Positions 1-64,000 of a stretch of 64,000 nt of DNA are shown here, piece by piece. The position numbers and the translations under genes were made by a program. The notes beneath the pieces were generated by a model that saw only the letters and a list, made by a program, of their open reading frames with translations, was not told the origin of the DNA and ran no database searches. How positions within the stretch are numbered: the stretch's first letter is position 1; the number at the start of each line of letters is the position of its first letter. Origin of the DNA: Piromyces finnis finn (taxonomy: Eukaryota > Fungi > Neocallimastigomycota); NCBI GenBank assembly GCA_002104945.1, contig MCFH01000022.1, positions 124,001 through 188,000 on the forward strand, given 5' to 3'.

Positions 1-2
1 AT

Positions 3-3000
3 TTCAATTACAAATGGTTGGTATCTGTGCTTGATTAGATTACCAACTTTATTCTTTCTAATTTTCATGGAGGAGTCGTTCGACTTATATTTTGACTTTT
101 TAGAGTTTCTTTCAAACTCTTGTATTAATTGTTTATCTGGAATCTGATCTTCAGAAATCCAAGTGGATTTGTCAAATCCTTTCCATGTTAACTTATAAAA
201 TGTTTCACCATTAACAGATTTCATCTTTTCAATTTTCTCTGGAATTTTTTCAATTAAATCTGTGTTAAGGTGAATGTTCCTCTTCCTACGATTAGACCTG
301 TCGTTAAACTTGTTTTCAAAGTATGGTTCTAACAATGAAACATGAAAGACTGGATGACATCTCATTGTCTTTGGATATTTCAATTTGAAAGCGAGAGAAC
401 TAACTTTTCCAATTATCTCAAATGGGCCAAGCATTTGAGGTGCTAATTTTCTCTTTAGGTTAGTTCCAGGAGAATCTTTCAATAACCATACCTTCTTTCC
501 CACTTCGAACTCCGGGGGAATCATTCTCTTCATATCGGCATATTTCTTATATGTTTCTTTTGCTTTTTCTAAGTTTTCTTTTAATAATTTAAAGTTTTCA
601 TTCATATCAATTACTCTTTGTTCAGCTCTACTAGGTCTATCATTAGCTGGAATTTCTAAGCTGAACTTTGGATGAAAACCATAATTAGCAAAGATTGGAG
701 ATTGATTTATAGATTGTTGTAAAGTATTATTATATGCAAATTCAGCAAATGGGATAAGATCAACCCAGTTATTCTGCTTTTTATTTATAAAACAACGGAA
801 ATATTGTTCTAATATGCCGTTCACCCTCTCCGTTTGACCATCTGTCTGCGGATGGTTGGCAGTTGATAATGAATGATTGATATTAAGAAGGTCACAAAGT
901 CTTGACCAAAAGTCAGAAGTAAATTGCGAGCCTCTATCAGAAATGATGGAATCAGGAAGACCATGCAAACGGAAGACATTAGCAATAAAAGCATCAGCAG
1001 CAATCGAAGCAGTAGGAAGACAACGTAAAGGAATGGCGTGAGCAAATTTAGTAAATCTATCGACAACAACCATGAGAGTTGTCATATCTCTGGACTTAGG
1101 AAGATCAACAATAAAATCAATAGAAATATCAGACCAGGGCCTACTGGGAGTGTCCAAAGGGGATAACAATCCATAAGGCTTATGTCTGGGGACTTTGGAT
1201 TTGCAACAAGTCACGCAAGATTTGATAAAAGATTTAACGTCTGAATGAAACCTTGGCCACCAAAAGTTTCTGGAAATCAGTTCAGTGGTTTTCTTAATAC
1301 CGAAATTACCAGCAGCAACAGAATCATGATGAAGTTCCAAAACTCTTGTCCTAAGAGATTTAGAAACATAAATAAGATTATTATATAACAAAAATCCCTC
1401 GTTATCAATAATAACTTTATCAATATTTTTAATAGGTGCATTACATGCAGAACCATTCATTTTAAATTGGACAATAGAATTATACAAATCGTCATTTTTA
1501 AGTTCTAATAAAATAGAATCGATTAACGGTTTGTTATCGCTATGATGAAACGAAATAGTAAGACAAGAAACATCAGAATTAATATTATTCTCTAAATGGT
1601 CACTTCTACGAGACAGGATATCAGGCTTACCGGATTTCTTTCCAGTTCTATAAATGAGTTTAAAATCAAATCTGGATAAGAACAAATTCCATCTAATTTG
1701 TCTCTGAGATAACATTTCAGGTTTTCTAGGAAATGTTAAATTCTTGTGATCAGTATAAATTATGAACGGATGGTGTGCACCTTCTAAATAATGACGCCAT
1801 TCTTCAAGAGCAACCACAATAGCCAAAAGTTCCTTGTCATATATAGGATAGTTTCTTTGACAACTCGTCAAACTTTTAGAAAGAAATGCAATAGGATGTA
1901 ATTTGCCATCAAATTCTTGAGAGAGAATAGCACCGACAGCATAATTACTAGCATCAGTTTCCACAATAAATTGTTTATTACTATCCGCATGTTTCAGAAT
2001 AGGAGCTGACGTGAACAGAGATTTTAATAAAATAAAAGCGTCCTGATCTTCTTTCACCCAGTTAAAAGCAACATTCTTTCTAGTGAGTTTGTGAAGAGGG
2101 TTTGCAATTTTAGCAAAGTCTTTAATAAAAATTCTGTAATAGTTGCATAAACCAATAAAAGACTGAACCTCTTTAACATTCTTGGGAACCGGCCAATCGA
2201 GAATTGCTTTAACTTTATTTTCATCCATTTGCAATCCATCCTTTGAAATGACATAACCAAGAAAAGTGGTTTTCTCAACATCAAACTCACATTTTTCTAA
2301 TTTAACATAAAGATTATTTTCAAGTAGTTTCTTAAGTACCTTTTTAACATGCTCATGATGTTCTTTGATGTTATTAGAATAAATAAGAATATCATCAATA
2401 TATGAGATAACAAAATCGTCTAAATAGTCACTAAGGACATCGTTAATGAAGTGTTGAAAAGTTGCAGGTGCATTCTTTAATCCAAAAGGCATAACCAGAT
2501 ATTCAAAATGTCCATATCTAGTACGAAAAGCCGTTTTGTATTCGTCACCTTCTTTAATACGAACAAGATTATAGGCGGATTTAAGGTCTAATTTAGTAAA
2601 AATCTTAGCATTTTTCACCCTATCCAAAAGGTCACTAATTAAAGGTAAAGGATATGAATTACGAATGGTAATATCATTCAACTTTCTATAATCGATACAA
2701 AGTCTTAGGGAGCCATCCTTCTTTTTAACAAATAAAATTGGGGCACCAGCAGGAGACGATGATTTCCTAATAAAACCTTTATTTAAATTATCATCAATAT
2801 ATTTTTTAAGTTCCTCTCTTTCAACTTCAGTTAATGGATACAAAGGTCCATAAAATAAAGTCGAATCATCTTTAAGTTTGATTTCACAATCATAAGGTCT
2901 ATGAGGAGGTAACACTTCACAATTTTTTTCATTAAACACTTCACTAAATTCTAAATATTGGGTTGGTACGGCGACCAATTTATCTTTATTAATATCTTTT

Positions 3001-4526
3001 CCATTATTATTATTATTACTACATGATTTGTTATCATTATTACATGTTTCATTAATTTTTGTTACAATACATTTAACTTTTTTATTAAAACTAATATATT
3101 CATCATCGCTATCATCTTCATCATTGATGGTTCTAACAAGGCGGCCTTTAACATATTCTTTTTCTTCATTGTTTGGGGCAGAGGGATCTACTTTCGGCTT
3201 TTTGGTCAAGCTTCGGTCGAGAACATCATGATCTAACTGATCATTCTTTGACTTCTTTCTTGGTTTTCTCTTTCTTTTGCATTTATTACAATGTCTGGCA
3301 CAATAACCAGAACTAAAAGCGATTTTCTTAGAGTCGTAGAAAGCATTTGGATTATGCTTCTTTATCCACGGCAAACCAAGAATAACATCAACACCGGGGA
3401 CTTGTAATCCATAAAGTTGAATTACTTCGAAGTGATTTTTGCAACGGAGCATGCACTTCTCAGTCCTTTCCCAAACACTAACAACTCCATCACTAACACC
3501 TGAAACACGGAATGGTTCCACTTTTTCCAAATTAATACCAAGTTCTTCAGCAAGACTTGGATTAATGAAATTTAATTCAGAACCGGAATCAATTAAAACC
3601 TTAATTTTAACTTCCGAAACTTCATTGGTACTCAAGTAAAAGTCCACAAGGTTTAAATCACTTTTCACTCCCTTGACTCCAACTTTGTAAATTTTTGGAT
3701 TAACAATTTTTGGAGTCCTTTCTTTAACAATTCTTAACACTTTTCTGGGCTTTACTCTATTAGGACAATTAAACTTTAAATGTCCCGGTTGTTTACAAAG
3801 AAAACATAACCCCTTTTTCTTTTCTTCTTCAAAATTGTCTATGTTTTCATTGTAATTTTTACTTGATCCTTGGATATTCACATACCTTTTGCGTTTATTT
3901 TCTCTACTAATTCTAAATACATCCACATCCATAGGATCGTTAGCCCTTCTACCATTAAAATAAAATTCACTTAGAGAATTCCTTTTCATCATATCTTCAA
4001 CTAAAATAGTTGAAGAAATCAATTGTTCAATTGAAGTTGGGTTTGATTCAATGAAAGCCAACTTCTCCCTAAGTGGTGGTAATAAACCTTTCAGAAACAT
4101 GTAGATTTTTGCGCTATCCTTAAAGCTTGAATTTTGGCTAATACGTTGAAACTCGGTAATGTAATCTAATACCTGACCAAGTTTCCTTTGGCGAAGATTA
4201 TCTAATTTACCGTTAGCTACAACGGTATCGTATCTATAACTGCCAAAATTAGCCTTCAACCTATCTACAAATTCATCATAATGGTTTAAAACCCCACTAT
4301 TATTCTTCATCAACACTGAAGCCCATTCCAAAGGTTTACCAGAGAAGTATGATATAACGAAGTCGACCTTGACTCGATCTGTATTATACAGTGTCGGTCG
4401 AGTACGAAATACCAACTCAACTCTGGTTAAAAATCCATCCAATTCTCTTTGTTTACCAGAAAATATCGGTGGAGCATTAATAATGTTCCCCGAATTCCCA
4501 GAAACACCCACAGTCCTATCACCCAT
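3..4526 (-). CDS. gag-pol: Gag-Pol polyprotein of element A, over 1500 aa, no stop inside window
   Basis: Manual translation from ATG 4526: MGDRTVG..., zinc knuckle CFLCKQPGHLKFNC, protease LIDSGS (~3590), RT YIDD (2391-2402) and chromodomain-like YKLTWKGFDKSTWISE (~150-200) are all in one frame. Probably missing from the ORF track because it has no stop in the window. Confidence 0.9.
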   Translation of the reverse strand, partial: MGDRTVGVSGNSGNIINAPPIFSGKQRELDGFLTRVELVFRTRPTLYNTDRVKVDFVISYFSGKPLEWASVLMKNNSGVLNHYDEFVDRLKANFGSYRYDTVVANGKLDNLRQRKLGQVLDYITEFQRISQNSSFKDSAKIYMFLKGLLPPLREKLAFIESNPTSIEQLISSTILVEDMMKRNSLSEFYFNGRRANDPMDVDVFRISRENKRKRYVNIQGSSKNYNENIDNFEEEKKKGLCFLCKQPGHLKFNCPNRVKPRKVLRIVKERTPKIVNPKIYKVGVKGVKSDLNLVDFYLSTNEVSEVKIKVLIDSGSELNFINPSLAEELGINLEKVEPFRVSGVSDGVVSVWERTEKCMLRCKNHFEVIQLYGLQVPGVDVILGLPWIKKHNPNAFYDSKKIAFSSGYCARHCNKCKRKRKPRKKSKNDQLDHDVLDRSLTKKPKVDPSAPNNEEKEYVKGRLVRTINDEDDSDDEYISFNKKVKCIVTKINETCNNDNKSCSNNNNNGKDINKDKLVAVPTQYLEFSEVFNEKNCEVLPPHRPYDCEIKLKDDSTLFYGPLYPLTEVEREELKKYIDDNLNKGFIRKSSSPAGAPILFVKKKDGSLRLCIDYRKLNDITIRNSYPLPLISDLLDRVKNAKIFTKLDLKSAYNLVRIKEGDEYKTAFRTRYGHFEYLVMPFGLKNAPATFQHFINDVLSDYLDDFVISYIDDILIYSNNIKEHHEHVKKVLKKLLENNLYVKLEKCEFDVEKTTFLGYVISKDGLQMDENKVKAILDWPVPKNVKEVQSFIGLCNYYRIFIKDFAKIANPLHKLTRKNVAFNWVKEDQDAFILLKSLFTSAPILKHADSNKQFIVETDASNYAVGAILSQEFDGKLHPIAFLSKSLTSCQRNYPIYDKELLAIVVALEEWRHYLEGAHHPFIIYTDHKNLTFPRKPEMLSQRQIRWNLFLSRFDFKLIYRTGKKSGKPDILSRRSDHLENNINSDVSCLTISFHHSDNKPLIDSILLELKNDDLYNSIVQFKMNGSACNAPIKNIDKVIIDNEGFLLYNNLIYVSKSLRTRVLELHHDSVAAGNFGIKKTTELISRNFWWPRFHSDVKSFIKSCVTCCKSKVPRHKPYGLLSPLDTPSRPWSDISIDFIVDLPKSRDMTTLMVVVDRFTKFAHAIPLRCLPTASIAADAFIANVFRLHGLPDSIISDRGSQFTSDFWSRLCDLLNINHSLSTANHPQTDGQTERVNGILEQYFRCFINKKQNNWVDLIPFAEFAYNNTLQQSINQSPIFANYGFHPKFSLEIPANDRPSRAEQRVIDMNENFKLLKENLEKAKETYKKYADMKRMIPPEFEVGKKVWLLKDSPGTNLKRKLAPQMLGPFEIIGKVSSLAFKLKYPKTMRCHPVFHVSLLEPYFENKFNDRSNRRKRNIHLNTDLIEKIPEKIEKMKSVNGETFYKLTWKGFDKSTWISEDQIPDKQLIQEFERNSKKSKYKSNDSSMKIRKNKVGNLIKHRYQPFVIE

Positions 4527-4804
4527 CTCTAAATTTAAACTTTCAAACTCACCAATCCAACGTAAACTATTAAATAAAATAAAAAATGTTTTCTTACTAC
4601 TGTTCCAAGTAAGTAATCTTAATTTTTTTTTTTTTTTTTTTTACACTAATACAATCTATTTAAATACAAAAGTAATTCAAACGCGTTCTGCAAAGCAGTG
4701 TCGAACAAGTTTTGTATCTATATATTGATTCCTTCGGCTATAGTAGCTGTAGAATTCCTTTAACTAGGGCAGCAACAGAGTTTAACCTATAATTGTTTCA
4801 GTAA

Positions 4805-4962
4805 TTCTTCTTCTATGGTAGCAACCAAGTTCTTCTATAAATTCTTCTTCTGTGGTAGCAACCAAGTACTTCGGTAGATTCTTCTTCTATGGTAGCAACC
4901 AAGTTCTTCTAGAAATTCTTCTTCTGTGGTAGCAACCAAGTACTTCGGTAGATTCTTCTTCT
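4805..4962. repeat. Tandem repeat in the 5' leader of A (74-bp unit x2, made of TTCTTCTTCTRTGGTAGCAACCAAGT subunits)
   Basis: Units start at 4805 and 4879, partial unit at 4953. Confidence 0.85.
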
Positions 4963-5002
4963 GACAGTAGTAGATATCCTAACGTACTCTTGAAGTAGTT
5001 AG

Positions 5003-5013
5003 GTAATTGTTAT
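5003..5013 (-). promoter_or_regulatory. Self-priming primer binding site of A (ATAACAATTAC)
   Basis: Abuts the LTR end; exact complement lies at 5136-5146 within the LTR. Confidence 0.8.
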
Positions 5014-5619
5014 TGTAATGGCGACACAGAAAGAATAGATTAGGATATCTATTCTATTACAATAACACTAAATTTAAAATAAAAATAAAAATTGTTTTAT
5101 TAAAAAATATCTTTTATTATAATAGAAATTTATTAATAACAATTACATCGATCAAAATGATGAAAAATATCTTCTATTTATATTTTTCCTAAATACATTT
5201 ATATTATATTATAACTATTTATTTAAAATATATTATTATTTAAAATCTACACTAAAATCTTAATTATTAATAAATATTTAAACTATAACTATTTTTAGTA
5301 AAATACAATTGGCAATTCAAATTAAGTACTATTTAATTTGAATATGTGCCCATGTATTATTGATATATTAATCATTTATTATTTATCTATTTCTATAAAA
5401 AAAACAATACTAAAACTAGGGATTTAAATTGAGAATATTAATTTACTTGTTAAACATTAAAAATAAATTAATAATTTATTTTGTTTTAAACTTTAATTAT
5501 TAATAAATAAATTATGTCTCATTTTCTTTTTCTGAATATAATTTGTGTAACTTAAACAATAATACTTGTGGCTTAAGTTACATTAAAGATATCAAACAGA
5601 GGCGTTTGATATCTTTACA
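5014..5619 (-). repeat. 5' LTR of element A (606 bp)
   Basis: TGTAA...TTACA termini; homologous copies at 5620-6201 and 40606-41086. Confidence 0.85.
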
Positions 5620-6201
5620 ATATCTAACCTATTACAATAACACACAAAATAAATATGTTTTATAAAGAATAGTTTTTTTTTATTAATTTATTGTAATAAA
5701 ATTGTTAATAACAATTACATCGATAAAATGATGAAAAATATCTTCTATTTATATTTTTCCTAAATACATTTATATTATATTATAACTATTTATTTCATAT
5801 ATATTATTATTTAAAATCTACACTAAAATCTTAATTATTAATAAATATTTAAACTATAACTATTTTTAGTAAAATGCAATTGGCAATTCAAATTAAGTAC
5901 TATTCAATTTGAATATGTGCCCATGTATTATTGATATATTAATCATTTATTATTTATATATTAGTTATCTATTTCTATGAAAAAACAATACTAAAACTAG
6001 GGATTTAAATTGAGAATTTTAATTTACTTGTTAAACATTAAAAATAAATTAATAATTTATTTTGTTTTAAACTTTAATTATTAATAAATAAATTATGTCT
6101 CATTTTCTTTTTCTGTAATATAATTTGTGTAACTTAAACAATAATACTTGTGGCTTAAGTTACATTAAAGATATCAAGCTGAGGTGTTTGATATCTTTAC
6201 A
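5620..6201 (-). repeat. Older A-family LTR lacking about 30 terminal bases
   Basis: Aligns with 5043-5619; ends GATATCTTTACA. Confidence 0.8.
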
Positions 6202-7082
6202 GGTGACTAAAGTTCCTTATTCGCCAGAGTTCACAAAAGTATTCAACTTGAGAGTCCTGTATTGCGTGCTTTTTATCACACTAACAATTCCTTCCCCCAA
6301 GTAAGCGTGCTATTCACACTCGTCCTACTTTTACAAATACTTCAATGATTAACAGCTATAGTTTCTAACCAACTGAAACTAGTTAATTATACACTGAAAA
6401 TCTGTATATGAGCTCTATAAGCTCCTAGTATATTTTTACAAGTATTTTTATTTATAAAGTTTTATATTTATAATTTTTTTTTGGTGTATATATATTTATA
6501 TATATATATATACTTAAATCTTTATTTATTATCTTTATTTATTATTATTTTAATTTATTTTTATTATTTATTTGTTTTTATGTATATATACCTAATATAT
6601 ATATACCTATTTTATTATTATAATTAATTCTTTCAACTATCTTATTTATAATATTATCAATCTATTTATCTAATAATTCTTCTATACTATTTTTTTTTTA
6701 AATTCTTTTCTTATTTAAAATATCTATATATTTTATATAATATATAATGTTTATATATCAATTTACTATATTAATACTATACTATTAAATATTATAATTT
6801 ATTTATTTTATTTTAATATTGTTTTAATAATATTTAAATAATATTTCAATATTGAATATTGATTTATTATTTTAATATTATTTTATTATTTAATAAGTTA
6901 TAATTTCTAAATAGATAAAATATTGAGAATATTTAACTATTCTATTAACTATCTATTCTATATTATTATAACTTGATTATTTATTTAATTTCATAGAATA
7001 TTTTACTATTCTATATGAAATTTTTATATAAAGAAAATTTTATATATTTACCTTATTTTGATTCTCCGGTTCGAAGGACCAT

Positions 7083-7900
7083 TGATATAATTTGATAATA
7101 ATCTTAATTTTGAATTTTACTTCAAAAAGTGATTATTATATTATATCTTTGATTATAGCTATATAAGTTATATGGATTAGAATTTAAATTTGTTTTTATA
7201 AAAATTAATAAAATTGTTTTATTAAAAACACTAAATTGTTTTATTAGAAACACTCATTTTTCTAATATTTAATTATTTAAAAGTTTATTCATTTAATTAT
7301 AAAAGTGATTATTAAAATTATAAAAATATTAACTAAACTATATAATATTTCTTTATTAATAATAATAATAACCATGATTAAAATAAGAATATTTACATGT
7401 ATTTATATTTTCTTTTTAAGTTTAAACTATTTACATTAAAATAATAAAATTAATAACTATTTACAATAAAAGTAATTAAAAGTAATTAAAAATAACAATA
7501 AAAGAAACAATTAAAAGTTAAAGAATATAAAAAGTTGTTTATTTTACAATTAATTAAAGTAATAATTATTTTTAATATTTTAATAAAAGTGTTTAATTAT
7601 ATTATTTTATAACATGAATTATTATATTTGTTTACTTTTAAAGTGTAATTTACTAACGTAGTTATTAAATATTTAATTTAACAATTAATTTAACAAAAGT
7701 TATATATTTTGATCTCGATTAATTAAAGTTTATTATTTTCTTTCAATAATTAAAATATATGCAGTGTTGAGGATTAATTTTATTTTAGAATTTTGGTACA
7801 GTAATTAATTAAACTATAACTTATTTTAAGTTACTTTTAGGGTTAACTTAAAAATCAGGTTTAATAATAATTTTATATTTATTAATCTCATTATTTATCA
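7083..7900 (-). repeat. Solo LTR, family H
   Basis: TGATA...TATCA termini; five copies in the window; orientation taken from the PPT-adjacent copy at 56345. Confidence 0.8.
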
Positions 7901-8486
7901 TAATTAATAAATAATTAAATTTATAAATTATAAATTAATAATAATAATAATAATAACAATAATTAAAATACAGATAAAAATTAAAATATTTAACATGTAT
8001 AAAATTATTAAATTAAAAATTGTAAATGTAAACTTTTTGTTTATTTAATTGTTTAATTCTTTTTAAATTAAATAGTTTATATTTGTTTATAATTATACTT
8101 TAAAATAATAATTTTGTATAAATAGTAATAGAAAATGTTCTTTTTAAAAGATGTTCCTAATAATCCAGTAAAATTAGATATATACTTTTAAATATTAAAT
8201 TCAAAAAAAAATGATTTTATAATAAAACTTATTTTTAAAAGGGTTACTAATAATCCCTGAAAATTAGAATATAAAACATACATTTTTTTATTTAATAATA
8301 CTAGAGTTATTAAATAATGATATAATTTTATAATTAAATAAACTTTATATTTTTAAAAATTAACTAATACTTGCAAATGAACAAGTATAAAAATCATTTA
8401 TTTTATTTTTTTATTTTTTTTAGATACAAATATTATCACTTTCTATAGTAAAATATAGAATTAAGATAATATTCTCTATCGTATCA
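7901..8486. repeat. Solo LTR-like element, family P
   Basis: Ends CGTATCA; copies at 41101-42561 (reverse), 52459-53043 and a partial at ~38773-39293 (reverse). Confidence 0.7.
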
Positions 8487-8488
8487 AA

Positions 8489-9648
8489 TGATGCGTTGAC
8501 CGATATATTTTTGAACAATATAATGTTTTTAATAAATCATAAATTCTATATTATTATGATGAAACAATAAATTTAAAATAAAATAAAAAAATATGCTTTA
8601 TAATTAACAAATAAATCACTCAAAACTCGAAAATAAACTCTTATTATGTTTTAAATTAAATCTTTATTATATTCTATAATTTATTTATTATCTGTTTATT
8701 GTCTTTTTTATTCTCTATTTATTGTCCCCTCTTTATAAAGAAGAATTTTATCTTTCTTTTATACATTTTCATTTATTACATGTATTATTATTTTTAACTA
8801 TTAAATATTATTATTACTATTGTTATTATTTATTAAAATTAAAAGAATAAATTAAAATTATGTCTTAGTATTATAAAATATTATAGAATATTACTTATTT
8901 GATTTTCTTATTACTTCAAAATGCTTAAATTTAGAAAAATTATTATAAATTATCATTGACTATCATTAAATGTATAATACCTTGAATAAAATAATTAAAA
9001 TTTAAAATTAAAATAAAATTAAAATAAAATTAAAATAAAATTAAAATAAAATTAAAATAAAATTAAAATAAAATTAAAATAAAATTAAAATAAAAATATA
9101 ACAAAATTAAAATATTAAAAGTATCAATTATTATAAACACTCATTTTATACAGAAACATAAAAGAGTTCTGTATTTTATCTTTAGAATTGTTATTATTGT
9201 TCTATTTCCAGGTTTTAAGTTTATCATTTTAGTAATAATTACTCAATTAGTTATTTATTAATTTATAAGTTTAAGAGAATTTCTAAAGAACACTTGGATA
9301 AACACTAGAATTAATAATTTGATGTACCATTTTATTTTTAGTTTGTTTATTCATTTTTATTTATTTATTATTATTTTATTATTTTTATACATTATTAGAT
9401 TAAGGCGTTTTATTTATTTAATAATTTATTTTATTATTATCACTATTAGGTCGTTTTTACTCAGAATTTATTATATAATAAAGAATATTATTTATTTAAG
9501 TAAGGGTTATATAGGGTTATATTTTCATAAAATTATTATTCATTCATTTTTAAGGGTTATTATCGTTTATTTTTATTATAAGTTACTATGGGTTAAGTCG
9601 TGTATATTCAGTTAGTTTTTATTATGTTTTTATATGAGTAGCGTATCA
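8489..9648 (-). repeat. Solo LTR, family L (contains an 11-bp AAAATAAAATT array at ~9010-9096)
   Basis: TGATG...GTATCA; CAAA at 8485-8488 and 9649-9652; reverse copy at 31898-33002; orientation from the PBS at 57339. Confidence 0.8.
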
Positions 9649-9652
9649 CAAA

Positions 9653-11073
9653 TGATAAATAATAATTATAAATATATTATACATTTGATATTAGTAGAAA
9701 ATTTTATTATAAAATAATTATTAAATAATTTTATATAGTTTATTATAAAAATATAATTTACATAAAATCAAATATTTTATAAATTTATATATTTGATTGG
9801 GTTAAATTATAAAAATAATTTTTATTATAAAGAATAATAATATTTTTTAGTAGAAAACAAGAAGACTTAGATTACTAATAATAAGTTAAATTTTAATAAT
9901 AGTTAATATAATTAATTAGTGAATACATAATAATATTTAAAAGACAAAAAATAAGTTTTTATATAATAAAAATTATTGTTAAAAAGAGCGTAAGAACAAT
10001 AAATAAAAGAAAATATAAAAACGAAATTAAACTTGTCTAATTTGTAATTATTGTGTTAATAATAAATAATATTTTATAGAATAAATCTGGTGTTATTATT
10101 CTATATAAATATTATTAAAATAATAAAACTATTAAAATTATAAAATAACTTAAAATAAATAAATAAAACTAGTAGATATTGTTAAAGCTCGTACAATAGC
10201 TGTCGAGATAAAACAATATAAGATAACAGAAGAAGTAGTTAAAAAGTTGTAATATAACTACCAATCTGTAAAATATTGTATTAATAGAATAATGTATTTA
10301 ATACGTATTTAAAATAATGTATAATGTATTAAATTAATGTACCGTAAAATTTATTTTTTAATTACAAAAATTTATATCACAATATATTAACATAAATTTA
10401 TGTAAAATATAATTTTATGATAAGATAAAGTTTTTGATGATAAAATAAAATTTTAAATTAAATAAATTTTAACCAATAAATACTTTAGATAATAAAAAAT
10501 TTTTTTTATAAACTAAGCCTCAAAATTAGAAATAAATAAATTGAATATATGTTTGAAATATAATCAACCATATAGTAAATAAATCAAAACTTTATTTTAA
10601 GTTTAGAAAATTCTTTAGTAAATAAATTGAATTTAAATAGTTTAATACAAATAATTTCTTTTAATAAATGTATAAATGTAAACAATGTAAAATTATAATA
10701 TTAAAACATGTATATTAGAATTTATTCAATTTATTTAAAAAGTATAAATAAAGAAAATTTTTCAACTATTGAAACGATAGTTGGAAAATCGTATAGGTTA
10801 ATTTTGTTTAGATAAATTAACATTAGTTTATAATTAGTTTATAGTTTAGATTAATAATTTTAGTTTTAAATAAATATAAATTGATTACCTAGTGAGGGCT
10901 CTGGTAAAATATCCTTCACGGTAAAGTAATCAACGGTTGTTTTAGTTTAGTTATTTTAAAATAATTTAATAAATAAAATATAAAAAATTAAAAATAATTT
11001 AAAGTGTAGTTTAGAATATTGAGTGTATACAAACCTGAACTTAGTTTAGAATATTTTACACAATCCGTTATCA
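9653..11073. repeat. Solo LTR, family F, interrupted by G
   Basis: TGATAAAT...CCGTTATCA; 4-bp TSD CAAA; uninterrupted copy at 51835-52456. Confidence 0.85.
10267..11060. repeat. Solo LTR, family G, nested in F
   Basis: TGTAA...TTACA; 5-bp TSD CAATC; reverse copy at 41728-42550. Confidence 0.85.
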
Positions 11074-11080
11074 CAAATCA

Positions 11081-11872
11081 TGATATAATTTGATAATAAT
11101 CTTAATTTTGAATTTTACTTCAAAAAGTGATTATTATATTATATCTTGAGTTATAACTATATAAGTTATATGGATTAGAATTTGAAATTGTTTTTATAAA
11201 GATTAATAAAATTGTTTTATTAAAAACACTAAATTGTTTTATTAGAAACACTCGTTTTTCTAATATTTAAATATTTAAAATTTTATTTAATTAATTATAA
11301 AAGTGATTATTAAAATTATAATATTTCTTTATTAATAATAATAATAATGATTAAAATAAGAATATTTACATGTATTTATATTTTCTTTTAATTTTAAACT
11401 ATTTACATTAAAATAATAAAATTAATAACTATTTACAGTAAAAGTAATTAAAAGTAATTAAAAATAACAATAAAAGAAACAATTAAAAGTTAAAGAATAT
11501 AAAAAGTTGTTTATTTTACAATTAATTAAAGTAATAACTATTTTTAATATTTTAATAAAAGTGTATAATTATATTATTTTATAACATGGATTATTATATT
11601 TGTTTACTTTTAAAGTGTAATTTACTAACGAAGTTATTAAATATTTAATTTAATAATTAATTTAACAAAAGTTATATATTTTGATCTCGATTAATTAAAG
11701 TTTATTATTTTCTTTCAATAATTAGAATATATGCAGTGTTTAGGATTAATTTTATTTTAGAATTTTGGTAAAGTAATTAATTAAACTATAACTTATTTAA
11801 AGTTACTTTTAGGGTTAATTTGAAAATCAGGTTTAATAATAATTTTATATTTATTAATTTCATTATTTATCA
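11081..11872 (-). repeat. Solo LTR, family H
   Basis: Homologous to 7083-7900 over its full length. Confidence 0.8.
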
Positions 11873-12589
11873 ATCTGATGCAATATATTTCAAAAACACC
11901 ATAAATAAAATATAATTATGAACGTTAGCAATAGGGAATGATATATGAATAATATATTAGTTAATATTGTATTTATTTCTATTTTATAATAATAAAAATA
12001 AATAATAAAAATAATAAATTTTATAATAATATAATTAAATAGATTTTGGTTTAAAGATTCTTTATTTAATTATTATTATTATTATGATTATAACATTAAT
12101 AACATTCAATACTAATAGGATCGAAAGTTATTATTGAATAAATATAAATAGTTAAATATAATGTGTAAATATAAAAATATGTTGATGAAAGTATTATTAA
12201 TGATAAAATATAACTTTTCTGAAATAGTAAAAATAAACAATAAATATTCTTTTCTTTTATAACTAATATTTAAACTGAAGGAAATATAATAAATACTAAA
12301 TACGTAATTATTAACCTAAAACTAACTTAAACTAAAACTATTAATATAAAAATAAAATAAAATAAAACTAATACTTAAAACTAAAATATCAAATATTATT
12401 TACAAATGAAAAGTTCTCTCTCTTGATATCTTCTGCTTTAACACTCTCTTTTATATCTTTTCCTTTCTTGTGTAACTAATTATTCTAATGTATGTGTAAC
12501 ATTTGCGTCATAATAATTTATACTAATATAGTTTAATTATTATTATCATTAGTAATTGATATACAATTTATAAAAGAATTAGATATTAT

Positions 12590-13623
12590 TGTAAAAGTTT
12601 TACTAAACTTATAATTTAATATTAAAATATTAAATTAAATAAAAGGTTAAAAGATAACTAGGTTAGAAAAAAAAATATTTTATTAAAATAATCTTAATTG
12701 ATTTATAAATGAATAATTATATTATGTATTATAGTTAAAATAATTCCTTTTTATTTTATTTAAAGAATATATATAATAATAAGATTATTTAATAGTAATA
12801 CTTATTAAGTATTAATAAGATAATAATCTTTACAAAGATTTAATTCATAAAACTATTCTAAACTATTTATACTATTTGTAATTTTACATTCAATAATAAA
12901 ATAACTTTTCAATACATGATTATATTCATAATATATTTTATAATACTTAAACTAAACTTAAGACTTATTCCTAATTATTAAAAAATAACTATTGTTTATA
13001 ATATTCATAATATTAATTATTTCTTAATTATAATATAATTCATTGAATATAATATTAATAATTATAATCCTCTAGTTCAAAGATTATAAATTATGTTGTT
13101 GAAATAATTATTATAAAATAAAGTTAATTAGTTCCGGAAAATAATTTTAATTTAATTAAACAATATTTTTTTATACTTTGAGTGAATGATTTATGTTTGA
13201 TATATCAGGGGTGATCATTCTCTGAATAAACAATTAATCATTGCTAACAAAATATCTTTAAATTGGAATATCTCGTGAACCAGCAGAGATATTGACCTGA
13301 TTTTAAGATATGTTGTTTGTCTCGAGCGTGGCTTTCTAACGAACGTAATTATAACCAAAACATTTTTATTCAAAAATCGTCATTCGTTGAGGAGATACGC
13401 GTGTTTTTTCTTATTCCATTTTAACGATAAGGGTTAAAGTTATTTATTATAAAAATTATTAAGGGTTAAGGTCATATTTTAACCTTTTCTAAATTTTTAA
13501 ATATTTCTTAATAAAATTTTATAATTTATTTGAAAATAAAATATTTGTTGATTTTGAATTTTCATAAGTGATTTCACAATTCCAAGTGATCTTGAAATTG
13601 TAATTTCACTAGTATTCGTGACA
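12590..13623 (-). repeat. 3' LTR of B
   Basis: TG...CA; purine-rich tract GGCGGAGCGA immediately upstream on the minus strand. Confidence 0.95.
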
Positions 13624-14544
13624 TCGCTCCGCCAAAAAAAATCGAATACCAGGCGATTGAAATAATATAAAATAAAGTTGTATAATAAAGTATAATTGAA
13701 ATAAATTGAAGTAGTATATATTAAATATAAACCAATATATAGTTGTATGTGTAACATGAAATAAAATGGTAACTAAATAAAGAATATATTTAATATAATA
13801 TGTTGAATATATTGCAATATATGAAATAAAATTAAAAAACATTTTCTTGTGTAACATACAGTCAAATTCATAAAATTTTTGAAAGAAATGTTGAAATTTA
13901 AATTGATCATTGAGTGAAAAAATTGAAATTCGTACGAAAAATTAAAATTTGAATAAGAAATATTATTCCTAGGATATTGAAACACTTTTTATTTTTGAAA
14001 AATGTTAACATTTGCTAAAATAATTGAAATTTCAAAAATTGATCAAATAAACTTTAATTAATATGATTTTGAAAAAAAAAATTTTTTGAAATTTTTGAAA
14101 AATTTTTAATAATAAAAAATTTTTTCATTAAATACAAAAAAAATTTTGAACTAAACTTTTTGAAAAAATGTCACTGAAAAATATTGATTTTAATGATCGA
14201 TCGAGATAGTGACAATATTGAAATTGATACTATTGAATAGAGAATAAAATAAGCATTAACAACATATAAATATTTGTAATTGTACTGCTAAAATAAATTG
14301 AAAATTATTCTCTTTAAATATTTAATTTTCATTATAAAAATTTTGTGTTTTAAATTAAATAAATTGATAAAATTGTTGGATCAAAAATTATTGAATTGAA
14401 ATTTAACATTCATAGAAAAAAATTTTTGAAATTTGTGTTGAAATGTATTAGATGAGTAATACAAATTATAATAAAACATAATGTTAGTGAAAGATATTAA
14501 TAAATTTTTAAAAAAATAAAATTGATGAAATGCAATTTAAAGAA

Positions 14545-17500
14545 TTAGATTTTGTGTTTTCTAATACTTTTATTGAATTGAATTAATAATTCTTGATATC
14601 TTGGGTTACTTTCTATTACTGTAGCAGGAACCCAGTGCCAACTTAGGCGGTGTTTATAACGAATTTTATATTCGTAGCGTTTTTCTTTATAATTTGTCCT
14701 AAAGTCGCCAATTTCTATAATTTCTGCATTAGTTTCTTTATATTTAAATCTATTTTTAAATTTATCTGGCGTAGATACATAAGGTTCAAGTTCCGATATG
14801 TGAAATACAGGGTGGTGTTTTGGAAAAGGTGATTTTGAAATATCTATTTTATAATTACCATTGTTTAAAACTTCTAAAACCTTGTAAGGACCATACTTAC
14901 GAGGCGCTAGTTTGGCATTTTCAGTAGTAGCAAAAGCAGGAGGTGCATGAATCCAAACTTTTTGTCCTTCATTCAATTCAGGAGCAATAATTCTTTTCTT
15001 ATCGGCAGCTCTTTTGTATAAATCTTGAGATCTAAGCAAAACATCTTTAACTAAAAGGAAATTTTTACTAACATCTTTAATGTATTTAAAGTTTGAATCA
15101 GAACCTTGAAACAAAAAGACATCATCCATAGGTGGGTGGAATCCATAATTAATGAAAAATGGAGTTTGTTTTGTAGATTCATGAACAATATTATTATAAA
15201 CAAATTCAGCTAGATGTAACCATTCAATCCAGTCATCGTGGAAAAATGTTCTTGAATAGCAACGTAAATATTGTTCAATGAAAGAGTTACAACGTTCTAC
15301 TTGACCAACGGTCTCATGGTGATCTGTGGTAGCTATTTTTGGCTTAACACGCAATTTTTCCATAATTTCTATCCATAAAGCACTAGTAAATTGTGTTCCT
15401 CTGTCCGTATAAATATCTGTAGGTAGTCCATGGAGTTTAAAAATATTTTTTAGGAAAGCTTTGGCAGTTTCTTCAGCTGTAGGTATTTCTTTGAACGGAA
15501 TAAGGTGAATCATTTTTGAAAAGCGATCTACAACAACCATTATAACGGAAAACTTTTTTGATTCAGGGAGACCACAAAGAAAATCGATTTCAATAGATTT
15601 CCAAGGGCGATCAGGAATTTCTAAAGGTCTTAAAAGATCATATCTTTTATGTCTATTAACTTTATTTCTGGAACATTGTTCGCAAGAATTGACAAAATTT
15701 ACGATATCTTGATGCATTTTGGGCCACCAAAAATTACGGTTAATTAGTTCTTCAGTTCTTCGAATACCTAAATGTCCAGCAGTAGCGTTATCATGGTACC
15801 TGGTTAAAATATCTACATGAAGTTTTTCTGGTACATAAATTAAATTATTATATAAAATTAAATTATTTTTTATTTTAAATTTTTCCATTTTTCTGAAAGG
15901 TCTGTAAAAGTAACCTTGATTAGCATTATTAGGACTAAAGTAAAGATAAATATTATTCGCATTTTCATCATCCTTATAATTTTCTATTATTTGATCAATG
16001 AGAGAACCAACAATACCAACAAAACATGGAGTATCGGGAACGTTTTTATAATCTAATATATGTTCTGGTTTAGGTTCAACATTATTTTTCTCGTAATCAG
16101 GTCTTCTTGATAAACTATCAGGTTTACCATTTTTTCTTCCTTGGCGGTATATTAATTGAAAATTATATTCTTGGAAAAATAAATGCCAACGATGTTGACG
16201 TTGGTTTCCGACTTTACCACCTAAGGTGTATAGAAGGTTTTTATGGTCAGTAAAAACGGTTACTTGGTATTTAGCACCTAGTAATAAATGTCTCCAGGTA
16301 GAAAATGCACATTTTATAGCTAAAAGTTCCTTTTCAGTAATTGAATAATTTAATTCAGCATTGTTTAAACATCTTGAATAATATGCTACAGGATGTAATT
16401 TGTTATCTTCATCCTTTTGAGAAAGTATACAACCAATGGCAAAATTACTAGCATCGCATTCGACAATAAATGGTTTGGTTGGATCTGGATGTAATAAAAT
16501 AGGTGAAGAGATTAGTCTCTTTTTTAATTCTAAAAATGAGTTATTACATTTATCATTCCAATTAAAACTAGTATTTTTCTTTGTTAAATTGTGAAGCGGT
16601 TTAGCAATAGTAGCAAAATCTTTTATAAATCTTCTATAATAGTTGCATAATCCAACAAAGCGTTGAACATCTTTTACACAATTAGGTGTAGGCCATTCTT
16701 GGACAGATTTAATTTTCTTTGGATCAGTAGATATACCATTGCCTGATATAACGTGTCCTAAAAATTCAACTTCTGGCTTGTGAAATTCACATTTCTTTAA
16801 TTTAGCAAATAAATTATTTTTGAGCAGTGTTTGGAGAACAGTACGAACATGTTGTATATGTTCATCTAATGTTTCCGAGTAAATCAGAATATCATCTAAA
16901 TATAAAATAACAAATTTTTCTAAATAAGGGCGTAATACTGAATTAATAAATGATTGAAATGTAGCAGGGGCATTTCTTAGACCAAAAGGCATTACTAAAT
17001 ATTCATAGTGACCATATTTAGTTCTAAAAGCTGTCTTATATTCGTCTCCTTCACGAATACGCACTAAATTGTAAGCAGAACGAAGATCTAATTTTGAAAA
17101 AAATTTAGCACCTTTCACTCTTTCGATAATATCAGTAATTAGAGGAAGTGGGTAAGAATTGCGAATTGTAACTGCATTTAATTTTTTGTAATCAATACAA
17201 AGACGTAACGATCCATCCTTCTTTTTCTGAAATAAAACAGGATAACCAGCTGGAGATTCAAATGGTCTAATGAATCCTTTCTTGAGATTTTCATCTATGT
17301 ATTCTTTAAGAACTTGGGATTCATCTTCAGATAGAGGATATATAGGACCATAATGTAAAGAAGCATCTTTTTGTAAAACGATTTTACAATCCGTTAGCCT
17401 ATGTGGTGGTAGTTTATCAGCCTTAACCTTGCTGAAAACTTCCGCTAAATCACGATATGGTTCTGGTACTTCTTCTAATTTGAAGTCTTCTTCATTATCA

Positions 17501-18150
17501 TCTTCATCATCAGTATTATAATCTTTTTCACTATTAGCTAAAAATGAGTGAATAAAGTAATTATAGCTGAAATTTTGATATTTTGGTTTAGAGTAATTTT
17601 TCAAATTATTAAAAGATGTATTGGAAGTTAATTTATTATGATTAATGTTTTTAATTTTTAAATTTTTGGATTTATTCAATCGGTTTTTATTAATTTTATA
17701 TATAATTTTATTAGAATTTAATTTTTTAAAATTGTTAAAATTTAAACTTGAATATACAAAATTTTTATTATAATTAAAATGTAGTTGATATTTGTGTAAA
17801 AATTTATTGCCTAATAACAAATCTGTTGGAAGATTTTTAATAATTAGAAATTTTTCTTTAAAAGTAATTAAAAATTTTGAATGATTAATATAAATAGTAG
17901 TCTTAAAATATAAGAAGGTGTATGTATCAATAAATATTGAACCACTAATTCCATTTATTTCAATTGAGTGTAATAATTTGTGTGGTTTTAGTTTTAATTT
18001 ATTGACCAAGTTGATTGAAATAAAGTTGCAATATGAGCCACTATCTAAAATTAAATTGTATTGATTTTTATTAATTGAATTTTTTAAATCATAAAGTTTG
18101 TTTAATTTAATTGGGATAAAAAATTTTAAGTTGAAAAATGTTGTAGGCAA
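14545..18150 (-). CDS. pol: Pol of element B (protease, RT, RNase H, integrase, degenerate chromodomain)
   Basis: ILDSGS, YLDD, HxxxxxGH...C-C zinc finger, GPY motif. The track start is TTG, not ATG; the frame stays open up to the slippery site at 18246-18252. Confidence 0.95.
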   Translation of the reverse strand: MPTTFFNLKFFIPIKLNKLYDLKNSINKNQYNLILDSGSYCNFISINLVNKLKLKPHKLLHSIEINGISGSIFIDTYTFLYFKTTIYINHSKFLITFKEKFLIIKNLPTDLLLGNKFLHKYQLHFNYNKNFVYSSLNFNNFKKLNSNKIIYKINKNRLNKSKNLKIKNINHNKLTSNTSFNNLKNYSKPKYQNFSYNYFIHSFLANSEKDYNTDDEDDNEEDFKLEEVPEPYRDLAEVFSKVKADKLPPHRLTDCKIVLQKDASLHYGPIYPLSEDESQVLKEYIDENLKKGFIRPFESPAGYPVLFQKKKDGSLRLCIDYKKLNAVTIRNSYPLPLITDIIERVKGAKFFSKLDLRSAYNLVRIREGDEYKTAFRTKYGHYEYLVMPFGLRNAPATFQSFINSVLRPYLEKFVILYLDDILIYSETLDEHIQHVRTVLQTLLKNNLFAKLKKCEFHKPEVEFLGHVISGNGISTDPKKIKSVQEWPTPNCVKDVQRFVGLCNYYRRFIKDFATIAKPLHNLTKKNTSFNWNDKCNNSFLELKKRLISSPILLHPDPTKPFIVECDASNFAIGCILSQKDEDNKLHPVAYYSRCLNNAELNYSITEKELLAIKCAFSTWRHLLLGAKYQVTVFTDHKNLLYTLGGKVGNQRQHRWHLFFQEYNFQLIYRQGRKNGKPDSLSRRPDYEKNNVEPKPEHILDYKNVPDTPCFVGIVGSLIDQIIENYKDDENANNIYLYFSPNNANQGYFYRPFRKMEKFKIKNNLILYNNLIYVPEKLHVDILTRYHDNATAGHLGIRRTEELINRNFWWPKMHQDIVNFVNSCEQCSRNKVNRHKRYDLLRPLEIPDRPWKSIEIDFLCGLPESKKFSVIMVVVDRFSKMIHLIPFKEIPTAEETAKAFLKNIFKLHGLPTDIYTDRGTQFTSALWIEIMEKLRVKPKIATTDHHETVGQVERCNSFIEQYLRCYSRTFFHDDWIEWLHLAEFVYNNIVHESTKQTPFFINYGFHPPMDDVFLFQGSDSNFKYIKDVSKNFLLVKDVLLRSQDLYKRAADKKRIIAPELNEGQKVWIHAPPAFATTENAKLAPRKYGPYKVLEVLNNGNYKIDISKSPFPKHHPVFHISELEPYVSTPDKFKNRFKYKETNAEIIEIGDFRTNYKEKRYEYKIRYKHRLSWHWVPATVIESNPRYQELLIQFNKSIRKHKI

Positions 18151-18165
18151 TTTTTTATTTATTTT

Positions 18166-18252
18166 AGAGTCATATGTAGGAAAGTTGTAATGTATTATTT
18201 TTGTATTATGAACTCTCTTAGACTCTCTTGAGAGTTCATTTCTTAGTTTTTT
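18166..18252 (-). promoter_or_regulatory. -1 ribosomal frameshift signal of B (A AAA AAC plus hairpin/pseudoknot)
   Basis: Heptamer directly before the gag stop, 6-nt spacer, perfect 10-bp stem, possible 6-bp second stem. Confidence 0.8.
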
Positions 18253-19151
18253 GAGTTCATCTTTTGAACTTTATTGACATAATTATTATTATTGTTTGAA
18301 TTTTGATAATGGGTTTTATTCTTATTGAATTTCCTATTGTTTCTCTTATTGTAATGTTGATTTTTATTATTATTATTATTGATATTTAATTTATTATTAG
18401 TAGCAAGAGAATTTTCAAAAATTATACACTTTGTAACCATTTCACTTAAAGTGTTAGGTAAAATATCAGCTTTCTTAATTTCATTCTTATATTTTGGATG
18501 TAAACCATTTAAAAATATTAGTGAAAGACTAATGTCATCTATCTCTAAACAACGACTTAAATCTCTAAATTTGTTAATATAATCGTTCACTTTTCCATAA
18601 GCTTGTCTTAATTCTATTAATTGAATCATGGCTAATTTGGTACTGGTAACATTTGAAAAAGCTTTGTTTAATTCACTTAATAGTTCGTTCATAGTCATAG
18701 GAGTAATACCATCTTTATATTTAATATGATACCAAGTTCTGGCAGAATCACGTAATCTAACAACAACAAAGTTAATTTTTACTTCTTCAGATAGTTGATT
18801 GTTAGGTGGAGTTTTAAAGGTAGCTTGGCAGAGTTCGCAGAATAACTCAGTCTGAGTAGTATCACCAGTAAAGAATCCTGGATCTGGTACTTGTTTGATA
18901 GGATAGGTTCTATTACGCATTATAACATCATGATCTTCATCATAATCAGTAGAAGATTCCTCGGTTTCAGTATAATTAGCACGACTCTTAAGTTCCTTTA
19001 ACATAGCATCCATACGTTCTAACAAGGAGGTGGTATTTTTATCCAATTGTTGAGTGATATACTTGTCTAATTCACCACAAAGATTTTTCTTAAATTCTTC
19101 TAAATCTTGAGGCTTTAGGAATTGTTGAACTGGTTTAGGTGTTGGTTGAGT

Positions 19152-19154
<3 letters not shown>
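18243..19154 (-). CDS. gag: Gag of element B (303 aa, no CCHC knuckle)
   Basis: Retrotransposon gag-like motifs RLRDSARTWY and FLNGLHPKYK; position between the PBS and pol. Confidence 0.9.
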
Positions 19155-19199
<45 letters not shown>

Positions 19200-19240
19200 A
19201 AATTAAGTTTTTTCCTAAGGTAGTTATGGTAAAAAACGCG

Positions 19241-19251
19241 GTAAAGATTAT
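19241..19251 (-). promoter_or_regulatory. Self-priming PBS of B (ATAATCTTTAC)
   Basis: Abuts the 5' LTR; exact complement at 19485-19495. Confidence 0.8.
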
Positions 19252-20285
19252 TGTAAAAGTTTTACTAAACTTATAATTTAATATTAAAATATTAAATTAA
19301 ATAAAAGGTTAAAAGATAACTAGGTTAGAAAAAAAAATGTTTTATTAAAATAATCTTAATTGATTTATAAATGAATAATTATATTATGTATTATAGTTAA
19401 AATAATTCCTTTTTATTTTATTTAAAGAATATATATAATAATAAGATTATTTAATAGTAATACTTATTAAGTATTAATAAGATAATAATCTTTACAAAGA
19501 TTTAATTCATAAAACTATTCTAAACTATTTATACTATTTGTAATTTTACATTCAATAATAAAATAACTTTTCAATACATGATTATATTCATAATATATTT
19601 TATAATACTTAAACTAAACTTAAGACTTATTCCTAATTATTAAAAAATAACTATTGTTTATAATATTCATAATATTAATTATTTCTTAATTATAATATAA
19701 TTCATTGAATATAATATTAATAATTATAATCCTCTAGTTCAAAGATTATAAATTATGTTGTTGAAATAATTATTATAAAATAAAGTTAATTAGTTCCGGA
19801 AAATAATTTTAATTTAATTAAACAATATTTTTTTATACTTTGAGTGAATGATTTATGTTTGATATATCAGGGGTGATCATTCTCTGAATAAACAATTAAT
19901 CATTGCTAACAAAATATCTTTAAATTGGAATATCTCGTGAACCAGCAGAGATATTGACCTGATTTTAAGATATGTTGTTTGTCTCGAGCGTGGCTTTCTA
20001 ACGAACGTAATTATAACCAAAACATTTTTATTCAAAAATCGTCATTCGTTGAGGAGATACGCGTGTTTTTTCTTATTCCATTTTAACGATAAGGGTTAAA
20101 GTTATTTATTATAAAAATTATTAAGGGTTAAGGTCATATTTTAACCTTTTCTAAATTTTTAAATATTTCTTAATAAAATTTTATAATTTATTTGAAAATA
20201 AAATATTTGTTGATTTTGAATTTTCATAAGTGATTTCACAATTCCAAGTGATCTTGAAATTGTAATTTCACTAGTATTCGTGACA
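19252..20285 (-). repeat. 5' LTR of B
   Basis: Near-identical to 12590-13623. Confidence 0.95.
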
Positions 20286-20351
20286 ATTATTCATAAAATA
20301 TTTAAAATATTATATTTTTCTATGCATCTTGTATCAATATTAACATATGAG

Positions 20352-20422
20352 GCGTTAATAGTATAGAGGTAGAATATTTGCCTTCCAAGCAAATGGCCCG
20401 GGTTCGATTCCCGGTTAACGCA
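20352..20422 (+). tRNA. tRNA-Gly(UCC)
   Basis: Cloverleaf: acceptor GCGTTAA/TTAACGC, anticodon arm TTTGC-CT-TCC-AA-GCAAA, T-loop TTCGATT. Confidence 0.95.
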
Positions 20423-20430
20423 ATTGTAAT

Positions 20431-20502
20431 GCCTGTTTGGCTTAGTGGTAGAGCGTCGCTCTTGTAAAGCGAAGGTCGGTGGTTCAATTCCGTCAATAGG
20501 CA
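20431..20502 (+). tRNA. tRNA-Thr(UGU)
   Basis: Cloverleaf: acceptor GCCTGTT/AATAGGC, anticodon arm TCGCT-CT-TGT-AA-AGCGA; TTTT at 20507-20510. Confidence 0.93.
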
Positions 20503-21127
20503 TTAATTTTAAAAAAACTTGTTAATTATTTTTTTGTACATTTTTTCTTAAATATAAATGAAATATAGTAATTTTGAAACTATTAATTGATTAAATATTA
20601 ATATAATAATATTTTGCCACTAGTTCGAATATGCACCCCTAGGTTTTGTGATATGTTAGGTTATATTGTTAAGATCGAGAATTCTAATTTATTATCATAA
20701 TAATGACACTAATCTTGCCTACCTGAGATGGACAAGTATACATGGTACATTTTAAATTAGAAGATTAATAATGTGTGTTGACATAAATAAACAAACCAAA
20801 AACGCAAGCAACATTCCTTTCTCGTAATAAATGGAACATTGCGGTGGTTAATATGCATGGTCTACAGGATCATATGTGACAAAATCATATAAATAAAGAA
20901 TATAGTACAATTATTAATTATGTAAATGTATTAAGGAGCGTTTAGGCTGAAATTTCAATATAACAGACCAGAAAGGTCATAACCATTTAGCAATAAGAAA
21001 CAGTAGACATTTTCCAATAGCCATTATTACGATTATTTTAATAAATAGGAGAAATGTATTTTGTGGTTAAAAAATAATAATATATTAATGATAGTTTACT
21101 TTATAAAATATTTTAAATTATAAAAGA

Positions 21128-21129
<2 letters not shown>

Positions 21130-21179
<50 letters not shown>

Positions 21180-21208
21180 TTTATTATTATTATTATTATT
21201 ATTATTAA

Positions 21209-21290
<82 letters not shown>

Positions 21291-21296
21291 TTTATT
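21130..21296. repeat. (ATT)n microsatellite with AATTTT interruptions
   Basis: Read directly from the sequence. Confidence 0.95.
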
Positions 21297-21660
21297 AATA
21301 TCAATATTATATTAAAAATAAAAATATAAATAAGAGGAATAAAGAGTAATTTTAAAAATTCTTTGTGTGATTTTTAATATTCATTTTATAGTAAATTTAA
21401 TATTTAAATAATTTGTAATTATCATCTATATGTAATAAAAAAAAATTAAATAAAATAATTCAATAAAAATTTTTAATAATTATTTCTTATTAAAATTTAA
21501 CAATATTACTTTATTATATAATTAATAGAATATATCCTAACTTTTAAACTTAATAACTTAAATCCAATTAAACTCTTAATAATTCACACATTTACTTAAT
21601 AAAATAAATTTATATATTTTATATTCATATTTTAATACTAAGTATAAAAATGTTAGTTAA

Positions 21661-21732
21661 TGGAGATATCGGGGATCGAACCCGAGGCTTCTTGCATGCA
21701 AAGCAAGCACTCTACCACTGAGTTATATCCCC
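21661..21732 (-). tRNA. tRNA-Ala(UGC)
   Basis: GGGGATATAACTCAGTGGTAGAG...TT-TGC-AT...GGTTCGATCCCCGATATCTCCA; T5 run about 10 nt downstream. Confidence 0.95.
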
Positions 21733-21747
21733 AGCTTATAATATTTT

Positions 21748-22311
21748 TGATACGTGATAAAATTATATAGTTAAAAATATTAAATTTATATAGTTATTTT
21801 TAAGGGTTAGCAATTATTTAAGAAAAATAATAATTTAATCTATTATTGAATAACCAATAAAATATTATAAAAATTTTATATAAAAATAACAAAAATTCAC
21901 TTTTATTAAGAAAAGAGAGTTCTTTGATAAATATAATTAATTATTGAGAATTTTTATATCTGTTTTAACTAAAAATATTTTTTATATTAAATATATAAAT
22001 GTACTTAAAATTATTTTTATTAATAAAATAAAAGAGAAAGTTACAAATAAGATTTTTTTTATGTTTAATCCTTTTTTTTTCTTATATTCAAATACTTTGT
22101 GTATAAATTGTTAAAAATAATAAAAGTAAAAGCAAAATAATTAATAACACTAAAAAATAATTATTAGTTATAATATAAATAAATATACAAATAATCATTT
22201 TTTTTTTTATTCTTTTATTAGAATATATTATTTTGTATAAATCCCTTTTGTTCGACTCCTGGAAATAAAATAAATAATTAAATTTATGGTATTATTAAAT
22301 AATACGTACCA
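21748..22311 (+). repeat. 5' LTR of C
   Basis: TGATAC...GTACCA. Confidence 0.95.
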
Positions 22312-22319
22312 TAAATTTT

Positions 22320-22337
22320 TGGTGGAGAATCCGGGCG
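22320..22337 (+). promoter_or_regulatory. Primer binding site TGGTGGAGAATCCGGGCG (tRNA-Ala-like 3' end)
   Basis: TGG start 8 nt after the LTR; its complement reads as T-stem, acceptor stem and ACCA; identical copy at 57339. Confidence 0.85.
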
Positions 22338-22472
22338 AGCAAAACAAAATAATATGAAAAACAATAAAAGATAATAATAATATTTAGAAGAACTTATATA
22401 TATATATATATATAAAAAAAAAAAAAAAAAAAGGAAATATAAATATATAAATAATAAATAAATAAAAAAAAA

Positions 22473-23723
22473 ATGATGGATGCATCAAAATTACAAAGGG
22501 CTATCCCACAGTTAAATGAATATGGAAAGGATGTGGATAGTTGGATGGAAGAATTTTCTCGGATAATGGAAATCTATGACATAACTGAGCCTAGAAGAAT
22601 TTTTATATGGGCTAAGGAGGCTGTTGACTGTGATATTAAAGAAGTATTAAATTCTTTAGTAAAAAGGAGAAACGACGAAATGCATTACCCAAAATTCAAA
22701 GAAATCCAAGTAGCCATAGAAGAGTACTTAGAGATAACTCCTAATGAAAAATGTTCTAACCTAAAACTTCTGAAAATTAGGGATAATGAAACAATAAAAA
22801 ATTTCAACTATAGATATTTAAAATTATACCATCATTTAGATCATGATTATATGAGGTTGATATCTGTAGAAGATTATTTAAATGCTATTAAAACGAGAGT
22901 ATATCCACACTCTCAGGTTATTATTTCAGAATGTGAAACATTAACAGAAGCTTTTAAAGTGGCTGAAAGAGCTGAAAAGGCCGAGAAGAAAACAATGAAT
23001 AATAGTTATATTAACACTAATAATAATGCTAATACTGCTAACATAAACATGTTAACCCAAAACTATGGATATTCCTCTCTTTTGAATCATCCAATATATA
23101 GTACCCTTACTAATCATAGCTACCCAGATGATTATCCTAATATGAATTATGGAAGAAATTATAAGAATATGGATATGTACGATCAACCTAGAAATTTTTA
23201 CAATAATCATAATAATTATAATAATCACTTAGGGTATAGTAATTACAACACTTATGAAAATAGTCCTAACCTCAATAATAGTGGCAATCCTAGAAACAAT
23301 AATCGATTCGGAAATATTAACAAAATAGGATATATTAAAAACGCTAATAATTTTAATCAAACCAAATTTAGTAATTTTCGCAATTTCAATAATAATAACT
23401 CTAATAATGGAAATATTGAATTTAATAAAGATGAAAATGGAAATATTAATGCAGATAACCACCAAGGATATAATAATAATATTAATTATAATAGAAATAA
23501 TACTATTAGTGGAGGGTATAATTCTAACCCTGGCTTACAAAACAATACTTATGGTAATAAGCTTAGGGCCATTCAGTGCTATAGATGTAAACAGCATGGT
23601 CACAAAGCCAGTGTCTGTCCATATTCTATGGAACAGATTAGGATGTTTCAAAACGGTACTAATAATAAAGAAGTAAATAATAAAGATGGAATTAACAATG
23701 TTAAGCATTTAAACTCCAATTAG
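22473..23723 (+). CDS. gag: Gag of element C (416 aa, Asn-rich)
   Basis: Zinc knuckle CYRCKQHGHKASVC; position after the PBS. Confidence 0.92.
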   Translation: MMDASKLQRAIPQLNEYGKDVDSWMEEFSRIMEIYDITEPRRIFIWAKEAVDCDIKEVLNSLVKRRNDEMHYPKFKEIQVAIEEYLEITPNEKCSNLKLLKIRDNETIKNFNYRYLKLYHHLDHDYMRLISVEDYLNAIKTRVYPHSQVIISECETLTEAFKVAERAEKAEKKTMNNSYINTNNNANTANINMLTQNYGYSSLLNHPIYSTLTNHSYPDDYPNMNYGRNYKNMDMYDQPRNFYNNHNNYNNHLGYSNYNTYENSPNLNNSGNPRNNNRFGNINKIGYIKNANNFNQTKFSNFRNFNNNNSNNGNIEFNKDENGNINADNHQGYNNNINYNRNNTISGGYNSNPGLQNNTYGNKLRAIQCYRCKQHGHKASVCPYSMEQIRMFQNGTNNKEVNNKDGINNVKHLNSN

Positions 23724-23740
23724 GGAGAAGGATAACTCCC
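23708..23740 (+). promoter_or_regulatory. -1 frameshift signal of C (T TTA AAC plus GGGAG/CTCCC hairpin)
   Basis: Heptamer in the gag frame; the -1 frame is open from 23708 into pol. Confidence 0.75.
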
Positions 23741-23992
23741 AATAATCAAACCGTCATTAATGGAAAATATAATGAAAATAAAGATAATAAAAATATAAAT
23801 TTATTCAATTATTCAAATAATAAAAATCCACTTTATAATAATGATAATATACAGTATTCTAATAATCAATATGAAAATAATACTAATTATGCTCAAAAAG
23901 AGATTAATTTAAATAATAAGAATACTACTTCTTACGGAACTAGTTTTAATTATTCCAACAATGAAAAATATAAAGCTGAAAATAATAATGGG

Positions 23993-26900
23993 ATGAATAC
24001 TGATTATTCTATGAATGTATCAAACCAGAATGGAATTAGTGATATGTACCCTGAAATTGTTGCTGTTGCTACTAGAAAGAATAAGAATAATGATAAGAAA
24101 ACATTTACCCCATATAAAGTACCACCGGGTAAATTAAAAGATAATCCTGTACCAATATCTACCGCGGCAATGAATCACAATAAAACTGATATAAATGATG
24201 ACGACGAAGTAGTCCCACTTACAAGCGAGATAGATATGGAGATGAATGAACCAGTAAATATTAATAACCCTAAAGTAAATAATACTGATAATCATGAAGA
24301 TCAACTTAATAATGAAAAGGATAAGAGCAGTAGTGATGAGCAAGGTGAACCAACAAAGAAAAATAATCCTACTGTCAAATCAGGAAAAAGAATACATGCT
24401 GATAAAATTAGTGAAAATAACTCTAACTATATTGATGATGAAATTGGAAATAAATTGAGGAAAGATATTATTACAACATTTGATAATAGTTATAAAACAA
24501 AACCAACCAATCCTAAGAGGAAAAATTCCTATAATGACACTACTGATGATGACGCTCAATCTGATAAGAAAAGGAAAACAGAAAAATTGCAGTTTCTTGA
24601 TTTGTCATTTATTAATCAACCTAATATAACAAATGCAAAGAAGAAAAATAAGTTAGATAGAATAAACGAACTTTCAAATCTAGTTAGTGAAATTAATGAA
24701 GATAATAATAAAGCAGATGAATCATTGACTAAAAATGAAAAGCATATTAAAATACTTGAAAAGTTGGAAAACATGTACATTGAAGATCTGATTCGGGATA
24801 TTGTATCAACGGAAGTCAAAACTAAGTTAGTAAATTTGCTAGACTGGTTCCCTAAATTTAGAAGTGAATTTATAAAATCTTTAAAGTTAACTTCATTTAA
24901 AAACCCAGCATTAAATGTTATGTCACTTTTTAGTAGAAATAAAATTATTAAAGTACCTGGTGAAGTTGAAAATAATAATGCTGAAATTTTCTTGGATACC
25001 TGCTCTAGTGTTAATTTAATTACTAAATCAGCATTAAAGAAATTTCAAATCAACAAACCTTGTATTGGTACAATTACTGAAACTTTTCTACAAGCCTTCT
25101 CTAATAATAATTCAAATTCTAGTATTTATGAATTAAGTATAAAAATCGGTGATCTTACCTTTTCTGAATATTTTAGACTAGTAGACAAAGATGACATTTT
25201 TGATATACTAATTGGGGTTGATTCTTTAAAAAGAAATCGATTTGTTATTAACTTAGTGGATGATACTTTATATTTTATGGATTTAAGTAATAATCCAATT
25301 AAACTTACCAATTTGTGCTACGATATTAATATATACAATAATGGAAATGACAATAATCAAACTGAAGTTAATGATGATAAAGAACAGAATAATACTGATA
25401 ATGTTAAGCACACTAATTTTGATGATTATTACCTTTCAACTTATGGGATATTACCAGCATTAATTACAGTCACTAGTGAATCAACTACTAATAATCAAGG
25501 TTTAGATATAAAATTGAATAATTTAGAAATTAAAAGAAACATAATAAATAATATTATTACTGTATTACCTTTGGATATTCAAAACAAGATGAAGGATGTC
25601 TTTAACAACTTTATGGAGGTAATAGCCATTAAAACAGATGATTTAGGTAAGACTAAATTACTTCCTCATCATATTGACTTGCTACCAAATACTAAACCGA
25701 TTAAACAGAGAGCCTATAGATTACCGAAAGTTAAAGCTGATGCTCTAAAGGTAGAACTTACTAAGCTCATAGAGAATGGTCTTATTGAACCATCCCATTC
25801 ACCTTGGTCTTCACCTGTAGTTTTGGTTCCGAAAAAGAATAACCAAGTAAGAATGTGTGTAGATTACCGAATGTTGAATAATTTTACAATTAAAGACTCC
25901 TATGCTCTCCCCCTTATAGACGACATTCTGTATTATGTAGGTAATAATGCCGCAGTTTTAAGTACTATTGATTTGTTCTCAGGATACCATCAGATTCCAA
26001 TGCATCCTGATGATAAAGATAAAACTTGTTTTACCACTATTTTTAGTAATTATAATTTTGTTGTTATGCCCTTCGGTTTGTGTAATGCACCTGCGACTTT
26101 CCAAAGGGAAATGAACAGAATATTTTTTGATTTAATTGGAAAGTCTGTGTTCGTTTATATTGATGATTTAGTTATTTTTTCTAATTCTCTAGAACAACAT
26201 GTCACTGACTTAGCTTCTGTATTTCAAATTTTAAAAGATAATGGTTTGAAAATAAATATTGATAAATGTAATTTCTTTAAGCAAGAAGTTGAATTATTAG
26301 GTCATCTACTTTCTGTTGATGGTTTAAAACCTTTGGACTCGAAAATAAATGTTATATTAAATTGGATTCCACCTAAAAACATTAAACAACTTCGTTCCTT
26401 TTTAGGTGCAGTTGGGTATTACCGTAAGTTTATTTCTAACTTTGCACAAGTAGCTCAACCACTATACGAGCTCACTAAAAAAGGTATTCCTTACGAATGG
26501 TCCGATTCTTGTTCTAATTCTTTTGAAAATTTAAAATTAAAGTTAGCTTCGGCTCCAATTCTTTCTCCGCCTGATTTTAGCAAACCCTTTATTATAAGAA
26601 CGGATGCTTCTAGAAGTGGTATCGGTGGTGTTTTAATACAATTGGACAAAGATAAATTTGAGAAACCATTATACTACCAGAGTCGTACCCTATCTGATAC
26701 TGAAAGACATTATAGTATTACTGAACTTGAGGGAACTGCCGCCTATTATTGTGTTATGAAATTTAAATCATTTATTACAGGTAATAATTTTGATACTTTA
26801 TTAATTACAGATCACAAACCTTTAGTCAGCATTTTCAAAAATAAGGAACCAACAACAAGCCGCCACATAAAATGGATTACTGAATTTAGTGCATTAAGGG

Positions 26901-28414
26901 TGATTGTTCAATTTGAGGAGGGGAAGAAGAATGTTTTAGCAGACGCTTTATCTAGAATGGAGAGTTCTCAAACCCCTGTAATTATTAATAATGATGAAAA
27001 AAAAAATAGTAAAATTAATATTTCTGAATTTAATAATGCTAATGATTATTCTAATGAAGTTGGAAATAAAAATAAAATAGTTACTACAAAAAGTAAAATA
27101 AAAAAGAAAGTTAGATTTGATGACGATATTATAAATGTTAGTAAAAATGTTGATATTAGTAAAGAAATAGCAAACGTGATAGTTGAAAATAAAGACGTAA
27201 ATGGAGATATTCGTGTAGGTGATAGTAATGAACAAAGAGTAATGTTAAATAATTTTTTCAATGACTTTATAAAAAAAAGAATTATTTTAATTGATGGAAT
27301 AGAATATTATAAACATGGAGATAATTTTAGGAAAATAATTACTGATAATAATGAGAAAATCCGATTAATAGCTCAAGCTCATGCAATAGGACATGAAGGT
27401 ATTTATAAAACATATCATAGGTTATGTAGAGATTATTATTGGAAAGGAATGTCTAAAGATATAAAATTATTCATCAAAGGTTGCCATAAATGTCAAACAT
27501 GTAAAGTGCAACCATTAAATAAATATCCTGAAAATATTGCTACTCCACCAGAACTTCCTTTTACTCGTGTTAGTTTGGACTTAATAGGACCTTTAAATAC
27601 CACTAAAAGAGGCTCAAGGTATATTATTGCTTTAGTGGACTATATGACTAAATGGGTAGAGGCTTCCCCATTAATAAAAACTGAATCTGAAGATGTGATA
27701 AGATTTTTAACGGAAGTGTTTTGTAGGCATGGTATTCCAGAAGTCTTGGTTACAGATAATGGACCACAATTTAGTTCAGATAGAACTAAAGCATTCCTAG
27801 ATCTTAATGATGTGTTTGTACAATATATTACAACTTACCATCCTGCTTCAAATGGACAAATTGAAAACAGAAATAAAGAAATTTCAAAATATTTAAGAGT
27901 GTTAGGAAAAAATAATGAAGAATGGGACGATATATTACCTAGCGCTTTATGGGCACTTCGAACTGCTAAAAATGAAGTAACAAAATTTAGTAGTTTTGAA
28001 TTATTATATGGTCGCAGAGATATGCAACCATTTGAATTATCAATAAATTTAGATAAAAAAGGACCTGAAGAAACAGATGATGAATACTACCTTAGAAAAT
28101 TTATTACTCACCATAACTGGATTCAGGAAGCAATAAACAATATTGAGACTGCAAATGAGGTTTGGAGGGATAGAAGAAAACAAATAAGGAGATTAAGAAG
28201 TGAATTTAAACCCGGAGACCTTGTTTTGATAAAACACTTCAATCGTCGAAAATTGGACCCGTACTTTATTGGACCTTTAAAAATTATTAAACGACAATTC
28301 AACACTGTGACGGTATGTGACCCACAGACAGGGGAAATAGCCGAACGCAATATTCACCTTAAAAATATAATTCCGTATTATACCTCTTATGTAGGATATG
28401 TAAATGAAGAATGA
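23993..28414 (+). CDS. pol: Pol of element C (N-terminal extension, protease, RT, RNase H, integrase; no chromodomain)
   Basis: FLDTCS, YIDD, HxxxHxG...CxxC zinc finger, DDE core, GPY/F-like YFIGPL; the protein ends shortly after this motif. Confidence 0.96.
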   Translation: MNTDYSMNVSNQNGISDMYPEIVAVATRKNKNNDKKTFTPYKVPPGKLKDNPVPISTAAMNHNKTDINDDDEVVPLTSEIDMEMNEPVNINNPKVNNTDNHEDQLNNEKDKSSSDEQGEPTKKNNPTVKSGKRIHADKISENNSNYIDDEIGNKLRKDIITTFDNSYKTKPTNPKRKNSYNDTTDDDAQSDKKRKTEKLQFLDLSFINQPNITNAKKKNKLDRINELSNLVSEINEDNNKADESLTKNEKHIKILEKLENMYIEDLIRDIVSTEVKTKLVNLLDWFPKFRSEFIKSLKLTSFKNPALNVMSLFSRNKIIKVPGEVENNNAEIFLDTCSSVNLITKSALKKFQINKPCIGTITETFLQAFSNNNSNSSIYELSIKIGDLTFSEYFRLVDKDDIFDILIGVDSLKRNRFVINLVDDTLYFMDLSNNPIKLTNLCYDINIYNNGNDNNQTEVNDDKEQNNTDNVKHTNFDDYYLSTYGILPALITVTSESTTNNQGLDIKLNNLEIKRNIINNIITVLPLDIQNKMKDVFNNFMEVIAIKTDDLGKTKLLPHHIDLLPNTKPIKQRAYRLPKVKADALKVELTKLIENGLIEPSHSPWSSPVVLVPKKNNQVRMCVDYRMLNNFTIKDSYALPLIDDILYYVGNNAAVLSTIDLFSGYHQIPMHPDDKDKTCFTTIFSNYNFVVMPFGLCNAPATFQREMNRIFFDLIGKSVFVYIDDLVIFSNSLEQHVTDLASVFQILKDNGLKINIDKCNFFKQEVELLGHLLSVDGLKPLDSKINVILNWIPPKNIKQLRSFLGAVGYYRKFISNFAQVAQPLYELTKKGIPYEWSDSCSNSFENLKLKLASAPILSPPDFSKPFIIRTDASRSGIGGVLIQLDKDKFEKPLYYQSRTLSDTERHYSITELEGTAAYYCVMKFKSFITGNNFDTLLITDHKPLVSIFKNKEPTTSRHIKWITEFSALRVIVQFEEGKKNVLADALSRMESSQTPVIINNDEKKNSKINISEFNNANDYSNEVGNKNKIVTTKSKIKKKVRFDDDIINVSKNVDISKEIANVIVENKDVNGDIRVGDSNEQRVMLNNFFNDFIKKRIILIDGIEYYKHGDNFRKIITDNNEKIRLIAQAHAIGHEGIYKTYHRLCRDYYWKGMSKDIKLFIKGCHKCQTCKVQPLNKYPENIATPPELPFTRVSLDLIGPLNTTKRGSRYIIALVDYMTKWVEASPLIKTESEDVIRFLTEVFCRHGIPEVLVTDNGPQFSSDRTKAFLDLNDVFVQYITTYHPASNGQIENRNKEISKYLRVLGKNNEEWDDILPSALWALRTAKNEVTKFSSFELLYGRRDMQPFELSINLDKKGPEETDDEYYLRKFITHHNWIQEAINNIETANEVWRDRRKQIRRLRSEFKPGDLVLIKHFNRRKLDPYFIGPLKIIKRQFNTVTVCDPQTGEIAERNIHLKNIIPYYTSYVGYVNEE

Positions 28415-28433
28415 AAAGTGAAATTTTAAGGAA

Positions 28434-28476
<43 letters not shown>

Positions 28477-28532
28477 AAATTTCAAAATCTAAATTTCAAA
28501 AAAAAAAAAAAAAATAAAATAAAATAAAATAA

Positions 28533-28568
<36 letters not shown>

Positions 28569-29018
28569 AATAAATAAATAAATAATAAATGATAATAAAT
28601 AATACTAATAAATGATAGTAGTAATCATAATAAATAAACAATATTACAAATATATATAAAAATTTAATACTTACAAAAATAATTTAAAAGAATTTCAGTT
28701 GATGGAAAAATACATTTCAATTAATAGTAATTGTGAAATTTCAAAATTTCAAAATTTCAAAATTCAAATTGTAAATTTGATCAAATAATAATTAATAATT
28801 TTAATATAATAATTATAAATAATAATTATAATAATAATTTTTATTTAGTATATATATATAAAAAAAAAAAAAAAAAAATTTAAATTTCGAAATCTAAATT
28901 TTAAAAAAAAAAAAATTTTAATAATAATGATAATACTAAAATTTTCCTTTGTTTTATCGTATATCAATGCTTGCCATAAGACTTCAGGAGACGAAGTTTA
29001 ATTTCGGCGGAGGCATCT

Positions 29019-29583
29019 TGATACGTGATAAAATTATATAGTTAAAAATATTAAATTTATATAGTTATTTTTAAGGGTTAGCAATTATTTAAGAAAAATA
29101 ATAATTTAATCTATTATTGAATAACCAATAAAATATTATAAAAATTTTATATAAAAATAACAAAAATTCACTTTTATTAAGAAAAGAGAGTTCTTTGATA
29201 AATATAATTAATTATTGAGAATTTTTATATCTGTTTTAACTAAAAATATTTTTTATATTAAATATATAAATGTACTTAAAATTATTTTTATTAATAAAAT
29301 AAAAGAGAAAGTTACAAATAAGATTTTTTTTATGTTTAATCCTTTTTTTTTCTTATATTCAAATACTTTGTGTATAAATTGTTAAAAATAATAAAAGTAA
29401 AAGCAAAATAATTAATAACACTAAAAAATAATTATTAGTTATAATATAAATAAATATACAAATAATCATTTTTTTTTTTTATTCTTTTATTAGAATATAT
29501 TATTTTGTATAAATCCCTTTTGTTCGACTCCTGGAAATAAAATAAATAATTAAATTTATGGTATTATTAAATAATACGTACCA
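29019..29583 (+). repeat. 3' LTR of C
   Basis: Matches 21748-22311 apart from T-run length. Confidence 0.95.
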
Positions 29584-29587
29584 TTTT

Positions 29588-30267
29588 TGTGTAATAATTA
29601 TATTATATTTATTATATAATAATAATTATTAGCTTTAAATTAATAATATAAACTATTATTAAAATGTGAAAATAAAGGTAAAATTAGAAACTTAACTTAA
29701 TGAGTTTATTATAAGAAATTATAATATACAAAACCAAATGTATCAGAATTATTTTGTGTATTTAATAGTTTTTTTAATATTTATTTTATTACTTATTATT
29801 TTGTATAAAGTTATTTATTATAATTAATCTTATAATAATAACTCTTGATTTCTCAAATCGAACTCAAGAGTACTATTTATATGTTTTATTCTATTAAATT
29901 AAAATTTCTAAGAACATTCTAATCTTAACAAGAATCTTTTTAGGAAAAGACTAGAAGAAAAACCTAAAAAGTTATTTGATTGATATTCTAATCATACCAA
30001 TCATCGTAATATTAAGTAAAACCGTTGATAACGGGTAAAACCTTAATATCCGATTTCCTATTACATACTAATATATAGTTGTATAATATTATTAATGTAA
30101 TTAGTATGTGTTTTATCTTTTATAATACAAGTATATATATAAATGAATGTATAAATACATAATTAAATAAATTAATTAATCTAATATAGCGAATGAATAA
30201 TTATTAACTAAATAAATTATTTGTAATGTTTAATACTAAGAATAAATAATAAGTATTTATTTTTACA
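29588..30267 (-). repeat. Solo LTR, family J (copy J1)
   Basis: TGTGTAAT...TTTACA; shares a structured module with four other copies; strand inferred from G-U pairing. Confidence 0.75.
29917..30054 (-). other. Structured RNA module in J1 (ENE-like loop, hairpin, U-rich pseudoknot)
   Basis: Stems covary across the five J copies. Confidence 0.7.
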
Positions 30268-30271
30268 ATTT

Positions 30272-31894
30272 TGATAAATAATAATTATAAATATATTATA
30301 AATTTGATATTAGTAGAAAATTTGTGAAGATATTAACTGGATTTAAAACAAATTCAGATAATAACTATAATTAATTAAACATAATAATTAGAATTAAATA
30401 ATCCCAATAATTATTTTAAAACACCTTTAAAAGTCACCTTTTAAATTCTGATTCAGTGAAAGGGTTATGATTTCAAAAAATTTAATATCAATACACTATA
30501 ACCCTTAACCAAAAATAAACAAACACGAAACAAGGTGTAACTCGCCAAAAACGATCGCTACGGCTGTAAGTGATACGGCTATGAAACCAGGTTTATTAGA
30601 AAGCTTAAGGAAAAAGCTACATTTTGGTACAATCGCGGTCCTTCTAACTGGTCATTTAAGGAAGATATGATCATTTGAAGATTTTAATAAGTAAATTAAA
30701 ATTAATATGATATCAAGTATGGATCATAGACATTTCTTATGACTTGACGAAAATTAAAAAGATATCAATAGAAATTCTAATTATATTAATTTAATTAATG
30801 ATAGTGACTGTTACTAAAAATAGAACTAAACCATTTAGGTGTAACAGTTAACATTTATAAATTAAATAATTTTAATTATTATAAAATAGGTTAATGGATC
30901 AAGTGTTTAAATGATTAATCATATGTTTATTTTATTTTATGTCATGACAAAACAAACAAACAAGCAAACAAACAATCTTATTATATTATTAACATATTAC
31001 ATGTAATACTTTATTTTTATCAATTTAATAATCTGAACAAAGAATATAAAATAGAATGAATTGAATTTGATTTTAATTCTTTGTAAAGATTATAGTTATA
31101 ATCTTAATTATATAGTTATTAAATATATTATCATTTATATTATTATTAATAAATAAATAAAATTTTATAAAAAAAGTTATTCTAAAGAATAAATATTAAT
31201 TTTTCATTTGGAAGTTTAAAGGGTTATTTTATATTTAAATTTAATTTCTTAAAAACATATTTACTATATAATTGATAACATTCTGACCTGGCCGCATAAC
31301 CAAATCCAAAAACTTAACAAAATTTTATTATAAAATAATTATTAAATAATTTTATATAGTTTATTATAAAAATATAATTTACATAAAATCAAATATTTTA
31401 TAAATTTATATATTTGATTGGGTTAAATTATAAAAATAATTTTTAATATAAAGAATAATAATATTTTTTAGTAGAAAATGAGAAGACTTAGATTACTAAT
31501 AATAAGTTAAATTTTAATAATAGTTAATATAATTAATTAGTGAATACATAATAATATTTAAAAGACAAAAATAAGTTTTTATATAATAAAAATTATTGTT
31601 AAAAAGAGCGTAAGAACAATAAATAAAAGAAAATATAAAAACGAAATTAAACTTGTCTAATTTGTAATTATTGTGTTAATAATAAATAATATTTTATAGA
31701 ATAAATCTGGTGTTATTATTCTATATAAATATTATTAAAATAATAAAACTATTAAAATTATAAAATAACTTAAAATAAATTAATAAAACTAGTAGATATT
31801 GTTAAAGCTCGTACAATAGCTGTCGAGATAAAACAATATAAGATAACAGAAGAAGTAGTTAAAAAGTTGTAATATAATTACCAATCCGTTATCA
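30272..31894. repeat. Solo LTR, family F, interrupted by E
   Basis: 4-bp TSD ATTT. Confidence 0.85.
30323..31319. repeat. Solo LTR, family E (997 bp)
   Basis: TG...CA; 5-bp TSD AAATT; reverse copy at 61691-62822. Confidence 0.85.
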
Positions 31895-31897
31895 ATT

Positions 31898-33002
31898 TGA
31901 TACGCTACTCACATAAAAACATGATAAAAACTAGCTGAATAAACACGACTTAACCCATAGTAACTTATAATAAAAAATAAACAATAATAACCCTTAAAGA
32001 TGAATGAATAATAATTTTATGAAAATATAACCCTTTCTTTAAATAAATAATATTATCTTTATTATATAATAAATTCTGAGTAAAAACGACCTAATAGTGA
32101 TAATAATAAAATAAATTATTAAATAAAATAAATTATTAAATAAAATAAAACGACTTAATCCAATAATGTACTAAAATAATAAAATAATAATAAATAAATA
32201 AAAATGAATAAATAAACTAAAAATAAAATGATATACATCAAATTATTAATTCTAGTGTTTATCCAAGTGTTCTTTAGAAATTCTCTTAAACTTATAAATT
32301 AAAAAAATAACTAATTGAGTAATTATTACTAAAATGATAAACTTAAAACCTGGAAATAGAACAATAATAACAATTCCAAAGATAAAATACAGAACTCTTT
32401 TATGTTTCTGTATAAAATGAGTGTTTATAATAATTGATACTTTTAATATTTTAATTTCATTTTAATTTTATTTTAATATTATTTTAATTTTAAATTTTAA
32501 TTATTTTATTCAAGGTATTATACATTTAATGATAGTCAATGATAATTTATAATAATTTTTCTAAATTTAAACATTTTGAAGTAATAAGAAAATCAAATAA
32601 GTAATATTCTATAATATTTTATAATACTAAGACATAATTTTAATTTATTCTTTTAATTTTAATAAATAATAACAATAGTAATAATAGCATTTAATAGTTA
32701 AAAATAATAATACATGTAATAAATGAAAATGTATAAAAGGAAGATAAAATTCTTCTTTATAAAGGGCGGACAATAAATAGAGAATAAAAAGACCATAAAC
32801 AGATAATAAATAAATTATAAAATATAATAAAGATTTAATTTAAAACATAATAAGAGTTTATTTTCGAGTTTTGAGTGATTTATTTGTTAATTATAAAACA
32901 TATTTTATTTTATTTTAAATTTATTGTTTCATCATTATAATATAGAATTTATTATTTATTAAAAACATTATATTATTCACAAATATATCGGTCAACGCAT
33001 CA
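31898..33002 (+). repeat. Solo LTR, family L
   Basis: Reverse complement of 8489-9648; followed by TATT. Confidence 0.85.
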
Positions 33003-33006
33003 TATT

Positions 33007-33790
33007 TGATACAAGATGCATAGAAAAATATAATATTTTAAATATTTTATGAATAATATCTAATCCTTTTATAAATTGTATATCAATTACTAGTATTAAT
33101 AATAATTAAACTATATTAGTATAAATTATTATGACGCAAATGTTACACATATATTAGAATAATTAATTACACAAGAAATGAAAAGATATAAAAATAGTGA
33201 AAAAGAACCAGATATAAAGAAAAAAGAGAAAAAGGGAGAAAAACTTTTCATATATAAATAATACTTGATATTTTAGTTTTAAGTATAAGTTCTATTTTAT
33301 TTTATTTTAGTTACAGTTTATTTTAGTTTAGTTTTAGGTCACTAATTACGTATTTAGTATTTACTATATTTAATTCAGTTTAAAATATTAATTATAAAAG
33401 AAAAGAATAATTATTGTTTATTTTTATTATTTCAAAAAGTTATATTTTATTATTAATAAGAATTTTATCAACATATTTTTATATTTACATTTTATATTTA
33501 AGTATTTATATTTATTAAATCATAACTTTCGATTCTACTAGTATTGAATGTTATTAATCTTATAGTCATAATAATAATAATAATTAAATAAAGAAACTCT
33601 AAACCAAAATCTATTTAATTATATTATTATAAAATTTATTATTTTTATTATTTGTTTTTATTATTTATTTTTATTATTATAAAATAGAAATAAATACAAT
33701 ATTATCTAATATATTATTCAACTCTCATTCCCTATTGCTAACGTTCACAATTATATTTTATTTATGGTGTTTTTGAAATATATTGCATCA
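33007..33790. repeat. Solo LTR, family M
   Basis: TGATAC...GCATCA; 4-bp TSD TATT. Confidence 0.85.
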
Positions 33791-33794
33791 TATT

Positions 33795-34627
33795 TGTGTA
33801 ATAATTATTATATATTTAATAATAATTATTATCTACAATATAATAATACAAATCGTAATATGTATTATTAAATTGAGAAGTTTCTTAATAGTAAATAAAA
33901 ATGAATAATTATCTTAAAGAGTTTATTATAAGTGAATTATAATAACAAACACAAAATATTAAGACTATCTTTAATGTAAATATTTTTTATGAATATAGTT
34001 TTTGAAAGGGTTATTTATTATAATTGTCTTAAAATAATAACTCTGGATTCTTTAGTGGAATTCCAGAGTTCTTATATTTATAATTTTTTGATAATTTAAA
34101 GTTTAATATAGAATTTCTAATCTTAACAAATAATCTTTTTAGGAAAAGACTAGAAGAAAAACCTAAAAAGATATTCGATTGATAACTAATATATCAATCA
34201 TCGTAATATTAAGTAAAACCGATTAAAATTCGGAAAAACCTTAATATCCGATTGTCCTAATATGTATTTATATTTTCTAATTGTTTCTATAAGTTATTTC
34301 AAAATACGATACATAAATATAAAATACAAACGTAAAATAAAATATATAATGTTTCTTATAAAATGTAATACAAAAATTATTAATTAAAAAATAAATGAAT
34401 GTTTACTATTATTTTAAATATATTACTAAATTAAATAAATAAATAATTAATATAGTAATTAAATAAATTTTAAATTAAGTAAATGAATAACTAATATCAA
34501 TATAGATAAATGTTTATAGTAATTTAAATGAATGTATGCTAATAGTTTAAATAAATAATTAATTTAATAATTAAAAAATAATTAAATAAGAATTAATTTA
34601 TACAAAAAATAATTATTAATTCTTACA
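33795..34627 (-). repeat. Solo LTR, family J (J2); structured module at 34115-34252
   Basis: TGTGTAAT...CTTACA; conserved module. Confidence 0.75.
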
Positions 34628-34682
34628 TTGTAAGAAATATTTGTGGCCATAAGTTTGCCCACAAATATTTCAATTGAAACCA

Positions 34683-35481
34683 TGTCACGAATACTAGTGG
34701 AATCTGCAATTTCAAGATCACTTGAAATTGTGAAATTACTTATAAAATTTCAAAATCAATAATATTTTATTTTCAAATAAATTATAAAATTATATATTAA
34801 GAAATATTTAAAAAATTTATAAAAGGTTAAGATATGAACTTAACCCTTAATATTTTTATAACAAATAACTTTAACCCTTATCATCAAAATTAAATAAGGG
34901 AAAACACTCGTATCTCCTTAACGAATGACGATTTTTGAATAATGGTTGGGAGATTGTGGGTTCGTTAGAAAGCCACGCTTGAGATAAACAACATATCTTA
35001 AAATCAGGTCGATATCTCTGCTGGTTCACGAGATATTCCAATTTAATTTAAAGATATTTTGTTAGTAATGATTAATTGTTTATTCAGAGAATGATCACCC
35101 CTGATGTATTGAACATAAATCATTCACCCAGAAGGATATAAATTATTGTTTTAATTAAATTAAAATTATTTTCCGGAATTAATTAACTTTATTTTATAAT
35201 AATTATTTCAATAACATAACTTATAATTTTTGAATTAAAAGATAATAATTACTAATATTATATTCAATGAATTATATTATAATTAAGAAATAATTAATAT
35301 TATGAATATATAAACAATAGTTATTTTTAATAATTAGTAATAAGTCTTAAGTTTAACCTTAATATTATAAAAAATAATCATGTATTAAAAAGTTATTTTA
35401 TTATTAAATGTAAAATTACAAATAGTATAAATAGTCTAGAATAGTCTTATGAATTAAATCTTTGTAAAGATTATTACCTTA
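34683..35481 (+). repeat. B-family solo LTR, U3-side part (remainder at 44226-44454 in the opposite orientation)
   Basis: Starts TGTCACGAATACTAG; flank AACCA matches TGGTT at 44221-44225. Confidence 0.85.
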
Positions 35482-36002
35482 TGATATGAAATATTATATA
35501 AAACTCTAATTATTAATAAAATTATTTTATTAATAATTACATAAAATAAATTAAAATAGTCATGTAACAACGTGACTAAAAGCAATTGAGGCGTAAATAA
35601 ACTCACAAGATAAAATAAATTTAAGTGATAACATAAATTTATTTTATTAATTTAAGTAATATAAACATAAAATTATAACATAATTTTATGTTATGTAAAT
35701 AATTTCTTTTATTTATTATTTTATTTATAATATTTTACATTTTATATTTATATTTTATTGTATTTTTATTATACTTTAATAAATATTTTTATACTTTTTA
35801 TACTAGTTATTATATATTTATTAATTAAACAAACAAAACATAGTTTATAATTATTAAAAGATATATAAATGTATTATTATTTCTTATAATTAATTCTTTG
35901 CTTCTTGTATTTTTCTAGCCAAATTTATATTCAATAAAATTAATTTGAAATAATATTACATAAAGTTTCCCCCTAAAAAGGAAATAGAACCGAGTTATAT
36001 CA
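35482..36002. repeat. Solo LTR-like element T nested in the B-family LTR
   Basis: TGATA...TATCA; 4-bp TSD TAAG (CTTA at 35478-35481, TAAG at 44451-44454). Confidence 0.65.
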
Positions 36003-36003
36003 C

Positions 36004-36730
36004 TGTAAAAGTTTTATAAATGTAAAACAGATTATAAAATTTTTTACAATAAAACAACAACACAAAATAAAGAAAAAACAAGAAAATAAATTATATTTAA
36101 AAAAATATCTCTTTTATTAATTTTATTTAGTTATTAACTAAATAATAGTCAATAACAATTACATCGTTTTAATCAAGAAATTTTACATGTATTTATATTT
36201 TTTGTAAATTATATTTTAATATACTATTCTATTTAATTATACATATATTCAATATAAAATAAACAAAACTAATTTAATACTAATTTAATTAAATAATAAA
36301 ATAATAAAACTAAACTAAAACTAATTAAATACACTTTTGATTCAATTTGAGTAAACTGCAAATTGAATACAGTCCATGTATTACCTATATATTAATTAAA
36401 TATTAATAATACTATTTATTATATATTTATAATTAAAAATACTAATTTAAAACTACGCTAAAGTTATTAAACTAATTTTAATTAAATAAAAACTTTTTAA
36501 GATTTAATTTGAATATTTAAAATATTTAAATTTAATTATCCATTAATTTAAATATTTATCCAAATTTCATTTCTAACTTTGATATTTTAAAATTAATATT
36601 TATTTAATTATTCCATAAAATTTATACAATAAATTTTATAAACAATTTTTTCATTAAAATATCAAAATTATTATTCAATAATTATTAATTAATTATTAAA
36701 TAATTTAAAGATATACTTTATATCTTTACA
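36004..36730. repeat. Solo LTR, family R (related to the A LTR)
   Basis: TGTAA...TTACA; inverted copy at 44459-45185. Confidence 0.85.
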
Positions 36731-37146
36731 TTAAATTTATTAACTATTTACAATAATTATATTAATTATTAATTTATAAAAATTAAATATTTTATAATTA
36801 GATAATAATTAATTAAAATTAAAAAATTTAATAATTAAAATTGTTCATGTATAAAAAGAACAAAAATTGACAAAAATTACGAATCTTTAGCGTTAGTAAT
36901 TTTTTAACTTAAAGTTAATAAAATTTATAAACTCCTATAAAACCTAAAACTTTAAAAATTTTAATATTTTTAATAACTTAATATATGCTGATATTAAGTT
37001 ATTGTTAAAATAAAAATATTATTTAATTTTCTTTATATAAATATTATTAGCTTTACGCCTTCAATAGGAGAGCGTATTATATTTGTTAATTAATATAACT
37101 AGTGTACTTACCACACTTTTCTTTAATAAAAAATCGCTTTTTGACA
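36731..37146. repeat. Part of an SO-family LTR (other part at 45186-45290)
   Basis: Both parts are contiguous in the copy at 61121-62874. Confidence 0.75.
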
Positions 37147-37154
37147 AACATTAT

Positions 37155-38071
37155 TGTGTAGTAATTTTATTATAATATTTATATTAAATAGTATAATATA
37201 ATTACTTGTCGATAACTCAATATTAAAATTTAATATTAAATTATATGTATATGGAAAGAAATAATAAAAAATTAAATATGAAATTAAAAAACTAGAACTT
37301 AACGAGTTTATTATAAGGATTTATAATAAACAACAAAAAACACAAATGGGAAGAGGGATGAGAATAAAATGTATAATATAAGAATTATGTTTTATTAATA
37401 ATGATTTTTTATTAATTAATTTTTATTAAATAAAATTATTTGTTATTTATTATAATTAATTTTTCTTATAATAATAACTCTTGAATTCTAAAGAATTTCA
37501 AGAGTGTTTATTTATATTTTTATTAAAAAATAAGGTTAAATAAATGAGTTCTAATCTTAACAAATAAAATGTTTAGGAAAAGACTAGAAGAAAAACCTAA
37601 ACAAGTTTTCAACCAATATTCTAATCATATTGGTCATCGTGTAAATTTTAAGTAAAACCAATTATTTGTAATAATAATCGGAAAAACCTTAAAATACCGA
37701 TTTCCTAAAGTAAATCCGTGTTTAGATATAACAGGTAAATTAATTAGTAATATATAATTAAAGGGTAAAATTACGGATTCTTGTATATAAATATTATTTA
37801 AAAATCAAATGAACAAATTATTATTTAATTAAATAAATTAAATAAATTATATAAATATATGAAATATATTTAACTAAATAAATTAAATAAAGTATCTGAA
37901 TGTATACATTATATTTAACTAAATAAATTAAATAAATAATTTAAGTGTATAAAATATTATTAACTAAATAAATTAAATAAATAATTTAAGTGTATAAAAT
38001 ATTATTAACTAAATTATTAAACTAATAAGAAATATTAATTATTTAGATTGAAATAATTATTATTTCTTACA
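37155..38071 (-). repeat. Solo LTR, family J (J3); module at 37549-37701
   Basis: TGTGTAGT...CTTACA; conserved module. Confidence 0.7.
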
Positions 38072-39293
38072 TATTGATACGCTACTCATATAAAAACATA
38101 ATAAAAACTAGCTGAATAAACACGATGTCAAGAGTTAGAGTGGATTTAGAACTATAATTAAGTCTACTAGGTTAGGATAGGCTTAATTATATAGTAAATA
38201 ATAAATTTTTATAAATAAAAGAGTAATAAATATAGTTTTTTAAGAAATATTTTATTTGATTTTTATAATATAAATAAATGATAATTATTAATTTTAAATA
38301 TTGAATTTACTATATAAAAATGAGTATAATAATCTCACAAAGAACTTCTTAAAGTTGTTCTTTATTCAACTTATTTATACTTTCATTTTTAATATAATGT
38401 TGATATTAATAAAGTATAATAATAATATAATTTAAGTTATACATGAATAATAATATAAATATAAATATAAATATTAATAAAATATAATAATAATATAATA
38501 TAATTTTCTTTAGATATCGATATTAATAAGTTGTTAAAAATAATATTAATAATTATTTAAATGAATCATATTTTACTAATTGGTTTGTTTAATATTAATT
38601 AATTGTTACACTATTTATCTCCGGATAATAAATAGCTTTCCAATTAATATTTATATTAAATAAACTATTATTAGTAAAATATTATTAAATTAATATTTTA
38701 ATTAATTTAACTAATAATTCAAAATTATGAAATTTCATGAAATGTCAAATTTCATGAATTGTGATTTTGACAGTGATAATATCTGTATCTAAAATTTTAT
38801 AAATAAAAATAAAGAAAATAAATATAAATGATTTTTATACTTGTTCATTTTCAAGTATTAGTTAGTTTTATAAAATAAGTTTATTTAATTATAAATTTTG
38901 ATATTTAATAACTCTCGTATTATTAAATATATATATATATATTTTATTATTAATACATCTCGTATGTATATGAACATAATTATAAATATTATTTTAATAA
39001 ATTTAATATTATTATCTAATTTTAACGGATTATTAGGAACAATTTTAAAATGAACAATTTCTATCACTATTTATATAAAATTATTATTTTAAAGTATAAT
39101 TATAAACAAATAAAGACTGTTTAATTTAAAAAGAATTAAACAATTAAATAAACAAAAAGTTTACATTTATAATTTTTAATTTAATAATTTTATACATGTT
39201 AAATCTTTTAATTTTTTCTGTATTTTAATTATTGTTATTATTATTACTATTATTATTAATTTATAATTTATAAATTTAATTATTTATTAATTA

Positions 39294-40107
39294 TGACAAA
39301 TAATGAGATTAATAAATATAAAATTATTATTAAACCTGATTTTTAAGTTAACCCTAAAAGTAACTTAAAATAAGTTATAGTTTAATTAATTACTGTACCA
39401 AAATTCTAAAATAAAATTAATCCTAAACACTGCATATAGTTTGATTATTGAAAGAAAATAATAAACTTTAATTAATCGAGATCAAAATATATAACTTTTG
39501 TTAAATTAATTGTTAAATTAAATGTTTAATAACCTCGTTAGTAAATTACACTTTAAAATTAAACAAATATAATAATCCATGTTATAAAATAGTATAATTA
39601 AACACTTTCATTAAAACATTAAAAATAATTATTACTTTAATTAATTGTAAAATAAACAACTTTTTATATTCTTTAACTTTTAATTATTTCTTTTATTGTT
39701 ATTTTTAATTACTTTTATTACTTTTATTGTAAATAGTTATTAATTTTATTATTTTAATGTAAATAGTTTAAATTTAAAAGAAATATAAATACATGTAAAT
39801 ATTCTTATTTTAATCATGGTTATTATTATTATTAATAAAGAAATATTATATAGTTTAGTTAATATTTTTATAATTTTAATAATCACTTTTATAATTAAAT
39901 AAATAAAATTTTAAATGATTAAATATTAGAAAAACGAGTGTTTCTAATAAAAAAATTTAGTGCTTTAATAAAACAATTTTATTAATTTTTATAAAAACAA
40001 TTTTAAATTCTAATCCATATAACTTATATAGTTATACTCAAAGATATAATATAATAATCACTTTTTGAAGTAAAATTCAAAATTAAGATTATTATCAAAT
40101 TATATCA
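39294..40107 (+). repeat. Solo LTR, family H
   Basis: Reverse complement of 7083-7900. Confidence 0.8.
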
Positions 40108-40363
40108 AGATGTAAGAAATAATAATTATTTCAATCTAAATAATTAATATTTCTTATTAGTTTAATAATTTAGTTAATAATATTTTATACACTTAAATTA
40201 TTTATTTAATTTATTTAATTAAATATAAATTATACATTCATATACTTTATTTAATTTATTTAGTTAAATATATTTCATATATTTATATAATTTATTTAAT
40301 TTATTTAATTAAATAATAATTTGTTCATTTGATTTTTAAATAATATTTATATAGAAGAATCCG

Positions 40364-40605
40364 GAATACAAGTGTAACCAGATGAAGAAGGAAGATCAGT
40401 AACAAAATCCATTGAAATAGAAGACCAAGGACGATCGGCTATTTCAAGGGGGTTAAGGAAACCGTAAGGTTTATGGTAGGAATTTTTTGAACGGCAACAG
40501 GTTTCACAAGAGCGAACGTAGTTTTTAACATCGGTTGTAATTGATGGCCACCAAAATTCTCTAGAAATGAGAGAAATAGTTCTTTTAATGTCAAAGTGAC
40601 CAGCG
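40364..40605 (-). pseudogene. Chromovirus integrase fragment (zinc finger and start of core)
   Basis: AGHFDIKRTISLISREFWWP...CETC...PWSSISMDFVTDLP; resembles the D integrase; truncated at both ends. Confidence 0.85.
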
Positions 40606-41086
40606 TGTAAAGATATCAAACGCCTCAGCTTGATATCTTTAATGTAACTTAAGCCACAAGTATTATTGTTTAAGTTACACAAATTATTCAGAAAAAGAAA
40701 ATGAGACATAATTTATTTATTAATAATTAAAGTTTAAAACAAAATAAATTATTAATTTATTTTTAATATTTAACAAGTAAATTAAAATTCGCAATTTAAA
40801 TCCCTAGTTTTAGTATTGTTTTTTTCATAGAAATAGATAAATAATATATAAATAATAAATGATTAATATATCAATAATACATGGGCACATATTCAAATTG
40901 AATAGTACTTAATTTGAATTGCCAATTGTATTTTACTAAAAATAGTTATAGTTTAAATATTTATTAATAGTTAAGATTTTAGTGTAGATTTTAAATAATA
41001 TATATGAAATAAATAGTTATAATATAATATAAATGTATTTAGGAAAAATATAAATAGAAGATATTTTTCATTATTTTATCGATGTA
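40606..41086 (+). repeat. Truncated A-family LTR
   Basis: Reverse complement of part of 5620-6201. Confidence 0.85.
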
Positions 41087-41100
41087 TGTAACGGTATTCA

Positions 41101-41547
41101 TGATACAATAGAAAAATATTATATTAATTCTATAAATGAATATAGAAAGTGATAATATTTGTATCTAAAATTTAATAAATAAAAATAAATAAGAAAATAA
41201 TAATAGAATAAATGATTTTTATACTTGTTCATTTGCAAGTATTAGTTAATGTTTAAAAATATAAAGTTTATTTAATTATAAAATTATATCATTATTTAAT
41301 AACTCTAGTATTATTAAATAAAAAAAAATGTATGTTTTATATTCTAATTTTCAGGGATTATTAGTAACCCTTTTAAAAATAAGTTTTATTATAAAATCAT
41401 TTTTGAATTTAATATTTAAAAATATATATCTAATTTTTCGCTCTGGATTATTAGGAACATCTTTTAAAATAAAGTAATTCTATCACTATTTATACAAAAT
41501 TATTATTTTAAAGTATAATTATAAACAAATATAAACTATTTAATTTA

Positions 41548-41578
<31 letters not shown>

Positions 41579-41652
41579 TTTACATTTATAATTTTTAATT
41601 TAATAATTTTATACATGTTAATTATTTTAATTTTTAACTATCTGTGTTTTAA

Positions 41653-41701
<49 letters not shown>

Positions 41702-42561
41702 AATTCATAATTTATAAATTTAATTATTGTAAAATATTTAATTTAAATCTAACCTTTAAATTAAATTATTGGATTTAGGTTTGTGCTACTCTAATGTTTA
41801 AACAAAACAAGCAAACAAGATAACAACAGAAACACTTCTAATTTAATTCTTAATAATCTTTTATTTAACTTTATTCCTTTAATTTATGACAACTGACGAT
41901 TACTTTACCACGAAGGTTATTTGACCAGAGCCTTAGCTAGGTAATCGGTTTTTTAAATAAAATAAAAAAATGTTTTATTATAACTTTATTAATAATCTAA
42001 TATTATTAATACTAATTAATTAATTACTAATAATTACTATTTTCCAACTATCGTTTCAATAGTTGAAAAATTCTCTTTATTTATATTTTTTAAATAAATT
42101 GAATTAATTCTAATATACATGCTTTAATATTATAATTTTACATTGTTTACATTTATACATTTATTAAAAGAAATTATTTGTATTAAACTATTTAAATTCA
42201 ATTTATTTAATAAAGAATTTTCTAAACTTAAAATAAAGTTTTGATTTATTTACTATATGGTTGATTATATTTCAAACATATATTTAATTTATTTATTTCT
42301 AATTTTGAGGCTTAGTTTATAAAAAAATTTTTTTATTATCTAAAATATTTATTGGTTAAAAATTATTTAATTTAAAATTCTATTTTATCATCAAAAACTT
42401 TATCTTATCATAAAATTAAATTTTACATAAATTTATGTTAATGTATTGTGATGTAAATTTTTGTAAAATTTACGGTACGTTAATTCAATACATGATACAT
42501 TAATATACATACGTATTAAATACATTATTTAACTAATGCAATATTTTACAATTATTTATCA
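41101..42561. repeat. P-family LTR (TSD TTCA) with a nested G-family LTR at 41728-42550 (TSD ATTAT)
   Basis: TGATA...TATCA with a 4-bp TSD; the inner element has TGTAA...TTACA and a 5-bp TSD. Confidence 0.8.
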
Positions 42562-44225
42562 TTCATTATCGTTGTAAAAGGTGTTTTTTATATTATTAGT
42601 TAATAGGTTATTAATTAGTTAATTAAGTTAGTTATTACCTCTCTATACGAGTTAATAACTAAATAAAGTTTTATAAAAAATAATAAAAGAAAGAAAATAA
42701 ATATTATAACACAAAAATAAATATAAGTATATATAAATGTTATTATGAAATAAATTTACTTAAATAATTATTTTTAATTATATCTTTTATTTATTTAGTA
42801 TAATTATAATACATTAATTATTATTTTAGCTATTAATTTACTTTAATACTAACGCTAAAGTATTTAACGTTAGTTTTAACTATACTATTTAACTATATTA
42901 GTTTATTTTCTTTACCACTTGATTGGGTAAAGCGAATAAACTTTATATTTAATTAATAACCATTAATATATGGTTATACATATATCTGGCCAATAAATGG
43001 TGACCAGAATATATGGTTTGTAAAGTGGGCTAGGATTGGTATGTAACTTGGTCAGAATGTTGTATATAATATAACTTAATTTACCAATAAAATATTAAAC
43101 TTATTTATTATTAAATCTTTTCTCAGAACTTATTAAAGAATTTAAATAATACTAATTTAAAATTAAATAGGTTTTTATATTTAAAATAAAAATTTTAATA
43201 TAATTTAATTATGAAATTTGTTTATTAATTATTTATTTATTAAGATAATATTTATTAAGTTATATTATAATTAATAATTAATAATTAATAATCTTACAAA
43301 GAATTTCAAAATTGATTTCAATTCTTTGTTTAAATACTTTTTCCTTACATATAATAAAATTACATTGATGTTAATAAAGATAAAAATAAAATAATTTTAA
43401 ATTAAAATATTAATAATTGATATTGATATTAATAATATGAATTCATATGATAGATCTTAAGATTAATCTTTTAAATTACTTTTAAAATAAAAGTATTGTT
43501 TTAACCATTTTAAATTGTAAATATTTAATATTATAAATTGAGAATAACAATTACTGATACTAATTATATATTCTCATGATCAATTAATTAATAATTATAA
43601 CTAATGATTTTTGATCCAAAGGCTTTTTTGGTTTGATTATGATTGAGGTTATTAATCAAAATTATTTGAAAAATTATTAATTAATTTTTATAATTGATTA
43701 GGTTTGTAATCAAGAATATTTATTAGCTAACCTTATTTAATAATAATGGAGAATTTTTAAATTGAATTATTTATAGAAAGTTGGATGACTTGAATAATGA
43801 CTTTAATTATATAAATTAATATTAATCATTTTAATATATATTATTATATATTTATTGGAACTAATTAATTCTTTAAATAGCTATATCTCAAGAACTAGTG
43901 GTCTAAATTAGCTGAAAATTTGTGAGAATATAGATCTCAACTAGTACTTTCTAATAAAATTAATTTGAAGTCTCTAGAAAAGGAAAATAGGACACGAGAT
44001 TCAGAAGTTATCACTAGTTTCGTATAGCACTTTTCTTCTCAAGGGTTAATTTATTGAAAATTAAATTTTTGTGATCCTTAACCCTTTTCAATATTAAATT
44101 TTTCCAAGTGATCTTTTTAATTATTTTTAAGTGTTTTATAATTTTTGAAATATAAATTTGATTTTTAAATTGTTTATTTGAATATTTAATTTATTTTTTA
44201 ATCGTCTTCTATTCTTGACATGGTT

Positions 44226-44454
44226 TGTAAAAGTTTTACTAAACTTATAATTTAATATTAAAATATTAAATTAAATAAAAGATTAAAGATAACTAGGTTA
44301 GAAAAAATGTTTTATTAAAATAATCTTCTTAATTGTTTTATAAATGAATAATTAAATTATGTATTATAGTTAAAATAATTTCTTTTTATTTTATTTGAAG
44401 AGTATATATAATAATAAGATTATTTAATAGTAATACTTGTTAAGTATTAATAAG
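44226..44454 (-). repeat. B-family solo LTR, U5-side part
   Basis: Matches 12590 to ~12820. Confidence 0.85.
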
Positions 44455-44458
44455 CGAT

Positions 44459-45185
44459 TGTAAAGATATAAAGTATATCTTTAAATTATTTAATAATTAA
44501 TTAATAATTATTGAATAATAATTTTGATATTTTAATGAAAAAATTGTTTATAAAATTTATTGTATAAATTTTATGGAATAATTAAATAAATATTAATTTT
44601 AAAATATCAAAGTTAGAAATGAAATTTGGATAAATATTTAAATTAATGGATAATTAAATTTAAATATTTTAAATATTCAAATTAAATCTTAAAAAGTTTT
44701 TATTTAATTAAAATTAGTTTAATAACTTTAGCGTAGTTTTAAATTAGTATTTTTAATTATAAATATATAATAAATAGTATTATTAATATTTAATTAATAT
44801 ATAGGTAATACATGGACTGTATTCAATTTGCAGTTTACTCAAATTGAATCAAAAGTGTATTTAATTAGTTTTAGTTTAGTTTTATTATTTTATTATTTAA
44901 TTAAATTAGTATTAAATTAGTTTTGTTTATTTTATATTGAATATATGTATAATTAAATAGAATAGTATATTAAAATATAATTTACAAAAAATATAAATAC
45001 ATGTAAAATTTCTTGATTAAAACGATGTAATTGTTATTGACTATTATTTAGTTAATAACTAAATAAAATTAATAAAAGAGATATTTTTTTAAATATAATT
45101 TATTTTCTTGTTTTTTCTTTATTTTGTGTTGTTGTTTTATTGTAAAAAATTTTATAATCTGTTTTACATTTATAAAACTTTTACA
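44459..45185. repeat. Solo LTR, family R (inverted relative to 36004-36730)
   Basis: Reverse-complement match over the full length. Confidence 0.85.
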
Positions 45186-46811
45186 TTTAAAATAAAATTT
45201 TTAATAATAAAATTTTAATAATTTTAAAAAAATTTTTAATTTTTTCCATGTGTCGAAATTTTTTAAATTTTTATATATGTTATTGTGACAATGTGCTACG
45301 GTTCAAATAAGATATCACAAAACACTTGAATAGTTATAAAAATAAAAATTTATTTAATTTTAATTTTTATTCATTTAATTTATTTTTGATTTTTCAATTT
45401 TTAAAATTTTTCTCAAAAATCTCGTACTTTTTCCAACTATCCATTATTTGAAATTTAATGATTTTGGATAGCTAAGGAATTAAATTGATTTCATTCATAA
45501 TATATGGATCATTCACTGTAACATTAATTAAATCCTTAATATATATTATGAATAATCTCTTAATATTTGAATAGAAAAATTTTTAATTTATAATTAATAA
45601 ATTTTTAATTTATGATATGTGTAACATTTTTGCATATCATATATTATATATTCAATTATAACATATAATAAAATTATATTATTCAATTAATTATGCCCTT
45701 TTTTAGACATAAATAATAATTTTTCTGTCGAGGTATCTTCTGTTTTGTGTGTAACAATTGCCTCTTTTAGTAAAAATTATAATTAATTTTTATGTCATAA
45801 TTTTAAATTATAAAATATTATACAATAAAGTTAATTAATAAAATGAATCTTAATTAATAATAAAATATACAATCATTTTAATAACATGAATTAAGTAAAT
45901 TTTATAAGAATAAAACATTATAATAAGACTAATATTAAAAGTAATGAAATAACTATATACAAATAATATAACTATATAATAAAATATAATTAATTAATAA
46001 GAAAATGTATAAAAATTATTATATAATTTTATAATTCAAAAATAGAGTTAAACAGTAGTAAGGAATGTAAATAGTTCATAATTGAGTTATAGCAATTTTA
46101 ACTATTTATGTTCATTCCTTAACAAATTGTAAGAAATTAGATTTATTTTATAATAAATAATCTATATTTCTTATTAAAATTAATTTATTATATTTTTTAT
46201 TTAACCTTTAATATTTTATTAAATTTTATTAAATTTTATTATAATACATAATGTATTTTAAATGTAATGTAAATTATTGTATTTAGAAAAAATCGATTAT
46301 TAGAATTTTCCCGAATCCATTCGGTTTTATCTAATAATACGATGATTGATAAGAATAGATTATCAATCGAAACTTTTCTAGTTTTTTCTTCTAATCTTTT
46401 TCTAGAAAAGAAATTTATTAAGATTAGAACTTTCTTTTATTCTTGTAATGAGGTATATCTAATGATAAGGGTTAGACTAGAAAATTATTAAGGTTAGATT
46501 AATGAAAATTTCATAATTATATTTTTATAACCAATCATTAAGTAATTAATTCACTTATCAAATTGTATTAAAAAAAAATAATTTTCATGTATAAAAGAGA
46601 GATTAAGAAAGATAAAATAGTTCTTTAGTGTTTTTATTAATAATTAATAAAAATTAGTTTTTTTGTTTCGTCTTTAGTTTGATAATACACTGACCTAGCG
46701 AGTTAGTCGTATTATAATAATAAATTTAATAAATAAACATTATTAAAAAAAATATATATATATTTGATTACATTAGAGTGTGTGTGTTTATTATTATAAT
46801 ATTTCGTTACA

Positions 46812-46822
46812 ATAAAAACACT
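46812..46822 (+). promoter_or_regulatory. Self-priming PBS of D (ATAAAAACACT)
   Basis: Abuts the 5' LTR; exact complement AGTGTTTTTAT at 46627-46637. Confidence 0.8.
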
Positions 46823-46883
46823 CTAAGAAAAAGATCGCTACCTCAGTGCCTCGTTTATTTGCTTACTTCTAATTTTTTTTTTT

Positions 46884-49800
46884 ATGGATAACTCTGCTGA
46901 TTTGAAGAACGGTTTTGATGGCAACCGTCGCTACCTGAAGGGATTCTTAGCCAAAATGGACATGATCTTTATGATCCATCCTAAAATAGGAAGGGACGAT
47001 GGAGAAAAGGTCTTCTACGTCGTTAGTCGCCTCTACGGGGATGCAATGAATTGGGCTGCTACCTTGATTAACAACCATGATCCTTGCTTACAGGATTATG
47101 GCGCCTTTGTTGGAAAGCTGAAGGCTGCTTTTGGTTTTCAGGATATGGTCTATACTGCCAACCAAAAGCTCAAGAAGATCAAACAACATGGCCTATCCAA
47201 TACTCAAGAGTATATCAAGGAATTTAACTACTATGCTGATGAATCCACTTGGAATGAACAAGCCAAGATGGATGCTTTTGTTGATGGGTTGGACGATAGA
47301 ATCGCCACCCATATCCTTCAGATGTTTCCTGGCCCTTCTACCTTGATAAACTTACAAACAATAGCCAGTCGTATAGGAAGTAGATTGGCATGCCACCAAG
47401 AGGAAATAAACAGAAGATCCAATAGAAGTTTCCGTTCTAAACAAAGCTTCCAATCCCGCTCCTCAGAAAGATCTACAAGTAAATCCACTCAGCCCAAGAA
47501 GGAAAATAATTTTGGCCCCATTTCAAGTGAAGAACGTAGCCGCCGAATGAAAGAGAATCTCTGCTTATATTGTGGTAAACCTGGTCACCGATTATCTGAA
47601 TGCCCTATTAGAACCAAAAAGGAAAACCATACTAATAATGCTGGGGTCCATGTTTTGAATGAACAAGAAAAATCCACTCGACTTTCGGATAACTCCTCTT
47701 TACCTCAAACGGTTATCGATGTTGATGTTGTTCTTCCATACAAATCTGTCGGAACTAAAGTTCTCTTAGATAGTGGTTCACAATTCTGTTTGATAGACCA
47801 CGCCTTTGTTAAGGCCCATGAGATCCCTATAATTACCAAAGTAAAATGCCCACAAATTATAGGTATCGGAGGTCACCAAAAGATTATCGGCCAGACTTGG
47901 CCTATAACTGTGGAACACATGAATCACTCATGCCAGTTACAATTTTACGTCGTAGAATTGCCTTCTTACTGTTGTATTCTTGGCTCTGATTGGCTAGCCC
48001 TTCACAATCCGACAATCAATTTTGCTAGTAAGGACGTTTCCTATCATTCTGAATACTGTAAGGAAAATTGCTTAAGGAAAGTATCTGCTAGCTCTACCAC
48101 TTCTGAACTCGAAGACCAATCGAAGGACGAAATGTCAGTTGGAAATACACCTGAATACCCTTTCAATGTATTCACTTGTTTAGAAGAACCTGAAGTTGAG
48201 TCACCCCAAATTCCAATCCACTACTCTCAACACTCCAAAGTGTTCGAGGAAAGGCTCGCTGATAAACTCCCTCCTCATCGTCCGTACGACTGTGAGATCA
48301 ACCTGAGACCAAATAGCAACTTGTTTTATGGTCCAATCTACCGACTTACTGAGAAAGAATCAAAGGTATTAGAAGAAACCATTAATGAAAATTTAAAAAA
48401 GGGGTTTATCCGCAAATCCAAATCGCCAGCTGGTGCTCCCGTTCTGTTTGTCCCGAAGAAGAGTGGAGAACTTCGTATGTGTATCGACTACCGCCGCTTG
48501 AACGAAATCACCATTAGGAACTCGTACCCTCTCCCATTGATCCAAGACATGTTGGATCATCTAGGAAAAGCTAAGGTGTTCTCGAAGCTAGATCTTCGAT
48601 CCGCCTATAACTTGGTAAGAATCAAAGAAGGCGATGAATATAAGACCGCCTTCACCTGTCAATTTGGCCATTTCGAATATCTGGTAATGCCTTTCGGTCT
48701 CAAGAACGCTCCTGCAGTCTTCCAACATTTTATTAACGACGTTCTTGAAGGCATTATCGGTAAATTCGTCTTTTCGTATATTGACGATATTATCATTTTC
48801 TCTGATAATATAGCCGAACATCATGAACACGTCAATGAAGTCCTTCGTAGACTCGAAGAAGCCGGATTGTACGCTAAACTTGAAAAATGTCTATTCGACT
48901 CTCCTTGTCTTGACTTCCTTGGTCATAGAATCTCTGCCTCTGGTATCGGAATGGATCCTAATAAGGTGAAAGCCATTGCGGAATGGCCGACTCCTAAATC
49001 GGTCCATGAACTACAATCTTTCCTAGGCTTAGCCAACTATTATCGTAGATTTATTCCTGGCTTTGCTAAGATTGCTCACCCACTCCACCAACTTTGCAAG
49101 AAGAACACCGCCTTCGTTTGGAACGATACCGCTCAAGATGCTTTTGATGCTTTGGTTAAGCATTTTATTAGTCAGCCTATCCTTGCATATCCTGATGTTG
49201 ACCTACCTTTCGTTGTCGAAACCGATGCAAGTAACTTCGCCATAGGTGCTGTATTGTCTCAAGTCAACAAGTCCTACAATATTCTTCACCCTGTTGCGTT
49301 CTTTTCTAGATCCCTTACAAACCCGGAGAAGAACTACCCTATCTATGATAAAGAACTTTTGGCTATCGTCGCGTCCTTAGAAGTGTGGAGACATTTTTTG
49401 AAAGGTGCGAATCATCCTTTCAAAATTATATCAGACCACAGAAACCTCCTTTTTCAGAAGAAACCGGAGAAGATGACTCAGAGATTAATTAGATGGTCCC
49501 TTTTCCTTGCTGAATTCGATTTTGTCATTGAATATCGCCCTGGTTCCTCGAACGGGAAAACCGATGCCTTGTCAAGAAGACCTGACTATCTTGATCACTC
49601 TTGCAATTCCGATTCTAATAACTCTGTCTTTCGTCCCGAAAATTTCAGCTCCTGCTTTGCTTCATCCACTCCTTCTCTTCTTGAAAAAATTGCTCTCTCT
49701 TGTAAACTTGACAAATTCTTCATTGAGACTTCTAATCAACTTCTCAAAGATAATTGTTCTTCTGACTACAAATTTAGTAACAACGTCCTCCTTTTCCAAG

Positions 49801-51080
49801 ATAAAATCTATGTTCCTAATGATTGCCGAGTTGAAATTCTGTCTTCTTGTCATGACTCCCCTGCTGACGGCCATTTTGGTATTTCAAAAACTTTATCCTT
49901 GATTTCCCGTAACTACTGGTGGCCCAAAATGTATCAGGATGTTAAGGACTATGTCCGTTCTTGTGAGGTCTGCTGTCGTTCGAAATCCTCTAGACATAAA
50001 CCTTACGGGTTATTATCCACTCTTCCTTTAGGTGAACGTCCCTGGTCTTCCATTGCTATGGATTTTATCACTGACCTCCCCTCTTCTCGTGGATTTACCT
50101 GTATCTTCGTTGTCATTGATCGATTGACAAAAATGGCTCACTTTATCCTTCTTGAAAAAGTTCCCACTGCTGAACGTGCTGCCGAAGCTTTCATTAACAA
50201 CGTCTTCAAACTTCATGGATGCCCCTCCGACATTATTCTCGACCAAGGTTCTCAGTTCACTTCAAAGTTTTGGAAGAAATTCTTTGCTACCCTCAAGATT
50301 GATTTGAAATACTCTTCTGCTTATCACCACCAATCCAATGGCCAGACGGAGAGAGTGAACTCCGTTGTAGAACAATATCTACGCTGCTTCTCAAATTACA
50401 AAGGCACTAACTGGATCGAATACTTAAGCCTAGCTGAATTTAGTTACAATAATTCAGTTCAAGAATCTGCAAAACAAACACCCTTCTTCTTGAACTATGA
50501 TTTCCATCCTAATTTTAATCCAACAATTCCAACAACAAGTGAAGTTCCAAGAGCTGAAGAATACACAAAAGAACTAAAAGAAATTATCAGCACCCTCAAG
50601 AAAAACCTTTCGGAAGCCCAAAAGAAACAAGAACATTTCGCCAATAGACATAGACAACCAGGCCCGTCATTCAAACCAGGAGAAAAGGTATGGTTAATCA
50701 ATAATAATTTAGTTAAGGGAAATAAAAAATTCACCCCTCGGAAACTCGGTCCCTATGAAATTGAACAACAAATATCAGAAGTCTCATTCAAATTGAAACT
50801 CCCTGGTAACATGAAGATTGATCCGGTATTCCATAAATCATCTCTCGAACCTTACTTCGAAGGGAAAAGTACAAACCGAAAAGTTCAACCTCCACCACCT
50901 GTCATTATAAACGAAGAGGAGGAATACGAAGTAGAAGAAATTCTGGACAAAAGAAGACGCTATAACAAAACTCAGTACTTGATCAAATGGAAAGGATATC
51001 CTATTTCAGAAGCCTCATGGGAACCCGAAGGAAATCTGAACTGTCCAGCAAAGCTAAGAGAATTCAACAAGACCCATTAA
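46884..51080 (+). CDS. gag-pol: Gag-Pol polyprotein of D (1398 aa) with a canonical chromodomain
   Basis: CLYCGKPGHRLSEC, LLDSGS, YIDD, RNase H, integrase, GPY, then YEVEEILD...YLIKWKGY...SWEP. Confidence 0.97.
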   Translation: MDNSADLKNGFDGNRRYLKGFLAKMDMIFMIHPKIGRDDGEKVFYVVSRLYGDAMNWAATLINNHDPCLQDYGAFVGKLKAAFGFQDMVYTANQKLKKIKQHGLSNTQEYIKEFNYYADESTWNEQAKMDAFVDGLDDRIATHILQMFPGPSTLINLQTIASRIGSRLACHQEEINRRSNRSFRSKQSFQSRSSERSTSKSTQPKKENNFGPISSEERSRRMKENLCLYCGKPGHRLSECPIRTKKENHTNNAGVHVLNEQEKSTRLSDNSSLPQTVIDVDVVLPYKSVGTKVLLDSGSQFCLIDHAFVKAHEIPIITKVKCPQIIGIGGHQKIIGQTWPITVEHMNHSCQLQFYVVELPSYCCILGSDWLALHNPTINFASKDVSYHSEYCKENCLRKVSASSTTSELEDQSKDEMSVGNTPEYPFNVFTCLEEPEVESPQIPIHYSQHSKVFEERLADKLPPHRPYDCEINLRPNSNLFYGPIYRLTEKESKVLEETINENLKKGFIRKSKSPAGAPVLFVPKKSGELRMCIDYRRLNEITIRNSYPLPLIQDMLDHLGKAKVFSKLDLRSAYNLVRIKEGDEYKTAFTCQFGHFEYLVMPFGLKNAPAVFQHFINDVLEGIIGKFVFSYIDDIIIFSDNIAEHHEHVNEVLRRLEEAGLYAKLEKCLFDSPCLDFLGHRISASGIGMDPNKVKAIAEWPTPKSVHELQSFLGLANYYRRFIPGFAKIAHPLHQLCKKNTAFVWNDTAQDAFDALVKHFISQPILAYPDVDLPFVVETDASNFAIGAVLSQVNKSYNILHPVAFFSRSLTNPEKNYPIYDKELLAIVASLEVWRHFLKGANHPFKIISDHRNLLFQKKPEKMTQRLIRWSLFLAEFDFVIEYRPGSSNGKTDALSRRPDYLDHSCNSDSNNSVFRPENFSSCFASSTPSLLEKIALSCKLDKFFIETSNQLLKDNCSSDYKFSNNVLLFQDKIYVPNDCRVEILSSCHDSPADGHFGISKTLSLISRNYWWPKMYQDVKDYVRSCEVCCRSKSSRHKPYGLLSTLPLGERPWSSIAMDFITDLPSSRGFTCIFVVIDRLTKMAHFILLEKVPTAERAAEAFINNVFKLHGCPSDIILDQGSQFTSKFWKKFFATLKIDLKYSSAYHHQSNGQTERVNSVVEQYLRCFSNYKGTNWIEYLSLAEFSYNNSVQESAKQTPFFLNYDFHPNFNPTIPTTSEVPRAEEYTKELKEIISTLKKNLSEAQKKQEHFANRHRQPGPSFKPGEKVWLINNNLVKGNKKFTPRKLGPYEIEQQISEVSFKLKLPGNMKIDPVFHKSSLEPYFEGKSTNRKVQPPPPVIINEEEEYEVEEILDKRRRYNKTQYLIKWKGYPISEASWEPEGNLNCPAKLREFNKTH

Positions 51081-51834
51081 AAAAAAAAAAAAAAAATATT
51101 AGCTTATAAATTCGTCTGGAATCCGAATATAGAGGAGGAGCTTGTAATGAGGTATATCTAATGATAAGGGTTAGACTAGAAAATTATTAAGGTTAGATTA
51201 ATGAAAATTTCATAATTATATTTTTATAACCAATCATTAAGTAATTAATTCACTTATCAAATTGTATTAAAAAAAAATAATTTTCATGTATAAAAGAGAG
51301 ATTAAGAAAGATAAAATAGTTCTTTAGTGTTTTTATTAATAATTAATAAAAATTAGTTTTTTTGTTTCGTCTTTAGTTTGATAATACACTGACCTAGCGA
51401 GTTAGTCGTATTATAATAATAAATTTAATAAATAAACATTATTAAAAAAAATATATATATATATTTGATTACATTAGAGTGTGTGTGTTTATTATTATAA
51501 TATTTCGTTACAATTCTTTAAGTTTTTATATAAAAAGACCTCTTGAGTTTCATTTGAAAATCAAGAGTTATTATTATAAGAAATTATAATAAATAACATA
51601 AATAAATTGATACACTTTTAACATTAATAAAACATTCTTATAATAAAAAATATTTTAAACCCTAACACGAACGTTATTTACAGGCTCTTATAATAAACTC
51701 GATAAGTATATTTTTCTTTATTTTAATAAATAGTTTCCTTATCATTATCTCATTTTAACAATTAGTGTTAAAATGTAGCTAATAATTTTATTATGTGAAA
51801 TACTAATGCATATAATAAAATTATTACATAAATG

Positions 51835-52456
51835 TGATAAATAATAATTATAAATATATTATAAATTTGATATTAGTAGAAAATTTTATTATAAAAATAA
51901 TTATTAAATAATTTTATATAGTTTATTATAAAAATATAATTTACATAAAATCAAATATTTTATAAATTTATATATTTGATTGGGTTAAATTATAAAAATA
52001 ATTTTTAATATAAAGAATAATAATAATTTTTAGTAGAAAATAGGAAGACTTAGATTATTAATAATAAGTTAAATTTTAATAATAGTTAATATAATTAATT
52101 AGTGAATACATAATAATATTTAAAAGACAAAAATAAGTTTTTATATAATAAAAATTATTGTTAAAAAGAGCGTAAGAACAATAAATAAAAGAAAATATAA
52201 AAACGAAATTAAACTTGTCTAATTTGTAATTATTGTGTTAATAATAAATAATATTTTATAGAATAAATCTGGTGTTATTATTCTATATAAATATTATTAA
52301 AATAATAAAACTATTAAAACTATAAAATAACTTAAAATAAATTAATAAAACTAGTAGATATTGTTAAAGCTCGTACAATAGCTGTCGAGATAAAACAATA
52401 TAAGATAACAGAAGAAGTAGTTAAAAAGTTGTAATATAACTACCAATCCGTTATCA
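51835..52456. repeat. Solo LTR, family F (622 bp, uninterrupted)
   Basis: 4-bp TSD AATG. Confidence 0.85.
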
Positions 52457-52458
52457 AA

Positions 52459-52508
52459 TGTAATAAATAATTAAATTTATAAATAATTAAATTTATAAAT
52501 TATGAATT

Positions 52509-52539
<31 letters not shown>

Positions 52540-53043
52540 TTAAAACACAGATAGTTGAAAATTAAAATAATTAACTTGTATAAAATTATTAAATTAAAAA
52601 TTATAAATGTAAACTTTTTGTCTATTTAATTGTTTATTTATTTTTAAATTAAATAGTTTATATTTGTTTGTAATTATACTTTAAAATAATAATTTTGTAT
52701 AAATAGTGATAGAATTACTTTATTTTAAAATTGTTCCTAATAATCCAGTAAAATTAGATAATAATATTAAATTTTATTAAAATAATAGTTGTGATTATAT
52801 TTACATACATTCAAGATGTATTAAACCATAACATATATATATTTAATAATACAAGAGTTATTAAATATTAAAACTTTATAATTAAATAAAATAATTTTAT
52901 ATTTTAAACTAACAAAGACTTGCAAATGAACAAGTATAAAAATCATTTATTTTATTTTATTTTTTTTATTTTTTTTTTAGATACAAATATTATCACTTTC
53001 TATATTCATTTATAAAATTAAGATAATATTTTTCTTCGTATCA
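52459..53043. repeat. Solo LTR-like element, family P
   Basis: Matches 7901-8486. Confidence 0.7.
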
Positions 53044-53047
53044 CAAT

Positions 53048-53951
53048 TGATATAATTTGATAATAATCTTAATTTTGAATTTTACTTCAAAAAGTGATTA
53101 TTATATTATATCTTTTGTTATAACTATATAAGTTATATTGATTAAGATTTAAAATCGTTTTTATAAAAATTAATAAAATTGTTTTGTTAAAACACTAAAT
53201 TGTTTTATTAAAAACACTTGTTTTTCTAATATTTAAATATTTAAAATTTTTATTTATTTAAGTATAAAAGTGATTATTAAAATTATAAAATATTAATCTA
53301 ACTATATAATATTTCTTTATTAATAATAATAATAATGATTAAAATAAGAATATTTACATGTATTTATATTTTCTTTTTAAGTTTAAACTATTTACATTAA
53401 AATAATAAAATTAATAACTATTTACAATAAAAGTAATTAAAAGTAATTAAAAATAACAATAAAAGAAACAATTAAAAGTTAAAGAATATAAAAAGTTGTT
53501 TATTTTACAATTAATTAAAGTAATAACTATTTTTAATATTTTAATAAAAGTGTATAATTATATTATTTTATAACATGAATTATTATATTTGTTTACTTTT
53601 AAAGTGTAATTTACTAACGAAGTTATTAAATATTTAATTTAACAATTAATTTAACAAGAGTTATATATTTTGATCTCGATTAATTAAAGTTTATTATTTT
53701 CTTTCAATAATCAAAACATATGCAGTGTTTAGGATTAATTTTATTTAAGAATTTTGGTAAAGTACTTAATTAAACTATAACTTGTTTTAAGTTACTTTTA
53801 GGGTTAACTTAAAAATCAGGTATAATAATAATTTTATATTTATTAATTTCATTATTTATCAGTTTCTCGGCCTTTTAAGAATTAACTTCGTCCCTTGAAG
53901 TTAAATTTTGTTCTGGTAGAACGTAAGGAAAAATATTTTTAATATGTACAT
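53048..53951 (-). mobile_element. 3' LTR (family H) with PPT and the last ~90 bp of internal sequence from a Q-type element
   Basis: Reverse complement of ~56257-57155. Confidence 0.85.
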
Positions 53952-54192
53952 TTAAAGTTATTATGAATATTTAAAATATTTGAAATATTTAAATTTAATT
54001 AGGATTCTTTTGTTCCTTAAATTTAAATATTTATCTTTATTTAATTTTGACGGAATTATTATAAAATAATTTATTATTAAATTATTCCATTGAATATTAA
54101 AAACTTCATAGTTAATTTTAATAAATATTAATTTATTATTTAATAATTAATAGTTAATTATTAAATAATCTAAAGATATATTATATCTTTAC

Positions 54193-56331
54193 ACTAATGC
54201 TCCCGCTACTTTCCAGCGAGAAATGAATAGGATTCTCTTACCATTAATTGGTAAATGTCTTTTTGTTTACATTGATGATATTGTTGTTTATTCTAAATCA
54301 CCAGAAGAACATCTTTATCATTTACAACAAGTTTTTGAAATATTATCTAAATATAATCTTTCTCTTAATTTACAAAAATGTAAATTCTTTCAAGAAAAGG
54401 TAGAAGTACTAGGACATGTACTTACACCTAACGGATTAAAAACTGTTCCTTCTAAAGTTCAAAGTATTGCTTTATGGAATGCTCCAAGAAATGTTAATGA
54501 ACTAAGATCATTTCTAGGTTTAGCTAGTTACTACCGCAAATTTATTCAAAATTTTTCTATTAGAACAAGCTCTCTTTTTAATTTATTAAAGAAAGACCAA
54601 GAATATATTTGGTCACAAGAATGTAATAATGCTTTTGAAGATATCCGACAATGTCTATTAAGTGATCCTATTTTAAGTTATCCTGATTTTAATAAAGAAT
54701 TTATTATTCGTACTGATGCATCAACTAATGGCATTGGTGCTTTACTCTTACAGGTGGAGGGGGACAAATTGGAACATCCAATTTGTTGTATTAGTCGTAC
54801 TTTATCTACTTCAGAAAAGAATTATTCTGTTACTGACCTTGAAGGATTAGCTATTTATTATGCAATTCTACAATTTCGCCAATATATCATAAGTAATAAA
54901 AATCCTACCATATTAATTACTGATCATAAACCATTACTGGGATTTTATAAAAAGAATATTCCATCAAAAGGTAGACATGCAAGATGGATTGAAGAATTTA
55001 ATAAATATAAAATTGAATTAAAATATGATAAAGGAAAGAAAAATGTTTTTGCTGATGCCCTTTCAAGATTACCTTCTAAAAATTCTGATGAAATAGTAAA
55101 TTGTGCTTATGCAATTTTGTTTGATTTTAATCCAAGAGATTTAGACCTACCTGAAGGAATAAAAAAATATTTTACTAAAAATTATCAAGTTGTTGATAAT
55201 ACTCTTTATTATAAAAAAGATGAATTATATCTTAAAGTTATTTACAAAGATGAAGATAAAAAAGATATTATTAGTCGTGCTCATTCTGTTGGTCATGAAG
55301 GTGCTGAAAAGACCACAAATAGAATTTTAAAGTCTTATTATTGGCCTGGTATTTAGAATGATGTTAGAATGTGGGTAAAGTCCTGTAGAAAATGTCAACT
55401 TTGTAGACCTAAGCCTTTACCTAAAAATACTGAAGATAATATAACCCCAATTGAACAACCATTTACTAGAGTCGGATTAGATATAGTTGGTCCATTACCA
55501 CTTACTAAACATGGAAATTCTTATATTATTACCCTTGTTGATTATTTCACTAAATGGGTTGAAGCTAAAGCAATTCCAAATATGAAATCAGAAGAAGTAA
55601 TAAAATTTTTAATAGAAGTAATAACAAGACATGGTCCACCAGAAATAATTGTTACTGATAATGGAAGTTCATTTATTTCTGATATTACTAAAATGATGAT
55701 TGATTTATATGGATCATGGGTTCATTTTGTTTCTCCTCATCACCCACAATCTAATGGTATGATTGAGAATAGAAACAAAGAAATAGGAAAAACTTTAAGA
55801 CTCTTAATTGAAAATGAATCTGAATGGGATGAATATCTACCATCTGCATTATGCTCACTTAGAACTACCAAAAATTCAAAAACAAAGTTTAGTAGTTTCG
55901 AATTATTATATGGTAGAAGAGACACATGGCCATTAGAAATAATGTTTCCTGATATTTATAAAGATCCTAATGAAACAGAAGAAGAATATATTTTTAGAAG
56001 ATTTTTAAGGCATCAAAATTGGGTAAAACAAGCTACTGAATATTCTAATCATGCTAATCAATATTGGGAACATAGAATAGGTTTATCCAAAGCTTTAAAG
56101 AAGACTTATAAACCGGGTGATTATGTTATTATAAGATTAATAGGAAGAAGTAAATTAAATCCTTATTTTTATGGTCCTTATAAAGTTGTTAATAAACAAA
56201 AATTTAATACTGTTGTACTTGAAGATCCACATACAGAAAAACTACTTGATAGAAATGTACATATTAAAAATATTTTTCCTTACGTTCTACCAGAACAAAA
56301 TTTAACTTCAAGGGACGAAGTTAATTCTTAA
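54193..56331 (+). pseudogene. pol: 5'-truncated pol of a non-chromodomain Ty3/Gypsy element Q, with an in-frame TAG at 55354-55356
   Basis: NAPATFQREM, YIDD, RNase H and integrase similar to C; the two ORF-track pieces share a frame. Confidence 0.9.
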
Positions 56332-56344
56332 AAGGCCGAGAAAC

Positions 56345-57155
56345 TGATATATAATGAAATTAATAAATATAAAATTATTATTAAACCTGATTTTTAAGTT
56401 AACCCTAAAAGTAACTTAAAATAAGTTATAGTTTAATTAAGTACTTTACCAAAATTCTAAAATAAAATTAATCCTAAACACTGCATATAGTTTGATTATT
56501 GAAAGAAAATAATAAACTTTAATTAATCGAGATCAAAATATATAACTTTTGTTAAATTAATTGTTAAATTAAATATTTAATAATTTCGTTAGTAAATTAC
56601 ACTTTAAAAGTAAACAAATATAATAATTCATGTTATAAAATAATATAATTAAACACCTTTATTAAAACATTAAAAATAATTATTACTTTAATTAATTGTA
56701 AAATAAACAACTTTTTATATTCTTTAACTTTTAATTATTTCTTTTATTGTTATTTCTAATTACTTTTATTACTTTTATTGTAAATAGTTATTAATTTTAT
56801 TGTTTTAATGTAAATAGTTTAAATTTAAAAGAAAATATAAATACATGTAAATATTCTCATTTTAATCATTATTATTATTATTAATAAAGAAATATTATAT
56901 AGTTAGATTAATATTTTATAATTTTAATAACCACTTTTATAATTAAATGAATAAACTTTAAATAATTAAATATTAGAAAAATGAGTGTTTCTAATAAAAC
57001 AATTTAGTGTTTTTAATAAAACAATTTTATTAATTATTATAAAAACAAATTTAAATTCTAATCCATATAACTTATATAGCTATAATCAAAGATATAATAT
57101 AATAATCACTTTTTGAAGTAAAATTCAAAATTAAGATTATTATCAAATTATATCA
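56345..57155 (+). repeat. 3' LTR of Q (family H)
   Basis: Follows the pol stop and the purine tract AAAAGGCCGAGAAAC. Confidence 0.9.
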
Positions 57156-57177
57156 AATAAACAGATTCGTTTCAATA

Positions 57178-57356
57178 ATAAGAGTTAATTTTCGAGTTTT
57201 AAGTGATTTATTTGTTAATTATAAAACATATTTTATTTTATTTTAAATTTATTGTTTCATCATAATAATATAGAATTTATTATTTATTAAAAACATTATA
57301 TTATTCTAAAATATATCAGTCAACGCATAATAAAATTTTGGTGGAGAATCCGGGCG
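57178..57356 (+). mobile_element. 3' end of an L-family 5' LTR plus a tRNA-Ala-type PBS (57339-57356)
   Basis: ...GTCAACGCATAA, 8-nt spacer, TGGTGGAGAATCCGGGCG. Confidence 0.85.
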
Positions 57357-57498
57357 TAACCAAAGATATGAAAAAGAATAATATTAATAATAATAATTGT
57401 AATGTTTTTATTAGATAAATAATAATATTATTAATTTATCAATAAAAACATTAAAATAAAAACACCTTTCAAAATAACGCAATACCTATACACTAAAT

Positions 57499-57594
57499 AC
57501 TACCCTCTTAGAATTCTACCCTCTTAGAACTCTACCCTCTTAGAACTATACTCTCTTGGAACTCTAACCTTTTGGAATTCTACCCTCTAGGAAA
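57499..57594. repeat. 16-bp tandem repeat x6 (TCTACCCTCTTAGAAY) in the leader after the PBS
   Basis: Read directly from the sequence. Confidence 0.85.
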
Positions 57595-57618
57595 TAATTT
57601 ATCTGTAAAATATTCTAT

Positions 57619-58643
57619 TGTAAAAGTTTTACTAAACTTATAATTTAATATTAGAATATTAAATTAAATAAAAGATTAAAGATAACTAGGTTAGAAAAAA
57701 TGTTTTATTAAAATAATCTTAATTGTTTTATAAATGAATAATTAAATTATGTATTATGGTTAAAATAATTTCTTTTTATTTTATTTAAAGAATATATATA
57801 ATAATAAGATTATTTAATAGCAATACTTATTAAGTATTAATAAGGTAATAATCTTTACAAAGATTTAATTCATAAAACTATTCTAAACTATTTATACTAT
57901 TAGTAATTTTACATTTAATAATAAAATAACTTTTTAATACATGATTATATTCATAATATATTTTATAATACTAAAACTAAACTTAAGACTTATTACTAAT
58001 TATTAAAAATAACTATTATTTATATATTTATAATATTGATTATTTCTTAATTATAATATAATTCATTGAATATAATATTAATAATTATAATCTTTTAATT
58101 CAAAGATTATAAGTTATGTTATTGAAATAATTATTATAAAATAAAGTTAATTAATTCCGGAAAATAATTTTAATTTAATTAAAACAATAATTTATATCCT
58201 TTTGGGTGAATGATTTATGTTCAATACATCAGGGGTGATCATTCTCTGAATAAACAATTAATCATTACTAACAAAATATCTTTAAATTGGAATATCTCGT
58301 GAACCAGCAGAGATATTGACCTGATTTTAAGATATGTTGTTTATCTCGAGCGTGGCTTTCTAACGAACCCACAATCTCCCAACCATTATTCAAAAATCGT
58401 CATTCCTTAAGGAGATACGCGTGTTTTTCTTTATTTAATTTTGATGATAAGGGTTAAAGTTATTTGTTATAAAAATATTAAGGGTTAAGGTCATATCTTA
58501 AACTTTTATAAATTTTTTAAATATTTCTTAATATAATTTTATAATTTATTTGAAAATAAAATATTATTGATTTTGAAATTTTATAAGTAATTTCACAATT
58601 TCAAGTGATCTTGAAATTGCAGATTCCACTAGTATTCGTGACA
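57619..58643 (-). repeat. B-family solo LTR (1025 bp)
   Basis: Full-length match to the B LTR; 5-bp TSD TCTAT. Confidence 0.92.
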
Positions 58644-59348
58644 TCTATACTACAGTTCAGGTTTGTATACACTAAATTAAACTAACACAGTGTAACGAAT
58701 TGTTACGGTTCGAGGAATTTAATTTTATTTATAAAATATTAATAAATTTATTAATACTCAAAAATAATATTAAAATGAAATAAGAAAAATTGTTTTATTA
58801 ATAAAATTGTTTTATTAAGATATTAATATAAAATTATAAAATAGAATAAAAATAAAAATAAAAATAAAAATAAAAATAAAAATAAAAATAAAAATATCTG
58901 TATCTTCTCTAATTCTTATAATATACACCTTTTTATACTTTTTGTAAAAAATTAAGTAGTGTTAATTAAAAGAATTAGTCTTTAATTATTTACATTAATT
59001 TTAGTATTTATGTAAAGAAATGTGTTCTTAACAATAAAAAATTTATAACAATTTACTAAAATAACTTAGTAAATATAAAACACTTTTATCTTACTGTTAA
59101 TTATTAATATTTAAAATTATTATTAAAAACACACAAATTTTAACTTAATAGGTTAGTGTTTAACAATAATTTATTAATTAATAAAAACTCAATTTTTTTT
59201 TAAATTTAGAAAAATCCACTCGTATTTATATAAAAATTTTTAAAATTAATCTAAAAGATTTTTTACAACTTAAATTTCTTAACCAATCAAAGAATTTCGA
59301 GTTGATAAAAAATCAAAATAAAAAAATTAAAATAAAAATAAAAAAAAA

Positions 59349-59419
59349 GTAATTTAGAAGTCTCGAACTCAAGACATTCGGACCAAAGTCTTAGTTACTA
59401 ACCACTAAGACAATTTCTT
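59349..59419 (-). pseudogene. Degenerate tRNA-like module (A/B-box-like motifs plus T-run) in repeat N
   Basis: TGTCTTAGTGGTTAG...GAGTTCGAGAC...T8; no intact cloverleaf. Confidence 0.45.
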
Positions 59420-59873
59420 TATTTCTATGATTCGCTGCAATTTAAATTACTTTTAAATGAATAATAAAATTACATTACTATTATAATAAATATTTATACA
59501 TATTATTAAATTGATTAACATACATTAAAAGTTTACTTTAAATATATTTAACTAAAGAATTTTACTACATTACAGAAATATTATTCATAATTTTAATTAA
59601 TAAAAATTCATTAACTTGATAAATTAAACTAAAAGTTCAATAAACTATAATTTTCAATATATTATTATTACTAAATTAATTTTTAAGTTTAATAAAATAA
59701 AATTTAAGTTCAATAAAAATAATTATTAATAATTTTAAATATAATTTAAGTGTATACATTAATTTACAAATAAGAATATTGTAAAGTTTTCATACATTTA
59801 GGAACAATAATGGATTAGGTCATAATCATTAATTATGACAAGAATAACATTATTCGTTGGTTCCTTAACAGAA

Positions 59874-60500
59874 TGTAAGAAATAATAATTATTTGATACA
59901 TAATTAATATTTCTTAGTTAAAATCATTAATTATTAATCATTAATTAATGTTATTAATATTAGTTTATTTAAATAATTATTCTCATTTAAATTTATTTTA
60001 ATTATTTATTTTCACTTAATTTTAATATCTTAAATTACATTTAGCCATTTAATTATATTATTCATTAATATTTTATTTAATATTTTTATTAATTATATTT
60101 ATGCATTTAATTAATTAATTTAATTAATTACTTATATTTAACTTTATATTTTTATCAAATATATTTAATTATTTATTTAATTAATTACTTTAAAATAATT
60201 ATTCATTGTTTAGGAATCGATATTTTAAGGTTTTTTCCAATTTCTAAAATAATTGGTTTTACTTAAAATATACGATGATCAATATGTATAGAATGTTGAT
60301 CGAACTTTGTTTAGGTTTTTCTTCTAATCTTTTCCTAAACAAAAAATTATTTTGTTAAGATTAGATAAAATTTTAATTTAAACTTTAAATTTATTAAATA
60401 ATATAAATAAGACTCTTGATTCTCTTCTAAGGAATCAAGAGTTATTATTATAAGAAACAAATTATAATAATAAAAGTGTTTTTAATTTTATTTTACTTAA
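59874..60500 (+). repeat. J-family LTR (J6); module at 60216-60365; right end uncertain
   Basis: Starts TGTAAGAAAT; conserved module. Confidence 0.65.
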
Positions 60501-61120
60501 CTTAGTTATTGTAACGAATCTGATAAGTGTTTAATATTATCTTAATTTATAATTAAATAATTATAAAAGTGATAATATTCTTATCAATTTATATAAAAAA
60601 AAAGATTTAAAATAAATTTTTATTATAAAGTTATTTGAAATATTTTAATTCGACATAACGATTATTAACAAAATATAAAAGTTATGTTTTAAAAACACAA
60701 TTTTAAAATATATTTTTGAATCAACTCTTTATTTAATACATTTATTAAAAGTATTGATTGATTTTTAAATTAGGAAATAATTACATGTATTTATAATTTT
60801 CTTTCTGTTTTAACTTTTTAAAATAAAATATTAATATGTTTTAAAATAATAATGAATAATAAATAAAAGAAACAATTTATTTTAAAGTAATTAATTTAAT
60901 TAATATAACACTATTTTACTATTTAAAATGTTATTTATACTATGTTTATTTTATAACAAAAATATAATTTAAACTGAGTTTTAATAAATAATTTTTATAC
61001 TTTTAATTAAACATTTAAATATTATTATTATTTATTATTTATTTTTAAGTTGTTTTGAGGGTTAGTTTATATCAAGATTATAATTTCATATTTATTAATT
61101 CCAATTTATATCAAATCATA

Positions 61121-62874
61121 TGTCAAAAAGCGATTTTTTATTAAAGAAAAGTGTGGTAAGCACACTAGTTATATTAATTAATAAATATAATACGCTTTCC
61201 TATTGAAGGCGTAAAGCTAATAATATTTATATAAAGAAAATTAAATAATATTTTTATTTTAGCAATAACTTAATATCAGCATATATTAAGTTATTAAAAA
61301 TATTAAAATTTTTAAAGTTTTAGGTTTTATAGGAGTTTATAAATTTTATTAACTTTAAGTTAAAAAATTACTAACGCTAAAGCTTCGTAATTTTTGTCAA
61401 TTTTTGTTCTTTTTATACATGAACAATTTTAATTATTACATTTTTTAATTTTAATTAATTATTGTCTAATTATAAAATATTTAATTTTTATAAATTAATA
61501 ATTAATATAATTATTGTAAATAGTTAATAAATTTAAAATAAAATTTTTAATAATAAAATTTTAATAATTTTAAAAATTTAATAATTTCAAATATTAGAAG
61601 TTTTATACTTTGAAATTTTTTAATAAAAATTTAAAAAATAAATTTTTTCAAATTTTCAAATTTTCAAATTTTAAAAAAATTTTTAATTTTTGTTGAGTTT
61701 TTGGGTTTGGTTATGCGGCCAGGTCAGAATGTTATTAATTATATAGTAAAAATGTTTTTTAAGAAATTAAATTTAATTATAAAATAACACCTTAAACTCC
61801 CAAATGAAAAATGAAAAATTTATATTTACTTTAAAATAACTTTTTATAAATTTTTTATTTATTTAATAATAATAATATAAATGATATTATAAGTAACTAT
61901 ATAATTAAGATTATAACTATAATCTTTACAAAGAATTAAAATCGAATTCAATTCATTCTCTTTTATATTCTTTGTTCAGATTATTAAATTGATATTAATA
62001 AGAATAAAGTATTACATGTAATATATTAATAATATAATTAAATAAGTAATAAGATTGTTTGTTTGTTTGTTTGTTTGTCATGACATAAAATAAAATAAAC
62101 ATATGATTAATCATTTAAACAGTTGATCCTAATTAGTAATTATAAAAACTATTCAATTAATAATTTATCATTATTAATTGATATTACCATAACATATTTG
62201 TTATAATTAAATAATTATTATTTTCAAAATTATTTCTAATAAAACTTGCCGTTAACCTATTTTATAATAATTAAGATTATTTAATTTATAGGTGTTAACT
62301 GTTACACCTAAATGGGTCTAGTTCCATTTTTAGTAACAATCGTTATCATTAATTAAATTAATATAACTAAAATTCCTATTGATATATTTTTAATTTCATC
62401 AAGTCATAAGAAATATTTATGATCCATACTTGATATCATATTGATTTTAATTTACCTAATAAAATCTTTAAATGATCATAACTTCCTTAAATGATCAGTT
62501 AGAAGGACCGCGATTGTACCAAATTGTAGCTTTCTTCCTAAGCTTTCCAATAAACCTAGTTTCATCACCGTAGCACTTACAGCCGTAGCGATCGTTTTTG
62601 GCGAGTTACACCTTATTTCGTACTTGCTTATTTTTGGTTAAGGGTTATAGTGTATTGATATTAAATTTTTGAAATCATAACCCTTTCACTGAATCAAAAT
62701 TTAAAAGGTGACTTTTAAAAGTGTTTTAAAATAATTATTGAAATTATTTAATTATAATTATTATGTTTAATTAATTATAGATATTATCTGAATTTGTTTT
62801 AAATCCAGTTAATATCTTCACAATTTTTTCCATGTGTCCAAATTTTTTAAATTTTTATATATGTTATTGTGACA
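61121..62874. repeat. SO-family solo LTR with a nested E-family LTR at 61691-62822 (TSD ATTTT)
   Basis: TGTCA...GTGACA termini; homology to 36731-37146, 45186-45290 and 30323-31319. Confidence 0.8.
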
Positions 62875-62885
62875 TCATAGAAATT

Positions 62886-62964
62886 AGTAACCTGTCTTAG
62901 TGGTTAGTAACTAAGACCTTGGTTTGAACTACTCGAGTTCGAAACCTCATTAATATCTTTTTTT
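62886..62964 (+). pseudogene. Degenerate tRNA-like module, second copy, in repeat N
   Basis: TGTCTTAGTGGTTAG...GAGTTCGAAAC...T7; downstream homology 63010-63185 versus 59141-59300. Confidence 0.45.
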
Positions 62965-64000
62965 AATTATTAAAATATTTTATAACGAAATTTTACCAAA
63001 GAAGATAATTTCTGATTGGCTTAAAAAATTAAGTTGTAAAATTTTTATAAATTTACTTTTAAAAATTTTTATATAAATACGAGTGAAATTTCTCAAAAAA
63101 TTATTTTTAATTCGAGTTTTTATTAACAAAAAAATTTTATAATAAAAATAAAATTATTAAACACTAACCTGTTATAATTTTGTTAAGTGTTCAATAATAA
63201 AATTTTTATTTGCTTTTATTATTTTCCTTTTTATATATTTGTGTTTTTATTTATTGAACATTAGTTCTTTACAATAAAAACTCCTAAAATATATAATAAC
63301 ACCTTAGTGTTTAAAAAAGGAAGAATTTTTAATTTATTAAAAAATTAAGTAAGTCAGTGAAGCTTATTTTAACAATAAGGGTACTGAAAACAAAAGTAAA
63401 ACCCACAGTTATTATAAGGGGAGCGCCAGGACGCTTAATTTAATAATAAAGAAAAAATTCATTTTCTAATAAAACGTTTTCTACTTTTAATAAATAAAAT
63501 TAAATTTTATTTATTATTTTTTGAAAAATATAATAAAATAACAAAGAAGTTAGGATTCAATAACTCCCTTAGCGTGGATAGTTGGACACCTATACGTAAT
63601 ACTTTGTTGTTTAGATATTATTAATAATCGGGGAATTAAACCTATTTTTTTCTTTCCGCTTAATTAAGTAAGTGACAATAAAGAAACTAATACCGTTAAT
63701 TCCTTTTATTGAAAATTTTCATTTCCAATATTAACAATTGATAATATCTACGTTATCAACAAAGAGCTACAAGGGACCTAGTATTGAATACTAATAAAAT
63801 TAAATATTTGATGGTCCAATACTATTTAATTTGACTCTTTGTCTATATTTAAAATATTTTAATCAATAAATAATAATAAAGATTTAATTTTTTTTTTTCC
63901 TTCTTAATTTCTTCAAACATAACTTTATCTTATTTACATAATTTTTATTTTCAAACAATTATATTTTTTAATTCTAATGGAAGGACAAATATTTGATAAC

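Follow-up and report, generated by a model that had tools for sequence, protein, structure and literature searches.

The question raised by this locus of the anaerobic gut fungus Piromyces finnis is why LTR retroelements lie end to end immediately upstream of a tRNA gene. The stretch of DNA that was analysed, referred to here as the window, comprises 64 kb; it has a base composition of 79% A+T, and nearly all of it is retroelement-derived. On the plus strand it carries tRNA-Gly(TCC) (20352–20422) and tRNA-Thr(TGT) (20431–20502), both detected by Rfam and ARAGORN, and on the minus strand tRNA-Ala(TGC) (21661–21732; Rfam, 69.9 bits), for which the ARAGORN call is one base longer at either end. 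LTR chains adjoin the upstream sides of both tRNA-Gly and tRNA-Ala. Several other LTR stacks of the window are not headed by a tRNA; at these heads, a low-threshold Rfam scan of the whole window revealed no additional Pol III genes, intact or degenerate.

From the observed geometry, target duplications, domain content and independent loci, we consider it probable that two Ty3/gypsy lineages insert upstream of tRNA genes at set distances, layering older copies outward. Class I would include element C, the families J, F, L and M, seen as solo LTRs, and probably B, and would target a site 13–16 nt ahead of the 5' end of the mature tRNA with duplications of 4–5 bp; class II would include element K together with the LTR families N and P, with a target 63–68 nt upstream and duplications of 5 bp, both distances being drawn from four tRNA upstream regions. 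Where the orientation is known (C, L and M in class I), elements of both classes have the 5' end toward the tRNA.

The right-hand stack is anchored by tRNA-Ala, whose native upstream flank, as read from the sequence, is 15 nt long (21733–21747, AGCTTATAATATTTT). An earlier, sequence-only reading had placed the start of C exactly 15 nt upstream of the gene and had listed six stacked insertions, and both statements were confirmed: the LTR of C begins with TG at 21748, and the full-length element (21748–29583), the innermost layer, is followed on the same plus strand by the solo LTRs J1 (29588–30267; TGTGTAAT...TTTTTACA; 73.7% identical to J2, with termini common to J3), F (30272–31894; interrupted by N after its first 51 nt), L (31898–33002; TGATACGC...ACGCATCA; 87.7% identical to a minus-strand copy at 8489–9648), M (33007–33790; TGATACAAGATG...TTGCATCA; with an M-like copy on contig L086) and J2 (33795–34627), the outermost layer of that list. 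The spacers are only 3–4 nt long (TTTT between C and J1, ATTT between J1 and F, ATT between F and L, and TATT both between L and M and between M and J2), and the LTR termini are backed by same-family copies in other flanks (J at 37155–38071, F at 9653 and 51835, L at 8489–9648 and 38075, M at 20336 and 11876). Peeling off the layers one by one reproduces target duplications for five of the six, i.e., 4 nt for C, 5 nt for J1, and 4 nt each for F, L and M, with none recovered for J2. The source of these duplications is the last 4–5 nt of the 15-nt flank; that of J1 borrows the first T of F, and that of F borrows the first T of L. A uniform length of 5 bp fails for C, L and M, which have 4 bp each, and J1 is read as 5 bp; the lengths required across the layers are mixed (4, 5, 4, 4, 4). 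It had been suggested that T-rich matches should be compared with shuffled junctions: the chance of a single match after a random CA in the window is 0.02–0.034 per junction, and five out of six were reached in 0 of 200,000 random trials.

Element C shows the features of Ty3/gypsy elements (Metaviridae), i.e., TG...CA LTRs, a short duplication and the order PR-RT-RNase H-IN. Its two plus-strand LTRs (21748–22311 and 29019–29583; 565 nt) are one indel apart, gag is located at 22473–23723 and pol at 23993–28414, with Pfam matches ordered PR-RT-RH-IN, and the duplication TTTT is present at 21744–47 and 29584–87. The best database hits are 65–86% identical, and an exact look-up of the C gag protein gave no record; the closest named relatives are Orpinomyces proteins, in line with a source in Neocallimastigomycota. 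Ty3 is the best match with a solved structure (PDB) for the Pols of both C and K. No chromodomain was detected in the C integrase, which has an SH3-like motif at its extreme C-terminus and nothing beyond it. A primer-binding-like sequence, TGGTGGAGAATCCGGGCG, lies at 22320; its 21-mer has no match in the genome contig collection, and two viral-contig matches to the 18-mer fall in GC-rich phage contigs and were attributed to chance. The layers had been described as five unalignable LTR families. Several families are indeed present, but they are not fully unrelated, given that C, L and M have common terminal motifs and some U5 similarity, and that an L-like LTR end is followed by a C-type primer-binding site at 57330, which also orients L.

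The left-hand stack is anchored by tRNA-Gly. Here the 5' end of an M-family LTR (20336, minus strand) is again located 15 nt upstream of the gene; its first 51 nt (20286–20336) are 100% identical to 33006–33057, and its remainder (11876–12589) lies beyond the full-length element K. This M LTR has no duplication. The chain continues outward to 7083 as abutting LTRs separated by 2–7 nt, namely M (11876–12589, minus strand), B (11081–11872), F-short (9653–11073) with E (10267–11060) nested in it, L (8489–9648, minus strand), D (7905–8486) and B (7083–7900). The segment 10941–11074 was considered as a separate F-like fragment and ruled out, as it consists of the 3' end of E followed by the final 13 nt of F-short.

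Element K (12590–20285, minus strand) has its 5' end 66 nt upstream of tRNA-Gly. It also conforms to Ty3/gypsy, with TG...CA LTRs (12590–13623 and 19252–20285, identical at 1033 of 1034 positions), a short duplication (ATTAT at 12585–89 and 20286–90), gag (18243–19154, Retrotrans_gag) and pol (14545–18150, RT-RH-IN-SH3 by Pfam), all on the minus strand. Similar distances are obtained in the tRNA-Ala stack when the class I layers are peeled. The class II solo LTR N (30323–31319, plus strand; duplication AAATT at 30318–22 and 31320–24), whose 5' end resembles a K-like LTR on contig L092, lies inside F and would have been 65 nt from the tRNA when F stood 14 nt away; the uninterrupted F copies at 9653 and 51835 represent the empty site, and both N insertions have empty sites. 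The stack also extends past 34627. J2 is followed by a 54-nt piece (34629–34682) whose first 11 nt equal an inverted J-type terminus; on this weak match of 11 nt, it is probably what is left of an older class I LTR that lay inverted and was cut by K. Next to it is a class II solo LTR of the K family (34683–35739, plus strand), 87–92% identical to other K LTRs, without target duplication, with its 5' end toward the tRNA and 65–68 nt from tRNA-Ala after peeling the class I layers. Farther out are J3 (37155–38071), the spacer TAT, the initial 51 nt of an L LTR (L', 38075–38125) and the class II LTR P (38126–38772), all on the plus strand; to the right of P, an inverted D LTR resumes at its position 48. 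The tRNA-proximal LTR pieces cut by class II measure 51 (M/K), 51 (F/N), 51 (L'/P), 52 (Q/N') and 54 nt. The stack as originally described did not include N nested in F, the outer continuation, or a second class at about 65 nt.

Evidence from elsewhere supports the idea, already present in the sequence-only reading, of an integration site anchored by the tRNA. On the unrelated metagenome contig L086, where M positions 1–102 align end to end, the 5' end of an M-like LTR is located 16 nt upstream of tRNA-Ser; the innermost ends at three independent loci are hence 15, 15 and 16 nt away, within the approx. 10–30 nt upstream that characterize Ty3, Tj1 and DGLT-A. No intra-window repeat occurs in the 1158 bp (20503–21660) that separate tRNA-Thr from tRNA-Ala at their 3' ends, whereas the two upstream sides are filled with LTRs. 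On the metagenome contig L094, a K-like LTR starts 65 nt upstream of tRNA-Val, in a native flank with no resident LTR. Contigs of close relatives (approx. 150 kb) contain only two tRNAs, each at a class distance, and as a negative control no tRNA was found at 80 distant gypsy loci (approx. 0.5 Mb; relatives of C pol with 26–43% identity). On L092, the position where a tRNA would be expected holds only a degenerate tRNA-like relic, which was not called by intron-tolerant ARAGORN or low-threshold Rfam, the 5' LTR on L091 is truncated beside a chromovirus-like LTR end, and L081, L083–L085, L087, L088, L093, L096 and L097 are cut in or near the 5' LTR, which makes them uninformative on flanks.

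Another explanation is that, once a first insertion is in place, new arrivals home to the end of an LTR already there, for instance through an integrase that binds LTR-end sequence, so that the tRNA would at most determine the first layer. This would explain the later layers and their constant tRNA distance equally well, and end-to-end junctions with spacers of 1–7 nt do occur far from a tRNA (7900, 8486, 9648, 11073, 37150, 38071, 40108, 52456 and 53043), with spacers unlike the Ala or Gly flanks. Nevertheless, it appears unlikely: the innermost LTR ends have the distances given above at three unrelated tRNAs, the K-like element on L094 lies at 65 nt with no resident LTR, and class II cuts LTRs of unrelated sequence and of either orientation at the same 51 nt, which suggests that the ruler is outside the LTR. 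The spacers ATC, CAAATCA, CAAA, CAAT and TCT of the outer layers and the left chain are not derivable from the Ala or Gly flanks, indicating that these layers formed elsewhere or that the model is incomplete. Two insertions fit neither class: a K solo LTR (57619–58643, duplication TCTAT) located 15 nt inside an E-like LTR and oriented oppositely to it, and E, which sits 13 nt inside F-short.

It is still less probable that the arrays were generated by segmental duplication, LTR recombination or long-read misassembly in repeats. Some rearrangement is apparent, given that a composite B-D block occurs twice (7082–8443 and 40108–38769, 91% identical) and that the mismatched flanks of P and of the K solo LTR imply recombination; however, the tRNA-Ala stack combines different families whose TG...CA ends are clean and whose duplications match, the nested elements have empty sites, and the full-length elements show near-identical LTRs and intact duplications. 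A chance pile-up in a repeat-saturated, perhaps pericentromeric region, with coincidental tRNA proximity and T-rich duplications, could appeal to the retroelement origin of nearly the whole 64 kb, to the cheapness of short T-rich matches at this A+T content and to a chromovirus located mid-LTR without relation to a tRNA, but is hardly credible, since random nesting would scatter insertions inside LTRs of 600–1600 bp instead of setting six ends 3–4 nt apart, the duplication matches far exceed the shuffled controls, two unrelated contigs show these distances again, and the spacer downstream of the tRNAs is empty.

In the two-lineage model, the anchor would be the tRNA gene itself and not the upstream sequence, its internal promoter positioning TFIIIC and TFIIIB by analogy with known systems; with such an anchor, the target would be restored after every insertion. 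The class I site would precede the expected start site of Pol III by a few bases, and a new class I element would land between the tRNA and the previous layer, displacing the latter outward, whereas a class II element would cut into the innermost LTR, at about 51 nt from the end of that LTR. Collapse to solo LTRs would later have affected most elements. By the same analogy, integration may be tethered to Pol III factors. The order of events is one we infer; judged from geometry only, C would be the youngest layer of the tRNA-Ala stack. The claim that the stack is a datable record would hold for this relative order, and absolute dating is feasible for C only, which retains both LTRs. As to whether solo-LTR divergence rises with distance from the tRNA, identity to the nearest paralog is approx. 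74% for J1, 98.8% for F, 87.7% for L and 86% for M; the series is not monotonic, and this measure is not a valid clock.

The K-like elements appear to belong to the chromovirus lineage, with an integrase predicted to end in an SH3 domain and a diverged chromodomain. Pfam Chromo was not detected in K even at an E-value of 10; nevertheless, its tail can be aligned column by column to the canonical chromodomains of chromoviruses, and a model of the tail (pLDDT 83.6) folds like the chromodomains of MPP8, CDYL2 and HP1 (TM approx. 0.8) and has as its best match the Ty3 integrase in the TFIIIB-bound intasome (7q5b, E 8e-5). We lean slightly towards a broader proposal, in which the two lineages would each have evolved ruler-like integration at opposite edges of the presumed TFIIIB footprint (approx. 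15 and 65 nt), one of them re-using a diverged chromodomain; tRNA genes would act as self-renewing landing pads that seed tens of kb of layered retroelement DNA, and the layers outward would give the relative order of family activity.

Targeting of tRNA genes is usually explained as a survival strategy of elements in compact, gene-dense genomes, and the anaerobic gut fungi are early-diverging fungi. Targeting in a repeat-rich locus of such a fungus, if true, would add an independent origin and call the compact-genome rationale into question, and K would be a second case, beside Ty3, of a chromodomain diverted from histone marks. Both classes supply full-length elements that appear intact, and the two distances can be compared at one tRNA gene; the layers would order LTR-family bursts without a molecular clock. 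Position-specific integrases are also potential tools for safe-site insertion in gut fungi, for which, to our knowledge, genetic tools are currently lacking.

As regards known systems, tRNA-gene targeting is on record for ascomycete yeasts and for dictyostelids (PMC5911963, PMC5006619). Ty3, Ty3p, Tj1 of S. japonicus, Tyl3/Ylt1/Tyl6 and Tca8/beta insert just ahead of the Pol III start site, by a few bp, which corresponds to approx. 11–20 nt from the mature tRNA on its upstream side (PMC5911963, PMC8632968). Class I resembles this Ty3 group (Saccharomyces cerevisiae and others) in being Ty3/gypsy near the Pol III start, at 13–16 nt; in contrast, the hosts of the group are ascomycete yeasts, Ty3 produces 5-bp duplications, as do K and N, whereas those of class I are mostly 4 bp, and several LTR families here use one site in at least six layers. 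In Ty3 the chromodomain that follows SH3 is the ruler, and the SH3-chromodomain tandem touches TBP and Brf1 (PMC8632968). The C integrase has no detectable chromodomain, thus the Ty3 mechanism is not simply transferable to class I; K has the predicted tandem but is located at about 65 nt. DGLT-A of dictyostelids inserts approx. 15 bp (13–33 bp) upstream of tRNA coding regions in very AT-rich genomes, often clustered (PMC5006619, PMC5911963), through contact of its RNase H with Tfc4 (PMC6101501); it is a Ty3/gypsy element with a position like that of class I, although its host is an amoebozoan and it inserts in either orientation, in contrast with the elements of known orientation here, which all point one way.

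The position of class II (63–68 nt, 5' end toward the tRNA) is reminiscent of the dictyostelid elements TRE5-A and NLTR-B, which insert approx. 40–64 bp upstream of tRNA genes, oriented away from them, TRE5 via TFIIIB (PMC5911963). These are non-LTR elements of the L1 clade, characterized by an endonuclease-RT ORF2, that use target-primed reverse transcription, whereas K has LTRs and an integrase, and the likeness is only positional. Skipper-2, a dictyostelid chromovirus with a diverged chromodomain, is also associated with tRNA genes (PMC5006619); it is found downstream of them, Ty3 at the start site and K about 65 nt upstream, all with a diverged or vestigial chromodomain, which in K is a prediction from alignment and modelling. 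Ty1–Ty4 likewise use yeast tRNA genes as reusable landing pads that gather solo LTRs; nevertheless, Ty1 occupies a broad nucleosome-periodic window of up to approx. 1 kb (PMC5911963), whereas the layers described here are in register within 1–3 nt. In the literature, no published description of such layered tRNA targeting in anaerobic gut fungi was found. The kind of targeting is known from Ty3, Tj1, DGLT-A and TRE5; what looks new is the lineage in which it occurs, the pair of distances and how deep the stack is.

The window is very AT-rich, with a G+C content of 13-41% across 2-kb bins, and nearly all of its 64 kb is LTR-retroelement DNA. No host protein gene was found within it, and the only RNA genes detected, each by both Rfam and ARAGORN, were three: tRNA-Gly(TCC) (20352-20422) and tRNA-Thr(TGT) (20431-20502) on the plus strand, and tRNA-Ala(TGC) (21661-21732) on the minus strand. 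The first two lie on the same strand (20352-20502) with a gap of only 8 nt and are possibly a single transcription unit; with tRNA-Gly directly ahead, the upstream side of tRNA-Thr is closed to insertion. This unit and tRNA-Ala are convergent, and LTRs crowd the upstream sides of both. The 1158 bp that separate the tRNA 3' ends share no repeat with the remaining window, as judged by intra-window comparison, and hold a long (ATT)n microsatellite (21130-21290).

The flank of tRNA-Ala, AGCTTATAATATTTT (21733-21747), ends at C, a complete Ty3/gypsy element (21748-29583). C has LTRs of 565 nt with a single indel between them, a TGG-type primer-binding sequence 8 nt past the 5' LTR, a gag of 416 aa, and a pol of 1473 aa with the domain order protease, RT, RNase H and integrase. 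It is followed outward by the solo LTRs J1 (29588-30267), F (30272-31894), L (31898-33002), M (33007-33790) and J2 (33795-34627), and the successive spacers are TTTT, ATTT, ATT, TATT and TATT. These boundaries were not fitted to the hypothesis, since each terminus was found again in same-family copies with different neighbours. The sequence-only reading had proposed a stack starting 15 bp upstream of tRNA-Ala, and the C LTR indeed begins at 21748, 15 nt from the mature tRNA end. When insertions were removed one by one from the inside, the target duplications that it had listed were recovered at the tRNA flank: TTTT at 15 nt for C, ATTTT at 15 nt for J1, ATTT at 14 nt for F, and TATT at 13 nt for both L and M; J2 lacks a recoverable duplication, as had been stated. 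The probability of one such match after a random CA in the window is 0.02-0.034 and five of six matches were reached in 0/200,000 random trials, so that chance T-rich matches, which the same reading had named as grounds for refutation, do not refute the stack.

The tRNA-anchored insertion site proposed from tRNA-Ala was also found at other genes. An M-family LTR has its 5' end exactly 15 nt upstream of tRNA-Gly (20336 down to 20286), and this piece matches the beginning of the Ala stack's M layer with 100% identity. The approximately 150 kb of metagenome contigs carrying close relatives of the Pol proteins of C and of K, a second full-length element of the window, yielded only two tRNAs; at one of these, a tRNA-Ser on contig L086, the 5' end of an M-like LTR lies 16 nt upstream, with M positions 1-102 aligned end to end. 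As a third line of evidence for the tRNA as anchor, tRNAs are absent from some 0.5 Mb of contigs that carry more distant gypsy elements. Wherever the orientation is known, i.e., for C, L and M, the 5' end points toward the tRNA; that of L was taken from an L-like LTR followed by a C-type primer-binding site at 57330. These insertions, which include C and the LTR families J, F, L and M, and probably B, are referred to as class I. Contig L086 also has an inverted repeat (5031-5764, 87% identical, centre near 5397) in which the 3' ends of two M-like LTRs point at one another, separated by a palindrome of approx. 100 bp that opens with a J-like terminus. On two other contigs (L082, ~648-681; L083, ~109-140) a C-like element is preceded, 4-25 nt upstream of its 5' LTR, by the 3' end of a J-like LTR (…TTCTTACA); therefore, stacking of J-type and C-type insertions recurs in other genomes.

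A second group of insertions, class II, is found at approximately 65 nt and comprises K and the LTR families N and P. The M LTR at tRNA-Gly is interrupted after 51 nt by K (12590-20285, minus strand), whose 5' end is 66 nt from the tRNA, and the M remainder picks up at 12589. The LTRs of K are identical at 1033/1034 positions, and an ATTAT duplication flanks the element on both sides. Likewise, F is broken 51 nt in by N (30323-31319), which has an AAATT duplication; the F copies at 9653 and 51835 lack the interruption and show the empty site. A second N lies 52 nt within another LTR near 62.8 kb, with an empty site at 45238. Another L copy breaks off after its first 51 nt and gives way to P (38126-38772), and on the far side of P an inverted D LTR resumes at position 48. 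A solo LTR of K (34683-35739) follows a 54-nt piece immediately outside J2, which places it 65-68 nt from tRNA-Ala once the class I layers are peeled. Given that the resident LTRs vary in sequence and orientation, the ruler for the class II cut appears to lie outside them. The decisive case for this distance is contig L094, where the flank of a tRNA-Val is native and free of resident LTRs, and a K-like LTR starts 65 nt upstream of this gene; the Pol of this element is 64% identical to that of K. The same contig shows two K-like elements in tandem with the middle LTR in common (6349-17539; LTR copies at 6348 and 12024), which could be genuine or the product of an assembly loop. N and P share a 5' terminal motif with the LTR of a K-like element on contig L092, whose start lies 65 nt from the putative 5' end of a degenerate tRNA-like relic (371-446, minus strand). 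This relic has a D-arm-like TAGCTGTTAGAGC and a GTTCGATTC T-loop motif within a perfect hairpin, and it was counted as weak since neither ARAGORN nor Rfam called a tRNA there. No TGG-type primer-binding site like that of C was found beside the K 5' LTR (19230-19251), and K may prime reverse transcription differently.

Other elements complete the window. A full-length chromovirus (46444-51512) lies midway within an inverted J-type LTR; its own LTRs are 99.5% identical, its duplication is ATTCT, and Pfam detects a canonical Chromo domain. It has no relation to a tRNA and reaches a G+C content of 41%, far above its surroundings. Two inverted B-family LTRs, each followed by the same 92-nt leader, enclose a degenerate C-like pol (ORFs 54223-55356 and 55369-56331); the region (53047-57156) looks like two convergent elements fused by recombination. 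An A-family LTR-like repeat of approx. 580 bp occurs as two tandem copies, 90.7% identical (5045-6201), and as a third, inverted copy (40606-41086).

Some features of the window do not follow from insertion beside a tRNA. Recombination between LTRs clearly took place, given the mismatched flanks of P and of a K solo LTR. The spacers of the outer layers and of the left chain (7083-12589; in order B, D, L, F-short with nested E, B and M) are not derivable from the Ala or Gly flanks, several stacks are headed by no tRNA, and the duplication is missing for J2 and for the M LTR at tRNA-Gly. Homing to LTR ends may add to the later layers. A K solo LTR (57619-58643) with a clean TCTAT duplication lies only 15 nt inside the end of an E-like LTR; it is oriented opposite to the other K copies and departs from the 51-nt rule. 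An E solo LTR (10267-11060; TGTAAAAT...TTTTACA, CAATC duplication) is nested in F-short, 13 nt short of its 3' end, and could reflect either a random event or a third insertion register. Overall, we consider it likely that the LTR stacks are anchored by tRNA genes.

It is established that TFIIIC and TFIIIB are placed by a promoter within the tRNA gene (PMC8632968, PMC5911963); for this reason, the upstream target would be restored regardless of the sequence there. With the Pol III start site expected approximately 10 nt upstream of the mature tRNA end (PMC5911963), class I would land a few bases upstream of it and class II about 50 nt farther out, roughly in the zone used by the dictyostelid TRE5 and NLTR-B. 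Each class I insertion would move earlier ones outward, and each class II insertion would cut the innermost LTR at approximately 51 nt; tethering to Pol III factors is the step that we infer. By analogy with known integrators, a Pol III factor mechanism behind these sites seems slightly favoured.

Among named organisms, Orpinomyces sp. has the closest relatives of the window Pol proteins (61-69% identity), and metagenome assemblies supply the closest overall (up to 86%); taken with the base composition, this suggests an anaerobic gut fungus (Neocallimastigomycota) as the source. Ty3 is the top relative of solved structure for both C and K. In the K integrase, a tail of 76 residues with no Pfam match comes after the Tf2-type SH3 domain and lines up column for column with canonical chromovirus chromodomains. 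A model of the SH3 domain and tail (pLDDT 83.6) has as best match the Ty3 integrase in the TFIIIB-bound intasome (7q5b, E 8e-5), and the modelled tail superposes on the chromodomains of MPP8, CDYL2 and HP1 (TM ~0.8). From alignment and model, class II appears to belong to a chromovirus lineage in which the chromodomain has diverged, and K would share with the Ty3 integrase the SH3-chromodomain tandem that touches TBP and Brf1 and fixes the insertion position (PMC8632968). The integrase of C ends in an SH3-like motif and has no room for a chromodomain; class I must therefore rely on another contact, such as might be exemplified by DGLT-A, where contact goes through RNase H (PMC6101501).

Position-specific integration upstream of tRNA genes is known for Ty3, Ty3p, Tj1, Tyl3/Ylt1/Tyl6 and Tca8, as well as for DGLT-A, TRE5 and NLTR-A/B, and all hosts of these elements are ascomycete yeasts or dictyostelids (PMC5911963 Table 1; PMC5006619). 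A full-text literature search of incomplete coverage, and hence providing absence of evidence only, returned nothing on tRNA-gene targeting in Neocallimastigomycota or other early-diverging fungi. Class I adds a new member to this known type of integration; what looks new in kind is an LTR element fixed approximately 65 nt upstream, in what appears to be a chromovirus lineage whose chromodomain has diverged, combined with the presence of two registers at one tRNA gene.

What the first reader, a model, noticed from the sequence alone, without database searches (positions are those of the whole stretch)
29917..29970. Telomerase-like U-rich H-type pseudoknot downstream of the ENE-like loop
Seen, minus strand in J1-J3: UUUAGG-UUUUUC-UUCUAGUC-UUUU-CCUAAA-(10-15 nt)-AA-GAUUAGAA. 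Stem 1 covaries: UUUUUAGG/CCUAAAAA, UGUUUAGG/CCUAAACA, UUCUAG/CUAGAA. Stem 2 alternates between a G-U and an A-U pair. A covarying hairpin (GAUUG/CAAUC, GAUCA/UGAUC) links it to the ENE-like loop, and a CUCUUGA/UCAAGAG hairpin follows. Known: the order stem, UUUUUC loop, stem, U-run resembles the human telomerase P2b/P3 triple-helix pseudoknot. Inference: the ENE-hairpin-pseudoknot cassette may be an undescribed RNA class.
Basis: partly seen in the sequence, partly recalled or inferred. Interest (0 to 1): 0.75.

Follow-up and report, generated by a model that had tools for sequence, protein, structure and literature searches.

The report
Probable pseudoknot in fungal retrotransposon LTRs
A 55-base stretch repeated in five retrotransposon terminal repeats of a very AT-rich gut-fungus-like genome can fold into a knotted RNA hairpin next to a poly(A)-clamp-like hairpin; the first stem is well supported, the second is plausible but unproven, and the likeness to the telomerase knot is only superficial.

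Summary
The motif lies at 29971-29917 (minus strand). It recurs in five copies of one solo-LTR family ('J', about 870-920 nt, TG...CA ends), stacked among Ty3/gypsy LTRs upstream of tRNA genes.

Stem 1 (9 bp) has three pairs with compensatory changes, and RNAalifold predicts it independently.

Stem 2 (9-10 bp) pairs the stem-1 loop with a strand 9-14 nt downstream. It shows no covariation. Its two strands, with the UUUUUC loop, are among only four invariant runs of 11 nt or more in the whole LTR. A crude pseudoknot energy beats the best nested fold by about 4-6.5 kcal/mol. No composition-matched shuffle reaches it (0/300 in each copy).

The knot belongs to a ~215-nt string of conserved helices: ENE-like hairpin, hairpin 2, knot, hairpin 3. 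G-U pairs (8 cells against 0 A-C) point to selection on RNA of this strand. No Rfam family matches.

The telomerase comparison is weak. Only two consecutive A-U pairs could take U-A-U triples, and loop 3 is not A-rich.

Other notes of this scan report the same module in other LTR families of this genome. I could not test those.

Verdict: a probable new structured element beside a known kind (transposon ENEs). Moderate interest.

The parts
29586..30303 (-). J1 solo LTR (family J). The 3' end reads ...AUUAUUACA(CA) and lies next to the 3' LTR of the intact element at 21747-29584. The 5' part is diverged, so that boundary is approximate.
   Evidence: Self-BLAST and MAFFT of the five copies; termini read.
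30003..30054 (-). ENE-like hairpin. It has an outer stem AUCG/CGAU, a lower stem of 7-8 bp, facing U-tracts (UUUU(U) and UUUU), and an upper stem that changes between copies.
   Evidence: the lower stem has 3 pairs with compensatory change. RNAalifold predicts the hairpin.
29978..30002 (-). Hairpin 2, an 8-9 bp linker hairpin. In J1 and J3 its loop carries GAUUAGAA, the same letters as the 3' strand of stem 2.
   Evidence: 3 pairs with compensatory change and 3 with a one-sided (G-U) change. Loop pairing energies.
29963..29971 (-). Stem 1, 5' strand (CUUUUUAGG).
   Evidence: pairs with 29936-29944; 3 of 9 pairs show compensatory change.
29957..29962 (-). Loop 1 (UUUUUC), invariant in all five copies.
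29947..29956 (-). Stem 2, 5' strand (UUCUAGUCUU), inside the stem-1 loop. G is replaced by A in the two plus-strand copies.
29936..29944 (-). Stem 1, 3' strand (CCUAAAAAG), preceded by loop 2 (UU, 29945-29946).
29927..29935 (-). Loop 3, 9-14 nt. It is variable apart from UUUGUU/UUUAUU at its 3' end, and it is not A-rich.
29917..29926 (-). Stem 2, 3' strand (AAGAUUAGAA). UUAAGAUUAGA is invariant in all five copies.
29842..29870 (-). Hairpin 3 (CUCUUGA ... UCAAGAG). J2 has CUCUGGA/UCCAGAG, one compensatory pair.
   Evidence: alignments.
29810..29841 (-). Two invariant AU-rich blocks: UUAUUAUUAUAAGA (TATA-like) and AAUUAUAAUAAAUAAC (contains AAUAAA). A second AAUAAA block (CUUAUAAUAAACUC) lies at 29702-29715. 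Their roles as promoter or poly(A) signals are inferred, not shown.
34115..34170 (-). Pseudoknot copy in J2 (LTR about 33775-34629).
37549..37604 (-). Pseudoknot copy in J3 (LTR about 37160-38079).
46374..46429 (+). Pseudoknot copy in J4. This LTR (about 46120-46443 plus 51518-51900) is split 14 nt after the knot by a chromovirus (46444-51512; 5-bp target duplication ATTCT).
60307..60366 (+). Pseudoknot copy in J5 (LTR from 59872). Stem 2 is 9 bp and loop 3 is 14 nt.

Best explanation
The stretch is the core of a conserved H-type RNA pseudoknot inside one family of Ty3/gypsy-type long terminal repeats.

Shown: a 9-bp hairpin (stem 1) is kept by compensatory changes. Its 18-nt loop holds an invariant U-rich stretch. 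Ten bases of that stretch are complementary to an invariant strand 9-14 nt downstream of the hairpin (stem 2).

Inferred: both stems form at once and stack, with UUUUUC crossing the deep groove of stem 2. The knot is one unit of a ~215-nt folded domain (ENE-like hairpin, hairpin 2, knot, hairpin 3) that lies just upstream of the TATA-like and AAUAAA-like blocks of the LTR. That would place it in U3, hence in the 3' untranslated end of the element's RNA.

More weakly inferred: the domain acts in cis on the 3' end of that RNA. The ENE-like hairpin would grip the poly(A) tail, and the compact knot would brace it or hinder 3'-to-5' decay. The complete invariance of both stem-2 strands and of loop 1 suggests a constraint beyond pairing, such as tertiary contacts or a bound protein.
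For: Five copies against 0.02 expected.

Stem 1: 3 of 9 pairs have compensatory change, 95.6% of cells are paired, and sliding the partners drops pairing to 32-46%. RNAalifold predicts the ENE-like hairpin, hairpin 2 and stem 1, and leaves both stem-2 strands single-stranded.

Stem 2: 98% of cells are paired. The one variable internal pair switches between G-U and A-U.

Single-sequence MFE folds pick stem 1 in two copies and stem 2 in three, so the two helices are about equally stable (-7.6 to -9.4 against -6.9 to -8.2 kcal/mol) and compete only in a nested model. A Dirks-Pierce-style estimate for the knot is -14.7 to -15.9, against -8.8 to -10.6 for the best nested fold. The best-knot energy is not reached by any of 300 dinucleotide shuffles in each copy.

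Across the LTR only 31% of columns are invariant. There are four invariant runs of 11 nt or more, against 0.0012 expected, and two of them are the stem-2 strands.

The helices hold 8 G-U cells and 0 A-C cells, so selection acted on RNA of this strand. No Rfam family matches.
Against: Stem 2 has no compensatory change: 8 of 10 pairs never vary, so covariation says nothing for it.

There are only five related copies, all solo LTRs. I found no further copies in JGI metagenomes, the bacterial/archaeal genomes set (GTDB), viral contigs, or 29 fetched gut-fungal retroelement contigs.

The energy estimate is crude and uses no pseudoknot-specific software.

The transcript sense of the LTR is unproven. 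The tRNA-proximal end of J1-J3 corresponds to the U3 start of the two intact elements here (A and B). The termini also resemble those of the chromovirus LTR in the reverse sense. If that holds, the module would be antisense to the element's genomic RNA.
Confidence: 0.5

Rival explanations
1. Only the hairpins are RNA structure. The two invariant blocks (UUUUUCUUCUARUCUUUU and UUAAGAUUAGA) are kept because each is read sequence-specifically. The reader could be a protein on the RNA (Gag/nucleocapsid or a host factor). It could instead be a transcription factor on the DNA, reading an inverted repeat (TAATC ... GATTA) about 100 bp upstream of the TATA-like block in U3. On this view their complementarity is not used within the molecule.
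For: Stem 2 varies far less than the proven helices: 2 of 10 pairs vary against 16 of 28 (Fisher p 0.07). Unpaired loops 1 and 2 are invariant too. That pattern fits sequence recognition better than plain pairing. The blocks sit just upstream of TATA-like and AAUAAA-like blocks.
Against: A ten-base complementarity between a hairpin loop and a nearby strand is rare in shuffles (0/300 in each copy). The one substitution keeps pairing through G-U, which only works at RNA level on this strand. The flanking helices clearly evolve under RNA pairing constraints.
Confidence: 0.2
2. The stem-1 loop pairs, but not as a static intramolecular knot. One option is that stem 1 and stem 2 are alternative folds of a switch. 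A second is that the loop kisses the hairpin-2 loop. A third is that the loop pairs with the downstream strand of a second RNA molecule, linking two genomic RNAs for packaging.
For: MFE folds flip between stem 1 and stem 2 among the copies. In J1 and J3 the hairpin-2 loop carries the same GAUUAGAA and could pair with the stem-1 loop at -7.8 kcal/mol. Dimer-linkage sites and pseudoknots are known in Ty1, Ty3 and retroviral RNAs (PMC11381356, PMC6844567).
Against: The hairpin-2 loop complementarity is not conserved (-2.0 to -4.2 kcal/mol in J2, J4, J5). Loop lengths (6, 2 and 9-14 nt) allow both stems at once. The estimated knot is more stable than either alternative.
Confidence: 0.15
3. One reading: a telomerase-type triple-helix pseudoknot. 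Loop 1 would lay U-A-U triples into the major groove of stem 2, and loop 3 would lie in the minor groove of stem 1.
For: The order of parts and the UUUUUC loop 1 match the human telomerase P2b/P3 knot (my own recollection of the sequence; the general architecture is in PMC7583470). Loop 1 and the AA at the start of the stem-2 3' strand are invariant.
Against: At the junction end, stem 2 reads U-A, U-A, C-G, U-A. At most two consecutive U-A-U triples fit, and loop 1 has no C placed for a C-G-C triple. Loop 3 is U-rich and variable. There is no template or telomerase context.
Confidence: 0.12
4. Chance complementarity in low-complexity AT-rich repeat DNA, copied five times by transposition, with no function.
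For: The genome is 13-30% G+C, and all five copies share ancestry, so they count as one observation of the complementarity.
Against: The copies are only about 70-75% alike overall, yet these blocks are invariant. Neighbouring helices show compensatory change. Shuffles never reach the observed energy.
Confidence: 0.03

Closest known systems
[quoted passage not shown]
   Same: H-type topology; a U-rich loop 1 (UUUUUC); stem 2 begins with A-U pairs at the helical junction; strong conservation of loop 1.
   Different: It is not part of a telomerase RNA, being five copies inside LTRs. Only two consecutive A-U pairs are available for triples. Loop 3 is not A-rich. Stem 2 is AU-rich and 9-10 bp.
ENE elements of viral, lncRNA and transposon RNAs (KSHV PAN, MALAT1, plant and fungal transposon ENEs of Tycowski et al. 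2016; Arabidopsis Evade/Copia93, PMC12501189)
   Same: The hairpin 25 nt upstream of the knot has the ENE layout: stem, facing U-tracts, upper stem-loop. It sits in a retrotransposon, where ENEs are known to stabilise the RNA by clamping the poly(A) tail.
   Different: The knot itself does not have ENE topology, because its two U-tracts flank a segment that pairs with a downstream strand rather than folding into its own hairpin. The papers I could search or read describe no ENE coupled to a downstream pseudoknot. I could not read Tycowski 2016. Poly(A) binding is untested here.
Recoding (frameshift or readthrough) pseudoknots of retroviruses and retrotransposons (e.g. Tca2, PMC2194720)
   Same: An H-type pseudoknot in a retroelement.
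   Different: There is no gag-pol junction, slippery site, or stop codon followed by an open frame. It lies in the LTR, outside any long ORF.
Pseudoknots of Ty1 and Ty3 genomic RNA (5' long-range pseudoknot of Ty1; predicted GAG and POL pseudoknots of Ty3, PMC11381356)
   Same: cis-acting pseudoknots in LTR-retrotransposon RNA, with roles in reverse transcription, dimerisation or packaging.
   Different: Those lie in the 5' region or in coding sequence. This one is in the LTR, next to an ENE-like hairpin, and shares no sequence with them.
3'-UTR pseudoknots of RNA viruses, in which a hairpin loop pairs with downstream sequence or with the poly(A) tail (exoribonuclease-resistant RNAs from my own knowledge; the alphavirus poly(A) pseudoknot from the title of Olsthoorn 2022, seen in a reference list)
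   Same: A hairpin loop pairs with a nearby downstream strand in a 3' region, and the loops are U-rich.
   Different: No sequence or family match (Rfam blank). The function here is unknown.

Membership tests
Telomerase RNA triple-helix pseudoknot | H-type order: stem 1, loop 1, stem 2, (loop 2), stem 1', loop 3, stem 2' | tested here: met
   Complementarity in all five copies (98% of stem-2 cells paired). The loops are 6, 2 and 9-14 nt. Stem 2 has no covariation.
Telomerase RNA triple-helix pseudoknot | A run of three or more A-U pairs at the junction end of stem 2, facing a U-rich loop 1, to give U-A-U triples | tested here: not met
   The junction end reads U-A, U-A, C-G, U-A in every copy, so only two are consecutive.
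Telomerase RNA triple-helix pseudoknot | An A-rich loop 3 making minor-groove triples with stem 1 | tested here: not met
   Loop 3 is AUUCUUGUU, AUUAUUUGUU, UUUAUUUGUU, GAAAUUUAUU or AAAAUUAUUUUGUU.
Telomerase RNA triple-helix pseudoknot | Part of a single-copy RNA with a template region | tested here: not met
   There are five copies, each inside a TG...CA solo LTR among gypsy elements.
ENE (poly(A)-clamping) elements | A stem, a U-rich internal loop on both sides, and an upper stem-loop | tested here: met
   This is met by the upstream hairpin (30054-30003), whose stems change with compensation while the U-tracts stay fixed. It is not met by the knot itself.
ENE (poly(A)-clamping) elements | Lies upstream of the poly(A) site of a polyadenylated transcript and forms a triple helix with the tail | not testable with these tools
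The runs found are only guessed to be RNA. There is no biochemical tool.
Any Rfam 15 family | A match at or near the gathering score | tested here: not met
   The whole window gives only 3 tRNAs. An E-value scan of J1 gives two chance miRNA hits, E 2.4 and 9.1.
Retroelement recoding pseudoknots | 5-9 nt downstream of a slippery site or stop codon at a gag-pol junction | tested here: not met
   No ORF of 100 aa or more lies in any J copy. In J2, the one copy listed at 30 aa, no ORF spans the knot. All copies lie in solo LTRs.
Ty3/gypsy long terminal repeat | TG...CA termini, target-site duplication, and paired copies flanking gag-pol | tested here: inconclusive
   The termini TGTAAG...TTACA and the stacking with other LTRs, separated by 4-5-nt spacers, are seen. 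No full-length J element is in the window, and none was found elsewhere.

The most novel reading that the evidence does not exclude
The ENE-like hairpin, hairpin 2 and the knot together form a new class of composite 3'-end module of retrotransposon RNAs. In it, a mechanically stable U-rich pseudoknot, possibly with a short U-A-U triple, works with a poly(A) clamp to protect the element's RNA or to shape its 3' end for reverse transcription. A stranger variant is that the module is read from the antisense strand of the LTR, so that it stabilises an LTR-derived antisense RNA.
Probability: 0.25. Interest if true: 0.7.

Novelty: new variant of a known kind. Interest (0 to 1): 0.5.

Why it matters
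ENE-type poly(A) clamps are one of the few RNA tertiary motifs shown to raise transposon mobility (Evade, PMC12501189). If a conserved pseudoknot is wired to such a clamp, that would extend this strategy. It would also give a compact natural RNA-stability cassette to test. And it would add a structured RNA family from anaerobic gut fungi, whose extremely AT-rich genomes are poorly explored for RNA structure. If stem 2 proves false, the finding shrinks to a covarying hairpin with an unusually conserved loop next to an ENE-like hairpin.

Tried and rejected

Local steps did read the whole window as a target: the covariance-model scan and scripts that read the window file.

Hunt for more copies, to test stem 2:
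- An ENE-side anchor pattern in JGI metagenomes gave 11 chance loci and no J copy.
- Two J patterns in the bacterial/archaeal genome set and in viral contigs gave nothing.
- The window's own retroelement proteins are not on record.
- Relatives of the three gypsy clades of the window were found.
- The model R1 and an ENE-shape scan found no module in a representative subset of those loci.

Other leads:
- The weak R1 hits in both LTRs of L034 are not the module.
- A repeat downstream of J3 and J5, 98% alike, is an unrelated younger repeat, not J-internal sequence.
- Aligning J to LTRs of known sense to fix its orientation gave scores within shuffle noise.

Readings rejected:
- Ribozyme or other known RNA family: Rfam is blank.
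- Recoding pseudoknot: there is no ORF context.
- Pol III A/B boxes: not conserved in the module, judged by eye on the alignments.
- The knot as a second ENE domain: its U-tracts sit at opposite ends of stem 2.

Full report
CONTEXT

The window is eukaryotic and extremely AT-rich: 13-17% G+C between genes and up to 41% in coding parts. It holds three tRNA genes. It also holds several Ty3/gypsy retroelements with reverse transcriptase, RNase H, integrase and, in some, chromodomains.

The nearest protein relatives are unnamed proteins from rumen and gut metagenome assemblies and gene models of Orpinomyces, at 51-86% identity. The host is therefore an anaerobic gut fungus or a close relative.

Self-comparison shows many LTR families stacked upstream of the tRNA genes.

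WHERE THE FINDING LIES

The LTR is about 870-920 nt. It starts TGTAAG and ends TTACA. All copies are solo LTRs.
- J1: about 30303-29586, minus strand.
- J2: 34629-33775, minus strand.
- J3: 38079-37160, minus strand.
- J4: plus strand, split by a chromovirus at 46444-51512 with target duplication ATTCT.
- J5: from 59872, plus strand.
- A 265-nt 5' fragment at 40103-40367.

The copies are only about 68-74% alike in BLAST alignments.

OBSERVATION

The 21-nt core has 5 matches against 0.02 expected. nhmmer and a covariance model with filters off find exactly five full copies in the window.

ANATOMY (J1, minus strand)
- ENE-like hairpin: 30054-30003.
- Hairpin 2: 30002-29978.
- Stem 1, 5' strand: 29971-29963.
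- Loop 1 (UUUUUC): 29962-29957.
- Stem 2, 5' strand (UUCUAGUCUU): 29956-29947.
- Loop 2 (UU).
- Stem 1, 3' strand: 29944-29936.
- Loop 3: 9-14 nt.
- Stem 2, 3' strand (AAGAUUAGAA): 29926-29917.

About 45 nt further on comes hairpin 3 (29870-29842). It is followed by two invariant AU-rich blocks, one TATA-like and one holding AAUAAA. A second AAUAAA block lies about 100 nt beyond them.

EVIDENCE FOR THE HELICES

I counted the pairs of my structure on the five-copy alignment.
- 97.1% of cells form standard pairs. Sliding the 3' partners by 1-3 columns gives 32-46%.
- Nine pairs have compensatory changes: three in the ENE-like lower stem, three in hairpin 2 and three in stem 1.
- The stem-1 changes are U-A to G-C, U-A to C-G, and C-G to U-A. 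They need at least three separate events.

RNAalifold, run without my structure, predicts the ENE-like hairpin, hairpin 2 and stem 1. It leaves both strands of stem 2 unpaired.

The helices hold eight G-U cells and no A-C cell. A DNA palindrome, or RNA of the other strand, would not give that asymmetry.

STEM 2

Covariation is silent. Eight of ten pairs never vary. One switches between G-U (J1-J3) and A-U (J4, J5). The terminal pair is broken in J5.

Other evidence favours pairing.
- Conservation: only 31% of LTR columns are invariant. There are four invariant runs of 11 nt or more, against 0.0012 expected if invariant columns were scattered. Two of them are loop 1 plus the stem-2 5' strand, and the stem-2 3' strand.
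- Competition: single-sequence folds choose stem 1 in J1 and J2 and stem 2 in J3-J5. The two helices have similar stability and are mutually exclusive only in nested folding.
- Energy: a Dirks-Pierce-style sum gives -14.7 to -15.9 kcal/mol for the knot, against -8.8 to -10.6 for the best nested fold.
- Shuffles: an exhaustive search for the best two-helix knot is never matched in 300 dinucleotide shuffles of each copy. The observed values are -13.7 to -15.9, and the shuffle means are -0.8 to -2.8. Because the five copies share ancestry, this is one observation, not five.
- Sterics: my own estimate from general pseudoknot geometry is that the loop lengths permit both stems at once.

The same data carry a warning. 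The proven helices vary in 16 of 28 pairs, stem 2 in only 2 of 10 (p 0.07), and the unpaired loops 1 and 2 are also frozen. A plain helix would be expected to drift with compensation as its neighbours do. Something more than pairing constrains these letters. It could be tertiary contacts, a bound protein, a second pairing partner, or a DNA-level role.

In J1 and J3 the loop of hairpin 2 repeats GAUUAGAA and could compete for the stem-1 loop (-7.8 kcal/mol). This is not kept in the other copies.

TELOMERASE LIKENESS

[quoted passage not shown] Here the order of parts and the UUUUUC loop agree. But the junction end of stem 2 offers only two consecutive A-U pairs before a G-C. Loop 3 is U-rich and variable. 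The context is an LTR. I treat the resemblance as one of general shape, not of membership.

WHAT IT DOES

ENE hairpins that clamp the poly(A) tail are known in transposon RNAs of plants and fungi, and one was shown to raise the mobility of an Arabidopsis LTR element (PMC12501189). That paper cites Tycowski et al. 2016, which I could not read. The upstream hairpin here fits the ENE layout.

The layout of the J LTR is:
- a variable 5' third, with 45-nt tandem repeats in J3;
- the folded domain;
- the TATA-like and AAUAAA-like blocks;
- a more conserved 3' part.

This layout suggests that the domain sits at the end of U3, and so in the 3' untranslated end of the element's RNA. My preferred mechanism is that the domain acts in cis on that 3' end, with the knot bracing the clamp or hindering 3'-to-5' decay. 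This step is inference only.

CAVEAT ON STRAND

- In the two intact elements next to tRNA genes (A at 21747-29584, B at 20285-12585), the U3 start faces the tRNA. In J1-J3 the end facing tRNA-Ala is the 3' end in the module's sense.
- The J termini also resemble those of the chromovirus LTR better in the reverse sense (by eye).
- The J fragment at 40103-40367 abuts an integrase fragment in a way that fits the reverse sense.
- Attempts to settle this by LTR homology gave only noise.

The module may therefore be antisense to the element's genomic RNA. The G-U asymmetry and the U3-like variable region argue the other way. I put about 60:40 on the sense reading.

WHAT FAILED

No further copies could be fetched; the full list is under Tried and rejected. 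After that I sent no query containing those places to any collection, paper or findings search. Local steps did read the whole window as a target (the model scan and scripts that read the window file).

EARLIER NOTES OF THE SCAN

Notes of this scan report the same ENE-plus-pseudoknot module in other, more diverged LTR families elsewhere in this genome. They claim many compensatory changes and a copy in native context. I could not see those sequences, so they are leads only. If they hold, they would supply the stem-2 test that my window cannot.

VERDICT

- Stem 1 and the surrounding helices are real RNA structure.
- The pseudoknot is probable (about 0.5).
- The triple-helix, telomerase-like reading is weak.
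- The function is inferred.
- The kind is a new variant beside known transposon ENEs.

Noticed in passing
window 46444-51512: An intact chromovirus (1398-aa gag-pol with chromodomain; LTRs 46444-46811 and about 51143-51512, 99.5% alike) is inserted into the J4 LTR 14 nt after the pseudoknot, with the 5-bp target duplication ATTCT.
   Followed up: partly
window 12585-20285 and 21747-38079: Mirror-image stacks of LTRs lie upstream of tRNA-Gly/Thr and tRNA-Ala. Three of the four families present in both stacks are mirrored in orientation. Successive LTRs are separated by 4-5-nt spacers, as if each new element used the same target site. The U3 start of intact elements A and B faces the tRNA gene.
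   Followed up: partly
window 63150-63202, minus strand: A second hairpin with facing UUUU tracts (8-bp lower stem, 12-bp upper stem) lies in a different LTR. No hairpin-2 or pseudoknot follows it, and it is on the strand opposite to the sense that another first-reader note gives that LTR.
   Followed up: partly
window 36585-37146 and 61121-61676: A repeat about 425-560 nt long and 90-98% alike, starting TGTCAAAAAGCG, lies just downstream of J3 and about 420 nt downstream of J5. It is much younger than the J copies and looks like another LTR family.
   Followed up: partly
window 37815-38046: Four tandem 45-nt repeats rich in AAATAAA lie on the plus strand in the 5' (module-sense) third of J3.
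   Followed up: no
window 40103-40709: A 265-nt 5' fragment of a J LTR abuts, in opposite orientation, a 240-nt fragment of a chromovirus-type integrase zinc-finger region. This fits an element with an internal deletion and bears on the sense of the J LTR.
   Followed up: partly
window 29985-29992 and 37618-37625, minus strand: In J1 and J3 the loop of hairpin 2 repeats GAUUAGAA, the 3' strand of stem 2. This may be a trace of a duplication, or a competing partner for the stem-1 loop.
   Followed up: yes
I did not examine it further or send it as a query to any search tool.
   Followed up: no

What the first reader, a model, noticed from the sequence alone, without database searches (positions are those of the whole stretch)
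30003..30054. ENE-like U-rich internal loop conserved with covariation in five J-family LTRs
Seen on the strand favoured by G-U pairs: lower stem, GUUUUU, upper stem-loop, UUUUA, lower stem. J2 reads UAUUAAG-G-UUUUU-CCGA-loop-UCGG-UUUU-A-CUUAAUA. The lower stem covaries: UAUUAAG/CUUAAUA in J1 and J2, UUUUAAG/CUUAAAA in J3 and J6, UAUUAGA/UCUAAUA in J5. Copies are at 30003-30054, 34200-34252, 37636-37701, 46292-46343 and 60216-60276, while flanking sequence barely aligns. Known: ENEs (KSHV PAN, MALAT1, plant and fungal TE RNAs) capture poly(A) in a U-A-U triple helix. Inference: a stabilising element near the 3' end of the genomic RNA.
Basis: partly seen in the sequence, partly recalled or inferred. 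Interest (0 to 1): 0.85.

Follow-up and report, generated by a model that had tools for sequence, protein, structure and literature searches.

The report
ENE-like hairpin in fungal retrotransposon LTRs
Five decayed copies of one retrotransposon LTR in an AT-rich, probably anaerobic-fungal genome share a conserved RNA hairpin with two facing runs of U, which looks like the known "ENE" clamps that grip a poly(A) tail and protect the RNA; this would be a new example of a known device, and it is not yet proven.

Summary
The hairpin is real. At all five coordinates a 52-61-nt stem-loop has a long lower stem, two facing U tracts and a G-C-closed upper stem. The 5' tract has 4-6 U. The 3' tract is always four U plus A. 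The stems covary: in the wider module 12 of 28 pairs change on both sides, 96% of cells pair, and 0 of 500 shuffles reach this. A descriptor for the architecture hits only these five sites in 64 kb (0.35 expected).

The hairpin is the first of three conserved hairpins in a 127-nt module. The module belongs to a ~680-830-bp solo-LTR family with TG..CA ends, in a retrotransposon graveyard of an AT-rich, probably neocallimastigomycete fungus.

A sixth copy on a public contig has, right after its LTR, 18 nt complementary to the LTR 32 nt past a conserved TATA box. This is the Tf1/sushi self-priming signature. So the U-rich strand is sense, the module lies in U3, and in the genomic RNA it sits ~190 nt before AAUAAA.

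This fits an ENE-type poly(A) clamp, a kind already reported inside LTRs of plant and fungal elements. Against it: no Rfam family matches and the U tracts are short. Binding, transcripts and poly(A) sites are untested. Verdict: a credible new member of a known kind.

The parts
30003..30054 (-). H1 of copy J1: ENE-like hairpin (extended lower stem, U4 / U4+A internal loop, 5-bp upper stem)
   Evidence: MFE -13.1, z -3.0
34200..34252 (-). H1 of copy J2
   Evidence: z -3.0
37640..37700 (-). H1 of copy J3 (9-bp upper stem with one G.U)
   Evidence: z -3.7
46292..46343 (+). H1 of copy J5 (lower stem with two compensated pairs)
   Evidence: z -4.3
60216..60276 (+). H1 of copy J6 (5' tract of six U)
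   Evidence: z -4.4
29937..30062 (-). J1 three-hairpin module (H1 30003-30054, H2 29978-30002, H3 29936-29971)
   Evidence: CM R1 133.7 bits; all three hairpins kept in a 276-nt fold
34136..34260 (-). J2 module
   Evidence: CM 129.4 bits
37570..37708 (-). J3 module
   Evidence: CM 119.8 bits
46284..46408 (+). J5 module
   Evidence: CM 128.3 bits
60209..60341 (+). J6 module
   Evidence: CM 112.3 bits
29590..30267 (-). J1 solo LTR (sense on the minus strand). TG..CA ends. A 5-bp duplication ATTTT if the LTR is read from 29588.
33797..34627 (-). J2 solo LTR
37270..38071 (-). J3 LTR; the U5 end is not identifiable (approximate left bound)
46128..46441 (+). J5 LTR, first piece (U3 with module), ending where element E3 is inserted
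51520..51828 (+). J5 LTR, second piece (TATA 51527-51535, self-primer-like stretch 51558-51574, AATAAA 51588-51593, U5). Compared apart from the first piece, not joined.
59874..60470 (+). J6 LTR, truncated shortly after the R-like stretch (TATA 60402-60410; self-primer-like stretch 60431-60448)
29917..29926 (-). J1: invariant 10-mer complementary to the H3 loop (candidate pseudoknot or alternative helix)
29873..29881 (-). J1 TATA box, conserved in all six copies
29841..29871 (-). J1 hairpin H4 across the U3/R junction. Its 3' arm (from 29851) is the stretch that the PBS of copy L002 complements.
29814..29819 (-). J1 AATAAA, 32 nt after the inferred R start and 192 nt after the end of the 3' U-tract/lower-stem motif (about 184 nt after the hairpin's last base, 30003)
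46442..51514 (+). E3, an intact-looking chromovirus nested in J5 (372-bp LTRs, TSD ATTCT). It gives the known-sense control for the self-priming logic.
21660..21733 (-). tRNA-Ala gene. J1 lay 10-14 bp upstream of it before E2 (21748-29583) inserted between them.

Best explanation
Proposed mechanism. H1 is an ENE-type element, a stem-loop whose two facing U tracts clamp a run of A. It sits in the U3 region of a Ty3/gypsy LTR family (J) that primes its own reverse transcription and targets tRNA genes, in an AT-rich, probably neocallimastigomycete fungus. Because it is in U3, it is transcribed only from the 3' LTR. It ends up in the 3' untranslated part of the genomic RNA, about 190 nt before AAUAAA. 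There the poly(A) tail could fold back between the U tracts (U.A-U triples), with the adjoining G-C pairs closing the clamp, and slow deadenylation and decay.

Shown here: the structure, its covariation, the invariance of the U tracts, its rarity, and the folded strand.

Inferred from sequence logic: the sense strand, the U3 position and the distance to the poly(A) signal.

Inferred by analogy only: poly(A) capture and stabilisation.

H2 and H3 are conserved companions whose role this model does not explain.
For: Architecture. The same shape is present in all five window copies and in a sixth copy from another assembly (L002), whose lower stem has a different sequence but still pairs.

Covariation. 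95.8% of cells are paired. 12 of 28 pairs change on both sides. 0 of 500 shuffles reach this. Slid controls pair at 30-48%.

Loop conservation. The four plus four loop U and the following A are invariant while the stems change. G-C or C-G pairs close the loop on both sides in 5 of 6 copies each.

Rarity. The descriptor hits only the five J sites in 64 kb (0.35 expected). A relaxed version also finds L002 but nothing in about 150 kb of related fungal element contigs.

Folded strand. 7 G.U and 0 A.C cells on the U-rich strand, plus 3 more G.U in the H3-loop helix.

Sense strand.
- There is a conserved TATA box, then 29-32 nt, then a conserved stretch, then AATAAA 30-36 nt further on.
- In L002 the 18 nt right after the LTR are 17/18 complementary to that stretch.
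- Elements E3 and E1, whose sense is known from their genes, show the same arrangement (11/11 and 11/11). It is conserved in an E3 relative.
- Self-priming of this kind is established for Tf1 and Tj1 (PMC4600332).

Precedent. ENEs embedded in LTRs of plant and fungal elements are reported (PMC13541005, PMC12501189, PMC7583470). G-C pairs next to the U tracts are needed for triplex formation in Evade (PMC12501189).

Context. H1 stays folded with an open loop in 276-286-nt contexts.
Against: - The 3' tract has only four U, against five triples in the solved PAN ENE (PMC7583470).
- Only one G-C pair adjoins the loop on the lower side, and J5 has A-U there.
- The hairpin's 3' end is about 185 nt from AAUAAA, so about 200-215 nt from the inferred poly(A) site, with H2, H3 and H4 in between.
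- No Rfam family matched at E<=10.
- There are only six copies, five from one locus, and the alignment was fitted to the model.
- There are no transcript, TSS or poly(A)-site data, and no full-length J element was found. The sense strand rests on one PBS-like flank plus motif logic.
- U runs are common in a 13-17% G+C genome and could serve proteins or 3'-end processing instead.
- The ENE model leaves H2, H3 and the invariant H3 loop unexplained.
Confidence: 0.45

Rival explanations
1. The module is a different kind of 3'-UTR RNA signal. H1-H3 would display U-rich and pyrimidine-rich single strands for proteins. One option is a U3-located upstream enhancer of cleavage and polyadenylation, which would let the 3' LTR signal be used while the identical R signal at the 5' end is ignored. 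Other options are an export, packaging or translation signal.
For: - The module is in U3 and so is absent from the 5' copy of R, which is the logic of upstream polyadenylation enhancers in retroviruses (own knowledge).
- AATAAA lies in R and is therefore present at both RNA ends.
- The most conserved part of the module is the H3 loop, an 18-nt pyrimidine tract with one variable position, not H1.
- Three hairpins are conserved together, more than an ENE needs.
Against: - The exact facing of two U tracts, closed by G-C pairs on both sides, is not needed for a linear U-rich enhancer, and it is unique to H1 in the window.
- The U tracts lie 130-215 nt from AATAAA, farther than typical upstream elements (own knowledge).
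Confidence: 0.25
2. The module works as double-stranded DNA. It would be a promoter-proximal element of the LTR (55-185 bp upstream of the TATA box), with the inverted repeats and the pyrimidine tract as factor-binding sites.
For: - Its position is directly upstream of a conserved TATA box.
- There is an invariant CT-rich tract on the coding strand. Such tracts are common in fungal promoters (own knowledge).
Against: - Stem sequences change while pairing is kept (12 pairs with double changes). Duplex binding sites do not require this.
- The G.U versus A.C asymmetry (7:0, plus 3:0) points to a single strand.
Confidence: 0.1
3. The A-rich strand is the sense strand. The U-rich hairpins would then form in minus-strand cDNA or in an antisense transcript.
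For: - The terminal 8-10 nt of J read in the A-rich orientation resemble E3's termini in sense orientation.
- J5 and J6 share about 50 bp beyond one LTR end that is not purine-rich.
- G.T wobble is also tolerated in DNA hairpins.
Against: - The self-priming complement in L002, the TATA-to-primer spacing matching E1 and E3, and the conserved AATAAA all fit the U-rich orientation.
- LTR termini are inverted repeats and discriminate poorly.
- The shared J5/J6 flank has no complement in J5's own LTR (and inspection).
Confidence: 0.07
4. The hairpin is a chance or neutral feature of an AT-rich repeat, kept only by shared descent.
For: - There are only six copies, and they are related by descent.
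- The shuffle control does not remove relatedness (caveat stated).
Against: - Compensated changes occur in four helices.
- The loop U are invariant against 35-65% identity around them.
- Slid controls are far lower.
- The architecture is absent elsewhere.
Confidence: 0.03

Closest known systems
ENEs of plant and fungal transposable-element RNAs, including ENEs embedded in LTRs (Tycowski, Shu & Steitz 2016, as summarised in PMC7583470, PMC13541005, PMC12501189)
   Same: A stem-loop with a U-rich internal loop next to G-C pairs, carried by an LTR retrotransposon near the 3' end of its RNA. The host is a fungus. The position is inside the LTR.
   Different: Most published plant examples are double-domain; this one has a single domain. 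The U tracts are shorter (4 on the 3' strand). It is accompanied by two more conserved hairpins. I could not read the 2016 paper (not held), so I cannot say whether this family or this fungal phylum is already in its list.
Evade (Copia93) ENE of Arabidopsis (PMC12501189)
   Same: U tracts as internal loops of a fold-back in the 3' part of an LTR retrotransposon RNA. The flanking G-C pairs are essential there and are conserved here.
   Different: [quoted passage not shown] J's lies inside U3 and has two. Evade is a copia element of a plant, with experimental proof. J has none.
KSHV PAN RNA ENE (as described in PMC7583470 and PMC13541005; no sequence fetched)
   Same: A single-domain stem-loop with a U-rich internal loop, proposed to clamp the poly(A) tail of its own RNA.
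   Different: PAN forms five U.A-U triples plus three A-minor triples, about 100 nt from the tail (the distance is from my own knowledge). J offers four invariant U per strand and one adjoining G-C pair on the lower side, about 200-215 nt from the inferred poly(A) site. There is no sequence similarity and no Rfam hit.
MALAT1 / MEN-beta ENE plus A-rich tract (PMC7583470)
   Same: A U-rich internal loop that binds a run of A in cis.
   Different: Those use a genomically encoded A-rich tract and RNase P processing, with 9-10 triples. No conserved A-rich tract follows H1 in J.
Tf1 / Tj1 self-primed LTR retrotransposons; Tj1 and Ty3 tRNA-gene targeting (PMC4600332)
   Same: This is context for the carrier element. 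A PBS next to the 5' LTR is complementary to the start of the transcript. Insertion is 10-14 bp upstream of a tRNA gene (Tj1: 5-11 bp).
   Different: No ENE-like element is reported for Tf1 or Tj1 in the paper read. The J internal region is unknown.

Membership tests
ENE (triple-helix RNA stability element) | Stem-loop with an internal loop that is U-rich on both strands | tested here: met
   The 5' tract has 4-6 U. The 3' tract has 4 U plus A. Both face each other and are unpaired in every single-copy and in-context fold. Eight U columns are invariant in six copies.
ENE (triple-helix RNA stability element) | One or more G-C pairs adjoining the U-rich loop (PMC7583470; essential in Evade, PMC12501189) | tested here: met
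   The upper closing pair is C-G in 5 copies and U.G in 1. The lower closing pair is G-C in 5 and A-U in 1, where the next pair is G-C.
ENE (triple-helix RNA stability element) | U tracts long enough for a stable run of U.A-U triples (five in the solved PAN complex) | tested here: inconclusive
   Only four U on the 3' strand in all copies. I found no stated minimum in the papers I could read.
ENE (triple-helix RNA stability element) | Lies upstream of the poly(A) tail (or an A-rich tract) of the same polyadenylated RNA | tested here: inconclusive
   Inferred from the U3 position, 192-196 nt before a conserved AATAAA measured from the 3' U-tract/lower-stem motif (about 185 nt from the hairpin's 3' end), and from the sense strand given by self-priming logic. 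No transcript or poly(A) site was available.
ENE (triple-helix RNA stability element) | Binds oligo(A) as a triple helix | not testable with these tools
   Needs probing, melting or structure determination.
ENE (triple-helix RNA stability element) | Raises the stability or abundance of its RNA | not testable with these tools
   No expression data were reachable.
ENE (triple-helix RNA stability element) | Match to a curated covariance model | tested here: not met
   No ENE-type or other relevant Rfam 15 family matched at E<=10 for J1, J5, J6 or L002. The only hits were weak generic hairpin hits far below gathering scores. I could not check which ENE models Rfam 15 holds.
LTR of an LTR retrotransposon | TG..CA inverted termini and a length of several hundred bp | tested here: met
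   The termini read TGTAA.. and ..TTACA in J1, J2, J5 and L002. Lengths are 678-831 bp.
LTR of an LTR retrotransposon | Target-site duplication | tested here: inconclusive
   J1 has a 5-bp ATTTT on both sides if the LTR is read from TGTG. J2 and J5 show none.
LTR of an LTR retrotransposon | Two copies flanking gag-pol | tested here: not met
   All five window copies are solo, split or truncated. No full-length J element was found in the contigs of the eight pol relatives that were looked up. L002 shows an LTR plus a PBS-like flank only.
Tf1/sushi-type self-primed elements | PBS next to the 5' LTR complementary to the 5' end of the transcript (PMC4600332) | tested here: met
   L002: 17/18 complementary, starting 32 nt after the TATA box. 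E3: 11/11. E1: 11/11. The transcription start sites themselves are not mapped.
Tf1/sushi-type self-primed elements | pol phylogeny within the group | not tested
   The J internal region is unknown. The neighbours E1 and E3 carry the Tf2-1-type SH3 domain.

The most novel reading that the evidence does not exclude
H1 may not be a stand-alone ENE. It could be one arm of a composite, so far undescribed 3'-end module of self-primed fungal retrotransposons. The module would comprise an ENE-like clamp, a second covarying hairpin, and a hairpin whose invariant pyrimidine loop pairs with an invariant 10-mer downstream as a pseudoknot. The clamp might grip the long genomically encoded A run that these elements carry in their 5' leader just after the PBS, rather than the tail. 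That would link the two ends of the genomic RNA.
Probability: 0.1. Interest if true: 0.7.

Novelty: new member of a known kind. Interest (0 to 1): 0.4.

Why it matters
If the clamp is real, it extends ENE-type RNA protection to retrotransposons of the anaerobic gut fungi. These genomes are among the most AT-rich known. Their mobile elements are little described: my one search combining Neocallimastigomycota, LTR retrotransposon and tRNA returned a single, unrelated paper.

It would also give a compact natural example (52-61 nt, four triples at most) that tests how short a working poly(A) clamp can be.

The context found here is useful for annotating these genomes whatever H1 turns out to do. 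This context is a U3 module next to a TATA box, self-priming, and stacking of insertions upstream of one tRNA gene.

Tried and rejected
Searches for more copies.
- An anchored pattern (not constraining H1) gave one true copy in metagenome contigs (L002) plus one chance hit.
- It gave nothing in viral contigs and three chance hits in bacterial genomes.
- A second pattern gave 17 chance hits in viral contigs, none confirmed by the model.

Search for a full-length J element.
- Exact-protein look-ups of two window proteins found nothing.
- Contigs of eight pol relatives of E3 and E1 (L007-L017, L035-L044) contain no J module.
- A pol search in viral contigs gave one distant locus.

Ideas dropped.
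- I first suspected the purine-rich strand of H3 was a polypurine tract and the module a leader or PBS region. I rejected this because the module lies 200-400 nt inside TG..CA-bounded units.
- I considered the shared J5/J6 flank as a PBS for the opposite orientation. I dropped it because J5's own LTR has no complement and the motif count is at chance level.
- Assembled contigs of an E3 relative (L009, L013) could not serve to map transcript ends, because they break at homopolymer runs.
- Weak model hits at 62883-62975 and 59327-59421 are tRNA-like sequences, not modules.

Papers. The 2012 and 2016 ENE survey papers and the 2021 structure paper are not held.

- The two pieces of J5 were compared apart and not joined across the nested element.
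- The covariance model was made from natural copies only, and its consensus was never printed.

Full report
THE WINDOW

The window has 13-30% G+C. It holds three tRNA genes and otherwise almost only Ty3/gypsy retrotransposons and their LTRs.
- E1 spans 12585-20285 on the minus strand, with 1039-bp LTRs.
- E2 spans about 21748-29583 on the plus strand, with 567-bp LTRs.
- E3 spans 46442-51514 on the plus strand. It has 372-bp LTRs, a single 1398-aa gag-pol with a chromodomain, and the duplication ATTCT.
- There are pol remnants at 108-4496 and 54196-56331. The latter is 5'-truncated and its reading frame is interrupted once.
- There are many solo LTRs.

The closest named pol relatives are gene models of Orpinomyces (57-69% identity), and the rest are unnamed gut or metagenome contigs. 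The host is therefore probably an anaerobic gut fungus (Neocallimastigomycota). This is an inference, not a proof.

THE OBSERVATION

The five hairpins are present at the stated places.

Folding. Each folds alone into a long lower stem, a 6-7-nt 5' loop strand containing 4-6 U, an upper stem-loop of variable sequence, and a 5-nt 3' loop strand of four U plus A. The z-scores are -2.9 to -4.4.

Strand. RNAalifold recovers the structure on the U-rich strand with a better energy than on the opposite strand: -19.3 against -13.9 kcal/mol. Every wobble cell is G.U on the U-rich strand and would be A.C on the other.

Rarity. A descriptor of my own requires a lower stem of at least 5 bp with a G-C among its top two pairs, U4+, an upper stem of at least 4 bp closed by G-C, and U4+. 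It finds exactly the five sites in both strands of the window. Forty dinucleotide shuffles give a mean of 0.35.

WHAT THE HAIRPIN BELONGS TO

H1 is the first of three hairpins in a 127-nt module (alignment A2). H2 follows directly. H3 has a 6-9-bp stem and an 18-nt pyrimidine loop with a single variable position.

A covariance model built from the five natural copies finds only those five in the window. An anchored pattern that does not constrain H1 found one more copy in a public contig: L002, JAEEGJ010342090.1, scoring 100.6 bits. Its H1 lower stem has a largely different sequence and still pairs.

On the six-sequence alignment:
- 95.8% of cells pair.
- 12 of 28 pairs change on both sides.
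- No shuffle out of 500 reaches the observed values.
- Sliding the partners by 1-3 columns drops pairing to 30-48%.

The eight loop U and the A after the 3' tract never vary.

Six related sequences are too few for a formal test, and five of them trained the model. I therefore call the covariation strong but not final.

THE UNITS ARE LTRs

They begin TGTAA.. and end ..TTACA. The three complete units (J1, J2 and L002) are about 670-830 bp long, and J1 has a 5-bp duplication. J5 is split by the nested E3. J3 and J6 are incomplete at one end. None flanks genes in the window.

WHICH STRAND IS SENSE

Read on the U-rich strand, the module is followed by these features in order:
- an invariant 10-mer;
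- a TATA box conserved in all six copies;
- a hairpin (H4) with two covarying pairs;
- an invariant stretch starting 29-32 nt after the TATA box;
- AATAAA a further 30-36 nt on.

In L002 the 18 nt immediately after the LTR are 17/18 complementary to that invariant stretch. A PBS that complements the start of the element's own transcript is the hallmark of self-primed elements of the Tf1/sushi group, including the tRNA-targeting Tj1 (PMC4600332).

Two elements in the window, whose sense is fixed by their genes, behave the same way:
- E3: the 11 nt after the 5' LTR are 11/11 complementary to a site about 28 nt after its TATA box. The same pair is conserved in a relative from the L002 assembly.
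- E1: 11/11, 38 nt after its TATA box.

I conclude that the U-rich strand is the sense strand and that transcription starts in the 3' arm of H4. The module then lies in U3, ending about 55 nt upstream of the TATA box. In the genomic RNA it is present only at the 3' end. In J1 and J3, AAUAAA lies 192-196 nt after the 3' U-tract/lower-stem motif, which is about 185 nt after the hairpin's last base. These steps are inferred from sequence. No transcript was available.

MECHANISM

The shape, the invariance of the facing U tracts, the G-C closure on both sides and the 3'-terminal position fit the definition of an ENE. That definition is a stem-loop with a U-rich internal loop next to G-C pairs that captures the poly(A) tail in U.A-U triples (PMC7583470). 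ENEs inside the LTRs of plant and fungal elements are on record (PMC13541005). In Evade the element protects the RNA from deadenylation (PMC12501189). I take this as the most likely function (0.45).

Points against are listed in the Against line. The main ones are four U only on the 3' strand, no Rfam match, a distance of about 200 nt or more to the tail, and two unexplained partner hairpins.

Rivals:
- another RNA-level 3'-UTR role, such as a U3-located enhancer of polyadenylation or a protein platform (0.25);
- a promoter element acting as duplex DNA (0.1);
- the opposite sense strand (0.07);
- neutrality (0.03).

COMPARISON AND NOVELTY

It works like an ENE and meets the two structural criteria I could test. 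The criteria of poly(A) binding and stabilisation cannot be tested here, and the model-match criterion was not met. I therefore file it as a candidate new member of a known kind, not as an established ENE.

I could not read the 2016 survey to see whether this phylum was covered. No paper in the library links these fungi with LTR elements and tRNA targeting.

LIMITS AND CONDUCT

- The J5 pieces were compared apart.
The comparison with PAN rests on reviews.
- No contig looked human.

Noticed in passing
window 46812-46822 vs 46627-46637; E1 junction near 19240-19251 vs its LTR; L035 about 1050-1215: E3 and E1 carry Tf1/sushi-type self-priming signatures. The 11 nt after the 5' LTR are perfectly complementary to a site 28-38 nt after the LTR's TATA box. 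The E3 pair is conserved in a relative from another assembly. E2 instead has a TGG-starting PBS candidate about 8 nt after its 5' LTR.
   Followed up: yes
window 21734-21747, 29584-29590, 30268-30272: J1 is a solo LTR with the duplication ATTTT that lay 10-14 bp upstream of tRNA-Ala. E2 later landed in the same few bases. J ends also abut TGATA-type LTR ends within 2-6 bp at about 33797, 38072, 30268 and 51829. This looks like repeated insertion at one Pol III target.
   Followed up: partly
window 29945-29959 with 29917-29926 (J1) and the same places in J2, J3, J5, J6; L002 1327-1341 with about 1361-1370: Ten nt of the invariant H3 loop are complementary to an invariant 10-mer 18-22 nt downstream in all six copies (98% paired, G.U in three copies). 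There is no covariation because both sides never vary. This may be an H-type pseudoknot or an alternative helix. The MFE fold of L002 uses it.
   Followed up: partly
window 29841-29871 (J1) and homologous sites; L002 1404-1437: Hairpin H4 spans the inferred U3/R junction and has two covarying pairs. Its 5' arm resembles the PBS (14/18 in L002), so the start of R can pair either with the PBS or with the end of U3.
   Followed up: partly
window 62884-62955 (+), about 59340-59420 (-); L002 about 890-960 (-); L035 about 633-700 (-) and 846-905 (+): There are tRNA-like sequences with D-arm and T-arm motifs next to LTR ends. Neither ARAGORN nor Rfam calls them. They may be degenerate or unusual Pol III genes that serve as insertion targets.
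   Followed up: no
window 19160-19200 (E1 leader), 22400-22470 (E2 leader), 28415-29017 (E2 3' UTR); L002 1665-1712: Long genomically encoded A runs (about 19-45 nt) lie in the leaders just before gag, or just after the PBS. There are several in E2's 3' untranslated region. The L002 contig ends inside such a run.
   Followed up: no
window 37822-38046 and 40203-40337: There are 45-bp AT-rich tandem repeats in the upstream U3 of J3, and an inverted related array nearby. This part of U3 differs in length between copies (about 165-370 nt).
   Followed up: no
window 46442-51514: E3 looks recently inserted. Its LTRs are 99.5% identical, it has one uninterrupted 1398-aa gag-pol ORF with a chromodomain, and it has a clean 5-bp duplication inside J5.
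   Followed up: partly
window 53047-53953 and 56253-57156: An inverted pair of about 815-bp LTRs (95.6% identical) brackets the E4 pol remnant. The same LTR family recurs at 7082-7900, 11081-11872 and 39294-40108.
   Followed up: no
window 34620-34640: The end of J2 is followed after one base by the first 10 nt of a J LTR in inverted orientation, giving a short perfect palindrome at the junction.
   Followed up: no
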